Source of the DNA: Lama glama | Taxonomy: Eukaryota | DNA length: 64,000 bases | Assembly: GCA_028534125.1 (NCBI GenBank) | Contig: CM052816.1 | Location: forward strand, 248,001 to 312,000 | Reading direction: 5' to 3' | In this document: positions 1-64,000 of the stretch, one piece after another | Numbering within the stretch: position 1 is the first letter of the stretch | How the letters are laid out: each line of letters begins with the position of its first letter | Made by a program: the position numbers and the translations under genes | The notes under the pieces: generated by a model | Databases searched by the model: none | The model's input: only the letters and a program-made list of their open reading frames with translations | Told to the model about the DNA's origin: nothing

Positions 1-1089
1 CTAGAAGCCGTTCCATCACTGTCACCCCATCCCATGGGCTAGCATACTCAGATGGTCCTGCATAGCTTTAGGGGGCCAGGAATGTAGGTTTATTCTGGAA
101 GGAAGTCCTCTTGCCCAGGGACAGCTCAGGGAGAAGAAAATCAAGGAGCAAATCAGGGAGCAGCCAGCCTCTACCACCAGGACAAACGTGTAGAGCAGTG
201 AGCGATGCTCCTGACACAGCATCTGAGTGAGGTCTCAACTTGTGTGTATCATCAGCTCCTTGTTTCCTTCCTATTGGAGGCCATGGGATACTTGTGTTAA
301 GAGGTCCTACGACCGACCATGTTTATCGTTTTCATGGGCTAGTCTATCTGGATATTTGCTCCCATCTGTAGATTTCTGAATGATTCGTGTTTGGTAATGT
401 GCTTTGAAGACAGTTATGTTAAAAAAAAAAGTAAATAAAACTTTAAGACTGAATAAGGGACAGTTACAAAACAAATAAACATGTCCATCAGTTAAATGCT
501 TTGGTTTTTGTAGTTAGTGGTAAGTAGGATTGATTACAGTTATGCTGTTTCCATGTTTGCCTTGTGGTTGGTGTGCTCATTCCATTAGACAATGGGCAGT
601 GGCTCTTGGGTGTTCATGTTAGTGTAGACCAAGAGCTGGATTCATAAATAAAACTCATTTTTTGTTGTCATTTTAAGGATTTCATCTTGAATCTTAAGCT
701 GGCAAAGAGTGATCTAAATTACATTTCACTGGTTGCTCTTCCTAAGAATCAGACCTAACAGGAAATGCCCCTTCCTTGAGCTCTGAAAGGAGGCCAGTTG
801 CAGAGCAGTGCTGTTGGGTTGAAGACCAGCCCTCCGGGATTAGCATAGAGGCCTCTGGGTTTCTGGCAGACAGCCTCCTTCAGGGCTGTGTGTATGGGAC
901 TGCTGCTTAAAGGCCGGGTCTGGTGCTTAATTGATTCCTGCAAAACATTCTGGAAGTTTTATTCTGAAACACAAAAAACAGTCTCACTGAAACTCACTTC
1001 TAGATGTAGACCAGAATTACACAGTTCTGGAATGTTTTTGCATGTTCTTTTGTTTATTTTTTTTCTTTGTATTAAAAGTTTAGAGTTGG

Positions 1090-1385
1090 GGTTGGTGAAA
1101 TGGGTGAAGGTGGCCAGTCATAAGTAAGTCCAGGAATGTAAAGTCCTGGTAGTTCACCATACTGTGTTGTATATTGGAAAGTTGCTAACAGTAATCCTTA
1201 AAAGTTCTCATCACAAGGAAAAGAGGTTTGTGACTCTGTGAGGTGATAGGTGTTAACTAGGTTTTTTTGTGGTGATCATTTCAGTATTTATATATACACA
1301 TATCAAATCATTATGTTGTACACTTGAAAATAATGCCATGTGTGTGTCTGTTACATCTGAATAAAACTGAAGAGAAAAAAAAGAA
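1090..1385 (+). mobile_element. Old L1 (L1M) 3'-end fragment
   Basis: Typical L1M 3' text (ttctcatcacaa..., tgttaactag..., ttgtacacttgaaa..., aataaaa) followed by an A-rich tail. Confidence 0.65.
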
Positions 1386-3779
1386 AGTTCAGTCAACTTA
1401 ATTACATCCATTGAGTGTCTTAGGCTGCATATTCTTTCTCCTGAGCATGTTGTTGATTCTTACCTTCATCACAGTTGTGTTAGGCCTGCGAGGTGTATCC
1501 GCCTATCACTAGTATTGATGTGTACAGTTTTCTCCTAACACTGAAGTTTATAAAATAGTGACAGTATGTAATGCTCAACTCAATTGCAGGAAAATGTCAG
1601 AGCTACAGAAATGAAGTGTTGGATTAATAGGCAGAGTAATGGCTTAAGACTTCATTTAGATGATGTGCTGGAGTCTCAAGTTAATGGACAAAAAAGTCTT
1701 GACTTTAAAAACGGCAAAAAGAGAAAAACAGTTCTGATGTCACCTAGCTGTTCATTTGAGTGGGGGATTTATCCTTGTGACCTTCATTTACTGAGGGACC
1801 GTAGCCTCCCATCATGTCTGAAGCACAGAGTGGAATCCAAGCCCTTGGTTGTTTCGCTTCCCTGGGGCACATTTTCCAAGCCTTGCTCTAGGTTGGTGGT
1901 TTCTTCTTCCTAGTGACTCCCAGCAGTTTGGGTCATCTTGATACCGTTGTTTAAAAGATTTTGTTAAATAAACCAGCTCTAACAGTTTCAGAAAACATGA
2001 CCAACTTTCCTTCCACATAGGCAAGCTGCACAGCTCTGAATGTAGGGGAGGGCTGTCCCTTGCTTATCCTGAAACTCTGAGGCTTGTTAGGAGATACAGC
2101 GGGCACAGGTAGAGGTCATGGATACATTTATTCCTCTTCAGTGGCTAAACCAGTTACTTTGGATTCATTTATTGGAGTGGAATGGGTGTAAACTCACAGC
2201 TCTGCACCGGCTTTGCCAGGGAAGCCTGTGGTTGGCCTAGGCCTAGGAGATCCTTGCATTCAAGAAAGTAACCAGCTAGTTGTGTCCCATTCTTTGCTGT
2301 AATGTCAAAATGCCACCCTATCATTGTTTTTGGTCCTAACCAGAAAAGGGAAAAAACTTGTTCTTAAGGGGCTGCCACTGCTTAGAGCTTTCTGTCTTCA
2401 GGGGGAGAGATGTGCTGCTGTTACAATTGCATCTTCTGGTGGGCAGGCGCAAAGGTGCACACTCAGGCGGGCACGAGGAAGGGCTCTTCTGAGAAAGTCA
2501 GGGTTTTCACTGCTCACAAATACCATCATTATGATGAACCTGAAAAACAGGTTTTGACCTGAGTGTGAGGGATCCTGGTGGAGGAAAGGGTGAAACAGGC
2601 CTAGGCTGGGTGTCCTGCAAGTTAGAACCTGTGCTGAGAGGCCCCAGAGCAACTCCAGTGGTCACTGTTGAACTTTTCCACAGAGACAGATACTGTGTTA
2701 GGTCAGAAGCTGCCAGGGTCCCTGAACCAGATGCAGGGTGGGTATAGATGCTTGTAGAGTGGGAGAGACCAAGTGCTATGTGTGGTAGCATCTTAAACCC
2801 TAGAAGTTGTGCTCATCCCCATCCAGGTTTGGCCACCAGATATGTGGCCCGCTTCCCCTTTGGGCATCCAGGACCTAGGTAAGTTGAAAAACCGTGTGTG
2901 GAGGGCCAGGACCACGTTGGTAATCAGGACTCAGCAGACTGCTGGGCCAATGCAGACACACTGGGCTCTGGGGGAACTGACAAGGGCATGACAGGAGGAG
3001 GAGGCTGGCAGACTGCTCAGGGTCACAGCTCTGCCCAATTGCATTCTGAGGCTGACATACAGATTGTGGGCCAGCTGCTGTGCCCAGTTTACCTAGACTG
3101 TTACATTAGTCCCATGTGGGGGTTGAGGAGAACGCAGATAACCTTTACATACCTTAGTGCCAAGGTTTTTGTGTCAGTTTGTATGAACAGTGTACTTTAA
3201 TGCCTAAAACAAGCATAAACAGCAGTCTTCATCCTGCCTCCCAGGGACAGCCCCTTTCATGCCTCTCTGTTCTAAATGAGCATGCTGATACTGTTTCACA
3301 GTGTGTCAGCTTTGGAGGATGAGGGTTGGCCTTGATACCCCAAGTTCTGGCCTCGGCTTCTTGATACACAGCAGCAACAGGCACAGTGTCATGATTGAAT
3401 AAATATTGCTCACTGCTGAGTCCAGTAGTGACTGGCTTATGTTTTTCCTCAGGAAGCCTTAAAATGACTTCTTTTCATTTTCATCCGTGTTTTTTTTTTT
3501 CTGCATACCTGTCATTAGCTTTTTCCATTTCCCCTGGAATTGCCAAACCCCATGTTTAAACCACATAGGTAACATGTTCCTCTTTTCCTACGGCCCTCCT
3601 CCTGCTCCACCTGTGCTGGCTGCTGTTCAGGCCTGCCTGCCTCTGTTTCTCCTTACGTCACCTTGGGGGGCTCCCCTGGCCAGTGGCAGCAGCCACAAGA
3701 AGGCGTGTGTGAGGCCTTGCACTTCTGACCTTCTCTTTGTTCTGCCCTTTCTCTGAATCCATACTTTGGCTGGTGCAGA

Positions 3780-5020
3780 ATAACAGGTTGAAAGCACTGT
3801 TTATGTCTCTCTTTTGGGGGAGCAGTTTTAGGTTAACCACCTAATTCAGGGAAAGGCACAGAGATTTCCTATACATACAGCGCCTTCCTCACTGTTCATA
3901 TCCCCCACTAGCGTGGAGCATTTGTCACAATTGATGAACCTACATTGACACACCATCATCTAGGGCCCATAGTTTACCTTGCGGTTCTTGGTGTTGTGCA
4001 TTTTGTAGGTTTGAACAAATGGATAATGACATGTATCTACCATTGCAGTGCCATGTAGAATAGTTTCACTGCCCTAAAAATCTATGCTCTACCTATTCAT
4101 CCTTCCCTTCCTCCTAACCCCTCACAGCCACTGAAAGGATTTTTTTTTACTGTCCCCACCGTTTTTTGCCTTTTCCAGAATGTCACATAATTGGAATCAT
4201 ACAGTATGTAGTATTCTCAGATTGGCTTCTTTCACTTCGTAATGCACATTTAGGTGCCTCTATGTCTTTTTATGGCCTGATAGCTCATTACTTTTTAGCA
4301 CTGAAGGATATTCTGTTGTTTTTAGATGTACCTCAGTTTGTTTATCCGTTCACCTGCTGAAGGACATTGTGGTTCCTTCCAAATTGTGGCAGTTATAAAT
4401 AAAACTTCTCTAAACATCAGTGTGCAGGTGTCTGTGTGCATGTTACTTTTCAGTTCCTTTGGGTAAAATACCAAGGAGCATGGTTACTGAAAACATACTG
4501 GTAAGAGTATGTTTTGTAAGAAACCTCCAAACTGCCTTCCAGATGGCCGCACCATTTTGCATTCCCACCAGCAGTGAAGGAGAGTTCCTATTGCACCACA
4601 TCCTGCCAGCAGGTGTTCTGGATTTTGGCCTTTGGTCATTCCTTCTAATAGGTGTGCTGTGGTAGCTGATTTAACTTGCATTTCCCTGCTGACATGATGG
4701 GCATCTTTTCATTGCTTATTTGTCTTCTGTAAATCTTATTTGGTGAGGTTTTCATTAAGGTCTTTGGCCCATTTCTTAATTTTTAAATTTAATTTAAATT
4801 TGTTTTCTTACTGTTGAGTTCTAAGTGGTCCTTGTATATCTTGGATGACAGTCCTTTATCAGATGTATCTCTTGCAGATATTTTCTCCCAATCTGGCTTT
4901 GTCTTTCACAAACGATAAACCAGAAGTTTATCGTTTTAATGAAGTGCAGCTTATCAATTCTTTCTTTCATGGGGCTGTGTCTTTTGGTGTTGTATCTGAA
5001 AAGTCATTGCCATACCCAAG
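3780..5020 (-). mobile_element. L1M LINE fragment, antisense, in ARF1 intron 1
   Basis: Antisense L1 3' hallmarks: cattttgcattcccaccagcagtg, ggcttctttcactt, ttgtatatcttggat...cctttatcagat. Confidence 0.75.
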
Positions 5021-7685
5021 GTAGCTGTTGGTCCTTTAAATTGCTCCCAGTTTTCCCTTTTTTTAATTATGTGCGTGTGTGTTTGTTTTTTCACTTTGGC
5101 TGTGAGGTCTGCCATGTCTGTGTCCTAATGTCCTGTTCTTTTTGTTTTGTGGACACCAGGTCTCCACCATGTTGATGCCAAAACCATGTGTGGGTTGGGA
5201 GTTTTGTTTGTTTTTTGTTTTTTTTCTTTTTAAATAGTCTCTCTTCTGTTTTGCTTCCCTCCAAATGACTTGTTTGTTTCATTCGCTCCCATTGGGGGCT
5301 TTTTAAAAGGAGTTGGGGGCCTCCAGATTCAAGAATCTATGGTTTGTTGTTGGTGGGCTTTTTTGTTTGTTGTTTTTTTTTAATTAAAGAATCCATAGGT
5401 CCTTGCTTTGAGGCCTCCGAGTCTCATGCGTGCCTCCCTGTTGACTTTGCTCTATCCCTCTGTTTCCAGTACAGTGCAAGCCCATGCCCTCCTCTGCCTG
5501 GATTGCAGTGAGAGCCCTTGGTTCTGTTGCTCCAGAAAGGCCCCTTGACTCCTGCAGGGCTGAGCGTGAGCACTTGGTCATGGTCAGACCCCACCAAAAT
5601 TATCTTCTCCCACCCCCACCCCCCCAGCTTTTCTCTTTGTCCTTTTGAGTCAGTCATCACTTTTATTTATTTATTGTTAGTGATTTTAGGAGTAAACTGA
5701 GATGAGTATATGTGTTCATTTCATTCTGTCTTCCATAATTTAGCCTTTATATTTGGGAAAATTGGCTGTTTGCAGAAAAGGAAATGTCATAATAAAGATC
5801 TTTTTAAGTTTTAATTTTACAAATAGTATTCAAAACCAAAAATAATTTCAAAGTGTCAAAAGTGCACTGAAGCCTGTGGAAAGGGGCCCACTGGGCACAC
5901 CTAGGACTATTTGAGCATCTAATTCACAATAGGGTGGCTGGTTCTGACCCACTGAGTAACCTGGGAATACATGAGTTTACACCCTATCAGTACACGGAGA
6001 ACGGAATGGTGGTTCCTTGCAGTAGAATGGTAACTAAGCACTGGAAGGAATGACTAAGTAGAAAATCACCATTTGACAGTCCTTATGGCAGTAATTCCGC
6101 CGGGAGATGTTGGAGTGCTGAAGCCAGAGGGTAGAGGTTGGATGCGCGTAGTCACCCAGTGCTCTCTGATGACTAAGGCAGAAAGTAACGTACAGTGGAG
6201 ACCTGTCGACTTCACCTGAGCCTGTCATCAGAGGTGATGTGGTGTGGTGGGGATCTGGGGCACACCCCCCATGCGGGGTGCAGTGGGGCCTGCCTGTGGT
6301 GGGTGCATATCTGTGTCCTCCATGGAACTGGCCCCTGACCCCAGCAGTGTCCGTCCAAAGTCTAAAGACTGGGGAGCTCATGGTGTGCAGGGCAAGGCCC
6401 CTTCCACCAGCACCCTCCCAGTGGTCAGGTATGAGCAGCTCCCCGCCTGCTTAGAACAAGCTGTTTTTGGTTCAGTTGGTTTTCTGTCAACAAAGTTTTT
6501 TCCAGTTGAAGGTTGCCCAGCCCTCCACAGCTTGGCTTCACCTCAAGGTGCTAAAAGTCCAGGTTCCTAAGCAATCAGCATTTGAGAAAGTGACTGTTTG
6601 TCCCTAAGGCCTTTTTGGAAATAAAAAAAAAATTGAAGAATCAAAGTACTAAGCATGGAGAAGCCAGGCCTGAGCAGTTCTGGTCATTTGGGGGCATTTA
6701 GAATAGGAGATCCTCTCTTCCATGAGCCCCACTCCCCCACAGCTATAGTCAGTTGTCCCTTCCTGCAAATCTGGGTGTCTGGGGCCAGGCTCTAAACTTA
6801 GTCCCAGCCAGCTCCATGGTGTCCCAGTGTTACTGCTCTCCTGAGGGAGGGGAGCCTGGGGGGAGCTCAGGCAAAGCATGCACATTCTCATGCAATTATG
6901 TTGCTGCACCACGTGGACTTCCTCCTCTCTGGCACAGTGTTGACCACAGCTCACAGGGAAGTACCCCCCTGACAGGCTCCCCAGGGCCACTGCTGTGGCC
7001 TCATTCTTGGACTGAATGCTGTGGTGTGCTGGCCTAGAGCCCAGGTTTTCCCATTCCCCAAGTCCTGCCTGCAAGGAGCTAAGCGCTCAGCATGTTAGTA
7101 AAGGTTGGCTTTTGGTTTCTGCCATGGGCTCTCCCAGCTGCTCATGCACTGGTTGTCTTAACATTAGACTGTTTCACTGAAACGTGGGGCAGTTGGGAGA
7201 CATGGTGGAGTCTTGGAGTGGTTATTTCTGGTCCCATGAAAAGTTCTACTTTAGATTGTGGAGGATCTAGCATTCATTTGAAAGCCACACCTCCTCACAC
7301 GTGTTGGACATTGTGCCCCACAGTGGCAGGTTGAAGGACTTAGAGGTAAGTCGCCCTGTGGCCTTGGGTGTCACTTTCTGAGACAGCGTCAGTGGCTGGT
7401 TCAAATTCCGATTAGCCCTGTTCCTAAGAGTCCCGTATTCTTCCTTTTAAGGGTGATCTGAGGGCTCAAGAGACAGGTGGGGAGGATTCTTTTTCTTTTG
7501 CTTGGGAGCAGGAATTTTGTCAGCTTATGCCTTGTGAAGTTTTCAGGAGAGAGCAGGATGTGTGTCTGTCTGTGGGTGGTCTCCGAGTTGCTCCTGTTCT
7601 GCTGGCCCTGGGCAACACAGAGAGACCTGGGACTCCTTGTCTCTGCAGGTTTCTCTGGCCATTGTTGCTCCCACCAGTCTACAGC

Positions 7686-8572
<887 letters not shown>

Positions 8573-9681
8573 GCTGTGCTCCTCTCTCCTCCCCTCTCAC
8601 TCCCTCCTTCTACCCTCGCTTTACTCTCATGTGGCAAACGTGCCCCTGTGGTGTGAGTGCCAGAAGCTGTCTCCATGGTTGGTCACAGTGTGCTTCACCA
8701 TGCTGTAAATGTGCAGACGCAGCCTGCAACTGGGTTTTTATTTAATGTAAATAGTTTTTGTTTCCAATGAGGCAGTTTCTGGTACTCCTATGCAATATTA
8801 CTCAGCTTTTTTTATTGTAAAGAAAATCAACCCACTGTTTAGTACTGAGAAGGGATTTTAGGCACACGGGTCATCCAGGAGTCGCTGTTTCAGACGAGCC
8901 CGATGCTCCTCCTCTGGGCTTTAGATCTGTGTTGAGATCCATTTTGGTGGTTGGTTTTTAACCCAAACTCAGTGCATTTTTTAAAATAGTTACAAATACA
9001 AGATAAGGAGAACACTTGAACACACAGAAGGGAGAAATGTGCCTAGTGTAGGTTCTGCAGTAATGGCCTGAGCCCAGTCCACCAGTGGTCTTTTTCCCCT
9101 TGGGAACATGAAACGGGGCAGAACCAGCCATGATCCATTCTGCATGGTCACAATAGGGTCCCTGTGATTCGCTCTGTCTCGGGTCACCCCACACCCCATA
9201 GCGTTTGTGCTTGTGTTTGTGCTTACACAGCGGCCCAGGAGATGGGCTGGAGGCTGCAGCCCCCGCTCTCAGACCCCCTGGAGAGACCCCGGCCTTCTCT
9301 TGGGTCAGCACGGGCACTTGGGTCAGAACGCTCTCGCTGGCCTGCCCTGGGCCCTCTGGGGTCTCACCAGCAGGAGCGTGGGCAGTCACCCTAGAGCCCC
9401 AGCCCCTCAGAGCCCCTGTCTACATGTGCTTTCACCCCCTCAGCCTGCAAGGGTCGGATTTGCCATTGAAAATGAGAACCTCTACTTTTTTCTTTTGTAT
9501 TTTGATAAACACTGAAGAAGCTGGAGCTGTTAAACTTTATCTTGGGGAAAACCTCAGAACTGGTTTATTTGGTGTCGTGGAACCTCTTACTGCTTTCAAT
9601 ACACGATTAGTAATCAACTGTTTTGTATACTTGTTTTCAGTTTTCATTTCGACAAACAAGCACTGTAATTACAGCTATTAG

Positions 9682-9687
9682 AATAAA
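9682..9687 (+). terminator. ARF1: ARF1 polyadenylation signal AATAAA (3' UTR ~8573-9705)
   Basis: AATAAA at the end of an AU-rich 3' UTR segment. Confidence 0.8.
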
Positions 9688-10954
9688 ATCTCTTAACTAT
9701 TTCATGGCTCTCCCATGTTTGGGTGCCCCTGACTGACAGCCTGCCTCCTGGGAGGTGGGCAGGGACAGCCACTTACTTGACTTAGGGCAGCCGACCCCTG
9801 ACCTGATGCCTCATTCCCTCCCTCTGCCCACTCCTTCCCTGGGCCAGCAGCATCAGATCTTCATTCTTCCCATGGGAAGGAGTGGGTATGTGCTAGCACC
9901 CTTGCGGTGACCCCCTTCCTCACTGGTCTCCTTGTTGGCAGTTCAGCCCCCTGGGCCCAGTCTTGGGAATGCCAGGTCGTGAGAGGTTCAGCAGGGTTAC
10001 CACATGGGGTATGCCCGAGAGGCCAGGGCCAGGGGTGGTGTGTGGAGGAGGGCCCCCCGCCCCTTCCTAATATCCACCCTTTGTGATACCCCTTGGCCAA
10101 GCTCCACGTCACTGCCAGTGATCAACCTCGCTGGGTGCTTTATTGTCCCTGTGCTGTGGACCCCCTCCCACTTTGGGGGGAGGTTGTCCCTCTGACCTGG
10201 AGCCCTTCTTGGCACCCCTACTGGGTGGCGACTGGCAGGCCAAGGTCTAGGTGTCCTGCCCCTAGGAGGTAGACTGCTCCACCCTAGATAACAATCTCCT
10301 CTAACAGGTTGAAAACCAGTGCCGGTGCTCTGAAGACAGAATTGCCTTCAGTTCTCAATTCTTTTAGTATCAGAGGCAAAACAAGAAAACTCATAATAGT
10401 GAATCCAGCCTGGGTTTTGTCTTTATTCCAGTGTGGTTGTAAAATGGTTAAGTTTTCATTTTTTTCTGTGGATGGTTGTATCTTTGCCTTCCAGCCTTGG
10501 AGATAGGCCAAGTGGAAGGAGCCAGTGCCTTTACAGCATGCAAAAGGGGTAGGTATGGGACAGCGGTTAGATCACTTGGTGGCCTGGGGAGAGATGGGTG
10601 GCTCCAGCCATAAGTTTAAGTCCACCTCCCAATGATCTAAGTGCCCAGGCCAGTGCAGGCCACCCCTCTTAGTATACTCATCCACTTGAAGCTGAGCACC
10701 TTTTGGTCCCACTGCCCTCCCTGCAGGCCACACATGACCTAGGGTTCTTGGTACACCTGAAGTTGATGCAGGGGCCAGGGCCACATGGGACCCTAGGATG
10801 CTGACCACCAAAAGGACAGTGCCCCCTCCCAGTGGAGTTGCAGGTAATCTTGCTGGGACCCAAGAGATTCACCACATTTTCATACATCACTTTCTACTGT
10901 GACATGTGACAGCAACTTTCCCTTTAGTATGAGATGCTTTCCACTTAAAATAAG

Positions 10955-10960
10955 TTTATT
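10955..10960 (-). terminator. C1orf35: C1orf35 polyadenylation signal (AATAAA on minus strand)
   Basis: TTTATT on + about 120 nt past the stop; further copies at 10422-10427 and 10139-10144. Confidence 0.7.
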
Positions 10961-11078
10961 TAAGTACAAAGAGTGAGTCAATACAAAGAAAAGAGGAAGT
11001 AGCCGTACTTGGCCACAGCTAACCCCCTCTGGGGGCCTGGGATGACCCCCACAGGCCAGCCCTCCAGATCCCTTGGCT

Positions 11079-13121
11079 TCAGTCGCTGTCGTGCCGGCGC
11101 TTCCTCTTGCAGCAAGGCGAGGAGTCAGAGTCATGCCTAGGGAGACCAGGGGACACCTGCTTTGAGATCCTCTGCCTGCCTCGCACTCCTCCCTCCACCC
11201 CTAGGCAGCTGCACCTACTGAGTGGAAGCAGAAGGCAGTGAGGAATCTGGTCCCCTCCCATGCTCCTTTTCTTTCTTCTTCTTCTCTTTCTTGTGCCTCT
11301 TCTTCTTTTTCTTCTCTTTCCTGCTCTTCTTGTGGCTTTCAGGGCTGCAAGGGGGATGGATACACAGTGACGATAGCCACTGGGGCTTTGAGAGCCTAGC
11401 ACAGGTGGGGCCACAGCAGTAGCTACTGACCACATGTAGCCATTTCAACTTCAAGTCACTAAGGGAAACTACTCAGTACCATGTGTGGCCAGTGGCTACC
11501 ATGGTGGGCAGCACAGACACACCCAACTGTAGCAGAAAGGTCTACAGGGCAATACCTGACAATCTCATGGCCCCTTCCAGGCCTCCCACTGGGATGCCCC
11601 TGGCACCTATGGGGCAAAGTGGTGGTCCCCTCATGTGACCCCTAGACACCCCCGTGCAAGTGGCCCATATCCGAACATCCTCCAGGGCCCCTGACCCAGC
11701 TGAGGGTCAGCGGGCACTTGTAGGACCGCCCCAGGGCTCACGACCATGAGAAGCTCCCCAGAAGAAAAAGGGAGCTGAAGCTGGGAACCTCACTGACTGA
11801 GGGAAGTAGCCAACATGCAGAGAGAACTGAGTTCTGTGCTCCCAGGGTGGAGTGAGGGGCCCTTAGCCAGCCCTTACCTGGGCTCCACCTCCTCTGAACG
11901 AGGCTTCCTCTTGGCAGAAGCTAGGGAAGCCGCCCCTGGCCGACTGCTCTCCACGCGGTGGTGCTGGAGAGAGAGGCCACTCTGGGGGCGTGCGGGATAC
12001 CCCGGCATGCCCATGCCAACAGGGAAGAACCAGTCAGAAAGCTGGGAAGGTTCCCCCAACGGGAGACGGCCTGCCCCGTGGCCCTCAACAGGAAGAGGCA
12101 CTCAGACTGCCTCCACCCCCACCATGGGATCCCAGAATGGGGGGATTACCGTGAACACCGAAAGCCCCAGTTTAGCGGCCTCTTTGTCTTCCCGGGACAG
12201 CGCCACTCGCCCTGCAGAGCCACTGCGGGGATGCGGGTGAAACCACCCTACAGTGAGAGCCCACCCCCGTGGCGAGGCCTGCACCCCCCCACCCCAAATC
12301 CCCGCAACTCTCGCCTCCCTAGAGGTGGTGCGCCCGGTTGAAAATTCGTGCCGGTTACCACCTGGGCGGCTGACGGTGCGAAGACCCAAGGAACTGCACC
12401 CTCGCGATTTCTGAAGCCCCGGAAGACCGGCCCCGGCCCCGCACCTGGAGCTCCCCAGGCCCAGGAGCCGGTCTACTCCCTTCTCAGGGTCACCGCCTTC
12501 CCGCTTACAGACCTCGACAAAGTCCTGTGGGGGGTGAGGAGGGAGTGCAAGCGCTCGCCGCAGCGCGAGGTCAGCCCCCGCCCCAACCCGCTCCCGCCCT
12601 CCAGGTGGATCCATCTCACCTCCTTGCTCAGGCCTGTGGGCTGCTTCCTTACGTTCTTGTAGCCTCTGCGGGGGCCGCGCGCGAGCTTCAGGGAGCGGCG
12701 GGCCTCGCCTCGGCCCCCGCCCCCACCACCCCCGGTCCCCGACCTCCCCGGCGCGCCCCCATCCCCCAAACCCCGAGGCGCACTCACAGCGCTGCCATGA
12801 GCGCCTCCTGCTCCGCCTGCCTCACTGCCGCCAGCTCCTGCTCCCGGCTCAGCCCCGCTCCGTGCGCCCGGCCCTTGGCATACCAGGTGAGGTCACGGCC
12901 TTTCTGCCAGCGGCCCACCGGGGCCATGAGCGAGTTTCCTGCGGGGAACGGAGCGCTGAGTTCTCGGCACGGCCCAAGGGCTGGCGCACCGTAGCCCGCG
13001 AGCCCCCAGTCCCCGTGCCCCGCTCACCCAGGTAGTTCTCCCTCTGTTTGTCAGTCTTCACATCCTCCCAGCTGAACTGGTCCTGCCCGCCGCGCACGCC
13101 GCCCCGGCTGGAGCCGAACAT
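11079..13121 (-). CDS. C1orf35: Multiple myeloma tumor-associated protein 2 homolog, ~237 aa; complement(join(11079..11136,11219..11344,11878..11963,12150..12222,12445..12524,12620..12665,12788..12938,13028..13121))
   Basis: [53 protein letters not shown]..., a Lys-rich tract, then [18 protein letters not shown]. Exons 94+151+46+80+73+86+126+58=714 nt with GT-AG sites. The exon 7 donor is ambiguous (see findings). Confidence 0.93.
11400..11555. mobile_element. MER3/MER33-like hAT-Charlie DNA transposon relic
   Basis: gtagctactgaccacatgtagc ... catgtgtggccagtggctaccatg, an inverted-repeat pattern. Confidence 0.5.
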
Positions 13122-13129
13122 GGTACCGG

Positions 13130-13330
13130 GCTGCCCTCTATCCCCGGGATTCCCAGTACCCAGGCCCCACCGGTCCCCGCTCCTACTCCCGCGTCGCGAG
13201 CAGTGACGTCACGCCCGCGCCACCCCCCCCCCTCCCGCGCGCCTGCGCACTGTTCCTCGCGCGCTTGCGCCCTACCCGGTTCCGTCCTTCAGCGCCTGCA
13301 CACTAGCCGGGTACACGCAGTGGCACAGAC
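13130..13330 (-). promoter_or_regulatory. C1orf35 CpG-island promoter with palindromic CRE and NRF1-like sites
   Basis: GTGACGTCAC at 13203-13212; GCGCCTGCGCA and GCGCTTGCGC at ~13239-13270; CpG-dense from ~12200 to 13330. Confidence 0.75.
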
Positions 13331-14072
13331 AAGGGTTAGGCGGCTGGACTCAAGCGCCCCATTAGCACGACAGCCGTTATTGTAAGTCACATTGTGTGGG
13401 TGATGCCCCAAAGTCACCTTTCCCAGTGTGTGCCGCGTTCCTGGGGCTGTGCTGGAAGAGGGGAGGGCACTGGGGAAACGGTGTCTGCAAACCTGGCCTA
13501 AGGATTCCGACTATAGCTGCTCCAGGTTTCTTTCTATCCGGTAGCGGACTGCCCTGGAGAGAGCATTCAAGGTCAAGACGCGTTTGTACCGTTCAGCTGC
13601 CACCCTAGGGGATACCGGCTGTGTCCAGTTCCTAAAGGAGCACGCAAGCACACCTCATCGCACATGTTCCCCAGGCAGAGCAGAGAACGCCTCGGTCATC
13701 TCGGGTTGGCAGAGCTCCTCTGCTGCTGTCAGCTGATGGTTCAGTATACAAAGTAAAGTGAGCTGCTTACTGGGCAAGTGTGTTCCGTTTATCACTACGG
13801 CGGACGACTAGACTCGGTGGCAACACTTCTCGTGAGCAGGGTGCAGCCATTGGCCAACCCCCGCTGAATTGAAACCTTAGGGTGAACAAGTGTTTTCTGA
13901 GGGATTTACAAAAGGTGTCATGTATGTCATTTGTATGCCCTTTGTACCGGACACTGCCCTCCTGTAGGTTGCTCAGTGAGTTCACCTGATGGACTGCCAA
14001 GGAGGGAAATGAACAGAGGCCCTTCACCTGGCTCGCTTCTGAACCGGCTTTCTGGGGCACTCTCACTTGCCA

Positions 14073-14086
14073 CCGCTAGGGGGCGC
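14073..14086 (+). promoter_or_regulatory. Candidate CTCF site
   Basis: CCGCTAGGGGGCGC fits the CTCF core CCRSYAGRKGGCRC; it lies between the MRPL55 3' end and the C1orf35 promoter. Confidence 0.6.
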
Positions 14087-15066
14087 GCTTGAGCACGCAA
14101 GGAGGCTGGTAGGGCCTAGAGTGCAGAGGCCCAGGCGTGGTGGACGTCCCTGTGTACCTGCACAGTGCTGGTGTGGTGAGCAGACCAGAAGGGGGCGGGG
14201 AGGGGGCCCTGCTAAAGAGGAGTCCAAAGGTGAGTGCTCAGTCCAGCATCCTTCCCCGGAACAGATGCAGGGTTCCTCTCCCACAGGCTGCTGGCTCCTG
14301 CCCTCCAGGTGATGCCCAGAGCACCTTCTCCGTATCAATTATATGGCAGTGCTCTATGACTCAGGTTTATGAGAGAGAGCATGACAGCCAGGGTCCTTTG
14401 ATGGAACCCCAGGATCTAACAAGATGCAGCCCCAGGCCTGGGCCAGGTCAGCTGCACTTAAAAAAGGTTGGGAATTGTCCTGAAACCAACCCCTGGAGCA
14501 GAAAGGCAGCAGTTGACCAAAAGGCCTAGCAGACTGTAACTTGAATGCACTACAGAACCTAGTGGAGTTAACAAAGGAGGCTGGCCACTCCTCTTGGCCT
14601 GCTGAATGCCAGGTAGGGCTGAGGGAGCCCTAGGAAGGGGCAGGGCAGACCAGTGCAGGCTGGGTGCAGATATCCTTGGATCCTAGACACCCTATTCCTC
14701 CCCCTGCTTTTGGTGGCCACTGTGCTCCCCCAGGAGAGTCCCTGGTATCCCTGAGGCTGAAGACAACACTAAGATCAAGGAGGCTCCAGGACCCAGAGGG
14801 ACAGGCTCAGCAGTGGCAAGGCTTCCCTGCAGCAGGAGGCGCACCCATGACCTTGATAATGTTGACAACTCACATGCCCTTTGGGCCTCATCCTAAAACT
14901 ACAACTTGACCCAATTCTAAGCCCTTTAGTCAGCTCAGTTGCAGAGAAACCCTCTGGGCTGGGGCACATGAAAAGGGAAGACAAGGCAGAGATGACTTCA
15001 TAAGCACATGATTTAAAGACACACGATTCTTCTCCCTCCACAGGCCAGAGCAGCTACCAGGCACCA

Positions 15067-18008
15067 TCACTTTTTGGTCCAAAACTTCTTGTACTGCTCC
15101 ACATCAAAGTCGTCACTGAGCTCTGGCTCCTCCTCCTTCTCCTCTCTGAGCTGGGCCTCTCGTTTCCGGAACCGTGCACGCCTCTCCTCTGGAGACAGAG
15201 AGTCCAGGTCCACAGGCATCTGCAGAGAGGAAGGTGTGTGTACACGGCTCAGGCAGAGGGGACCAGGACGTTCTCCTGGGTCGCCACTTCACCTTGCTGT
15301 TCTCTACCACACAGTTTAGGTTTTGTGTGTTCTGTTGGGTTTTCTCTCCCTTCAACGCTTTTATTCCTTAAAAAAAAGGAAAATGAAAAAAATCTTTTCC
15401 TACTTGTTTTCCCAAGACTTGATCTTTTTCAAATACATACCTCATTGCTGCTTTCTTACCTTGGTGAGTGGAGTAAGCTCCAGGTCACCCTCCTTCTCCT
15501 CCTCAAACAATTCTGGTCCATGACTTGCCCTCCCTCCCCTGTCCAGTTTCAGTAGGTTCTGAACCCACAAGCCCCTGGAGGAGCAGTTTCTACAGACTAG
15601 GTCCACTGAGACCTGCACCCCAGGGAGTGCTGGAAAGAAACTTACTGTGAGCATCCGTCTTGGCTCCCGGTAGCGGATGTGGATGGTGGAGCCATCCTGC
15701 TTGACCAGGAGCACAGGGTAGAGGCGTGCGTAGGTCTGCCGGTGTACACGAGTGAGTGAGGCTCTGTTGCAGTCAGCCCGCCAGGAGGACACACAGAGAC
15801 AGCGGCGGCTCTCGAGGGTGGCCCCTGTCACCACACGCTGCCACAGCAGGCTGCAGACATACAAGCTCTGGTCAGTGGCTGGTGCTGGGACCACAGCATT
15901 CATGTGGCCCAGCTCCTATGGGGGCCCACAGCAACCCACATCAGGGCAGGATGGGGTCAGAGCAGCTCCACTCGACATCCAGGAAGAGGCTGCAGAGGTG
16001 AGGCCACAAGGCTCTGAGATGCGTGAGGACAGAGTCTGCAGCCAGGATCCTGGCAGGTCTCTCTGGTGAGGCTTGGCCCCACAGCTATGGTACTGGACTA
16101 CAGCACTGAGAGGAAAGCTGACTTCCAGGAGAATGCAAACCTGCTGCTGTGGACATTTGTGTCCACCTCTCCCCTCCCCACAACCCCGGCCTCACTCATA
16201 TGAAGCCTTAACCCCCAGTGAGATGATGTCAGGAGGTGGGACCTTTGGGTGGTGATTAGGGTTAGATGAGGTCATGAGAGCGAGGTGCCCAAAGTAGGAT
16301 TGGTGCCCTTATAAGAGGAAGAGACCAGAGAGCTAACTCTCTCCTCCATATGAAGACACAACGAAAAGGCAGCCATATGTGAACCAGGAAGAGAGACTTC
16401 ACCAGAACCCTGCTGGCACCGAATCTCAGACTTTTAGCCTTTAGAACTGTGAGAAATAAGCTGCCTGGTTTGGTGTTCTGCAAGAGCAGCCCAAGCAGAC
16501 AGACACCTGGTCCACTTGGCTTCTGAATGCACACAGCAGAGCACATGACTCAAGGTGATAGGAAAGGGCCAGCCCCTGTTCTGACCTGCTCTACCCAGCC
16601 ACATGACCCAACATTTGTCTCATTTGCTTGATTTCCCTATCCCAGCCTTGCCCCGTGACCCCCAGAAATCCCTTCCAGCCTGGCTTTCATGCAAACTTGA
16701 ATTCAGACCCCACAGGCTGTGCCTCAGTCCATCTGTTTCCCCACAGATTCGAGGAAGAATGTCTAAATGAGTGCCAGAATGTCCTGGAATTGTCAGGTAC
16801 TCCAGAAGTGGCCTCATTCTCCCAGCATTCTTTGGAACACTTGTGGTGGACAGGCATCCTGATACTTGCCATGTGCCTTTTCCCAGCTCCCTCACTGCAC
16901 CGGCAGTCACATCAACCCAGACCACACCAGCAGACTCCCATCTGGTCCCCATAACAATTCCAATTAGGTTTCCCTGCTCTGCGGGCAGTAGTTCAAAAAC
17001 CCCAACATTCACATCACTTCAGTAGTTCCAGCCAAACTTTCAGGACTTCTCTCTCCACAAAGCAGCCAGCACCAGCACACATGCCATGCACAGCCACAGT
17101 ACAGCAGCCCCTGCTTTGGTTGTGGTTCCCACAACCCCCCTGCACTTCCCAGCTGACACCTCAGGCTGAGGGCCCATCTCCTTCACTAGTCTGATGGCCT
17201 GGAGTAAGAACTGCATCTTATTTGCTATGAAGTCCCAGACCCTGGTTGAGTGCTCAGTAAATTTTGGCAACATGAATCCAGTCCCTGCCTTTACAAGTGC
17301 ATGACCGGAGAAATGAGATGGTGGATGAGCTCCAGCACCAAAGGAACCTGCAGTCAGTTGGGCAGGGCCTGCACCTAAGCAGCACGAGGCAGCCCAGGGC
17401 GCAGCCACTCCAGAGAACCTGATGTTGGTGACTCAGGAGACTTCTGGAAGAGGGGAAAAGAGTGGATGTTCTCCCACCGTAACAGCAGTTACAATTCCAC
17501 CGTGAACCCTTCCCAGCACCAGGGCCCTCCAGGGAACACTGCAGAGTCCCCTCCCCATCTTCATACTAACCTACAGCTTCAGATGCCACATCCCTCTCCC
17601 TAGATTCTGCACAAACAGTTCAAAACTTGCATTCTTTCTCTCCTCCCACAAGGGGTGGGAGGAACAGGTAGATGGGGAGGCAGTTCTGGTGGGAAGAGCA
17701 GGAAAGCCATGGTATTCTCCAGGACCCAGAGCCTAGCTGGGCTGCAGGCTCTGAATAGGACAGTGACCACCATCACATCTGTTTGGTGCTACGTACTCAC
17801 AAGTCACTTCTGTTTTTCTCTCAACACTGTTGAGGTGTTCACACATATGTACTTGTGTGTATTCTCCAGATACACTGCCTCTGGAGGCTCTCCTGAGGCA
17901 GCACAGCCTAAGGCTCTTGAGTGAGCATTCTCTGGGTGGCCCCATTACAGCAGTCCCAAGAGGCCTGGAAGTCCACGCTTACCCCAGCAAGCTGCCCGTG
18001 ACCGCCAT
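15067..18008 (-). CDS. MRPL55: Mitochondrial ribosomal protein L55 (bL31m), 127 aa; complement(join(15067..15219,15646..15850,17983..18008))
   Basis: [18 protein letters not shown]...[72 protein letters not shown]...FWTKK*. Exons 26+205+153=384 nt, GT-AG and in phase. Confidence 0.96.
16148..16505 (+). mobile_element. MLT1 (ERVL-MaLR) solo LTR in MRPL55 intron
   Basis: ggtgggacctttgggtggtgattagggttagatgaggtcatga..., cccttataagagga, agaactgtgagaaataa. Confidence 0.8.
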
Positions 18009-18199
18009 CCCTCCTGAGAACCCCTGCAGCTCGTGACGGCCCAGAGTCAGTCAATAGTCCAGTGTGGAACCTGCTGGGCAAAGAAATAAAAGATCTTTTT
18101 AAAAGGCAGGCTTCTCCACCTCATTGAACCTCACCAAATCCCAGACAGAACAAAGCCGTCTCCAAGAGACATTACCAGTTCAGTGCCAGTCTCTCCCAA

Positions 18200-18345
18200 T
18201 AACCTATCAGGGCTTCAGCCCTGACTTGGCATTAGCATCACCTGTGGAAGATTTCTGACCCGCAGATGCCCCTGTCCTACTCCCGAAGACTCTGCCTCAG
18301 TAAGTCTGAAGCAGGACCCGGGCCCGCTCTCGTGGGTTGCAGAGT
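18200..18345. mobile_element. MER5-like DNA transposon relic
   Basis: cattagcatcacctg...gcagatgccc...ctcagtaagtctg pattern. Confidence 0.45.
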
Positions 18346-18799
18346 CAGGAAAATCACTCTGAAGATGGAGTACAATGTAAAAAGTGAAGCCTGGCTCATA
18401 CTTTGTTTTCCAAGGTCATTTCACTCTCACAAAATCCAGCAAAATAAGGATTACGAAAGGGGAGCTGGTGCTTGCTTACTAACCCCTGACTCCCAGGAAA
18501 GCGTCTGTGCTGTTTTCCGCGGTGACAAACCAGTTGTTTCAAATACCTAATACTTGAGATCCCGGTCATTAAAGAGCCCTCCCAGCCGCGACCGGCAAGT
18601 TTGCCTTGCTGTCCCCTGTCAGGGCAGGGCATCTGAGGGCCTTCCTCCGTCTTAGCAGGTGACTCGGCAGGAAACCGAAATGCTATATACCTCGAAAGCT
18701 GATGCCTGCCCATCCTCTCACCCTCGAGGGCCTGCGGTTTGCCGCTGGGCCCGGACCCTCCCTTGGGGGGAAGCCCTCCATGCCCGTGCGACGCAGCTC

Positions 18800-19117
18800 C
18801 TTTCCAGCACCAGTTTGCCACCCTTACTGCCTTCGGAGCGGCCTCCAGGACCAGCAGCCGAGCTGCTTCCGGCCAAGTGGGTGCGGTACTAGCCAGGACC
18901 CCGCACACGGTCACGGCCAACTAAACTTTCGGTCTTCCTACGGCGGCGCCGTGACGTCATCCACCGGCGCAGCGTCGTGCGGCGATGACCTATACGCCCT
19001 CTGGCAGACGCAGGGCCGACGCCGCGCTGACGTACTTCCTGAGGGGCGGGGAGAGGCCGGCGCGGCGCGGCGCGGCGCTGTGACGTAGGTCCCCGCGGGC
19101 GGTGGAGGCGGCCCCTA
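18800..19117. promoter_or_regulatory. Bidirectional CpG-island promoter of MRPL55 (-) and GUK1 (+)
   Basis: TGACGTCA 18952-18959, TGACGTA 19028-19034 and 19081-19087, ETS-like CTTCCG/CTTCCT and GC box GGGGCGGGG. A candidate MRPL55 exon-1 donor (GTAAGG on -) is at 18827 and the GUK1 ATG is at 19118. Confidence 0.8.
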
Positions 19118-22100
19118 ATGCTGCGGCGCCCGCTGGCCGGGCTGGCGGCAGCCGCCCTGGGCCGGGTATCCTCGGACGGTGAGTGGCAGCCCCTCAGAGA
19201 GGGGCGGAGGTCCCGGCGCGCGCAGGCCCGGGGAGGGCCTTCCTGGGGCGTCCGGCCCCGGGCTTGCATTTTGCAGGCTGAATCTGAGGCGGAGAGGTGG
19301 GGCCGCCGCTGCTCGCGCGTGTGGCCCCGCCCGAACCTGTGCTGAGCCGGGTGTCGTGCACCTGCCTCAGGGACTCGTGGGGCTGTGCTCGTGCATTCGG
19401 TCACGTCGCCAGCCACCGAAACTGCCCTCGGCGGCCCTCAGTTGTTCCCAGAGCTCCGTCCCAGGGCGAGCAAAGCGGGGTGGACATGGATAGAGTAGTG
19501 TGTCTTTTCGTGGAGGCAAATTGACTCCATTTGAAGGGTTGCCCTTCGTTTTGAAATGTATCCTGAGTGTCTCTGTGTTAGAATTGCCTTTGGCAGTTAC
19601 TGTTTTTACTTAGACAAATTAAACGCTGCTTCTCCTGTGTCAGTCCTCCAAATGTGGGAGGAATTTCTTCTGGCACGGGAAGCTCCAGACAGCTTGTAAA
19701 ACCCCTGCAGCCTGAGGACTTCATGCTGGATGCCATTGTGGACCCTGCAGGATGCTCAGGGACAGAGAGGGGAAGCAGCCTGACACCCTCCCCAAGGTGG
19801 ACCACACAGCAGAGCCGAAAACCCCAGGAGATCAAGGTTCTGGAGGCCTTTAGGTGGCCCTTGGAATGGCAGAGTCCCTGAAGTCCCTACCAGCTCCCCT
19901 GGCCTGTAGAAATGTGTGGTCTACTGTGAGCTCAAGGGGAGCAGCAGAGATAACAGTTGGAGAAGCCTCTTGGTGGTCCAGCTCTGGTGCTGTGTTCGGT
20001 TCCCACCACATTTTGCAAACCCAGGGGGCCTTAGGTGGGTGGAGCTGACTTCTCCAAGGACTCCCAGCTAGAATGTCCCCGGGGGACTGCTGCAGATTCC
20101 TGGCCTGCCCCACAGCTCAGCGCTGCTGGATGTTGCAGGTGTGGGTGCTCCACGCAGGAGCTGGTTATTAGTGGCAGGCCTTCCTGACTGGTGGGCATGG
20201 TAGTTGTGGTTCCCCTTCCCTCAGGATAAGAGACCTCAAGCCTAGGTTGCTGGAGCTGCCCATCTACTGTTCTTAGACATGCTTTTGGGAGCAGTGAGAG
20301 GGAGTGAGCCTCCTTCACCCAGGTGCTGGTTTGGGGAGGGACAGTGAGGTGTGCCCCCTCACCCGTTATCACTGCCTTCTGATTGGGGGTGGGGTGGAAG
20401 CTGAGGTGATGGTTGGCCAGTGTAGGATGGGTCCCACAGGGCCAGGATGTGCTTCTCATGGTCAGCCTTGAATGAGTCCCCTGTGAGCACGCCTTGGCAA
20501 CACACCTGTCCGAACTGTTGGGCTAATTGATAGCCTTCAAAGTCCAACGACCCCCATTTCTGGGCTCTCAGATAAAGCACATTCTTTCCTGGGCGTGTTT
20601 TCCCTAACAAACCAATAGCCCCAAGTAATGCCCACCTTATCAGTGTCAAACCCCACCACCCTTCACGGACCCTAAACCTCTTACCTCACCTACAACCAAA
20701 GACTTGTGCACAAGCTGATCAGGACCAACCTTATAAAAGACCAGCAACCAGCCCTCGGCGCTCATGCAGGCACTCCTCACCTGTGTGGCCGTCTGTTGCC
20801 TGTGACAGTGAACCCTAATAAACTCCTTTCTGTTCTTATACTTTATATCTCTGTAAATTCTTTCACCAACCCATGTCACTATGTCACTGGCTCACTGACT
20901 GGCTGCCCTGTTGTGTCACACAACATGAATGTGGGCTTCTCTGGGCTTTTCTTTCACTCTTAGATCTCCCAGACCACAACTGGTGAAGGACCCAGGAAAA
21001 CCTTCACCTTCACCACCAGGAGGGATCTGGGGTGGGTGTGGCTTCCTGTCTTATCATTGACGGAAATTTCCTGCCTCAAGAGCCCCAGCTCTCCCCTCTT
21101 CTTGTAATAACTGCACACACTTGCCAGCACACACCAGGCCACTCACGATCCAGGTTGGTGCCACACCTCTGATAAGTGCAGTTTGCCCAGGCTTTCCTTT
21201 AGATTCTAGGAACACGTTGACCCAGTCATTGACCTTTAAGATCAACGGTTTCTTTGAGTAGCAGATTCTGGGAGTTCAGAAGTACATTTTTCCTCATCCA
21301 TACCCAAGCTTTTTTAAAAAAAAACACCTGAACTGTTAATCTACATCTTTTGCATCACGTTTAGCATAGCCCAAGAAACACATTCAGAGGATTTGAGGAA
21401 GCGCAGGAAGGAAGAGGGTTTTATGATGTGGTTGTGAGGGGAAGGAGGTGACCACAGTCCTCCAGGAGGAAAGGGAAAGCACTGAATGTTGTGGGGTTTG
21501 GCGGGCTGACGCACAGGCAGTGAAAGAATTTACCAAAGACAGGATGAAAATAGAAAAGGCATTTAATAGGTGCGCTTCCATAGACAACAGTGAGCCACCA
21601 GACAAGAGATGCCTGTGTGAGCTCTGCAAGCCACTGAGGTCTTTTATTATGGCGGATTACATCAGGTGCCAGAGGGTCACAAGGCATGTGATCGGCTTGT
21701 GCACAAGTCTCTCATTGGTTGATGTTGAGATAATAGGGAAAGTGAAGGTCGGGAAAGGGTAGGGCTACATGACTCCAGTAGGGGGCTGTGACCAGTTCTG
21801 GTGGCATTGCATGGGCCTTGGAACAGGAATCTGCCAGATGTCTGTGGACTCTACACAAAGGGTGAACTGCTGGAGCACTGGTGTGGGGGCAGGTGCCCTG
21901 AAGTTGGGCTCTGGTCCCTGACTGAACCCATGTACTAGGCCTCTGTTTCCCCTGGTCCCTCCCTGACTGTGTATGTGCTAAGCCTCGGCTTCCTCTGGGT
22001 CCCTCTCTGATCCTGTGTGTGCTGGTTCCTGGCTGACCCTGGGTGTGCCTGGCTGTGGTTTCCCCTCCGTGAGAGTGAATCCTGCCCCACCCAGAAAGGC

Positions 22101-25100
22101 CTGGGCTTCTTCCTGCTGCATGGTGTGTTTGCCCTAGAGCCCTTTCTCTCTCCTGCTCCCTCTGCCTTCCAGTGGGACTTGAGTGAAGATCTCGTGTAGA
22201 ACTGAATCCTGCTTCTTCTCCTCGATGGAAAGAGACCCAGATGCAGCTGTGTAGTGCCGTGACATGCCCAAGTCTTCCACAGTGTGGCTTCTAGCCAGCA
22301 CTTCTGAGGGCCAAGCTTCCTCTCAGGGAAGGCACCGTCCTCACCCCACTGTGGGAAGAGGATGTGAGAAGGAAATCACTGGCTGCTTTGTTGCTGTCCC
22401 ACATCAAGCCAGGTTCTTGAAGGTTAAGTGGCTTCTTAAGGTCACTGGGCCAGGACATGTGCCACACACAGAACACCTGGGACCTAGGCCAGGGTGGTTC
22501 TCCTGTCCCACACTGCCTGTGTGGGGGCTGGAGCATGACCAGCCTTCTGACCCAGATGCTCAGGGTTCCTGATACGGTGTAGAGAGCCAGGTGGAAACCA
22601 GTGTTTTGAGGTGAGATGACGAGTAAGACTTGTGCTCAGCATGCCCCATGAGGGTGTCAGGCCCTGGGACTTCCTTGTGTAGTTTTGCAGTGTCTAGTTG
22701 TTAGAGCTTATGACTGTAACATCTGGTCATGACTGTGGGCACGGAGAAGAGGGCAGGAACTGCTAGGGAAGCATTTAGTGGCCTGTGTGCCAGCCTGGAA
22801 GTACAGGGCAGATCGACACCATGCAGCCTCTTGGTCTTGCTGGCAAGTTTACAGTGAGGAGCTTCAGGGTGCCCATGGGGGTGTGGGATGTGAGGGTGGG
22901 GCACCTGCCCAAGTTGGGCACGTGGCAAAAGAGCAGAACGTTCCTGAGGGGCTTCTTCATAGGCAGGATGGGTCCTCCCCTCCCTAGAGGTGGTTGCCCC
23001 AAGTTGGGTCCAGAAGGTGCCAGCTGCATCCCCTGGGCTGAGGATTTGTTGCTGTAAGTGAGGCCCCGGTAGGCTTTCTGGCCCTTCTCTCTGAGCATTG
23101 CCATGTGTCCACTTGGTGTTGCATGCCCCTGCCCTGGAGAAACTCACGTTCTTGTGGCACTGACATGCTGCCTGGTCTTAGGCAGACCTAAGTGGCTGAA
23201 CGACCATAGCTGCCCTGCATGCAAGGTGGGGAGGGACATGTATACAGTGGTAACCCAGCACAGTCCAGAGGCCAGGTAATGTGGTAGGCAGATCACAGCC
23301 TTCACAGCCTTTCTCTTTCCAGGGCCCCTCTAGGAGCAGCATCCTTGTTCAGGTACTTGGTGGCCCCCAGCCTCTCCTCTGCCCTCCTGTGCCCCTCTAC
23401 CCCCCCTCCCCACAGCTCTCCCCATCCTTGGTCGCTCAGCATCTAGAAAGTCAGGGCAGACCCAAGGGAGTGGGCTGGGCTGCCCATGGGACATCCATTC
23501 TGCAAAGGAAGGGACTTTGCAAAGGGCAACAGCAAGGGAGAGGTGAGACCTCTTCGTGCACCAGGCCTTAGGGGAGGGAGGGGGCTGCGCTCTGCTGGGC
23601 AGGCACCAGCAGTGGGCTTGGAGTCGGACGCACACACGTGTGGGCATGTGTGTGGTGGCACACGTGTCTGGGTAGGAAAGTTCGGACACCAGAAAAGAGC
23701 TTGGTGTCTAGTGGGACTGACTGTTACTCAATGAAAATGATGTACTGTTGTAGTAGGAAACTTCAAGAGGCAAAGGAGCTAAGAATTGGTCACTTAGAGA
23801 TGGCAGAGTATGGATGAATTCTTCTGGGTCTCTTTCTGTTATCTCTGTTCAGAAGTGCAGCATGTTTCCCACATTCTTCTGTAGGCATTTGCATATGGCA
23901 TGATGGTCCCAGAATAGCGGTGCTTTAGCCAGATTACCCAGGTTGGCCTACATTGTGGATTAAGAAAGCAGTGCCCACCTGGGGCCCTGCTGGAAAGCTG
24001 CCCAGGCTGGGTGTCCCTCAGCAGAGTGGTCTGTCCCTCCTAGGCCTCACTGCTGGTCTGCTGGCCACCGACTGCTCCTTGGGGACTTCCACACCTTACC
24101 AGGCAGCCCGAGGACACAGCCCTGCAGGGCCAGGCCAGCTCACCACATGCCCTCCCGGAATCTCCTTCTGCATACCTCCCAGCTCCCCTGCTCAGTGTCC
24201 ACCTCAATTCCCATCTTCTGAGGCTCCCGAAGCACCTGACCTTCCTCAGCGCGTTTTGCTCACGTGGCTGGGTGGGGAGGTGTGCTTCTCTGGGGTGAGG
24301 AGCAGCCCTTTCCCTCTGTGCTGGGCAGGTGGTGCTGGCTGCGCTGGCAGGGATTTAGTGCTCAGAGGGTGAGGCACAGGCAGGGATTACCAGTCTCCAG
24401 CCAGCTCATCCAGAGCAGCCCCAGGCTGAGTACAGAGGCTGTACCCCACCCAGAAGGTAGGTCCTGTGTGAAGGGTGTTGGGGTGGTCTAACGAGCACAG
24501 AGCTGGCTAAGCTGATGCCCCCCAGAGCTCCCCAACTCTTCCTACCCTCAGTGTTCTCACTTGTGGCAGGTGTATGAGCCCTGTGCTGTGAGCTGGGAGG
24601 GTGGCCCCCACTGCTCTCCTTACTGGCTTCATGAGACTCAAGTATCAGAGAGGTAGGTCAGGAACCTGGTCCCTCGAAGTCAGCCCCTCACTTTTCAATG
24701 GAAGTTCCCAGAACAGGGCTTGGGTTCTACTGACCTTGACCAAGGGCACCTCTGGGGCTTGGTGCCAGGAGATGCAGGAATGGGGACCCAGACATGCCCC
24801 TCCCAGGAGCCAAAGTAGGAGGGGACGGCTGGGGCGGCCGCATGCTCGTGGTGAGTGCATGTGTTACCAGGTAGCCCGCCCCAAAGGAAGGCACGGCTGG
24901 AGCCTGAGCACGGCTCTGAGTGACTGCCCACAGCTCTGCCCAATTCCTGGGGTGAATTAACTTGGGGCAGAGATGGGGGCACTGCAGCCACCTCACCCAC
25001 TTCCATAGGAAGCAGGTCCCTCAGGCCCTGCTCATTATTTGTCCCCCGTCACCTATAGGGATGTCAGGACCAAGGCCTGTTGTCCTGAGCGGACCCTCGG

Positions 25101-28059
25101 GGGCTGGGAAGAGCACCCTACTGAAGAGACTGCTGCAGGAGCATGGCAGCATCTTCGGCTTCAGCGTGTCTCGTGAGGCCCCAGGGGAGGTGGGGGAGGG
25201 TCTCAAGGATGCTGGGGGCAGGGACCCCTGCTGACATGCCCTGGAGCCCCCCCCCACGCCCCCAGAAGGGTGGAGCCAGGCCCTGTGGGAAGGCCCGGGG
25301 TATGGGATGCATGGGGCTCCAGGTGTCCAGGTCAGTCACAGGTATTTGTTCCCAGACACCACGAGGAACCCGAGGCCAGGAGAGGAGAACGGCAAAGGTG
25401 AGCTCAGCCAGCCGGCCTCAGCGCTCCAGCACAGGGCTGGAGCAGCCCTCCACCTGTCGTGATGCATGAGGCCTCCCTATCCCCATCTGCTGTGTGGGTC
25501 CCTCTTCTGGGCGGGGTGGGCATAATTAGGAACCAGGCATCAAGGTGCATGCTGGTGCCCAATGTCCACATGAGAGGCTGGGTGGGGGCCCTGATCCCAG
25601 CACGAGGCAGCTGAGGGGCCCCTTTCCTCAGTGTGTGCTGCCCATGCTGTGTGGTTGAGATCATAGCCATGCACCATATAGGGCTCTCTGGCATCGTGAG
25701 CATTTTCTATAGTTTTAGTAGGGCTTCTATGCCTACCTGACACATAGCATGGAAGTCCACCCCAGCCTCCCCTGCTGAAGCTGGCAGTCTCCAGTCTCCC
25801 CCTCCGAAACTCCCCTGCAGTCGCCAGTGGTCTCCAGGCCCTCCTCAGTGGGGACAGTGTGAAAAGTGGCCCCTGCCCATCTGTCTCCCCCCCAGACATC
25901 TCCCTGCCCCTGTGGCCTGAGCAGCCTTCATTGTGGATGAACAGACAGGGATAGACAGGCCCAGAAGGGAAGAAGCTGGTAACCTGGCTGTGGTCATATG
26001 GACAGCTCCTCCTCCTTTGCAGATTACTACTTTGTGACCAGGGAGGTGATGCAGCGGGACATTGCTGCTGGAGACTTCATCGAGCATGCTGAGTTTTCAG
26101 GGAACTTGTATGGGACCAGGTGGGCCATGCTTGGGGCCCTCCCTTCATCCGATTCTCTCAAGGACCTGGAATGGGTGGCCCAAGCAGGGGGTTTCTCTTT
26201 GTGGCCCCCCTAGGCAGCGGGTCTACCCTTGGCTGGGCCCCTGGTTGGGGTTTTCTCTACGGGCTATCTATCTGGGCAGTTGGGGCAAGGGACCTAACCC
26301 CCAAGGGTCAAGATGAGGCAGCAGTCAGGGCTCTTCAGGCCACTCCCTCCTGGCCCAGCCCTACCTGGCCTGCTGTGGGAACCATGGGCCGCTCAAGGGA
26401 CTGATATGTAGTGAGGACTCAGGGAACCTGGGTCTCACAGGTCTGCAGGTTTCACTCTGGCCCCCTCCCCTCCAACCAGTGGGGCAGCCTGGGAGGGTCC
26501 CTGGGGCAACAGAAGCTGCCCCCCTCCTCAACCAGAGCAGGGTCCATGGTGGCTCTCCCCATACAGCTTGTGAGGCTTGGGAGCAGTGTCTTGACACAGG
26601 CAGGCAGGCCCAGACATGCCTTTGTGCACAGCCTGTCCTTGAGCCACCTGGCTGGGTGAGGCAGGGACCCCACAAGACCCATCGTGCTCTGCCCCCAGGT
26701 GCAGATGGAAGGAATGGTCGGTCCCAGAGTGGGGTTGTTTGGCCACTGTTGGGACACTCAGTGCCCGCTGAGAGGTGGTTCCCCCAGTGGAGAGCCTGTT
26801 GTACATGGTGACCTTTAGGGTGAGGGGCCAAGGCCTACAAAGGACGGCCGGGGGATGAGGAAGCCCAACGGGGCGTCGAGTAGTGCTCTCGGGGCCCTGG
26901 GCCAAGGCATCCCTGCCTGAGCAGGGCTCCAGTCTGCAGGACATGAGAGAGGTGGCCATCCTTGTCCCTGAGGTCAGGATCCAGAGGGTATTGTCTTCTA
27001 GGGGCATGATTGGTGGGTTGGACTGATAGAGGTGATAGAGTGGTGTGGCCTGGGGGCAGGTGCCAGGAGGAGAGGCCCTGGGCCAGGGTCTGCAGGGCTA
27101 CCTACTCCCACTCCTGGACCAGCAGAGGGCCCCCATGTGCAAGGGTTGCTCAGGGAGTGCCTCCAGAAAGGTGAGCAGATGCCAGGGTTAGGCTGGGCAG
27201 ACAGGCTCAGAGCAGAAGATGGACAGTGATGGTCCCACTGAGGCTCTTTGAGGCTGTAGGGGCTACTGGAGCCCAGGGAGGCCCCAGCTGAGCAGCACCC
27301 CCTCATCCCCCAGCAAAGCGGCCGTGCGGGCCGTGCAGGCCATGAACCGCATCTGCGTGCTGGACGTGGATCTGCAGGGCGTGCGCAACATTAAGAAGAC
27401 TGATCTGCAACCAATCTACATCTGTGTGCAGCCACCCTCACTGGATGTCCTGGTGAGGGCCGAGAAAGGAGGGGGAGGGGGGTGAGGCGGCCCCAGAAGC
27501 TTTGACCTCCTGACCTTTGTGCTTCATCTCAGGAGCAGCGGCTGCGGCAGCGGAACACAGAGACAGAGGAGAGCCTGGCCAAGCGCCTAGCTGCCGCCCG
27601 GGCTGACATGGAGAGCAGTGAGTGTGGGCGCCTACCACTGGTGTCCCCTGCTCTCTCCCCAGGCCCCACAGTAGGCCAGTCCCACCCACTAAGGGGCAGA
27701 GGAGGACTGGAGCCAGCACCCAGCACTGTGGTCCCCATGAAGAGTCCCCAGACCCTTCCTCTGTCACCAGAGCTTCCGCTGACCCTGCCCCCACCCCCAG
27801 GCAAGGAGCCCGGCCTGTTTGACCTGATCATCGTCAACGACAATCTGGACAAGGCCTACTGGGCCCTGAAGGAGGCGCTCTCCGAGGTGGGCTGGGGTGG
27901 GGCTGGGGCCTCAGACCTCTGTCTGGCAAATGGGGAAAGCAGGCTGGGACAGGTGATATGGTGGCCCCAGGCCAGGCGAGACCCTCTTCCTCTCCCTAGC
28001 CCCACTTCTTCTCTCCCCCACAGGAAATAAAGAAGGCTCAAGCAGCTGGTCACCCCTGA
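19118..28059 (+). CDS. GUK1: Guanylate kinase 1; long isoform 219 aa join(19118..19178,25059..25172,25356..25397,26023..26119,27314..27452,27533..27617,27801..27886,28024..28059); short isoform 198 aa from ATG 25061
   Basis: [46 protein letters not shown] (P-loop)...[20 protein letters not shown]...[11 protein letters not shown]. Exons sum to 660 nt, all GT-AG and in phase. Confidence 0.97.
20421..20925 (+). mobile_element. ERV solo LTR (sense) in GUK1 intron 1
   Basis: TG...CA ends (approximate), TATAAAA at ~20732, AATAAA 20817-20822, U5-like GTAAATTCTTTCAC 20853-20866. Confidence 0.7.
21428..21880 (-). mobile_element. ERV LTR (antisense), related to the preceding LTR
   Basis: GTGAAAGAATTTAC 21520-21533 is the exact reverse complement of 20853-20866; boundaries approximate. 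Confidence 0.55.
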
Positions 28060-28321
28060 GAAGGCCCACCGGCTACATCCTCCCAGTGGGGGCCTAGGGC
28101 CTGACACCCACCCTCAGCGGGTCAGGGTCTCCCAGCAGTGGCTCTGCTCACCTCAGCTGCCACCCAGGGGTCAGGGTGCTGCTCTTCTTCCCTCACCCCT
28201 CCACTGCAGCAGGGGGACCTTCTCTCTCACCCCTACCCCCCATGCCCATTTCTAGGCTCCCTCCCTGCCCTGCCCCGCTCCATCACCACCCTCCCTCCTA
28301 TGGACGCTGGGCCAACATCCA

Positions 28322-28327
28322 AATAAA
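28322..28327 (+). terminator. GUK1: GUK1 polyadenylation signal AATAAA
   Basis: AATAAA about 260 nt after the stop. Confidence 0.8.
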
Positions 28328-29209
28328 GAACTGCTGGATTAGAGTGTCCTGGAGCCCATGGATCGTGACCCTGGGCGGGTGGAGCCGCAGTGCACCCCAC
28401 CACTCCAGACCCCACTCTAGCTGGCCGGCCCCCAGCGGGCTTCGGGCAGCAGCATTCTTCTGGCATCTGCTGCTTGGGGCTGCTGGCTCCAGCGAGGGCT
28501 GCTCCCAGGCTACACACTGCTTCCCCAAGTGTCCCTTCAGGTGGGTGTAGGGACCCTCTTGGGGGTAGGTGGTGCTGCTAGGCCTCATCTCTACTGTCTC
28601 TTTGAGGTGCCATTGAGCCTGGGGACAGAAGGTCCCAGGGGCTTGTCCTGCTCGAACCATTCCTTCTCCTGGTCCCTGAGCTGGGCCAGGAGTGGCAAAG
28701 GGACAGAGACTGCAGACCAAGGCTGGACCTCTGTGTCTGGGGGCCTTGTGCCTGGCCCACTGAGCCTGGCCAGCCCTAATGGTCCTGGAGAGGCCAGTGC
28801 TGGGGGCCTCTGTTGGGGTTCCAGGCTCTCTAGAGTCTCAGAGGATGCCTCCAGAAGCCGCTGGTCTCAAGTCAGGATAGCCATGGTATACTGGGCACAG
28901 GAGACACACACTTGCCTGAGCCCTGGCCCATGCTCAGGCCATGCTCCTGTGGTGGAACCCAGACAGATGGTGGATGCAGACCTGGAGGAGGCAGGGAGCG
29001 CAGGCAAAAGTAGTCAGAAAGGCCAGACTCCATCCAAAAGCCCAGACACACAGCGGAGGGCAGGCGAGAGCTGGGCCTGGACACTAGATGGTGGGCAGGG
29101 GGTGCTGGGCAGCCCCGCAGGCCTGAGGGCAAGTGAGATGGAGCTGGGCTGCCTCCTGACCTGCTGTGCAGCCTGGGAGAGGCCAGTTCCCTCTCTGGGA
29201 CCCATCCAG

Positions 29210-29407
29210 CCCCAGGGACAATCAGGGATTCAGACCTCAAGCCTCAGGGGGAACAATGGAGCCGTTGAAGGCCCTCCCCCCGCATTGTGCTTGGTAGTGA
29301 GAGGTGGCCCTGGGTCAGTCTGGCCGGGTACACACTCAGGAGGGCTGGTGTCCAGCCAGCCATCAGGTAGAAGAGCTCAGAAGGCCTTGTTTCCTGGCCT
29401 GGAAAAG
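29210..29407 (+). promoter_or_regulatory. GJC2: GJC2 promoter and non-coding exon 1 with SOX (SOX10-type) sites
   Basis: ACAAT 29218-29222, AACAATG 29252-29258, CATTGT 29283-29288; donor AAG|GTAGGT at 29407/29408. The sequence resembles the human GJC2 5' UTR as I recall it (GGGAACAATGG...CATTGTGCTTGG...GAGAGGTGGCCCTGG...CTGGCCTGGARAAG). Confidence 0.8.
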
Positions 29408-30964
29408 GTAGGTTGCCCACCAGGGGACCAGGCGTAGGGTTCCCTTTGGGGCTGAGTAACACCGTCGTCACTCAGCCCAAGGTCTCAGGGGCCTGTATCA
29501 CCTCTTGAAACAGCCAACCCCGGGAGACAATAGGTGCTGGGTCCAGCTGGGTGGCCTTTTATTCTGGGGTTCTCTCCATCTCAGGCCCACTGCCCTCACA
29601 GGGCCTGACTGGGTGGTGGTTCTGGTGCAACAAGACTTGAGTGTAGGGGGAGGTGGAAGCAGAAATCTGGACCCCCCAACCACAGGGGCTGCTCAGGCTA
29701 GCTGAGGAGCAAGGACGGAAGAGGGGTGGGCCCTGAGCAGCTGGGACCCTTCAGGCCATGTGGAACTGGCCAGCTCCTGCCAGCTAGGCAGCTGCAGTGT
29801 GTCCAGAGGCTGGGGCTCTTCAGCTTTTGGGGGAGGCTGGGGAGCCTTTCCGATAAGCTGTGGTCAGTACACCTGCCCTCCGTCCGCAGCACTCCTGGTC
29901 TGGGCCTTGGTGTGGCCCGGGGCACCTTTCATTAAAATCCTTGTGGGCGCCTCCTAGGTCCTAGGTCCTCAGATCTAGGTCCTGGAGGTTAGCAGAGAGC
30001 AAAACAGCCTCCTGTTCTCCAGGAGCGGCCCCTGTTGCGCCACAGATGTGAGTGAGTTGTCTGGATGGGGACTGCATGCAGGGTGGCTGGGCAAGAATGG
30101 GGAGCGGGCCGGGGGAGGTGGCCTGGGCAGGGGTTCCAACAAGGGGCAGTACGGCTGAGGGGTAGCAGCCGGCCCTGGGTTGTGCTCCGTTGTCGGGGGA
30201 GCAGGTAGGCGCAGCAGGTGTCCAGGGCAGAGTAGGGGTATGTAGGGCAGAGAAAGTGACGCTGCTGCTCGTTGAGAAAGAGCAGAGTGCAGGCCGCAGG
30301 GGCGATCGCATGGGCATTTTCGGCAGCATCGGGGAGGAGGGTTTAGTAGGGGTCACAAGTGTGGGCATCCCACGCGGTCTGAGGGACACGGCACCCTGGC
30401 CCTGGGCCAGCAGTGCCTGAGGAGATCCCAGGGAGGGCACCAAGCTTGCGGAGGGGTTCTGGTTTGGCCTCACTCCCTTGCTTCTCCTAGCACATCCCCC
30501 CCAGACCACCCCCAAAAGCCCAGGGCCCTTCAGCTCAGGCCTCCCTGTGGGCGGCAGCTCCAGCCTGGCTGCAGGAGCAGCCCAGGCCGCGCCACCATGA
30601 CTCACTCCCCAAGCCTGGCCTCACCACACCCTCCACCCCTGCAGGAGGCCCCTCACTTCCCAGCTTCCAGGCTGGAGTGGAGCAGAGAAGGGCCTCCTGA
30701 TCCTCAGCAGACCCAGGGTGCCATGGCCACCTGCACCTCCAGAGGCCCTGGGAGGGAGCAGGAGCCTCCCACCGCAGTTTTACAACCATCCTCTCCCCAC
30801 AGCTCCCAGCAGGGCCCGTTCCCTCCGGCATCCGATCATCCCCCTGGCATTTGCTGAGCACTTGTGTGATGAGGGACGCTGAGCATGCAGTGGGTGCACC
30901 TCACTCTCCTGGCCATGGAGGATGCTTCCCAGAGGAAGGCCATTGGAGTGGTCCAAGGCAGGAG

Positions 30965-31080
30965 TGGGTGCATGTGTGTGCGTGAGTGTGAGAGGAGAGG
31001 CGGATGGGTGTGTAGGGGTGTGTGTGTGCGCGCGCGCACGGATGGGTGTGCAAGTGTGTGTGTGTGAGAGAGAGAGAGAC
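30965..31080. repeat. (GT)n/(GC)n/(GA)n compound microsatellite
   Basis: Directly visible dinucleotide runs; similar degenerate (TG/CA) tracts at ~35325-35420 and ~39280-39380. Confidence 0.85.
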
Positions 31081-34000
31081 AGTCCAGATACGGGTGAAGC
31101 CAGCTCTGAGGTGGGCAGGAGCAGGTCAGGAAGTCCCTGAAGACCCGTGAGGATGGGGATTTTGTTCTGAGAGCCCCAGGCTTCCTGGGACCAACCCACT
31201 GGGGCCTGCAACCCCACCTTGGGCTGCCTACAGGAGGGAACATGGGGATGGAGGACTAGAAGGAGAGCCTGGCCGTTAGCCGGTGTGCCCACTGCATGGG
31301 AGGCTGTGTGCACTGGTGTTGCTGGGGAGGGTGGCAGATGGATGTGGCAGAGGGTCCCTAGGCCTGGAGTCTGCGTCCTGGGCACTCCAGGGTCGGGGTG
31401 AACACCTCTGACTGGCCAGGGGTTCCAGGCAGAACACAACTGGGGCATCCAGGACAGGGGCCCAGAGAGGGAAGGAAGTGGAAGTGGAAGACCACTGCAC
31501 AGGACCACTGCAGAGCTGACAAGGGTGAGACCTCGCGGGCACCCTCAGGCTAGGCCGGGAGGAGGGCCTGGGGCCTGGGGCCTGGGGCCTGAGCAAGGGC
31601 AGGTGCTGCAGCCCCTCCCTCTGAGTGCCCGCTCCCTACAGGGCACTTTGGTGCGTGGTGAGCAAGTAGCAGAAGAAAGACCTTAACCTTGGAGCTCAGG
31701 GAGGTGGATGGGGTGTAGGAGCAGGCCCTGGTCTCTGAGCTAAGGCCTCAGTCTCCCGGGGCTGAGCCCGCCTTGGGCTACTTTGGGTGCTCATATGTAG
31801 AGGAGGGACCTCCGGTGCCAGGTGCATGCAAGGTCCCTGAGTCCTCAGGGAGGGGAAGAGGCTGCCTGAGATGCTGAGGTTCCCAGAGAAGGGTGTCACC
31901 AGCCAGCTTGGCCAGCTGAGCACTTCCAGGGGCTGTGGATCCTGTCCTGCCTGGCAGCCACACCTTAGCCAAAGGAAGTCCATCCACCCTGAGAGGGGCA
32001 TGTGGGAGGAAGCCGGGCCAGGGTTAGGAAGGAAATAGCTGGGCAGGCCCTGGCCTCACTGTACTGCAGGAGGAGACACTGGGCCATCTCTGCTCTCAGT
32101 GCCCGCCCCCCCTCCTCCACACCCAGGACCTTTGTTCAGACCCAGGGGTGAAAGGGGCTTGAAGACGGCGGAGGGGAGCCCAGCTGCCCACCCCTGTGCC
32201 AGCGCCGGGTGTGGAGGGCCCAGCTCACCCCAGGGCATATCATCCTGATGCCCGCTAGAGCCTACACTGTCTGCCTACCACCCTCCCCACAGTGGGGTGA
32301 CTTCTTGGGTGACTCTTGGCAGAGATGACCCCAGCCCCTGTTGTGGGGAGCCCTCCCCTGCACACTGGCCAGTCACCTTCCCTCACCAGATCCCACACCT
32401 TCTACTGACAACTCCCAGGCCTACCGCCTTGTAGACCTTGACACTCAGGGACACCTTGGCCCCTTACCCCCAACCCCGCCCTGGATCCCAATTGAGTGGT
32501 CCCCACCCACACTTGCTCTAACACGTAGCTTTGGGTGAGGTTTCCTCTGAATGAAGGTCCCTGCAAATGCCAGGGCCTTGTTCCCTGAGGGGCCAGCACC
32601 CCTCACACACCTTCCCCTCCTGCTGGTTCAGCCTAGGGCCTAGCCCCCACTGGCTACCTCCTCCCAGCAGCGCTGGGCAGCCATGGGCCTAGACTTTGCT
32701 TCCTACTGCAGCACCTCCGTATCGGGGTCCTTCTTGCATCCCACAACTCCAGGACAGGTCACCAACGTCCCTGCTCCGTGCTTGAAGCCTCCAGACAGAG
32801 AAATGCATTCCAGATGCGGACAAGACAGGCAGAGGGAACTTGGAGTGATGATGGGTTAGGAGAACATTTTTAATAAGGTTTTTATTTTATAACACCTGTG
32901 ATTTACAGAGAAGCTGTGAAGAGCCCAGGAAGAGTGCTCACTTGCCCCCACACGCAGTTCCCCCATAGCAGGCTTGTCACAATCAGTGCACCAGTGTCAC
33001 TACGTTGTCATTAACCAGTGCCCACTCTGCCCTCAGATTCTTCACTCTTCACCTGTGTCCTGCTTTTCTGGGGTCCCCTTGGGGAGGGTGACTGACCTCA
33101 CATCTCCTCGGCCTCCCTTGGGGATGACCCCCTCGGATTCCCTTGTTTCTGACACCCTTGGTGGTTTGAAGGTCAAGTAGTTTGTAAAAGCCCCTCTTGG
33201 AGCTTGTCTCATTGTGTCTCATGATCGCCTGGGGTGAGGGTTTGGGAAGAAGGCCTCAGGGGCAGCAAGGTGCGGCTGTCAACTTGGCGCCTCACCGTGG
33301 GTGGGGACCTCAGCCACTCCCCGATGCCTGCTGGGCTGTCCTGCCCTCCTCCCTCCCTCGCTGTGCTCTCTGGAAGCACACCCTCCTTGAGGTCACAGTG
33401 GCTACATGAGTTATTTAGAATTTCTTCTCCACTGACAGTTACTCTCTTATTTGCATCAGTAGGAACTCATTTATTTATGACCGTGGGCTATATAATCTGT
33501 GAGCTAATCTGTAACTGGTACTTACTTACTCTACTGCCAAAATGATCCAACTTCAGACACCCGGAGTGCCTTCCCTCATTTGCTACGTTGTGTCCCTTTG
33601 ACTCGCCTCTGTCAGTGTCAGTGAGTGTGTGTGAGAGAGAGAAAGAGCACTTCCTTCCTCTCTGGCACCGAGAGATGCTCCTGGCGCGTTTCCTGCCGCA
33701 GCCCTGGAACCAGCTGTTTCTCCACAAGCCTAGGTCCCTTTACTGTAGAGCGGGACCAAGGTGTGTTCATGGCTATGGGGCGTTTTTCCTTTTAGGCCCT
33801 TTCAGCCAACAGGCAAGGGGCTACAAACCTGTGTGCACGCATGTGTGTATAACTAGGAAACCACCTGTGTCCATACTGAGCCGATGGTGAGTTCAGACCC
33901 ACGTCTCCAATGCTAACCCGTGACCAGTTGGGACATTTCCAGCCCCTCTGTGGCTCAGTCCGCGTGCACGGAGAGGAGAGAGCGCACAGGGGAGTGGTGG

Positions 34001-36975
34001 CTGGTCTCAGGGACTGCCCCGTGAAGGGACAGGACGAGGGGGCGGGTGGAGCTGGGGTCTGGACGGGGCGTGGACATTGTAGGGCCCGGCAGAGTAGAAG
34101 CGCTCGCAGCGGTGCGTTCCACCTGCGGGGTGTTGGTGCGCTGGCGCCAGATGTGCTTTGCATCTTACTTCGAAGTCTGGCGGAGTCTCAAGGGTGGATG
34201 GGCGTCCTCAGGTGCCCGGCAGAAGCGAGGCAGGCCCAGGGAGCGGCGGGGCCCCGCGGGGTCTGGTTCAAGGTTTCTGCTGATGGAGCGGAGCGGGTGC
34301 TGGGCAGAGAGCGCTCGAGGATAAGTCCATCTAAGATGGAAGCTGCTTTGGAGGGAGATTTTTGGGTCTGGTCCTCTGGGGTTTGCTGCGCCTGCCGGAA
34401 TCCACGTGCTGATGTGAAGCTGACAACTGGCACAAGAGGTCTGGATTTGGGGGGCCCTATGCATGGCACTAAGATCAGGGCCTGGGTTCTTCCAGGCCGA
34501 AAGTGGTCAGTCAGTGCCAGCCCCCAGACCACAGAATGATCCGGCCGTGACTGCGCATGTGACCCAGGACCTGCACACACGTGTTCATGGCACGCAGGCA
34601 TCTGCACTTGGTCTGAAGAACCAACTGCCTCTGCCCCACACCCAGAGGTTGCCAGAGCTCCCCTACTGGCACTTGGGGAAGGAAGAGAGGAGGTTTGCTC
34701 CCTCTCCTTTCCCACTCCCCAGGCTGTTCCCCTCAACTGACAGCATGCAGGGCCCTCACCCTCTTTTCTCCACAACTCATCTCTTGAGGGTGTGCTCTAA
34801 CTGCACCCAGGCCAGCCTCCTTGGGCAAAGTGCCACCCCTCACCCCAGGGCAGGGTCCTCCCAGCACCATGCTAGAGCTGGTCTCAGAGCCCCGCCGCTG
34901 CACGTCTCCCCAAGTTGGTTATGGGTCTGGTGGAGGATTTTACACCACAGGAATCGGTAAACACTGCACCAAGGCTTTCCCACTGAGATTCAGCTGTGGA
35001 ATACTAACCACACATGAACGGTCAAGCCTGCCCTGGCACCCTCACCTTCCCTTCCATTTTTCCTCTAGGATCTGTTTTGGAGGGGAGAGAAGAGGGGGGT
35101 TGCTCTGCCATCCCTTTTCTGGGTTCTTGCCTGGTGGGACCGTGGGCCTCGGCCTCCTGTGGTGTGGAACTGTAGAGGTCAGGAATAGGGAGAGATCCTG
35201 GAAAAGAGTTCAGGTTAGAGCTGAGGAAAAAGCCAACCTAGGACACAGGACCCTTGTGCTCTTCCCCCGTTGAAGCAGAGGGATATCAAAGATGGCCCTG
35301 GAGGGCTGGCTGGGCATGTGCCAGTCTGTGTACCTGTGTGCATGCATGTGCACAAGTGCATCGCACACGCGAGTATGCACGTGCATGTCTGAGTGAACTG
35401 TGTGTGTGTGCATCTGTGAGTGTTGTGGCTCTGAGAGGGGCACTGCACACAGATGTGAGGAAGTAGGGTCACTTCCCCAGGAACCCTGGCTGCCCCCTCA
35501 TCCTGCCCCCCGCCCAAGAGCCCAGCTGCATAAAGAGGGCCTGAATCCCTGAATGCCCCTGCTGTTCCACCCCACACCTGCCCACACTGCCTCTCAGGCC
35601 TGTTCCAGAAGGAGGGAGCCAACAGCATCAGGTACTCAGGGGTCTCCTGCCCCCAAACTCAAACTATCCAGAAGCAGGTACTGGTGTTCACCGTGGAGAA
35701 GGGAGGGTGGGTGTTGGGAGGCTGCAGCCCCCTGCCTAGAGTCGCAGAGGTACAGGGGCATGTGGTCCTGCCCACAGAGCCCCTTCTAGGCACAGGCCCA
35801 CTCAGGGGTAGCTGATCTAGAAGGGGCACTGGTCTGGGACATGGTAAGCAGCCAGGTGGCTCTCTCTGAGTGTCACAGGTGCCCAAGTGTGGTTGCACAT
35901 GTGCCTTATGGCCCCCAATCAGGATGTGCATAGGACACAGGAGTGCTGGGACAAGAGGGAGGAGCAGCCTGGAGGGTAGGGCCTCAGCCCCTGGTACAAC
36001 TGGACCTGCAGGAGGTTCTCAGAGGAGCATGGCAGTGATCCTTTGTGGAGGCGGAGGGACCAGAGCCCCTGTGCAAGGTTTGGGGTAAGGGTAGGGGGAG
36101 GGACCGGTCCTGGGAAGCCTGGAGCTGATGGAGCTGAGGGTTACAAGGGGCTGGAGGCTGACAGGGCCGTGGGGTCTGGGGACTGATGGGGTTAGCTCCA
36201 GGGGCTAGGAGGCTGGAGGCTGAGGGCCACTGGGACTAGGGGCCTGGGAAACCACGGGCCACTGGGGGACTGGCGTGGCTGAAGAGCTGGGGGGACAGAT
36301 AGGCTGGGGACTCAGCCCCTGGTGGGCTCCTAGCCTGCCCGAAACAGGTCTCCATGGGACTCCTTCCAGCGATCTGGGTGCTGAGAGGTGGGGGCAGGCT
36401 GAGCTGAGGCTGAGCAGCCCCCACACTCTAATACTCTGAGTGAAACTCAGTTTCCCCATTTGTCCTACAAAGGCAGCTCACCCTGCTGACCCCCTGCAGT
36501 TCTCAGGGCCTTGGGTGGGGTCCCCAGAGGTTGGGGAAGGAGTGCGTCTGGCACTGGGCCAGGCTTTCCTGGAGGACTAGGGGAGGGCAGGAGAGACTGG
36601 CACTGCTCCGGGCCGCAGCGACCTGGGGTCGGGTCTTGGTGGGAGATGGGGCGTGTGCTCAGCCAAAGCAAGGTGTCCTGTCATCTGTCCTTTTAGTGCC
36701 TGTCTTCTGCCTGCAGAGGCCCGGGCCTCTCCCTGTATCCATCCCAGGGCAGAGACTTTGGATGGGGGTGGCGCTCCTGAAGCGGCTGCTCCTTGGGGTG
36801 AAAGATGTGTGTTCCAGAGGGGACCCTGGCCCCAGGTGCTGCTGTCCAACCCCTGCCAGGGGTTGAGCTCCCCATAGCCTGTGTATCTTACCGTCCCCGC
36901 CCCGTACCTCCTTGACCTCCCTTCGCCCCAGGTTGAGCTCCTGCTCGTGGCCTGCAGGTCCCGTCCCCGGTCCCT

Positions 36976-38265
36976 ATGACCAACATGAGCTGGAGCTTCC
37001 TGACACGGCTGCTGGAAGAGATCCACAACCACTCCACGTTCGTGGGCAAGGTATGGCTCACGGTGCTCGTGGTCTTCCGCATCGTGCTCACGGCTGTGGG
37101 TGGCGAGTCCATCTACTCCGATGAACAGACCAAGTTCACGTGCAACACGCGGCAGCCAGGCTGCGACAACGTCTGCTACGACGCCTTCGCACCCCTGTCC
37201 CACGTGCGCTTCTGGGTTTTCCAAATAGTGGTCATCTCCACGCCCTCTGTCATGTACCTGGGCTATGCGGTGCACCGCCTGGCCCGCGCCTCTCAGGACG
37301 AGCGCCGCCGCGCCTCTCGCCGCCGCCCGAGCCGTCGGGTGCCCCGCACACCGCTGCCATTGCCCCCGCCGCCCCACCCGGGCTGGCCTGATCCCGCTGA
37401 CCTGGGTGAGGAGGAGCCCATGCTGGGCCTGGGCGAAGAGGACGAGGAGCCAGGGGCGGGTGAGGGCCTGGGCGAGGAAGACGAGGCTGAGGACGCGGGT
37501 ACAGCCAAGGGCGCTGGAGGGGACACAAAGGCGGCAGGGGCCCCGGGCCCAGCAGGGCAGCATGACGGGCGGCGGCGCATCCAGCGCGAGGGACTGATGC
37601 GCGTGTACGTGGCCCAGCTGGTGGCGCGGGCTGCCTTCGAGGTGGCCTTCCTGGTGGGCCAGTACCTGCTGTATGGCTTCGAGGTGCGGCCCTTCTTCGC
37701 GTGCAGCCGCCAGCCCTGCCCGCACGTGGTCGACTGCTTCGTGTCACGGCCCACCGAGAAGACGGTCTTCCTGCTGGTCATGTACGTGGTCAGCTGCCTC
37801 TGCCTGCTCCTCAATCTCTGCGAGATGGCGCACCTGGGCCTGGGCAGCGCGCAGGACGCTGTGCGCGGCCGGCGACCCCTGCCCACCACCCCCGGCCCGG
37901 CCCCGCGCCAGCCGCCCTGCGCGCTCCCCGCCGCGCCCTCGGGCCTGGCCTGCCCGCCTGACTACAGCCTGGTGGTGCGCGCAGCCGAGCGCGCTCGCGC
38001 CCACGACCAGGACCTGGCCAGCCTGGCGCTGCAGGCGCTGCAGGACCGGCGCGCGCTCGGGGACCTCGACGGCCCACCGGGCCCCGCCCTCCCAGCTGCT
38101 GCCCAGGAACCCCCTAGGGCCGGCGCGCCCGCCTCCGGGTCCGGCAGTGCCACCTCCGGAGGCACGGCTGGGGGCCAGGGCCGGCCAGGCGCCAAACCCA
38201 GGGTGGGCTCAGAGAAGGGCAGTGCGAGCAGCAGCAGGGAGGGTAAGACCACCGTGTGGATCTGA
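36976..38265 (+). CDS. GJC2: Gap junction gamma-2 protein (connexin 47), 429 aa, single coding exon
   Basis: [38 protein letters not shown]; connexin extracellular Cys motifs ([35 protein letters not shown]); C-terminus GKTTVWI; acceptor CTGCAG| at 36957. Confidence 0.99.
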
Positions 38266-39252
38266 GGCCCTGTCCTGGCTGCTCTCCCTCCTCCCGCCAC
38301 ACCAGGGAGGGTGGTGAGGTGCGCTAGGGGAAGGATGTGGGCTGGACACCTAAGAGGCAGAACACCTACCTTCCTCCTCCTCAGCTGGCTGCCCCCCACC
38401 TCGTGACAGAGTGGGGGTGGGGGCGTGGGCACCAGCCTGCCCTGCATCACTACGCTTCCCCACCTGAGCCTCATCTCCATCTAGGGTCGGGTGGGAAAGG
38501 CAGGCCTGGGAACCATGAAGGGTCCCCAGCTCTGATTCATAAACCCTGACAGGTGAATGGGACTGTGGCTGGGGCATTGCCTCCCACCCACCACCCCAGG
38601 GCCACCCAGCTGGCCACCTCAGGACAAAAATGTTGGCCAGGTGGGAGCTCTGCCCCCTCCACCCCTGCTTCCCTTCAGCAGCCCATGTGTGACTGTCAGG
38701 GGTGCCTGGCCTGTGTATAGGAGAATGCTGTGCTTGTCCCCACTCCCTGCCCAGCAAATGGGGCTCCTTTCCTAGAAGCCACGCTCCTCTAGCCCACTTT
38801 CTGGTTCTTGCGGAGCTGGAAGAAATGCCAGGTCTTTCTTGTACAGAAAGGAAAACAGAGAGCAGGGTAGGCAGAGGCCCCTGGGCCCAGCCCAGGTCTA
38901 CACTGTCTCCTGTTTCATCTGCACTAAGCCCCAGAACATGAGCTGCCAGGTGGGGCTGCGCCCTGCTTCCTGCTCCCTGCCCACACGGATTTGGGGCTGA
39001 GGCCCTGGAGGGTGTGGATGGGACCATGCCCTATCCAGCTTCTGCACTGGCCTGGTGTGGCCCCTCCCTCTGGGACATACTTGAAGTTCCGAAAAGACAT
39101 TGGCCCCCTCGCCACGCTGACAAACAGGATGGTGGTCAGGGGCTGCGGCTTTGGCCATGCTGGGGGAAGGGGTTCTGAGGCTCCCACCACCGCCCCTCTG
39201 CCCTCCAGCCCCATCTCCAATTCAGACACAGCCTCTAAAACAAAGGGAGTAA

Positions 39253-39258
39253 AATAAA
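39253..39258 (+). terminator. GJC2: Probable GJC2 polyadenylation signal
   Basis: AATAAA followed by T- and GT-rich sequence about 1 kb after the stop. Confidence 0.65.
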
Positions 39259-40969
39259 ACTAACTTTTGTTTACAACCGCGTGTGTATGTGAATGTGTAT
39301 GCATGCATGTGTGTGTGCGTGCGTATGTGTGTGTCATGTGTGCACACGTGTGTGAGTGCACATACAGACATGTGTCTATGTGTCCACTGCTGGCCTCTAG
39401 GGACACGTGGCTCAGCTCTAGGATGGCTGGGAGAGGAAACCATTCTGCAGGGACCATCCGGGGAGCAAGGCCCAGGATGAGCCCCTGCAGCTCCTTGGAA
39501 ACAGTCGGTGTCACTCTGTGCCAGGCACTGGCTTGGCCCAGCCGGGAGAGGCATGGCTAAGTACACAGATGGTGAGAACAAAGAACACGGCCAGGCCTGT
39601 GTGCTTGGAGCCCAAAGAGGTAGGTAGCTCAAAGGAGAGAGGGGCAGTCTTGTCTCAGGCCTGGGCATTATCCAGATGCTGGCCAGAGCCTGCAGCGATA
39701 GCTTTGGTGAGGGGCAGAGGCCAGCACAGTAAGGGAAGCAGCTGCTGCCAGCAAGGAGCCACTTCGCTCTAGACTTGGGTGACCCCAGCTTTCTCCCAGC
39801 CCCCATCAGGCCCAAGGCAGGCCCTGACAGCTTCTCCAGACTGCAAACCCTCTCTCTTTGGGGTCCCGGGGCCAAGCTCCAAGCCTTACATGAACCCCAA
39901 CCCAGCCTGTCTCTGGTCAGATGCCAAATGCAGGCTGAGTCCCTTCCCTTTGTCGGGTCTGACTGGCTGATCCTGGATTCCAGGGGAGCTCCACCTTTAA
40001 GGTGAGCCCCAGATCAGGTGATCCCTGCCCCCAGGTAAGCCCCACCCCCATAAAGTCCTGGATGTCAGTGCTGGAAGCAGGGCCACAGGGGCTAAGCCAA
40101 TCCAGATCCAGAGCAGGGAACCACCACTCACCTCTCCAAGAGACCAAAGTCCGTGGAACTGGCAGCTCCGAATTTGAGTTATGCTGCTGGCAGTGTCGTT
40201 GTGAGGAAGACTGGGTCTCTGAGGCCGGGAACATGCTGTGCAGCCACGCCCGGCTCCCAGCAGTGTGAATGGGGACACTGAGCAGCAGAGATGCTGAAAG
40301 ACATCTACAAGACACCCTGTTGGCTGGTTCCTCTGCAGCCTCCCTGCAGCCTGCCCCCGGCCATGTCCCTGAGGCCAGCCTCCTACAGCCAAGTGTCCTC
40401 TCAGTGGAGGCCCTGGAGGACAAGGCCCTCAGGGACACAGGTGGGCATTCCAGGCGGGGAACAGTGGGAGACTTCAGGGTTCAGAATCACCCCAATGGCT
40501 GGAGAGGGCCGGTGAGGAAGGCAGGTGTTTACTCCCAGCCAAGCCCAGAGGTTGTTCTCAATCCGTAAGTCAGTGCTCCCACATCTTGGGGCCAAAATGC
40601 ACCCTTGGTTACAGGGCCCCACAAGGGCTAGGAGGTAGGGCATGGACCCTCGGCATCTGCCTGAAAAGAAGCCTTGAAACCAGCAGACAGGGAGGCCCCG
40701 GACAGGTTTGTGTTTGGAGAAATACATTCTATATTTCACTGTGATAGTGTCCAGGGAAGCCTCCTCCCAGCTATGGAGAGGGAGATTTAGGTCAAGGTCA
40801 AGGGGTCAGGACCTCATTCTCTGAGCCCTTCTTGAACAAAGAACTTTAGGGTCACACCCTCCCTAACTCAGGCTGGGGCCCTGGTGTAGCTGCAGCCTGG
40901 GAGGTGGGGCCGGGGCTGGCTCAAAGATTTCCTCGCTCACCAAGCTAGGGGTCTACGCTGGGGTCTCTC

Positions 40970-41900
40970 TGTTACAGGCTCTTTCCAGATTCTTAGACAA
41001 CAATATCAAAGAAATGAATGTCACTTCCACAAGACTTGTAGGCAAACAAAGCTTTTTATTAAAAGAGATAGTTTGTTCGTAAGGGAGAAAGCAGGAAAAA
41101 AAAGTGCCAGCTTTCTAAGCAGAAGCTCTCTGAGTAGAAGGGGGAAGTTGCTTTTATAACAAAAGGGAGGGTTTGTCTCATGATTACTGGTGATTTCCAG
41201 AAATCATCAACCTTCTTCGATCAGCAGCAGATGGCTACATGGTGGCCACCAGGAATAGAGAGTGCTTCTGTGAGGGGAAAGCAATGCATGAGAAATTTCT
41301 GCAAGAAGGCACAGAAAGATAAGGTTAAAATTTAGAGCTGAGCTTCTTGTCTTGTGGCATACTAGGTATACTCTAAGTGGAACAGAGATAAAGCTAATCT
41401 TTTATTCCTGTGAGCCTGGTTTTTTGTCTCTTGGACTCAGGTCCCCAGGGCTTTGTTCTTTGGTTTGCAAGGCCTGTTTTGCCTATGGCCATTCCCTGAT
41501 CCTTTCCCCCAAACGACTGGACTTTTGTCGTCCTCCCTGGAAGACATGCGGTTTGAATCTCCTCATAGCATGGCAGCCCAAGAGGACCCAGCGAAGGCCA
41601 ATTGACTCTTATCACCAGCCCTGAAGTCACCTCACCTCACTTCACAGCAATCACAGGCCTGCAGGATCCCTCTCAACGGGTCAGTGTTAAATTTTAAGGG
41701 CATATGGGATACAGAATCTCTGCGGGCCCTTGGTCTGTTGGCCCTTCTGGCCACATGGAAAGCTGTTTGGCCCCCACCTTCCCCCCACACAGGGGCTCGT
41801 GATCTTGGGGTTTTTGCAACCACTGGCCCCTTCTTTTACCACAGTCCTGATATCAGTCCATAATTCACCCCACACAGTGTAGTCTGTCCAGTTTCTATCA
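40970..41900 (-). mobile_element. ERV1-class solo LTR, 931 bp, with 4-bp TSD TCTC
   Basis: TCTC|TGTTAC...CTATCA|TCTC (TSD 40966-40969 and 41901-41904); minus-strand AATAAA (TTTATT ~41055) and TATAAAA (~41152). Confidence 0.8.
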
Positions 41901-42049
41901 TCTCAATACCCCCCCCCACCTCCTAATTGGTTTAGATACAATTTAAGGTAGTTGGGTCAATGGGAGGGGAACTCTGCCCAGGGGCTGCTGGGGAAATCCG
42001 TTTGCTGTGTGTCCATGACTCGGAAGTCAGATGTGGATCAGGCTGTGAG

Positions 42050-42680
42050 TCTCAGTGCACTGGGGTTTGGTCCAACACCAATCTAGATGCTGTGGGGGAG
42101 GTGTGGTTTTAGATGAGATTAACACTGTCAGTCTGTGGACTCTGATAAAGCAGACCATCCTCTCCAGTGTGGGTGGCCCTCATCCAATCAGGTGATGGGT
42201 GAAGGCTGAGGTTTCCAAAGAAGAAGTGATTCTGCCTCCAGTCAGTAATGGTTAAATTTGCATCAGCTTGACTGGGCCCTGGGGTGCCCAGAACAAGCAT
42301 GATTCTGGGTGTGTCTGTGAGGTGATTCTGGATGAGACTGACACTGAATCTGCACACTGAATAAAGCAGATGGCCCTCCCTAGGATGGGTGGGCCTTGTC
42401 CAATCAGGTGAAGGACTGAGTAGGGGGGAAAAAAATCAATGGAGTAAGAGAGAACTCCTGCCTGACAGCTTGAGCTGGCACATTGGTCTTCTAACCTTAG
42501 AGTCAGACTCAGGCTGGAACTACACCACCGGCTTTCCTGAGTCTCCCACTTGCAGATGGCAGACCTTGGAACTTCTCAGCCTCCATAACTGAGTGAGCCA
42601 ATTCCTTATAATAAACCTTTCTCTGTATATATTGAATTGGTTCTGTTTCTCCAGAGAACCCCAACTAATACACATCCCAG
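42050..42680 (+). mobile_element. MLT2 (ERVL) LTR pieces
   Basis: gggtgtgtctgtgaggtg..., ataaagcaga...ccctc...gggtgggcc..ccaatcaggtga (twice), cttgcagatggcaga, gtgagccaattccttataataaa. Confidence 0.75.
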
Positions 42681-42749
42681 CCAGAGCTTATTAACAGGGC
42701 ATCCTAGCTGTGAGGGAAGCTGCAAATGGAGGCTCTATTCTGGAAGGCA

Positions 42750-43120
42750 TCTCAGTCAGCTCGGCCTGTGTAACAAATACCACAGACTCGGGGCTCAAAC
42801 AACAGACATTTATTTCTCAGTCCTGGAAACTGGAAGTTCAAGATCAAGGCGTTGGCATCAGAGGCCTCTCTCCTTGGTGTGCAGACAGCTGTCTTCTCCC
42901 TGTGACCTCACATGATCTTCCCTCTGTGTGTGCCTGTGTCCTCATCTCCTTTTCTTATAAGGACACCGGTCTTACTGCATTAGGGCCCACCCTAGGGAAC
43001 TCATCTTATCGTAATCACCCCTTTAAAGACCCCCATCTCCAAATACAGCCCCATTCTGAGGTCCTGGGCATTAGGACTCCAAAAGGTGAATTTGGGGGGA
43101 TACAGTGCAGCCCATAATAG
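42750..43120 (-). mobile_element. MLT1 LTR (antisense)
   Basis: taacaaataccacagact...aacaacagacatttatttctca...tctccaaatacagcc..ttctgaggtcctggg. Confidence 0.75.
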
Positions 43121-46100
43121 AAGGCAGATGCCCAACCAAAAGCTCAATCACCACAGGAGAAGGGAATTCTAAGGCATAGGCCTCCTGCTTCAGGAACTCA
43201 GGGCCCTAGCCCTAACCCTGATTTTACTGGCCCTCCCAGGCCAGGGGAGCCAACCTCTGTGTCATCCATGTTTCTACCTCCAACACCAATTTCTTGATGT
43301 TCTGAACCATCATAACCATGATTTCATGCCCGAGCTCTGATACCCTAACAGGGTGTCGATCGCCCACTTGGGACATGGTACCTAAGATGTTCAAGTCTGT
43401 TAACCCTCAGAGATGGAACTCAACCACTAAATTTGGCACTTAATGCTCATTCAGCTACTTAAAAAAAACCAAAACCAAAACCCCAAACCCTCTCAGTGGC
43501 TGAATGGAGAGCTGAACTGGGGTGCAAAGCCACCCCTCCTGTCCCCAACTTCTGTGCCCTAGAGCAGGCTGGTGGGCCAAGCCCAGGTCTCCTATCCCTG
43601 CTTCCCTGCCTGGTGGGGTCCTCTGGCTGTGTGGGGCCCACCTAGGTTTGTACAGGGGCAGGGCCAGGCCAGGGGAGTGGCTGGAGCAGGAGCAGACAGA
43701 ATGGCCTCGTCTCATTCTCATCCGTTTCCATGGCTGGAGCCAACTCGCCGGCTGCTCAGGGAGATCGTGGAGGGCTACAGGGAGGCGGGCACTCCACCAC
43801 CCCCAGAACGGGGGCAGTTTCCTTCTTCTGCCTTTGGGAAGGGAGGAGGCCATGAGGAGAGAATAACAGGAAACAACCCCTGGCTTGGCAGCGGCTGGGA
43901 AACAGGGTCTGGGACCCCCATGCCTGCCGATTTTCCAGCTTTCAGCTCCCCACCCCTCCTGACAGCTCCGAGGCCTGTGGCCTCAGAGGGAGGAGACTGC
44001 ACATGGGATCTAGCAGCAACCTATGTCCCCAGCTGGACCCAGGCCAATGGGGGGGGTTCCTTGAAGCCAAGCCACAGTTCCCTCCATCCAGACCTGTGGA
44101 CAAAGTGAGGGGACCTGAGAAGAAGCAGTAACCAGACTGGTGCAGAGATCCGGGAAGGCTTCCCGGAAGAGGGAACCTGGGGCAGTGCTGTTTGGCAGAT
44201 TCTGGGATGGTGGGAGATGTTTCCTTTTTCTGTCCACGGACGCAGCCACCAGCTGAGAGCGGCTCTGGACATTTCAAGTGTGGCCCATGCAGCAAGGAGC
44301 TAAAAGTTTCACTTGACTTCATCTGAGTTAATCTGCATTAAACAGCCTCAGCAGTGGACCTGCTGGACAGTGCCAAGCGGGCTGGGCTCGACACTGGATT
44401 GGAAGGTCGGGGGAGGTTCCAGGTGGCCCCGGGTCGGCCTACTGGCCCTTCCTGCAGGCTGTGCCAGTGGGAAGCATGTTCCTCTGCTGGCCAAGGGATG
44501 GGCTGACGTGAGGCTGGAGGAATGCACCCCCCCACCCCATGTTGTCCTCCAGTGGTTTCCTCCCTGCCCTCACAGGGTTGGCAGGGAGGTGCTGGCTCAC
44601 CTTCAGAACACAGACCCAGCAGAGGAAGACCTTCTCCATGAAAGGTCAGTGGAGCCACATTCCAAGCCTGGCTGGTCATAACCGGGAAGGCAGCCAGGAG
44701 GGGGACTGAGGGCTTGGGCGACCCTGGGGAGCTCTGGCTGGGCCCCTCCATGCCCTGATCATGCAGTCAGTCCTGACTTGCCAGGCCCAGCTGAGAAGGG
44801 TCTGGGACCTCACAGGATTTGGGCAGCAAAGCCTTGAGGAGGGTTTGGAGGGGCAAATAGGAGCTGGACAGAGAGGGGTGAGGAGGCTGGGCAGAGGGAT
44901 GGGTGGCGGGAGGACAGCTGGCTGAGGCTGGACTGTGGTGCTCAGATGGGTCCTTTACAGGGATCCGCCTAGACAGGGATTTGTTTATTTAATCAATATT
45001 ATCTGTGCCCTTGATGTGTGCTGGGCCCTGGGGATGCAGCAGGGAGCTGCACAGAGATCCCTGCCTTTGGAACTCCAGAGCAAAAACCAGAGGCATGACA
45101 ACTAAGGAGTGTTCAGTGTGAAGGAGGGCGGGCTGAGGAGTTTATTCTTTTACAATTTCTGTAGGTTAAAAGTTTCAAATAGAAAAGTGGGGAAACGCAC
45201 ACATAGGTGGTCAGAGTGGCTTTGTAAGGGGCTGGCATCTGGGTCTGACAGTGAGGTGAGGCATGAGCCCTGTGGCTGTTGGGGGTTCTGCTGAGGCTGG
45301 GAACAGGGGAGGGAGACCAGGAGAGGGAGCTCTGCCCTGGAGCTGACTCTGATGAGATGGGAGGGGAGTGTGGGGGTTTGAATTCTGTTGGAGCGACACA
45401 TGAGGATGCGAGGTGTGGAGGCCAACACCAGGCTGTGTGCCGGGTATGGGACAGTGGGGGCTACCAGGCGCTAGGGCTGCAGGACACTGGGGACATGTGA
45501 AGGTCACACCTGTACATGCACGGTTTGAGTATCAGACATGGAAGGAGTGTCAAAACAGGCGATGAGGCCTGGGATTTGGGAGAAATGCATGGACTGCACA
45601 TCAGTTTGGACCTGTTGGCATGTGGATAGCATGGAAAGTTCTGCAGCTGGATGAGGCTGGTGAGAGCGAGGGGAGACGGAGCAGGGACCCAAGGATGTCC
45701 CTGGAGCCCCACGCTATTTGCTAGCACAGTCTTAACCCCTTGCCTTGTTCCTCTGCAGTGCTGCTCACAGGCCTCAGCAGAAACCAGCCCTGCCAGCACC
45801 TGGATCTCACACTTCCAGATTCCAGAACTGAGAAATAAATGTCATTTAAGCCACTCAGTCTATGGAATTTGTTATGAAGCCTGAGCTAATACATTTAGGA
45901 AAATAGTATGGAGGTTCCTCAAAAATGTGAACACAGAATTACCATATGATGCAGCAGTCTCACTTCCGGGGATACACCTGTGGTATTGTGACTTACAATA
46001 AGCAATATACATTTAATCTCCATCCTTATTCTTGGCACAGGGCTCCTAAAACCCTTGGAATTTCTTAAATGATAAGGGTGATAAAGGTGTCTTGATATTG

Positions 46101-46504
46101 TTAACAAGCTCTTGTCAACAAATTTATGTTAATGAGGTGATTTTGGAAAGACCCAAAGAGTCTCAATGTCCAGGGACACAAGCGCTATGACATCTTTCTC
46201 TACGGGTGAGAGAAGGGATTGCCAGGAGAACCAGCCATGTGATTAACCAGGGTTAGAACTTTTAGCCCCATGCCCTGACCTCTCGGAAGGAGAGACTGGG
46301 GATTCAATCAATAGCCAGCGGTCAATGATTTAATCAATCACATCGCTGTAATGAAGCCTCCATAAAAACCCAAAAGGGCAGGGCTTGGAGAGCTTCTGGG
46401 TTGGGGAACACATAGATTTGGGGAGAGTGGTGTGCCCCTTCCCACATACCTTGCCTTATGCATCTCCTCCACCTGGATGTTCCTGAGTTATACCCTTTTA
46501 TAAT

Positions 46505-46957
46505 TGTAGCCCCCCGATTAGGTGAACAAAGGAATGAGTCTTGGGCAGGACTGGTAAACAAGTTATAAAAAGCTGCAGACTCAGAGGTGTGAGGGCTGGC
46601 TAGCCAATGACGGGTAAGATCCCCAGAGGGGGGCAACCTAAGACAGGCACAGCCGCCTGAGTCAGAAAGAGTATCATCAAGCAGCTATTTTCCCGTATGT
46701 TCCGCCCTGATAAGATGTAAGGCTCACTGGCTCCATGATGAACATAACTGATCAAGAACGTCAAAGGATCTTACGATCTTCAACTAAAAACAGTCTGTGC
46801 CTGTAGAGAGTCATAAAAATGTCATACCATAGTTAAACATTTTCCAGATTGTTCTCTTCTGCTTTATAAGCCTGTGTAGCTTAATAAACTTTTAGAGTAG
46901 CCATCAGCTCTCTCCGCATACAGTGTGTTTGTGTACATTGATATCGTGACGCCAACA
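46505..46957 (+). mobile_element. Young betaretrovirus-like (ERV2-like) solo LTR, 453 bp, 5-bp TSD ATAAT
   Basis: ATAAT|TGTAGC...GCCAACA|ATAAT. The TATA box (TTTATAA 46863-46869) is only ~20 nt before AATAAA (46883-46888), a short-R architecture. Contains a CTE-like motif. Confidence 0.85.
46578..46663 (+). other. CTE-like (NXF1/TAP-binding) RNA hairpin
   Basis: AGCCAATGACGGGTAAGA (46602-46619) and CAACCTAAGACAGGCACAGCC (46634-46654), closed by GGCTG/CAGCC and GACTCAG/CTGAGTC stems. Confidence 0.8.
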
Positions 46958-47899
46958 ATAATAAATCAGTAATCTAGTAAGTAATATGTTTCTCTGAGCT
47001 CTGTGAGGCACTCTAGCAAATTAATTGAACCTAAGGAGTGGGCTGTTGGCTGTTGGCAACTCTGATGTATAGTTGGTTGGTCAGAAGCACAGGTGACAAC
47101 CTGGACTTCAACTGATATCTGAAGAAAGAGACAGAGAGATAGAGAGACAGGGACAGAGAGAGAGAGAGAGAGAGAGAGCGTGAGAGCGAGTGAGTGTGCA
47201 TGCAGTCTTATGGGATCTGATGCTACCTCCAGGTAGATGGTTTTAGAATTGAGTTAAACTGTAAGACACCCAACTGGTGTCAGAAAATTGTGTGGAATGG
47301 AGATTCTACCCCCGCCCCCTCCCCACATTTAGTGATCAGAAGTGTCAGAAGTGAAGAGTAGTGTGAAAGTATAGGACACACAGCAATGTGTGTTTCACAC
47401 AATAACGAACTGAAAGCAAAATTGCAAAGAGATATTTGCACAGTGTTCATAGTAGCATTATTCATAATAGCCAATGAGTGGAAGCAACACAAATGTCCAT
47501 CAATGGGTGAATGGATAATCTAAATTTGGTATACATACATACAGTGGATACTATTCAGCCTTAAAAAGAAAGACTGACACATGCTACATCACAGAGGTAC
47601 TTGGAAGACACCAGCCAGTCACAAAAGGACAAATAGTGCATGATTCCACTTCTATGAGTTTCCCAGAGGAGTCACATTCATAGAAATAGAGTAGAATAAG
47701 GCTCCTAGGGGCTGGGGTGGGAGCTAGGGCTCAGTGTTTGAAATGGCCCGAGTTTCAGAAGATGAGAAAGTTCTGGATGATGGGGATGACTGCTGCACAG
47801 TGTGAATGCGCTTAACACCCCTGAAACTATGTACTTAAAAATGGTTAAGATGGTAAAGTTTAGGTTATGCGCACCTCACCACAATCAAGCAAGCAGAAA

Positions 47900-48280
47900 C
47901 TAAGCTCTGAGAATCGAGGACACGCCAAGTACACGAGTAGCCCCCTGCCTCGGAGGGGTGTGTGGGTGACCGACAGCCAGAGGCCCCGCCCCCGAGCACG
48001 CCCCGCCCACTCTCACCCCGGCCACTCTCTAGCCAGCACCGCTCGCCCGCCTCCAGGGGCTGCTGCGGTGCCGGCCCGCGCATGCTCGCGCACGCCCCGC
48101 CCACGCCCCGCGCTCCCGCCGCCAAGGGCTGTTGTGGCGTACCCGCTCCCCCCAACCCCGCGCACCGCCCCGCTGCGCACGCTCCGCTAGCCTGCCTCCA
48201 GCAGCTACTGTGGGGCCCGCCCGAGCTGCCGCCCGGGCCGCCCCTTCCCGCCGTCGCATTCCCCCCAAAGATGGCGGCCG
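47900..48280 (+). promoter_or_regulatory. IBA57 CpG-island promoter
   Basis: Multiple GC boxes (CCCCGCCC), NRF1-like GCGCATGC, and YY1-like AAGATGGCGGC overlapping the ATG. Confidence 0.75.
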
Positions 48281-51200
48281 CGGCGCTGCTCCGGGGCGCA
48301 ACTCCAGGGCGCGGCGGCTCGGCCTGGCGCTGGCGGCTGCGCGCGGTTCCGAGGCGCCGCCTGGCCCACGGCGCCTACTGTCAGGGCGGCGGCCCCAAGG
48401 GCGGCGCGGCCTGGGCTTGCTTCCTGCTGGGCGAGCGCGCCCTTGTGCGCGTGCGCGGACCGGACTCGGCGCCCTTTCTCCTGGGTCTGCTGACCAATGA
48501 GCTGCCACTTCCGGGTCCTGCGGCCGGCTCGGCTTCAGCCCCGGCGCGCGCGAGCTACGCCCACTTTCTCAATGTCCAGGGACGCACGCTCTATGACGTC
48601 ATTCTCTACGGGTGAGAGCATGGTGGGGGATAGGCTCCGGGGGTTGGGGGAGGGCTGAGGGATGGGCTCCCTTGGAGGGCTCTCGGGTGGGCAGACACGG
48701 GGGAGGGGCAGGCTGAGGGCGGAGCTTAGGGCATCCAGAGGCGGGGCACCTACGGGAAGACTCCGTGTGGCCCAGGATGGACATCCGGGAGAGCACGAGC
48801 AGGGCAGGCCATCCACTGGAGGCACATCTGGGAGCCTGTGCACAGACAGGGTGGGCGGAGGTGGGACGGCGTCTGCGGATTGGAGGGGCGCCCATGGTGG
48901 GACACTTGGGGACCTGCACACGGGGTGGGCTCGGGGTAGGCGCCCGGGCAGGGCAGCCATCGGTGGACTGGAGCCGGCACCCACGAATGGGCCTGCGATT
49001 CTCACCCATGGGAGGGCCTGGACTCTCCTGCACCTGGCCTCTTCTCCTGTTCAGACCCACTGCACGGAAAAGGGGTCGTGGCACCTGGAGCCACACTGCG
49101 GGGAGCCGCTTGTGCCACTGCTCACTGAGTTCTCCGGTGTACACTCCGGTGTGCGTTTCTCTCCAAAATTTCGTATTCAGTAATATTAGCGTGTGTTTAC
49201 ATCAGTCTCTGCCGACCTTATCACGACTGTCCGTGTTGGTCACAAGAACAAGCCAAGTCGGTGGCCTTGCCCTTTGTCGTATAGAANNNNNNNNNNNNNN
49301 NNNNNNNNNNNNNNNNNNNNNNNNNNNNNNNNNNNNNNNNNNNNNNNNNNNNNNNNNNNNNNNNNNNNNNNNNNNNNNNNNNNNNNNNNNNNNNNNNNNN
49401 NNNNNNNNNNNNNNNNNNNNNNNNNNNNNNNNNNNNNNNNNNNNNNNNNNNNNNNNNNNNNNNNNNNNNNNNNNNNNNNNNNNNNNNNNNNNNNNNNNNN
49501 NNNNNNNNNNNNNNNNNNNNNNNNNNNNNNNNNNNNNNNNNNNNNNNNNNNNNNNNNNNNNNNNNNNNNNNNNNNNNNNNNNNNNNNNNNNNNNNNNNNN
49601 NNNNNNNNNNNNNNNNNNNNNNNNNNNNNNNNNNNNNNNNNNNNNNNNNNNNNNNNNNNNNNNNNNNNNNNNNNNNNNNNNNNNNNNNNNNNNNNNNNNN
49701 NNNNNNNNNNNNNNNNNNNNNNNNNNNNNNNNNNNNNNNNNNNNNNNNNNNNNNNNNNNNNNNNNNNNNNNNNNNNNNNNNNNNNNCCCATGGAACGTCC
49801 ACCCCGTGAGTGAGATGGAGGCATCAGGGGTCCTGTCCACCCCGGCACTCTGGTGGTCCCATCACCACCCCTCCTCAGGGCCCTGCCCCGGCTGGGTCTC
49901 TTCCCAACGTGGCCATGGCTTTACCTGCATCTCTCCCTCCTCCTCCCAAGGTTTTCTCTCCCCAGCAACCTCACATTCTGCTCACCCATGCTCAGTTCCT
50001 CCCCTTGCCAGTATTTCATACCGTTTCTGCCTGCTTCCTCTATCAGAGATTTAAAAAATCAAACTGTAACTGCACATGGTTAAAACCCCTAACCTTTAAA
50101 GGCTTATGATGAAAACTGACTGCTGTCTCCCTTGTGTCTCACCGGCACAAACCCATCTTCTCCAGAGGCAGCTCCCTTTTCTTTTTGCTTTTTCTTTTGA
50201 AATAATTACAGATACCCAGGAAGCCACAAAAAAAAGAACAGGGAGGTTGCATGTCCCCTTCACCCAGTTCCCACAATGGCAACACCTTGCCTTCTGTAGT
50301 CCAAAGTCACAACCAGGGGACTGACGTGGGCCAGCCACAGGGTGCACCCAGGTTCCTCCAGATTTCCACGTGTGCCTGCAGCTCTGTGATTTGCTCACAC
50401 GTGTGTGGACCTGGGGAACCTCGATCAAGACAGCTCTTCCATTACTATCAGGCTCCCTTCTAAACTCTGCTCTCAGGTACTCAGCTGCTTGCCCTCCATC
50501 TCTATGACTGTGTCATTTCAGGAGTATCGAATGAACAGAGTCTCTTAAGATTGGGTTTCACTCACCTCGATGCCCTTCAGCCTCTTCCTTGCTGAGTACT
50601 ATTCCACCGAGAGAATGTACCACAGTGTGTGAACTGTTCACCCGCTGAAGGGCATCTTGGTTTCATTGCCTGGCTGTTAAGAATAAAACCGCTCCTAATG
50701 TTCATGCGTGGGTTTTCTGTGAACACCTGGGGTGTTCCCTGGGGTAAGTGCCCAGGAGTGCAATGGCTGGGTCGTGTGGTAGCTATGTATTTAGTTTTAT
50801 AAAGAACAATCCATTTTCCAGAATGGCCACTCCATTTACATTCCCACCAGCAAGGCTGAATGATCCAGCTTCTCCTCTGCGTTCTCTCTGCCTTGGATGT
50901 TTTTATTTCAGCCTTTCTGATAGCTGTGCCCTGGTGTCTGTCACGGTGGGTTTTGCCTCGTGATAAGTGACATTGAACTTCTTTTCGTGGGGTTATCTGC
51001 AGCAGCGCCTTTGAATTCTTCTGTTTGTTCTGGCCTTTTAATTCCGGCTGTAAATGACCCTTTCCCCACCCCGCAGCTGATCTCAGTTTTGACCTTCTTT
51101 CAGGACTGTTTGGGAGGTGAGCGGCTAACCTGGCTTGCTGCTGCAGCCTGCTCTTTCCCGCTTTCTCCACGTGGTTGTTGATGTCCTTACTGGACCCACG

Positions 51201-53311
51201 GCTGGTAGTTACGTGCAGGGACATGGAAGGTTTTGTGCTGTGGGGTGAACCCACAGCAAATCGGCACACAGAGCAAGCCTCTGCAGCTTTTTCCTCTGGG
51301 GGTGACTGACTGCTTCAGGGCAGCACTTAACCCTTTCCTGCCTGGGTAGGAGGTTGGGGGCACAGCTGGTGGGCTCTGGGGGCGGGGGCGGGGGTGGGGG
51401 TACCAGCTGATGGCCTTTTCCTTATATGTACTCCTAGAACGTCTTACCCACGTTTTCGTCTCAGCTCCCACCTGGCTGTGGGTCCTTGCTCAATCCATAT
51501 GTACAGCCAGGACCTCAGCCTTCTACCCCTGTGGGTCCTAGAAGTCTCCATTTAGGGGTTCTCCTCCATGTCCAGTGGTGCACTGCCTCTCCTTTGTGCT
51601 TATCTGTCCGTGATGGCTCCACCATCCGTCTGGTCACCACAGTAGGATCCAGGGTCCTTCCAGTGCATGTTGGCTGCCAGTGCAGGTTAGGATGGTTCTG
51701 GGGCTCTGATCAGGTTGTGGGGCTTTCCTAGGGGAGGTGGGAGGTGGCCTTGGGCAGGATGTGGCCTCACCACACATCTCACCTTACATCAGCTGCCTGC
51801 TGTACCCCCAGCTCTTCCTGCCCGCCCGCATCCCTGCTGAGATCCACTGTGCACCCTGCCTTAGAACCCTTGGCTTTTTCTCAGTGGCTTCTCAGGGCTG
51901 GAGGAGGCAAATCCTGGACCTCAGTGTGACCTTGAGCACCTGACACCACTGTGGTCCCAGGGCCCTGCTTCTCAGCGGTCCGGCCAAGGCCTCTCCTCCA
52001 CTGGTCAGACTGCTCCTCGTGGGTGAGGAGGGGTCCTGTAGTGGCCATGAGGTTTCTAGCATGCATTGCGCTGTGCAGCAGTACCAGGTGGTCCACGGGT
52101 GGTCCATTGCATTGGAAGGCACAGCCGTGCATGGGTGTGGCCCGACCCTGCGCACTTCCTACCATGTGCCCTGCCCACCCCACCTCCCCCTGCAGGCTCC
52201 TTGAGCACTCGGATGAGCAGCCCACCTTCCTCCTGGAGTGTGACACGTCAGTGCTGGACGCGCTGCAGAGGCATCTGGTGCTGCACAGGATCCGGCGGAG
52301 GGTCACGGTGGAGCCATGCCCTGAGCTGCGCGTGTGGGCCGTGCTGCCCTGTGCCTCTGAGGACGCCAGCAGGGCTGCACCGCTGCAGGAGAAGGCCGAG
52401 GGCACCGCCGTCCTCACCCGTGATCCCCGAACAGCCCGCATGGGCTGGCGGCTCCTCTCCCAGGATGAGGGCTCAGCCCTGGTGCCCGGGTCCCGGCTTG
52501 GGGACCTCCAGGATTATCACCGGCACCGGTACCAGCAAGGTATGGACATGGGACTGGGCCTGGGGAAGGGTGAGGGAGAAGTGCTGGATGGTGGGGAGGG
52601 ATTAGGGTGGGATTGGAGGGGGAGGAGGGGTGTGACACAGGGCCCTGGGGAAGCTCTGTGGTGGGCCCAGGCTCTGGGAGGAGCCAGGGGAGGGAGCAGG
52701 GGTCTGGGATAAGACCAGACCTAGGTGCTGACCTGGGGACCAGGATGGGGAGCTGCAGCAGGGACCTGGAGAATGGGAGGGACCCGGAGGATTGTGGGGG
52801 GCAGATGGTGGGGCTTCTACAGGCCAGCACTGCCAGCCTCCCTGGGTTGAGCTGCCAGCTCTCTGTAGGTCACCTCAGAGTCTGGGATTCACTAAGCCTC
52901 TCCCCTCCCACCCCTACAGGTGTTCCCGAGGGGATCCACGACCTGCCCCCAGGAGTGGCTTTGCCCCTGGAGTCCAACCTGGCCTTCATGAACGGCATCA
53001 GCTTCACCAAGGGCTGCTACATTGGCCAGGAGCTGACGGCCCGCACCCACCACATGGGTGTCATCCGAAAGCGCCTCTTCCCAGTACAGCTCTCAGGCCC
53101 CCTCCCGGTGGGCGGCATCGCCCCCGGCACCTCCGTGCTCACCGAGTCAGGTCAGGCAGCCGGCAAGTACCGGGCAGGCCAGGGGGACGTGGGGTTGGCT
53201 CTGCTGCGGGCAGAGAAAGTCAAGGGCCCTCTCCACATCAGAACCTCTGAGAGCGGTCTAGTGGCCCTGACTGCATCTGTGCCAGACTGGTGGCCCACAG
53301 CTACCAACTAG
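48271..53311 (+). CDS. IBA57: Iron-sulfur cluster assembly factor IBA57, mitochondrial, 358 aa; join(48271..48611,52196..52539,52920..53311)
   Basis: Arg-rich presequence; [35 protein letters not shown] and the YgfZ/CAF17 signature [12 protein letters not shown]. Exons 341+344+392=1077 nt, GT-AG and in phase. Confidence 0.98.
49287..49786. other. Assembly gap (500 N) in IBA57 intron 1
   Basis: Exactly 500 N, a typical placeholder size. Confidence 1.
50180..51000 (-). mobile_element. L1M fragment (antisense) in IBA57 intron 1
   Basis: cccttcacccagttccc..., gggtaagtgcccaggagtgcaatggctgggtc, catttacattcccaccagcaa. Confidence 0.7.
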
Positions 53312-56300
53312 CCCTGGATGTCCCTGCACTCCTGCACAGGGCCTCTGTCCATCTGCTGCACCCTGTAGGCCGGCCCCCGCTCCCAGGGTGGCCCAGTTGA
53401 ACGAACACCAGCTTGGAGGCTCCCCAAGTATACGTGGGCCTCCCAGGGCTGCAGGTATGGGGGGGCATGCCAGGTGTTCCCAGCCCACCATGCTTCCTCT
53501 GGAGGGTCCTATGCTCAGGGTGGGCCATCCTCTCCTGGCAGCTCTGTGGCCAGAGCAGCAGGAGCCTCTTGGGAACTGGGGGCAGGTAGGGGTGAGCCCT
53601 GCACCTGCCTCTGTGCTATGCTGAGCCCCAGCTTCCACTAGACCTTGGATGAGGCTCCAAACCATATAGGCCTGGAGGTCATTCATCCATCAGCCAGGGA
53701 TGCTCCAGGATGTGTCTGAGCATCCCTCTTGAGTCTGCTCGGGCTGGCCTGGGGAGGAGGCTTCTCAGCGTCTGGGGTGGCTGAAGGGACAAGTGGGCTC
53801 CGGGAATTGTCTTACCATGTTGGCTTGGGGGCAGGTCTCAGGGTGAGAATCTTGGGGGCCGGGTGGAGTGGCGGTGTCTGTGAGTCGAGGTGTATACACT
53901 GCTCACACCCACCAGGGGTCTCCCAAGTGTATCCCTGTGCTCAGGGGCAACCAGCTGGGGGAGCCCCAGTACCATTTCTTGCCAGGGTGCCCCATCTGCA
54001 CAGCTTCGGCCCCACGGTGGTGTCAGCAGCCCTGCCTGCCCCCTCCGTGCCCCGCAGACCTCAGGAGCTTGGGGTAGGGGAGGCTGCCCTGGGACAGCAG
54101 GGCCCAGGGTGCAGAGAGGAGCTTCAGCTTGGTTTACTCGCTGCTGCTTTCTGATGCAGGCATGTCTTCACAGTGAGGGGATGACTGACTTAACCCCGCT
54201 TTAAACCACTGATTTCCATTTTCCCACTGCAATGTGAATCTCGTGTTTATGGGGTGTCCCACCAGATACCCCAGAGTGGCTATTAAAGTGTGACCCACAA
54301 CTGGTCCATGTGGAACTCTGGTTTCATTCTGAGTGGCAGGTGCTGGGACTTGGTTTTGGGTAGACCAGATACATTGAGATGCTCTTTCTTGAACACCTGA
54401 GCACACCAGATAAAATATTTTAGTGGAGTTTCCCCGGTTTACTGGACTGACTAGAAGGGAAGAGGTCTCAGAGGCCTGGACCAGTGATGGAGTGCCGAGT
54501 CCAGAGGAGACAGGAACTTGGTGATTCTGAGCTGTGGCCTGAGAACCCAGGGCAAAAGGCAGACAGGCCTGTCCCTGTGGATTGTTGGTACCCACAGAGC
54601 TGGGATGGGGAACTGAGCAACAAAGGAGCCATCCTGGTGTCGGGGGGAGCAGCAGAACCCCCCCCCCCCAAGAACCTGCAGCCAGATGCAGCTAGGAGTC
54701 ATTTCAGGAGGAGGTGGGGAGAGTGGAGCTGGGGGTGGGGAGCTATTGGGCACTTCAGGGGAACAGGAGACACAGAGAGGGACTGGGATATTAAAGGTGA
54801 TGGAGACATGGGGGGCGGGGAGCGCTTGGCCAGTCCTGCGAGGCGAGGAAATAGCCAGGCAGTTCTGGTCTCTTCCGTCCCAGCAAACTGAGAGCAGGTG
54901 GTCAGGCTGGGTGGGCAGCAGCATCTGAGGTGCCGCTCCTGGGGTACCTTCAGTCACACCAGGTGGTTAGGGAATAGAACAAAATTAAGGCAGGACAGCC
55001 TCTGGGCAGGAATGACGGGGGTCTTCACAACATATAAATAAAGGACACAGGAGCCCCTGTGCTGACGCCGCTGCCATTGTCTGTGGTGGGAATTAAAAAC
55101 GCTCAGGGCTTCTCACGGTCTGTGGATCCCCAGAGTCGAGAGCTAGGCGTCTTCTCTGGACAGTGGTTTTTGTAGAACGTCAGTCCATTGGCGTGAGCAT
55201 GAGCTTCTGTGACCTGATGTGGGAGCCACTAGTTAATGAGAAAGGAGGTGGGCCATGGTATTAAGCGCGGTCAGCTTCTGCGTGAAATGCTGCCTTGGAG
55301 GTCGTGTGTCCCAAAAATGTCTTCAGTGTTCTCCAGGTAACAGAGACCTTAAAATATTTGGTGCAGACCCAAAGAAATACACCTTCCGGGTTCAACCTCA
55401 GTGTTTTTAAAAGGAGGTTGCCACACAATGCAAGTGCTCCCTTTCTTGGACAAACCAAGTCAGTTTTCACGAAAACACTGGAGCTTAAAGAGCTCTGACT
55501 TTGAGGCGCTCCAAAGCCAGCTGCCCAGTGCACATGATCCAGAGGAGACCAGTCAGTGTTAAATCTTTACGTTCGCTTCCAATTTCATACACACTGAACC
55601 CTTTGAATACAGATACCTGGGGGAAGTTCGTTGCTGCTTTTCCTGTCTGCTTTAGTTTGTTTTGTAAAAAGTATAAAGTTCTGAAAATTAGCTGTTTAAA
55701 AAAACAGAGTAGCTCTGGGGGTGGTAGTATTTCTAGAAGTCTGGCAAATCCAAGTGTAAACCTTTCTTTAGAAACTCTCGTCCAGCTCAAGTTGTACAGA
55801 GAATACATTCTAAGGAATACACCTTTGTTGTTAAAAAACAAACAAACAAAAAACCCAAAAACACTCATTTAACCCCCAAAGAAACAAGAGTCAGCAGAAA
55901 AAACAGTAGAATCAAACCCACAGATTTTTCAGATATTGGAGTAACCAGACACATAACATAAAATAAATATACTTAGTGTATTTAAAGAAATAAGGCATTT
56001 AAATATTAGTAAGAAGCAAGAGACTATAAAATGATCAGATAGATCATGAAACAGAATCAGAGAAAACTTCTGGAGATAAAAATAAATTAAAATCTATGAA
56101 TATAGTCTCTGAAAAGAAGGGATTAAGAGACAGAAGAAGAGAGTGATTTAATATAATGTAATGATCTAAGTGGAATTACGGAAGGAGAGAAAGAATGGCT
56201 GAGAATTTTCCAGAATGGATGGCAGTTGCCACTTCCTAGGCTCAGGAAGCCCAGTGGGTGTGTAGCATTGTATCTTCTATGTACTGAGAGAAAAATAACT

Positions 56301-56365
56301 ATCAAGTCTAGAATGTATACCCCAAACTGTTATTCAAGAATGAGGTGAAATAAGACATCTTCATC

Positions 56366-57190
56366 TGTGATGTGATTTTTGTAAGAAATACATATTTGGT
56401 CTTTGTCCCTAATCCGGGCGCAGAGCTCCTAAAACTCTTGGAATTTTCTAAGTGATGAGATTGATAGAGATACATCGATACTCATAACAAGCCCCTGTCA
56501 GCCACTCCAGAGTTTATGTTAATGAGGTGATTTTGGAAACCCCGGTGGATGGGGGCTGGTTGCGAGGGAATCAACCATGTGATTAGAGGGTTAGAACTTT
56601 GAATCCCCTGACCTCTGGGAAAGGGAGAGTTGCTGGCGGTTGAATCAGATGCCAAAGACCAATGATTTAATCAATCATACCTCTATAATGAACCCTCTAT
56701 AAAAACCTAAAAAGGATGGGGTTTGGAGAGTGTCCAGGTTGGTGAATACGTGGAGGTTTGGGGAGAGTGGCGTGCCCAGAGAGGGCATGGAAGCTCCACG
56801 CCCCTTCCCACATACATTGCTCTCTCCATCTCTTCCATCTGGCTATTCATGAGTTATATCCTTTAAAAATAAACCGGTAATCTAGTAAGTAGAATGTTTC
56901 TCTGAGTTCTGTGAGCCATTGCAGCAAATTAATTGAACCCAGGGATGGTCATGGAAACCCACCTATAGCCAGTTGATCAGGAGCGCAGGTGATAACTTAG
57001 ACTTGGTTTTGGTGTCTGAAGTGGTGGTAGGGGGGGCACCCTTGTGGAAATGAGCCCTTAACTTGTGGGTTCTGATGCTGTCTCCAGGTAGATGGTGTCA
57101 GAATTGGGTTGAATTGTAGGACACACAGGCAGTCTTGGAGAATTGCCTGATGTGGGGAGAGAGCCTGCATGTTTTAGAATTGAAGAAGCA
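56366..57190 (+). mobile_element. MER21-like LTR within decayed L1 sequence (~55880-58720)
   Basis: tgtgatgtgatt...gctcctaaaactcttggaattt...aataaaccggtaatctagtaagt; a third partial copy at ~57370-57985. Confidence 0.75.
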
Positions 57191-58204
57191 AAAAGTTCAG
57201 AGTTAAAAAATTCTAAAGGATGTCTTTAGGCAGAAGGACAGTCCCATAGACGAAATCCCACAAGGGAAGCTCTGAAATACAAGACTGGAATGAATAGAGG
57301 AATGAAAGGTAAATAAATGGATAAATCTAAAAGGCTGAATTTAAAAGTTGGTATTTATAGTCCCTATCTTGGGAGAGAGTTTATGCTAATGAGAAGGTTC
57401 AGGGTGGGCCCTGAGATGGCCTCAGAATGAAGACCAAGTGATAAGAGAGTGGGAACTTTCAGTCCCATTTCCAACCTCCAGGGAAGGAGGGGATCTGGAG
57501 ATTGAGCTTCCATTAAAAACTCTTGAACAAGATTTGATGAACTTCCAGGTCGGTGAGCACGTCGAGGGGCTGGAAGGGTGGTGCCCAGAGAGGTCATTGA
57601 AACCCCATACCTTGCCTTGTATGTCTCTTCCAGTAGGCTGTTCCTGAGTTATATCCAGAACTCGGGTAATAAACCAGTAAACCTAAGTAAAGTGTTTCCT
57701 GAGTTCTGTGAATCATTCTAGCAAATTATCGAATCTGAGGAGAACACGGGAATGCCTGAATTTGTAGCCAAGCTGAACAGAAGCACTGGTGGGCTGGGCA
57801 CCCCATGGTAACTGGCATCTGAAGTGGGGGGCAGTCTTGTGGGCTGAGTCCCAACCTATGGGGTATGATGCTAACTCAGGAACTTAGTGTCAGAACTGAG
57901 TTGAATTGTTGGACACCTGGTCAAAGAAAGAGAACTGGAGAGTTGGGTGATGTTGGAAGACACCACGTTATTTTGATGTCACAGAAAAAAAACTACAGAA
58001 ATCCTTCTCATCATTAATTGGCAAATCAAATTAATAAGAGTCAGTAAAGACAGGTTGATAATAACATAATCCTTAAGCTTGACCTAAAGCCTCCATCAAC
58101 CATTGCACTCAGCAATCAGAGAGTACACATTTCTATCAAAAGCACGTGGAATGTGTATGAAGATTAATCTTGTTCTTGGCCCTAAAGTTTCCACAAGTTT
58201 CTTT

Positions 58205-58333
58205 TTCTGTGGGGGGAGGCAATTAGGTTTGTTTGTTACTTATTTTTAAATTTTTTTAATGAAAATGCTGGGGGTTGAACCTAGGACCTTGTGCATTCTA
58301 GGCACACTGTCACTGAGCTATGTACCTTCTCCC
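58205..58333 (-). mobile_element. tRNA-derived SINE resembling camelid vic-1
   Basis: Minus strand GGGAGAAGGTACATAGCTCAGTG (A box)...GGTCCTAGGTTCAACCCCCAGCA (B box), then an AT-rich tail and CCTAATTGCCTCCCCCC. Confidence 0.75.
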
Positions 58334-60169
58334 GTTTACAACTTTCAAAGAACTGGTTTCATGGAGATTCCTTTGATTACAATTCTATTTAAAAAATTAC
58401 CAATAACTAAAAACCTTCATCACTTGAAAGTTAAAAAAGTCATATCTAACTACCTCGTCAAAGAAAAAAGTCATCACAAATCATTAGCTGTTTAGAAATG
58501 AAACGTAAATGAAAATACAACAAAATTTGGTTGTGGGTGTACATTTATCAGGGGTAACTTTATAGCTTGAGTCATATTATTGAAAAAGACCAAAAATTAA
58601 GTAGCTGTGCCCCTGACTTAAGAAGTTAGCAAAACAACAACATAATAGACTGAAAGAGAGTGAAAAGAAGGAAATAATAAAGTAAAAAACCGAAAGGCAG
58701 AGGAGCGACAATGCCAAATACTTTGAATCAACAGGGCAGTGGGAGTGGGAGGAGGATCCCGGGGTGCTGCAAGGGAGGCAGGGTGGCTGGGTCTGCACCC
58801 TCCCCCTGCCTGGCCTTTCTAGAAAACCCCTCTCTTTCCACCCCACTGTGTTTCCTTTTCATGTTTCCTCTCCCAGCCGGTGCTGCAGGTAATTTGATTT
58901 TCCAGAAGCTCTCTTAAAAATACATACTCTGTCCCATTTTCTTCTGGGTTTATCTCCGTGTTCTTTCTCTGCGTAGCTGAGGTGGTTCTGTGTGTAACAC
59001 ATCAGTTTCACGTCCTGTATTTCCCCCCACGTACCTTGAGCACTTTTTCCTCTGTCATCACCATGGATGTTTTTTGTGGCTTCCTGGCATCTTCAGTAGC
59101 CCTTGGTTGACTCAGCTAGGCCACTGATGGACATCCAGTACATTTTCTTGGTTCTTCTCTTTCATTTTTAGCTATGGTGATGTTTCAGTCTCGTGCTTGC
59201 ATTTCAGATTTCGTGGCTCACTGTGGGCAGGGGCGGGATGCTGACCTCCTAGTGGGTGGCACTGAGCCAGCTGTGCTGTGTTCTTGACTTGCCACTGGTT
59301 TCAGGAGTATAAATAGGTTTGAGAAAAATGATCAAGTGGGAGAGCTGAGACTGAGTGGGACAGAAACCCTACTTTAAGAGGCCAGCATGAGACCCCCAGC
59401 CTATCTCAGTGGAGGCTGGTGGATGGGTGGGTCCGGAGTCATTGCCCTGTTGACTTCTCCTCCCCCATTAGGTTCAGACATGTTTTCTCCAACATTTTAT
59501 TACGAAAAAAAGGAACACATGAAGTGCGAATTTTGCGGTGAACACCCCTGGACTTGCCCCATTCGCAATGAGTTGCTGCTGTGCTTGGTCCTTTGGGTAT
59601 CAATCCCGCACCCTAATTCTCTATACTCCCCGCCCCCACTTGGCCTTTCTTAATTTTGATTCATTTGCAAGCAAGTGGCAGGCCTGAGCTCCGCTCATTC
59701 CGAACACCTTCATTGATACCAGTTATGGTCCATTTTTTCCCCTTGGAGGTGAAATTAGCATATAGTGAAACGCACAAGTCCTGCTATTTGATGGATTCTG
59801 AAAAATACATACAACTGTGCAGCCCAGACCCTGAGGAGATCTGGACATCCATGAGCTACATGTGGTAGCTCTCTCCTGCCCCTCCCAGCCAGGCTCTGTC
59901 CTCCAGCTACCACGGATGGACTGAACCTGCTGTAGAGCTTCACATGGGTGCAGGCACACAGTGCTGTGGTTTCTAGGGGTGCTTTGTTCTCAGCACATTT
60001 TGGACCCTCCACCACTGTGCGTGTGTCCCCGGTGCAGTTCTTTTATTGCTGAGTAGGGCTGGTTGAGTGGATGGACCACAGCTTCTCCATCTCCTATGGA
60101 GGGGCCCCTCCCCCCTATCCCAGGATGCTGGCACTTTGGGCTGTTATGAGGAAAGCAGCAGTGAGCATA

Positions 60170-60650
60170 CAAACAGGCGGTGGCCAGACCATCTGTCAAA
60201 GTAGAACTCTGACCCACAACCTTTGACCCTCCGACCAGGAAACCAACCCACCATCTTCAGTGGCCAACCCGGAAAGCCAGCCTGCTGTAAGCTGGACTTG
60301 CAGGCTGTCAGACTGCCATCTCCAGCAACAATCCAGGCAGCCAAATAACCCCTGTAATTAGCAATCAGCCCCAAACCACAGGACTTGATCAATAATGTGT
60401 GCTCCGTATCTTTTGTTCCACTTCCAACTCAGGACCAACCAGAGAAAGCCAAATATGCTCCCTTGACCAGTCCCGCAGGGTGCTCCTAGTCGGTCGCTCT
60501 GGGTCCCCAGGCCCACAGGCCTCCCCTTTTCCCATGGGGAGGCTCTGCAGCCCCTGACTGCCTCTGACTCCCTCGCTGCAGCGAGATCTGAGCCCACGCC
60601 ATCCTCTGCTCCAGCAGCCTGCGTTCATTTCCACACGGGACCAAGCCCTT
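60170..60650 (+). mobile_element. Old ERV LTR fragment (MER31-like, family uncertain)
   Basis: agaactctgacccacaacc..., ttccaactcaggaccaaccagagaaagccaaatatgc. Confidence 0.55.
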
Positions 60651-62229
60651 TGTGGACACAGGCTTTCAACTCATGAAGTCAGCGCCTAGGGGTGGGTGTG
60701 TGGGGCCACACGGAGGAGGGAGGGTGTGTGTAAAGAGCTGCCTGCCTTCCCCTACAGCGACCAGTCCATTTAACGCTCCCACCGACAGCCAGTCCAGCGC
60801 CAACATTTGGTGCTGTCAGTCTTGCTGATTGCCATTTGGGGATTTGGTGTTTACATTTCAGGCATCTCAGGCAGATGCCTGGCTGTGCGTGACGGGGAGC
60901 TGAAGGGGCGTTCCCCCACTCTCTGTGGTCTGGGCACCTGATCAACTCAGTGTCCTCGTCTTCAGTTTCTTTTCAACTGTTGATTCAGTTTGGGTCACGT
61001 TAGCGTTTGTGGGAAAAATGAATTACTTCCAAATAGATTTCATGTCAGAAAGCTCGCAAAATGAAGTTCGTCAGGGAAGGTAATGATAGCAGGAACCCTG
61101 TGGATGAAAAATCTGGAAATTGCTGAGTTCTGGTCTACATTTCACTCATCCATTCATTCAACAAATAATATTGAGTGCCGACAAGCCACAAAAGAAAAGT
61201 AACAGTATACTGGGTTGCCATAGCTCTGCAGTGAAGAATTAAACAGAATGGGACAGAGTGTGTGGAGATGGGGTGAAGTGGGGGGATGGGCTGTCCGTGG
61301 TAGGATGGGTTGTGTTGGGGGGAACCAGGCTCATGGGGTTACCGGGGCATGTGCAAGGGTGGGGTGCATTGGGGGAACAGGGCTTGTGTGAGATGGGGGT
61401 GGTTGTGGGGATGGGGCAGGGTTGGGGCACATTGCGGGACAGAGTGCAGAGTCAGGGCATATTGGGAGACGGGGCAAGTGTGAGGATGAATTGCACATGG
61501 GGTCGGAGAGCGCTGGAGAGATGAGGAGAGCACGGGGTTGGGGTGTGTGTGGAGAACAGGCACATTTGGGGGATAGGGCACAGCCAGAGTGCATTGAGGG
61601 GATGAGGCATGTGCAAGATCAAGATGCATGAATGAGGGGTACACCTGGGGGCAATGGGACAGGGTCAGAGTGCATGAGGGGGTGGAGCACCCTGGGGGGA
61701 CTGGGCACACGAGGGGCAGGGGGCAGGGGGGCATATGTGCTGAGTGTGTCCGGACAGAGGACACATCTGGAATACCCTTCAAACAGCCGAGGCCAGTGTG
61801 GCTTGGAGCAGGGTTACAGGACAGAGACTGAGGAAGGGGTTTGCAAAGGGCTTGGTTGGCACTATCCCAGAGTAGAGTGGGGGTTGAGGGAGAGCCCCTG
61901 GCTGAGGGGTGAGGGGGTGCCGGCAGGGCGGGGCAAAACTGGGTTTACCTTAAAGCACATGGGGCTTGGAGGAATTGGGGTGGCACTGCACTGGCTATTT
62001 TTGTGGGGGTGGGGGGGCGACTGGGTGTTCAGTGGGAGTAGGTGGGGTGTGGCCTGGGGGTCCTGAGCACAGAGGAGGGCACCACTGAGAGGATGCAGAC
62101 TAATGTAGAGGAGCATCGGGGGGCAGGCTGCTCACAGATATGGGCTCAGGGCCTTGAGGTTGTGCGACCTCTTCTGACCCACCCCAGGTACCCCATCACC
62201 TTGTGCTGGGCTGTTTTGTCTAATGGGGA

Positions 62230-63255
62230 TTTTTGCCAATAATTGCAGTTGTGAGACATAATACAGAGGGGTGCCAATACCCTTTGCTCAGTTCCTCCCC
62301 ATGGTAACTTTTAGCAAAAACGTGCTGGTGTGTGTCACACCGGGATATTGACTCTGTTACCATCTGATGGCCTCGTTCAGAGCCCACCATTGTCTTTGTG
62401 CTCATTTGTGTACATGTGTTGAGTTCTGTGCAGTTTTATCTCATGGGGAAGTTAGCATGTCTCCACTAGAGTCAAGACGTAGAACATCTCCATCCCACAG
62501 GGTCCTGTTGGCTCTTTATAGTCACACCCATGTTAACCCATCCTTAACCCCTGGGCATCGCTGATCTGCTCTCCATTTCTAAAATTCATCATTTCAAACA
62601 TGTTACGTAAACGAAATCTTACCATAACCTCTAATGTTGGCTTTTTCCACTTGCATAACTCCCTGGAGATCTGGCCAGGCTGTATCAACAAGTGATTTCT
62701 CTCTGTGGCTCAGCCCGATTCCATGGTATGGCCCTCCAGAGCCTGTTCAACCATCCACCTGTGCCAGGACATTAGCGTTGCCTCCAATTTGGGGTGATTA
62801 CAAATAAAGCTGCTATAAACACTCATATACAGTTTTCTTGAGAACACAAATTTCATTTCTCTGGGATAAATTCCCAGGAGAGCAATGGCTGGGTCATACG
62901 TTAGCTCCGTGTTTAGTTTTATATGGAACTGGAAACTTTTCCAGAGTGGCTGCACCATTCTACATTCCTGCCAGCATCGTGCCAGAGATCCAGTTTCTCT
63001 GCGTCTTCGTCAGCATTTGCAGTTTTCACTAATTTTAATTTTTAGCCATTCTGATAGGCATGCAGGGTATGTCATGGTGGTTTCACTTTAACTCTCCTCG
63101 ATTGCTAAATGGCGTTGAACCTCCTTTCATGCGCTTATCTGCCACCTATGTGTGCTCTTTGGTGACATGACTTCTCATGAATTTTGCCCCCTTAGCAACT
63201 GGGTTGTTTATTTTTACCATTGATTATATATTTCGATACCAGTCCTTTGTTGGAT
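62230..63255 (-). mobile_element. L1M fragment (antisense)
   Basis: gggataaattcccaggagagcaatggctgggtcata..., ggctgcaccattctacattcc, ttagccattctgatagg. Confidence 0.75.
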
Positions 63256-63256
63256 G

Positions 63257-63895
63257 TGGTAGATTCTCATTATTTGCAGTAGTTATGTTCTATCGCGTCC
63301 CAGCAAACACTGAATTGATGAAGAGTGAGCTCCCAGGGAAAGAAGGGAGGTAGGTTCCTGCCCGCCTCTGGTCACATTTTTGTCAGTTGATCAATAGGTA
63401 CCTTTATTTGATACGTGCATCTGTTTAAAGATGCCTTATCTCATATATACTGCTGGCACATTAATGATGAACTCATGGCCGACAGCATGGTGACTTGTAC
63501 CTGAAGGAAGGTCACCCAAGGAATTTTCTCCGTGAGGCACATCACAGCCCTCTTGTGCTCTGGACCCCTAGACAGCACTTCAGCTCTTATTCTTGGGGGC
63601 TGTTTTAAACAGGTAATCACCAAGGAAAAGCACAAAAATGCAAAAAATGTAGCACCGAATCAACCATGCAAAGAACATTTGTTTACAGCCTGAGAGCTGG
63701 GGTGCGAAGGCAGAGCAGCGCCTTGTTCCTCTTCAGCTGGGAATGTGGGCGTTGGGAGAGCCGAGCATTCACTGGTCTGAGCATGTCCACGAGGGCTGCG
63801 AAAGCACCTCGAGGACTGATTTGGGGATCACAAGTTAAACTTAGGGAGTAGGTGAGTTCAAAAATAGAGACCCTGAGGGTAATGAGGATTGACTG
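63257..63895. mobile_element. MER82-like TcMar-Tigger DNA transposon
   Basis: Terminal inverted repeats (agattctcatta ... taatgaggattgactg) and internal aggcacatcacagcc...agacagcacttcagc. Confidence 0.7.
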
Positions 63896-63905
63896 TGGTT
63901 TGAAA

Positions 63906-64000
63906 TACGGTCATCCCTTGGTATCCTGGGGGCTTGGTTTCAGGACCGCCTTGGGTACCCAAATCCGAGGATGCTCAAGTCCCTTATATGAAACGGTGTA
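63906..64000. mobile_element. MER2-like Tigger element (truncated by window end)
   Basis: cccttggtatcc.ggggg.ttgg.ttcaggacc...ggatgctcaagtcccttatat. Confidence 0.7.

Follow-up and report, generated by a model that had tools for sequence, protein, structure and literature searches.

The window, a stretch of 64,000 nucleotides from Lama glama, contains at 46578-46663 an 86-nt hairpin, in sense orientation to the viral RNA and confirmed by reading the sequence, which I consider, with a probability of about 0.8, to be a true homologue of the retroviral constitutive transport element (CTE): single-looped, host-derived, unduplicated, situated in the U3 of a betaretroviral solo LTR and predicted to recruit NXF1. 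A CTE is a structured RNA that directly binds the export receptor NXF1/TAP, and it is the textbook case of a viral RNA binding the bulk mRNA export receptor of the cell without an intermediary. The sequence of the LTR element is, judged from the comparisons below, intermediate between the CTE of the host NXF gene and that found in Mason-Pfizer monkey virus (MPMV); together with the single-loop design, this is why I read it as a host-derived, unduplicated CTE.

The hairpin and the solo LTR that carries it

All parts of the hairpin that had been described in an earlier note on this DNA, i.e. the two outer stems, the internal loop and the apical TCCCC/GGGGG stem, are present in the sequence (Table 1). 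The internal loop consists of AAUGACGGGUAAG opposite ACCUAAGACAGG, the feature by which I recognised a CTE, and its 5' strand includes GGTAAG, which resembles a 5' splice site. The long motifs of the hairpin occur once each in the 64-kb window when no mismatches are allowed.

Table 1. Features of the solo LTR and of the hairpin in its U3 (window coordinates)
Feature	Position	Strand	Remarks
Solo LTR, betaretrovirus-like ERV family	46505-46957	+	453 bp; TGTAG...CCAACA ends
Target-site duplication, 5' copy	46500-46504	.	ATAAT
Target-site duplication, 3' copy	46958-46962	.	ATAAT
Outer stem	46578-46584 with 46657-46663	+	GACTCAG with CTGAGTC; 7 bp; read from sequence
Second stem	46594-46598 with 46650-46654	+	GGCTG with CAGCC; 5 bp; read from sequence
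Loop-closing stem	46603-46605 with 46646-46648	+	GCC/GGC; 3 bp
Internal loop, 5' strand	46606-46617	+	AATGACGGGTAA; identical to MPMV
Internal loop, 3' strand	46635-46645	+	AACCTAAGACA; same sequence in MPMV and in the host NXF intron element
Apical hairpin	46618-46634	+	G-C pair, bulged A, TCCCC/GGGGG stem and AGAG loop (stem and loop 46620-46633)
TATA box of the LTR promoter	46865-46870	+	TATAAG; read from sequence; conserved across aligned copies
Polyadenylation signal	46883-46888	+	AATAAA; read from sequence; conserved across aligned copies

The surrounding LTR has TG...CA ends, a target duplication, a TATA box, an AATAAA signal and dispersed copies, and in proviral copies the same LTR ends adjoin a polypurine tract and a primer-binding site. 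The proposed location in the U3 of a solo LTR is borne out by these features; the hairpin begins 73 nt inside U3, i.e. downstream of the polypurine tract. Among 23 LTRs of the family for which both flanks were available, the target-site duplication measures 5 bp in ten and 6 bp in four, and is missing in nine.

Folding with RNAfold, which the earlier note had proposed, puts the CTE-type fold of the window hairpin (-29.6 kcal/mol) 1.1 kcal/mol above the minimum free energy of -30.7 kcal/mol. With a z-score of -1.11 the folding energy alone is unremarkable, and a second LTR copy is also thermodynamically weak (z = -0.65). For the homologous element in a host NXF gene (z = -2.48) and for a copy of the D family of LTRs (z = -1.84), the minimum free energy structure is the CTE-type fold itself. 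An Rfam scan of 44000-49000 at E <= 10 placed no family on the hairpin and returned weak unrelated matches only. A covariance model of 70 copies finds the window element with 117.8 bits as its sole match in the window.

A betaretrovirus-like LTR family with a conserved core

The element is carried throughout the family, as had been anticipated: a 19-mer taken from it has 829 matches in the genome, against 18 for the reversed control, and the paired loop motif with both strands exact is found 126 times in the 2.35-Gb genome and not once for its reversed control. Pairs of 19-mer matches, for instance at C5:12.614-12.620 Mb and C8:37.186-37.202 Mb, mark candidate full-length proviruses. In all 100 matches listed of these 126, the two strands lie at a short spacing of 31-44 nt in total.

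The proviral copies identify the kind of virus. A dUTPase (9.8e-23) and a retroviral protease (RVP, 2e-18) are encoded in one open reading frame, the pro frame, with the dUTPase fused upstream of the protease; the RT thumb, RNase H and integrase (IN) were also detected, and the transmembrane protein (TM) belongs to the Pfam family GP41 (1.7e-21). The best PDB matches are 7usf/3jca for IN and 2d4l and 6s1v/1nso/3sqf for dUTPase and protease, which I take to be MMTV and MPMV entries. The order of dUTPase and protease, the structure matches of IN, dUTPase and protease and the GP41-type TM support a betaretrovirus-like (class II) lineage, as far as sequence can assign it, and agree with the betaretroviral ascription made previously. 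The virus is not of the MPMV type, as MPMV env is of the TLV_coat family and the TM of this ERV of the GP41 family. The polypurine tract directly precedes the LTR in proviral copies, and the 18-mer that follows the 5' LTR, TGGTGACCCCGACGTGAT, is presumably a primer-binding site of the tRNA-Trp type, that of MPMV presumably being of the tRNA-Lys type. A search with MPMV env against two proviruses, both internally deleted so that the start of gag is soon followed by the dUTPase, gave no match. In one provirus, 394 of 414 LTR positions are identical between its two LTRs.

Between families, the core that holds the element is far better conserved than its surroundings. The identity of the window LTR with six LTRs of the D family is 0.87-0.93 in the core and 0.49-0.60 in the rest of U3; with seven LTRs of the S family the values are 0.93-0.97 and 0.60-0.63. 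Within families the picture is different, as the hairpin is about as diverse as its flanks and not clearly less so, and the 5' strand of the loop has a diversity (pi) of 0.10-0.12 against 0.06-0.08 in the flanks. The higher conservation of the element, which had been put forward as a point to be checked, is seen between families and not clearly within them. Among 57 sampled copies, the 3' loop strand CCTAAGACAGG is intact in 48 and both loop strands are kept in 23, with AAGGAC, AAAGAC and AGTGAC among the variants of the 5' strand; the CpG of the loop has decayed to TG or CA in 16. With this decay and this diversity within families, no trace of constraint following insertion is seen, and the decay of the CpG by itself argues against a general constraint at the level of the host.

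Covariation in the stems, another expectation of the earlier note, was found. In an alignment fitted to the covariance model, on which the highest pair counts rest, pairing is kept in 96.6% of 1713 cells, compared with no more than 44% once the partners are shifted against each other, and 11 of the 21 pairs have changed on both sides, a number reached by none of 500 shuffles. A plain MAFFT alignment gives 94.6% paired cells and 26 cells in which both sides have changed, where shuffles give 5.1. RNAalifold, run on that MAFFT alignment, recovered the second stem alone (5 bp, -9.5 kcal/mol) and no covariation; realignment with the covariance model was done because the 5' arm of the D family is shifted by 2 nt in the MAFFT alignment. 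The outer stem co-varies between families (TATCCAG/CTGGATA and TGTCCAG/CTGGACA) and with the host gene (TGGCCCC/GGGGCCA), and the apical stem of the D family has the compensatory variant TCCTC/GAGGA. These compensatory changes trace to few independent events, namely those of the D family, the tandem arrays and the host gene.

Selection at the level of DNA could also preserve a block in U3, which is where enhancers sit, and the 5' loop strand reads AGCCAATGACG, with a CCAAT box and a TGACG half site that I take to be binding sites. Read in this way, as a CCAAT box with an ATF-like half site, the strand may owe part of its conservation to such selection on DNA. That the block is mainly such an enhancer, its likeness to a CTE having no consequence for RNA export, would also accord with the weak thermodynamic z-scores of the LTR copies. 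I nevertheless regard it as quite improbable: the 3' strand AACCTAAGACAGG, at a distance of 30 nt, is no less conserved, if not more so (48/57 copies vs. 29/57), the stems have kept their pairing through the changes on both sides, and the same two-strand design occurs in the host NXF intron and in the 3' UTR of MPMV, where it has no promoter role.

The window LTR carries a single unit, in agreement with the monomeric CTE that had been proposed. One sub-lineage departs from it: U3 regions of the D family contain tandem arrays, one with a period of 99 and 3.5 copies, another with a period of 103 and 3.7 copies, i.e. at least 3.5 units. The longer motif spacings in the genome reflect such tandem repetition of whole units and not nesting.

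Relation to the cellular NXF element and to the CTE of MPMV

A host NXF gene (C36; NXF1 or a paralogue) carries a contiguous homologue of the element in the intron flanked by the exons for LRR_NXF1-5 and NXF_NTF2 (L122:2241-2341). The covariance model derived from the LTRs matches it over its full length, including all four helices, with 65.5 bits (E = 2.9e-20). As a control for specificity, I scored 80 viral loci with a chance 3' motif, drawn from at least 119 viral-contig matches of that motif, and none of them exceeded 18 bits. BLAST aligns the window LTR to the host element over 68 nt at 82.4% identity and an LTR of the D family over 67 nt at 86.6%, with E-values of 6e-13 and 3e-16, and detects no further LTR homology in the host NXF intron.

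The two elements share one loop made of the same pair of strands, a short apical hairpin, the GCC/GGC closing stem, a 4-nt bulge, the 5-bp second stem, the 7-bp outer stem and the splice-site-like GGTAAG. They differ in location, the cellular CTE lying in an NXF intron and the LTR element in a retroviral U3 with about 800 copies, and in the tandem arrays, which occur in some LTRs and not in the cellular CTE. At positions 2-3 of the loop the host gene has GA (its variant is AGAGAC), whereas LTR copies have AT, AG or AA, and the sequence of the outer stem is entirely different in the two, yet co-varying. A cellular CTE in intron 10 of NXF1/TAP was found by Li et al. 2006, as described by Wang et al. 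2015 (PMC4338338); in the accessible part of the latter, cellular NXF CTEs are said to have one loop and the viral CTE two, and no CTEs are reported outside the NXF gene family.

MPMV was represented here by L060, the 3' part of its genome, in which the env open reading frame is exactly ENV_MPMV. L060 contains AGCCAATGACGGGTAAGA (18/18) and CAACCTAAGACAGGC (15/15), the latter followed by one A/G difference and then by CAGCC (5/5), and BLAST against the MPMV CTE yields two 24-nt matches of 91.7% each, so the almost letter-for-letter match that the earlier note gave turned out to be real. One match falls on the first 5' strand of the MPMV CTE and the other on its last 3' strand, the two strands that make up the outer loop of that CTE. 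The resemblance extends to the layout of stem, bulge and bulged A around the identical loop strands, to a place within the 3' UTR of every viral RNA near the U3 boundary, and to a betaretrovirus with dUTPase and protease. It ends where the CTE of MPMV/SRV has two nested loops related by 180 degrees and the LTR element one loop capped by a 5-bp apical stem; the MPMV CTE moreover stops upstream of the polypurine tract, some 30-40 nt from it, while the LTR element lies downstream of it, inside U3, and the IN of the ERV shares just 38% identity with its MPMV counterpart.

Each of the motifs is short, and 29 of the 31 viral-contig matches of single 15-mers are in unrelated phage contigs, which might suggest that the resemblance is due to chance. 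The joint occurrence of both strands, of their spacing and of the stem layout in hundreds of copies, set against the empty reversed control, and the BLAST E-values against the host element refute this, and its probability is negligible.

The designation of the element as half of an MPMV CTE thus holds for the homology and not for the word "half", since the design is a complete one with a single loop, contiguous with the host NXF element. With this contiguous homologue of the same single-loop design in a host NXF gene, the window element would be better called a complete cellular-type CTE. The opposite derivation, in which a two-loop CTE of the MPMV type degraded by losing its inner half, would explain why both strands match the outer loop of MPMV and why the loop variant AATGAC is common to the LTR element and MPMV, the host gene having AGAGAC. 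I consider it unlikely, as the spacing is short in all of the listed matches and the longer ones are not nested; the host NXF element, unlike MPMV, matches the apical hairpin and the GGCTGGTTAGCC arm; the D family shares its TCCTCAG with the host's TTCCTCAG; and the class of env differs from that of MPMV, as does most of the IN sequence.

Wang et al. (PMC4338338) proposed, in the part of their paper at hand, that a retrovirus captured the CTE from the NXF1 gene and that the duplication came afterwards. A betaretrovirus with a GP41-type env and a single-loop, NXF-like CTE is an intermediate of the kind that hypotheses of capture and duplication predict, and the LTR element links the cellular and the viral forms of this export signal. 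My tentative proposal, to which I give somewhat less than even odds, is that this ERV group still has the retroviral CTE as it was at first, cellular in form and unduplicated, a betaretrovirus with a native GP41-type env having taken it from an intron-retaining transcript of a host NXF1. If this is true, the use of a CTE by betaretroviruses would be independent of the recombination with a gammaretrovirus-type env behind SRV/MPMV, and the two-loop CTE of MPMV would have arisen from such an element afterwards, through nested duplication. Retroviruses would then have answered the requirement of more than one NXF1 site on two or more occasions, SRV/MPMV through nested duplication and the D lineage through tandem arrays of at least 3.5 units. 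Hayward 2013 (PMC3621094) and Williams 2024 (PMC11379458), as far as their available text goes, leave it unsettled whether the CTE of SRV/MPMV was older than the gammaretroviral env swap or came with that swap. Hypotheses on the origin of the CTE can now be tested by comparative genomics and simple reporter assays.

In rodent IAP elements, TAP-binding elements (TBE) were reportedly found by Zolotukhin and co-workers in 2001. The present element resembles these as a CTE-type, putatively NXF1-binding motif carried by class II endogenous retroelements outside SRV/MPMV. TBE-type motifs are also reported for endogenous betaretroviruses of bats, where the search by Hayward et al. 2013 (PMC3621094) covered env and the region downstream of it; the accessible sections of that text, compared by description only, mention no site in U3, no full NXF-homologous hairpin and no tandem arrays. 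The CTE of SERV-K/MER11 (Williams et al. 2024, PMC11379458) is also LTR-derived, and serves a betaretrovirus as a Rec-independent export element. It differs, according to the excerpts of that paper, in being about 1000 bp long and, per its authors, without homology to the MPMV CTE and without NXF1-binding loops, the LTR element being an 86-nt direct homologue. In the openly accessible literature (subscription journals, Repbase and Dfam lying outside the search) I found neither a CTE of a camelid ERV nor an NXF-type CTE borne in U3.

Predicted export of viral RNA and the fate of the copies

As U3 is transcribed solely from the 3' LTR, one copy of the CTE is expected in the 3' UTR of every viral RNA, about 220 nt upstream of the AATAAA. 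This position would functionally equal that of the MPMV CTE, being just downstream instead of just upstream of the polypurine tract. The most likely mechanism, suggested by the identity of the loop residues, is recruitment of NXF1:NXT1 by the internal loop, by which unspliced gag-pro-pol RNA could leave the nucleus without a Rev- or Rem-like protein. Half-CTE RNA is bound by the RRM-LRR of NXF1, according to the available part of PMC4330390. In reporters, as described in the accessible sections of PMC4338338, high activity required duplication and a single loop was weak, so the monomer may be a poor signal on its own. A sister LTR lineage would have multiplied the binding sites through tandem repetition, and the natural series from one to about four CTE units could serve to probe how NXF1-dependent export depends on the number of binding sites.

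If the capture proposed above is true, the genome would hold hundreds of loop-intact CTEs of the NXF1 type outside NXF genes, some of which may act on host transcripts. A stronger version, that solo-LTR copies including the one in the window have been co-opted by the host to export intron-retaining or non-coding transcripts, could draw on the roughly 800 copies, on the retention of both loop strands in the sampled ones, on the cellular NXF CTE, which serves one host mRNA in this way (PMC4338338, as far as available), and on a possible effect of dispersed copies on host intron retention, raised for other ERV-borne CTEs, those of SERV-K/MER11, in the accessible text of PMC11379458. This seems very improbable to me, as the CpG decay and the flank-like diversity of the hairpin are what neutral decay would produce and a single loop is weak in reporters. 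The window copy, in addition, is intergenic, with a connexin gene at 36.9-38.3 kb on one side and a CAF17 gene, with its last mapped piece at 52.6-53.3 kb, on the other, and no exons were detected around the copy. From this position and from the CpG decay among copies, the window copy is most likely an inert fossil.

The hairpin and its LTR

The hairpin at 46578-46663 agrees exactly with the stems and loop that the earlier note had read there, and each of its long motifs occurs once in the window (0 mismatches). It lies at positions 74-159 of U3, in the sense orientation of the viral RNA, and its placing in the U3 of a solo LTR is confirmed by proviral copies, which fix the LTR boundaries: their polypurine tract stands immediately 5' of TGTAG, and ...CAACG/CA is followed by an 18-nt primer-binding site and the gag start (MGQQL...). 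Searching the window's own genome (2.35 Gb) with the LTR gave 799 first-look candidates, and all 40 that were scored are matches. Among the LTR copies L001-L030, 23 of which have both flanks readable, the target duplication is 5 bp in 10/23, 6 bp in 4/23 and absent in 9/23.

As far as can be seen the window copy is intergenic, with the connexin ORF on one side and the C-terminal exon of CAF17 on the other, in a gene order that I take to be that of the human ARF1-MRPL55-GUK1-GJC2-IBA57 region. Its flanks read through as a single older repeat-like stretch, which suggests insertion of the LTR into another interspersed repeat; some 170 nt downstream of the LTR there is a (GA)n / (GAGA) microsatellite (47128-47180).

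Features of the window, host NXF elements, and LTR families sharing the CTE module
Feature	Location	Strand	Description
Arf family	window 7428-8329		Pfam
Mitochondrial ribosomal protein L55 (MRPL55)	window 15445-15915	-	Pfam
Guanylate kinase	window 27506-28027		Pfam
Connexin	window 36937-38262		Pfam; one 442-aa ORF
LTR	window 46505-46957		453 bp, ends TGTAG...CCAACA; contains hairpin
Target duplication	both sides of 46505-46957		ATAAT
Outer stem	hairpin 46578-46663		GACTCAG/CTGAGTC, read from sequence
Second stem	hairpin 46578-46663		GGCTG/CAGCC, read from sequence
Loop-closing stem	hairpin 46578-46663		GCC/GGC, read from sequence
Internal loop	hairpin 46578-46663		AATGACGGGTAA opposite AACCTAAGACA, read from sequence
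Apical stem	hairpin 46578-46663		TCCCC/GGGGG around AGAG, read from sequence
TATAAG	window 46865		in window LTR
AATAAA	window 46883		in window LTR
CAF17 C-terminal barrel	window 52574-53308		Pfam
Host single-loop CTE	L122:2241-2341 = G000:C36:8002240-8002340	+	intron between LRR and NTF2 exons
Second, diverged host element	L124:105-200	-	27.6 bits; downstream of RNA-binding exons of an NXF paralogue, small contig
Window's LTR family			87-90% identity over whole LTR
S family			413-bp LTR, ~75% identity
Other families with module			shared LTR positions ~22-275 only
D family			divergent LTR

Relation to the viral and the cellular CTE

In the RNAfold check suggested earlier, the CTE-type fold of the window copy (-29.6 kcal/mol) is 1.1 above the minimum free energy (MFE), and the MFE itself (-30.7 kcal/mol) does not stand out from shuffled sequences (z -1.11). 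As, moreover, no Rfam family matches the hairpin, the case is built on homology and comparison rather than on energy.

Scanning viral contigs for an exact 15-mer gave 31 loci, 29 of them unrelated phage contigs and two retroviral (L060 and L061, on contigs of 8557 and 8126 bp, respectively); the env ORF of L060, which is the 3' part of the genome of MPMV (Mason-Pfizer monkey virus), is identical letter for letter to ENV_MPMV. The nearly letter-for-letter match to the MPMV CTE, as stated in the earlier note, holds: AGCCAATGACGGGTAAGA is present there 18/18, and CAACCTAAGACAGGC 15/15, followed by one A/G difference and then CAGCC. By BLAST the 5' half of the window element aligns with the first MPMV 5' strand and the 3' half with the last MPMV 3' strand (22/24 each), which together form the outer one of MPMV's two loops. 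Both CTEs have a 3-bp closing stem, a 4-nt 5'-side bulge that faces 1 nt, a stem of 5 bp and, inwards, a G-C pair and then a bulged A. The MPMV CTE ends shortly 5' of the polypurine tract, whereas the window-type element starts 73 nt past it, in keeping with the former being upstream of the 3' LTR and the latter within the LTR.

Pfam searches of the llama genome locate an NXF-family gene on contig C36, with the order Tap-RNA_bind, LRR_NXF1-5, a gap of ~2.4 kb, NXF_NTF2 and TAP_C. Its intron contains an element that an LTR-derived model matches over the full length with all helices (65.5 bits, E 2.9e-20), for which the CTE-type fold is the MFE (z -2.48, RNAfold), and whose position is that of the human NXF1 intron-10 CTE (PMC4338338). 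This element has one contiguous 68-nt BLAST match to the window LTR (82.4%) and one of 67 nt to a D-family LTR (86.6%), and the rest of the LTR has no BLAST match in the intron. As no other LTR sequence matches there, the possibility that the intron CTE is itself an LTR insertion is ruled out.

The host element shares the GGCTGGTTAGCC and CAACCTAAGACAGGCACAG arms and the single-loop design with the LTR element, and the apical sequence TCCTCAG with D-family LTRs; the loop variant AATGAC of the LTR element is that of MPMV, the host having AGAGAC instead. With some features common to the host and others to MPMV, the LTR element is, judged by sequence, intermediate between the two. It had been called half of the MPMV CTE; given the features shared with the host NXF element, a complete CTE of the cellular type is the better description.

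Conservation and pairing among LTR families

The hairpin is family-wide, as predicted: the paired-motif pattern occurs at 126 places in the genome (reversed control, 0), a flank-only pattern at 134 (control, 0; one unrelated among the 100 matches listed) and a 19-mer with up to 2 mismatches 829 times (control, 18). All 100 paired-motif matches listed of the 126 span 31-44 nt and are thus single loops. The CTE module is common to several LTR families, and its 61-nt core is more conserved than the remaining U3 when the window LTR is compared both with six D-family LTRs (identity 0.87-0.93 vs. 0.49-0.60) and with seven S-family LTRs (0.93-0.97 vs. 0.60-0.63).

In a MAFFT alignment of 70 sequences (A3; L068, L085, L091-L093, L101 and L109 left out for indels or truncation, L086 and L088 as unrelated or duplicate), 94.6% of 1423 cells are paired, against at most 47% with partners slid, and both sides are changed in 26 cells vs. 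5.1 in shuffles (0 of 500). RNAalifold recovered the second stem alone, because A3 places the 5' outer arm of the D family 2 nt out of register. A covariance model from A3 realigned 86 matches from 80 sources, host elements included; in this alignment, which is biased towards the structure, 96.6% of 1713 cells are paired (slid, at most 44%) and 11 of 21 pairs show both-side changes (shuffle mean 5.3; 0 of 500). Four versions of the outer stem occur, each fully paired (GACTCAG/CTGAGTC, TATCCAG/CTGGATA, TGTCCAG/CTGGACA and, in the host gene, TGGCCCC/GGGGCCA), and two of the apical stem (TCCCC/GGGGG and TCCTC/GAGGA). These compensatory changes represent few independent events; despite this and the fitted alignment, the direction of the evidence is consistent.

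The virus, its tandem arrays and the fate of the copies

The proposed betaretroviral lineage is supported by two internally deleted proviruses (L062 on contig C12, L063 on C37; ~5 kb each, most of gag missing), which encode a dUTPase fused to the protease, RT thumb, RNase H and integrase. Their gag start (MGQQLTVQQ...) hits a stop after ~48 codons, with the dUTPase-protease ORF within ~250 nt; a run of 500 Ns adjoins each provirus. The best solved-structure matches (7usf/3jca for integrase; 2d4l and 6s1v/1nso/3sqf for dUTPase and protease) are presumably MMTV and MPMV entries, and the ERV integrase has 38% identity with the MPMV C-terminal pol ORF. Downstream of the 5' LTR the primer-binding site is TGGTGACCCCGACGTGAT (L062:7441-7458, - strand; L099 and L105 have it too), which I take to be of the tRNA-Trp type, not the usual one in a betaretrovirus.

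In a piece of a D-family provirus, a TM ORF that belongs to Pfam family GP41 (1.7e-21) ends ~120 nt upstream of the polypurine tract, whereas TLV_coat is the family of the MPMV and SRV-like env ORFs. A homologous putative CTE is, on this difference, present in a betaretrovirus without the gammaretrovirus-type env of SRV/MPMV, which bears on a question left open in PMC3621094 and PMC11379458. Searches of the openly available literature turned up neither a U3-borne CTE of the NXF type nor a CTE in camelid ERVs; Wang et al. state that they saw no CTEs beyond the NXF family (PMC4338338), and according to Hayward et al. some bat betaretroviruses have TAP-binding motifs (PMC3621094).

The CTE had been proposed to be monomeric, which stands for the 100 matches listed but not for D-family U3s with tandem arrays. 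A long-spacing pattern occurs at 32 places (control, 0), 30 of them a D-type unit with a second unit after it, located nearly always on small unplaced contigs. Two such contigs (L126, G000:C120064:1-473; L127, G000:C129525:1-447) each yield three complete hits to the model and a fourth truncated by the contig end. One array has a 99-nt period (3.5 copies, 98% match), the other a 103-nt period (3.7 copies, 94% match); both are truncated by contig ends, and an ordinary D-family U3 follows one of them. The array copies may be young and near-identical, having broken the assembly. Some D-family LTRs (L096, L097, L103, L105) carry, upstream of a complete unit, a partial one that keeps the outer-stem arms and downstream spacer with its core deleted, apparently what is left of an array of two units. 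In published reporters, high activity needed two copies of a single-loop CTE (PMC4338338), and natural multimerisation would fit a role in recruiting NXF1.

Within the family, hairpin segments show no clear reduction in diversity (0.00-0.12) relative to the flanks (0.06-0.08). Among 57 sequences sampled irrespective of loop content, 48 keep CCTAAGACAGG complete, 29 keep GACGGGTAAG and 23 keep both, and the loop CpG is TG or CA in 16; the LTR pair of one provirus is identical at 394/414 positions. My conclusion from the diversity, the loop decay and the intergenic setting is that it was the virus that was under selection, and that decay is under way in the solo copies. The loop strand at 46611-46618 contains GGGTAAGA, which resembles a consensus 5' splice site, a motif conserved in NXF1 CTEs too (Wang et al. 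2015, PMC4338338), and through which the ~800 dispersed copies could supply cryptic donor sites.
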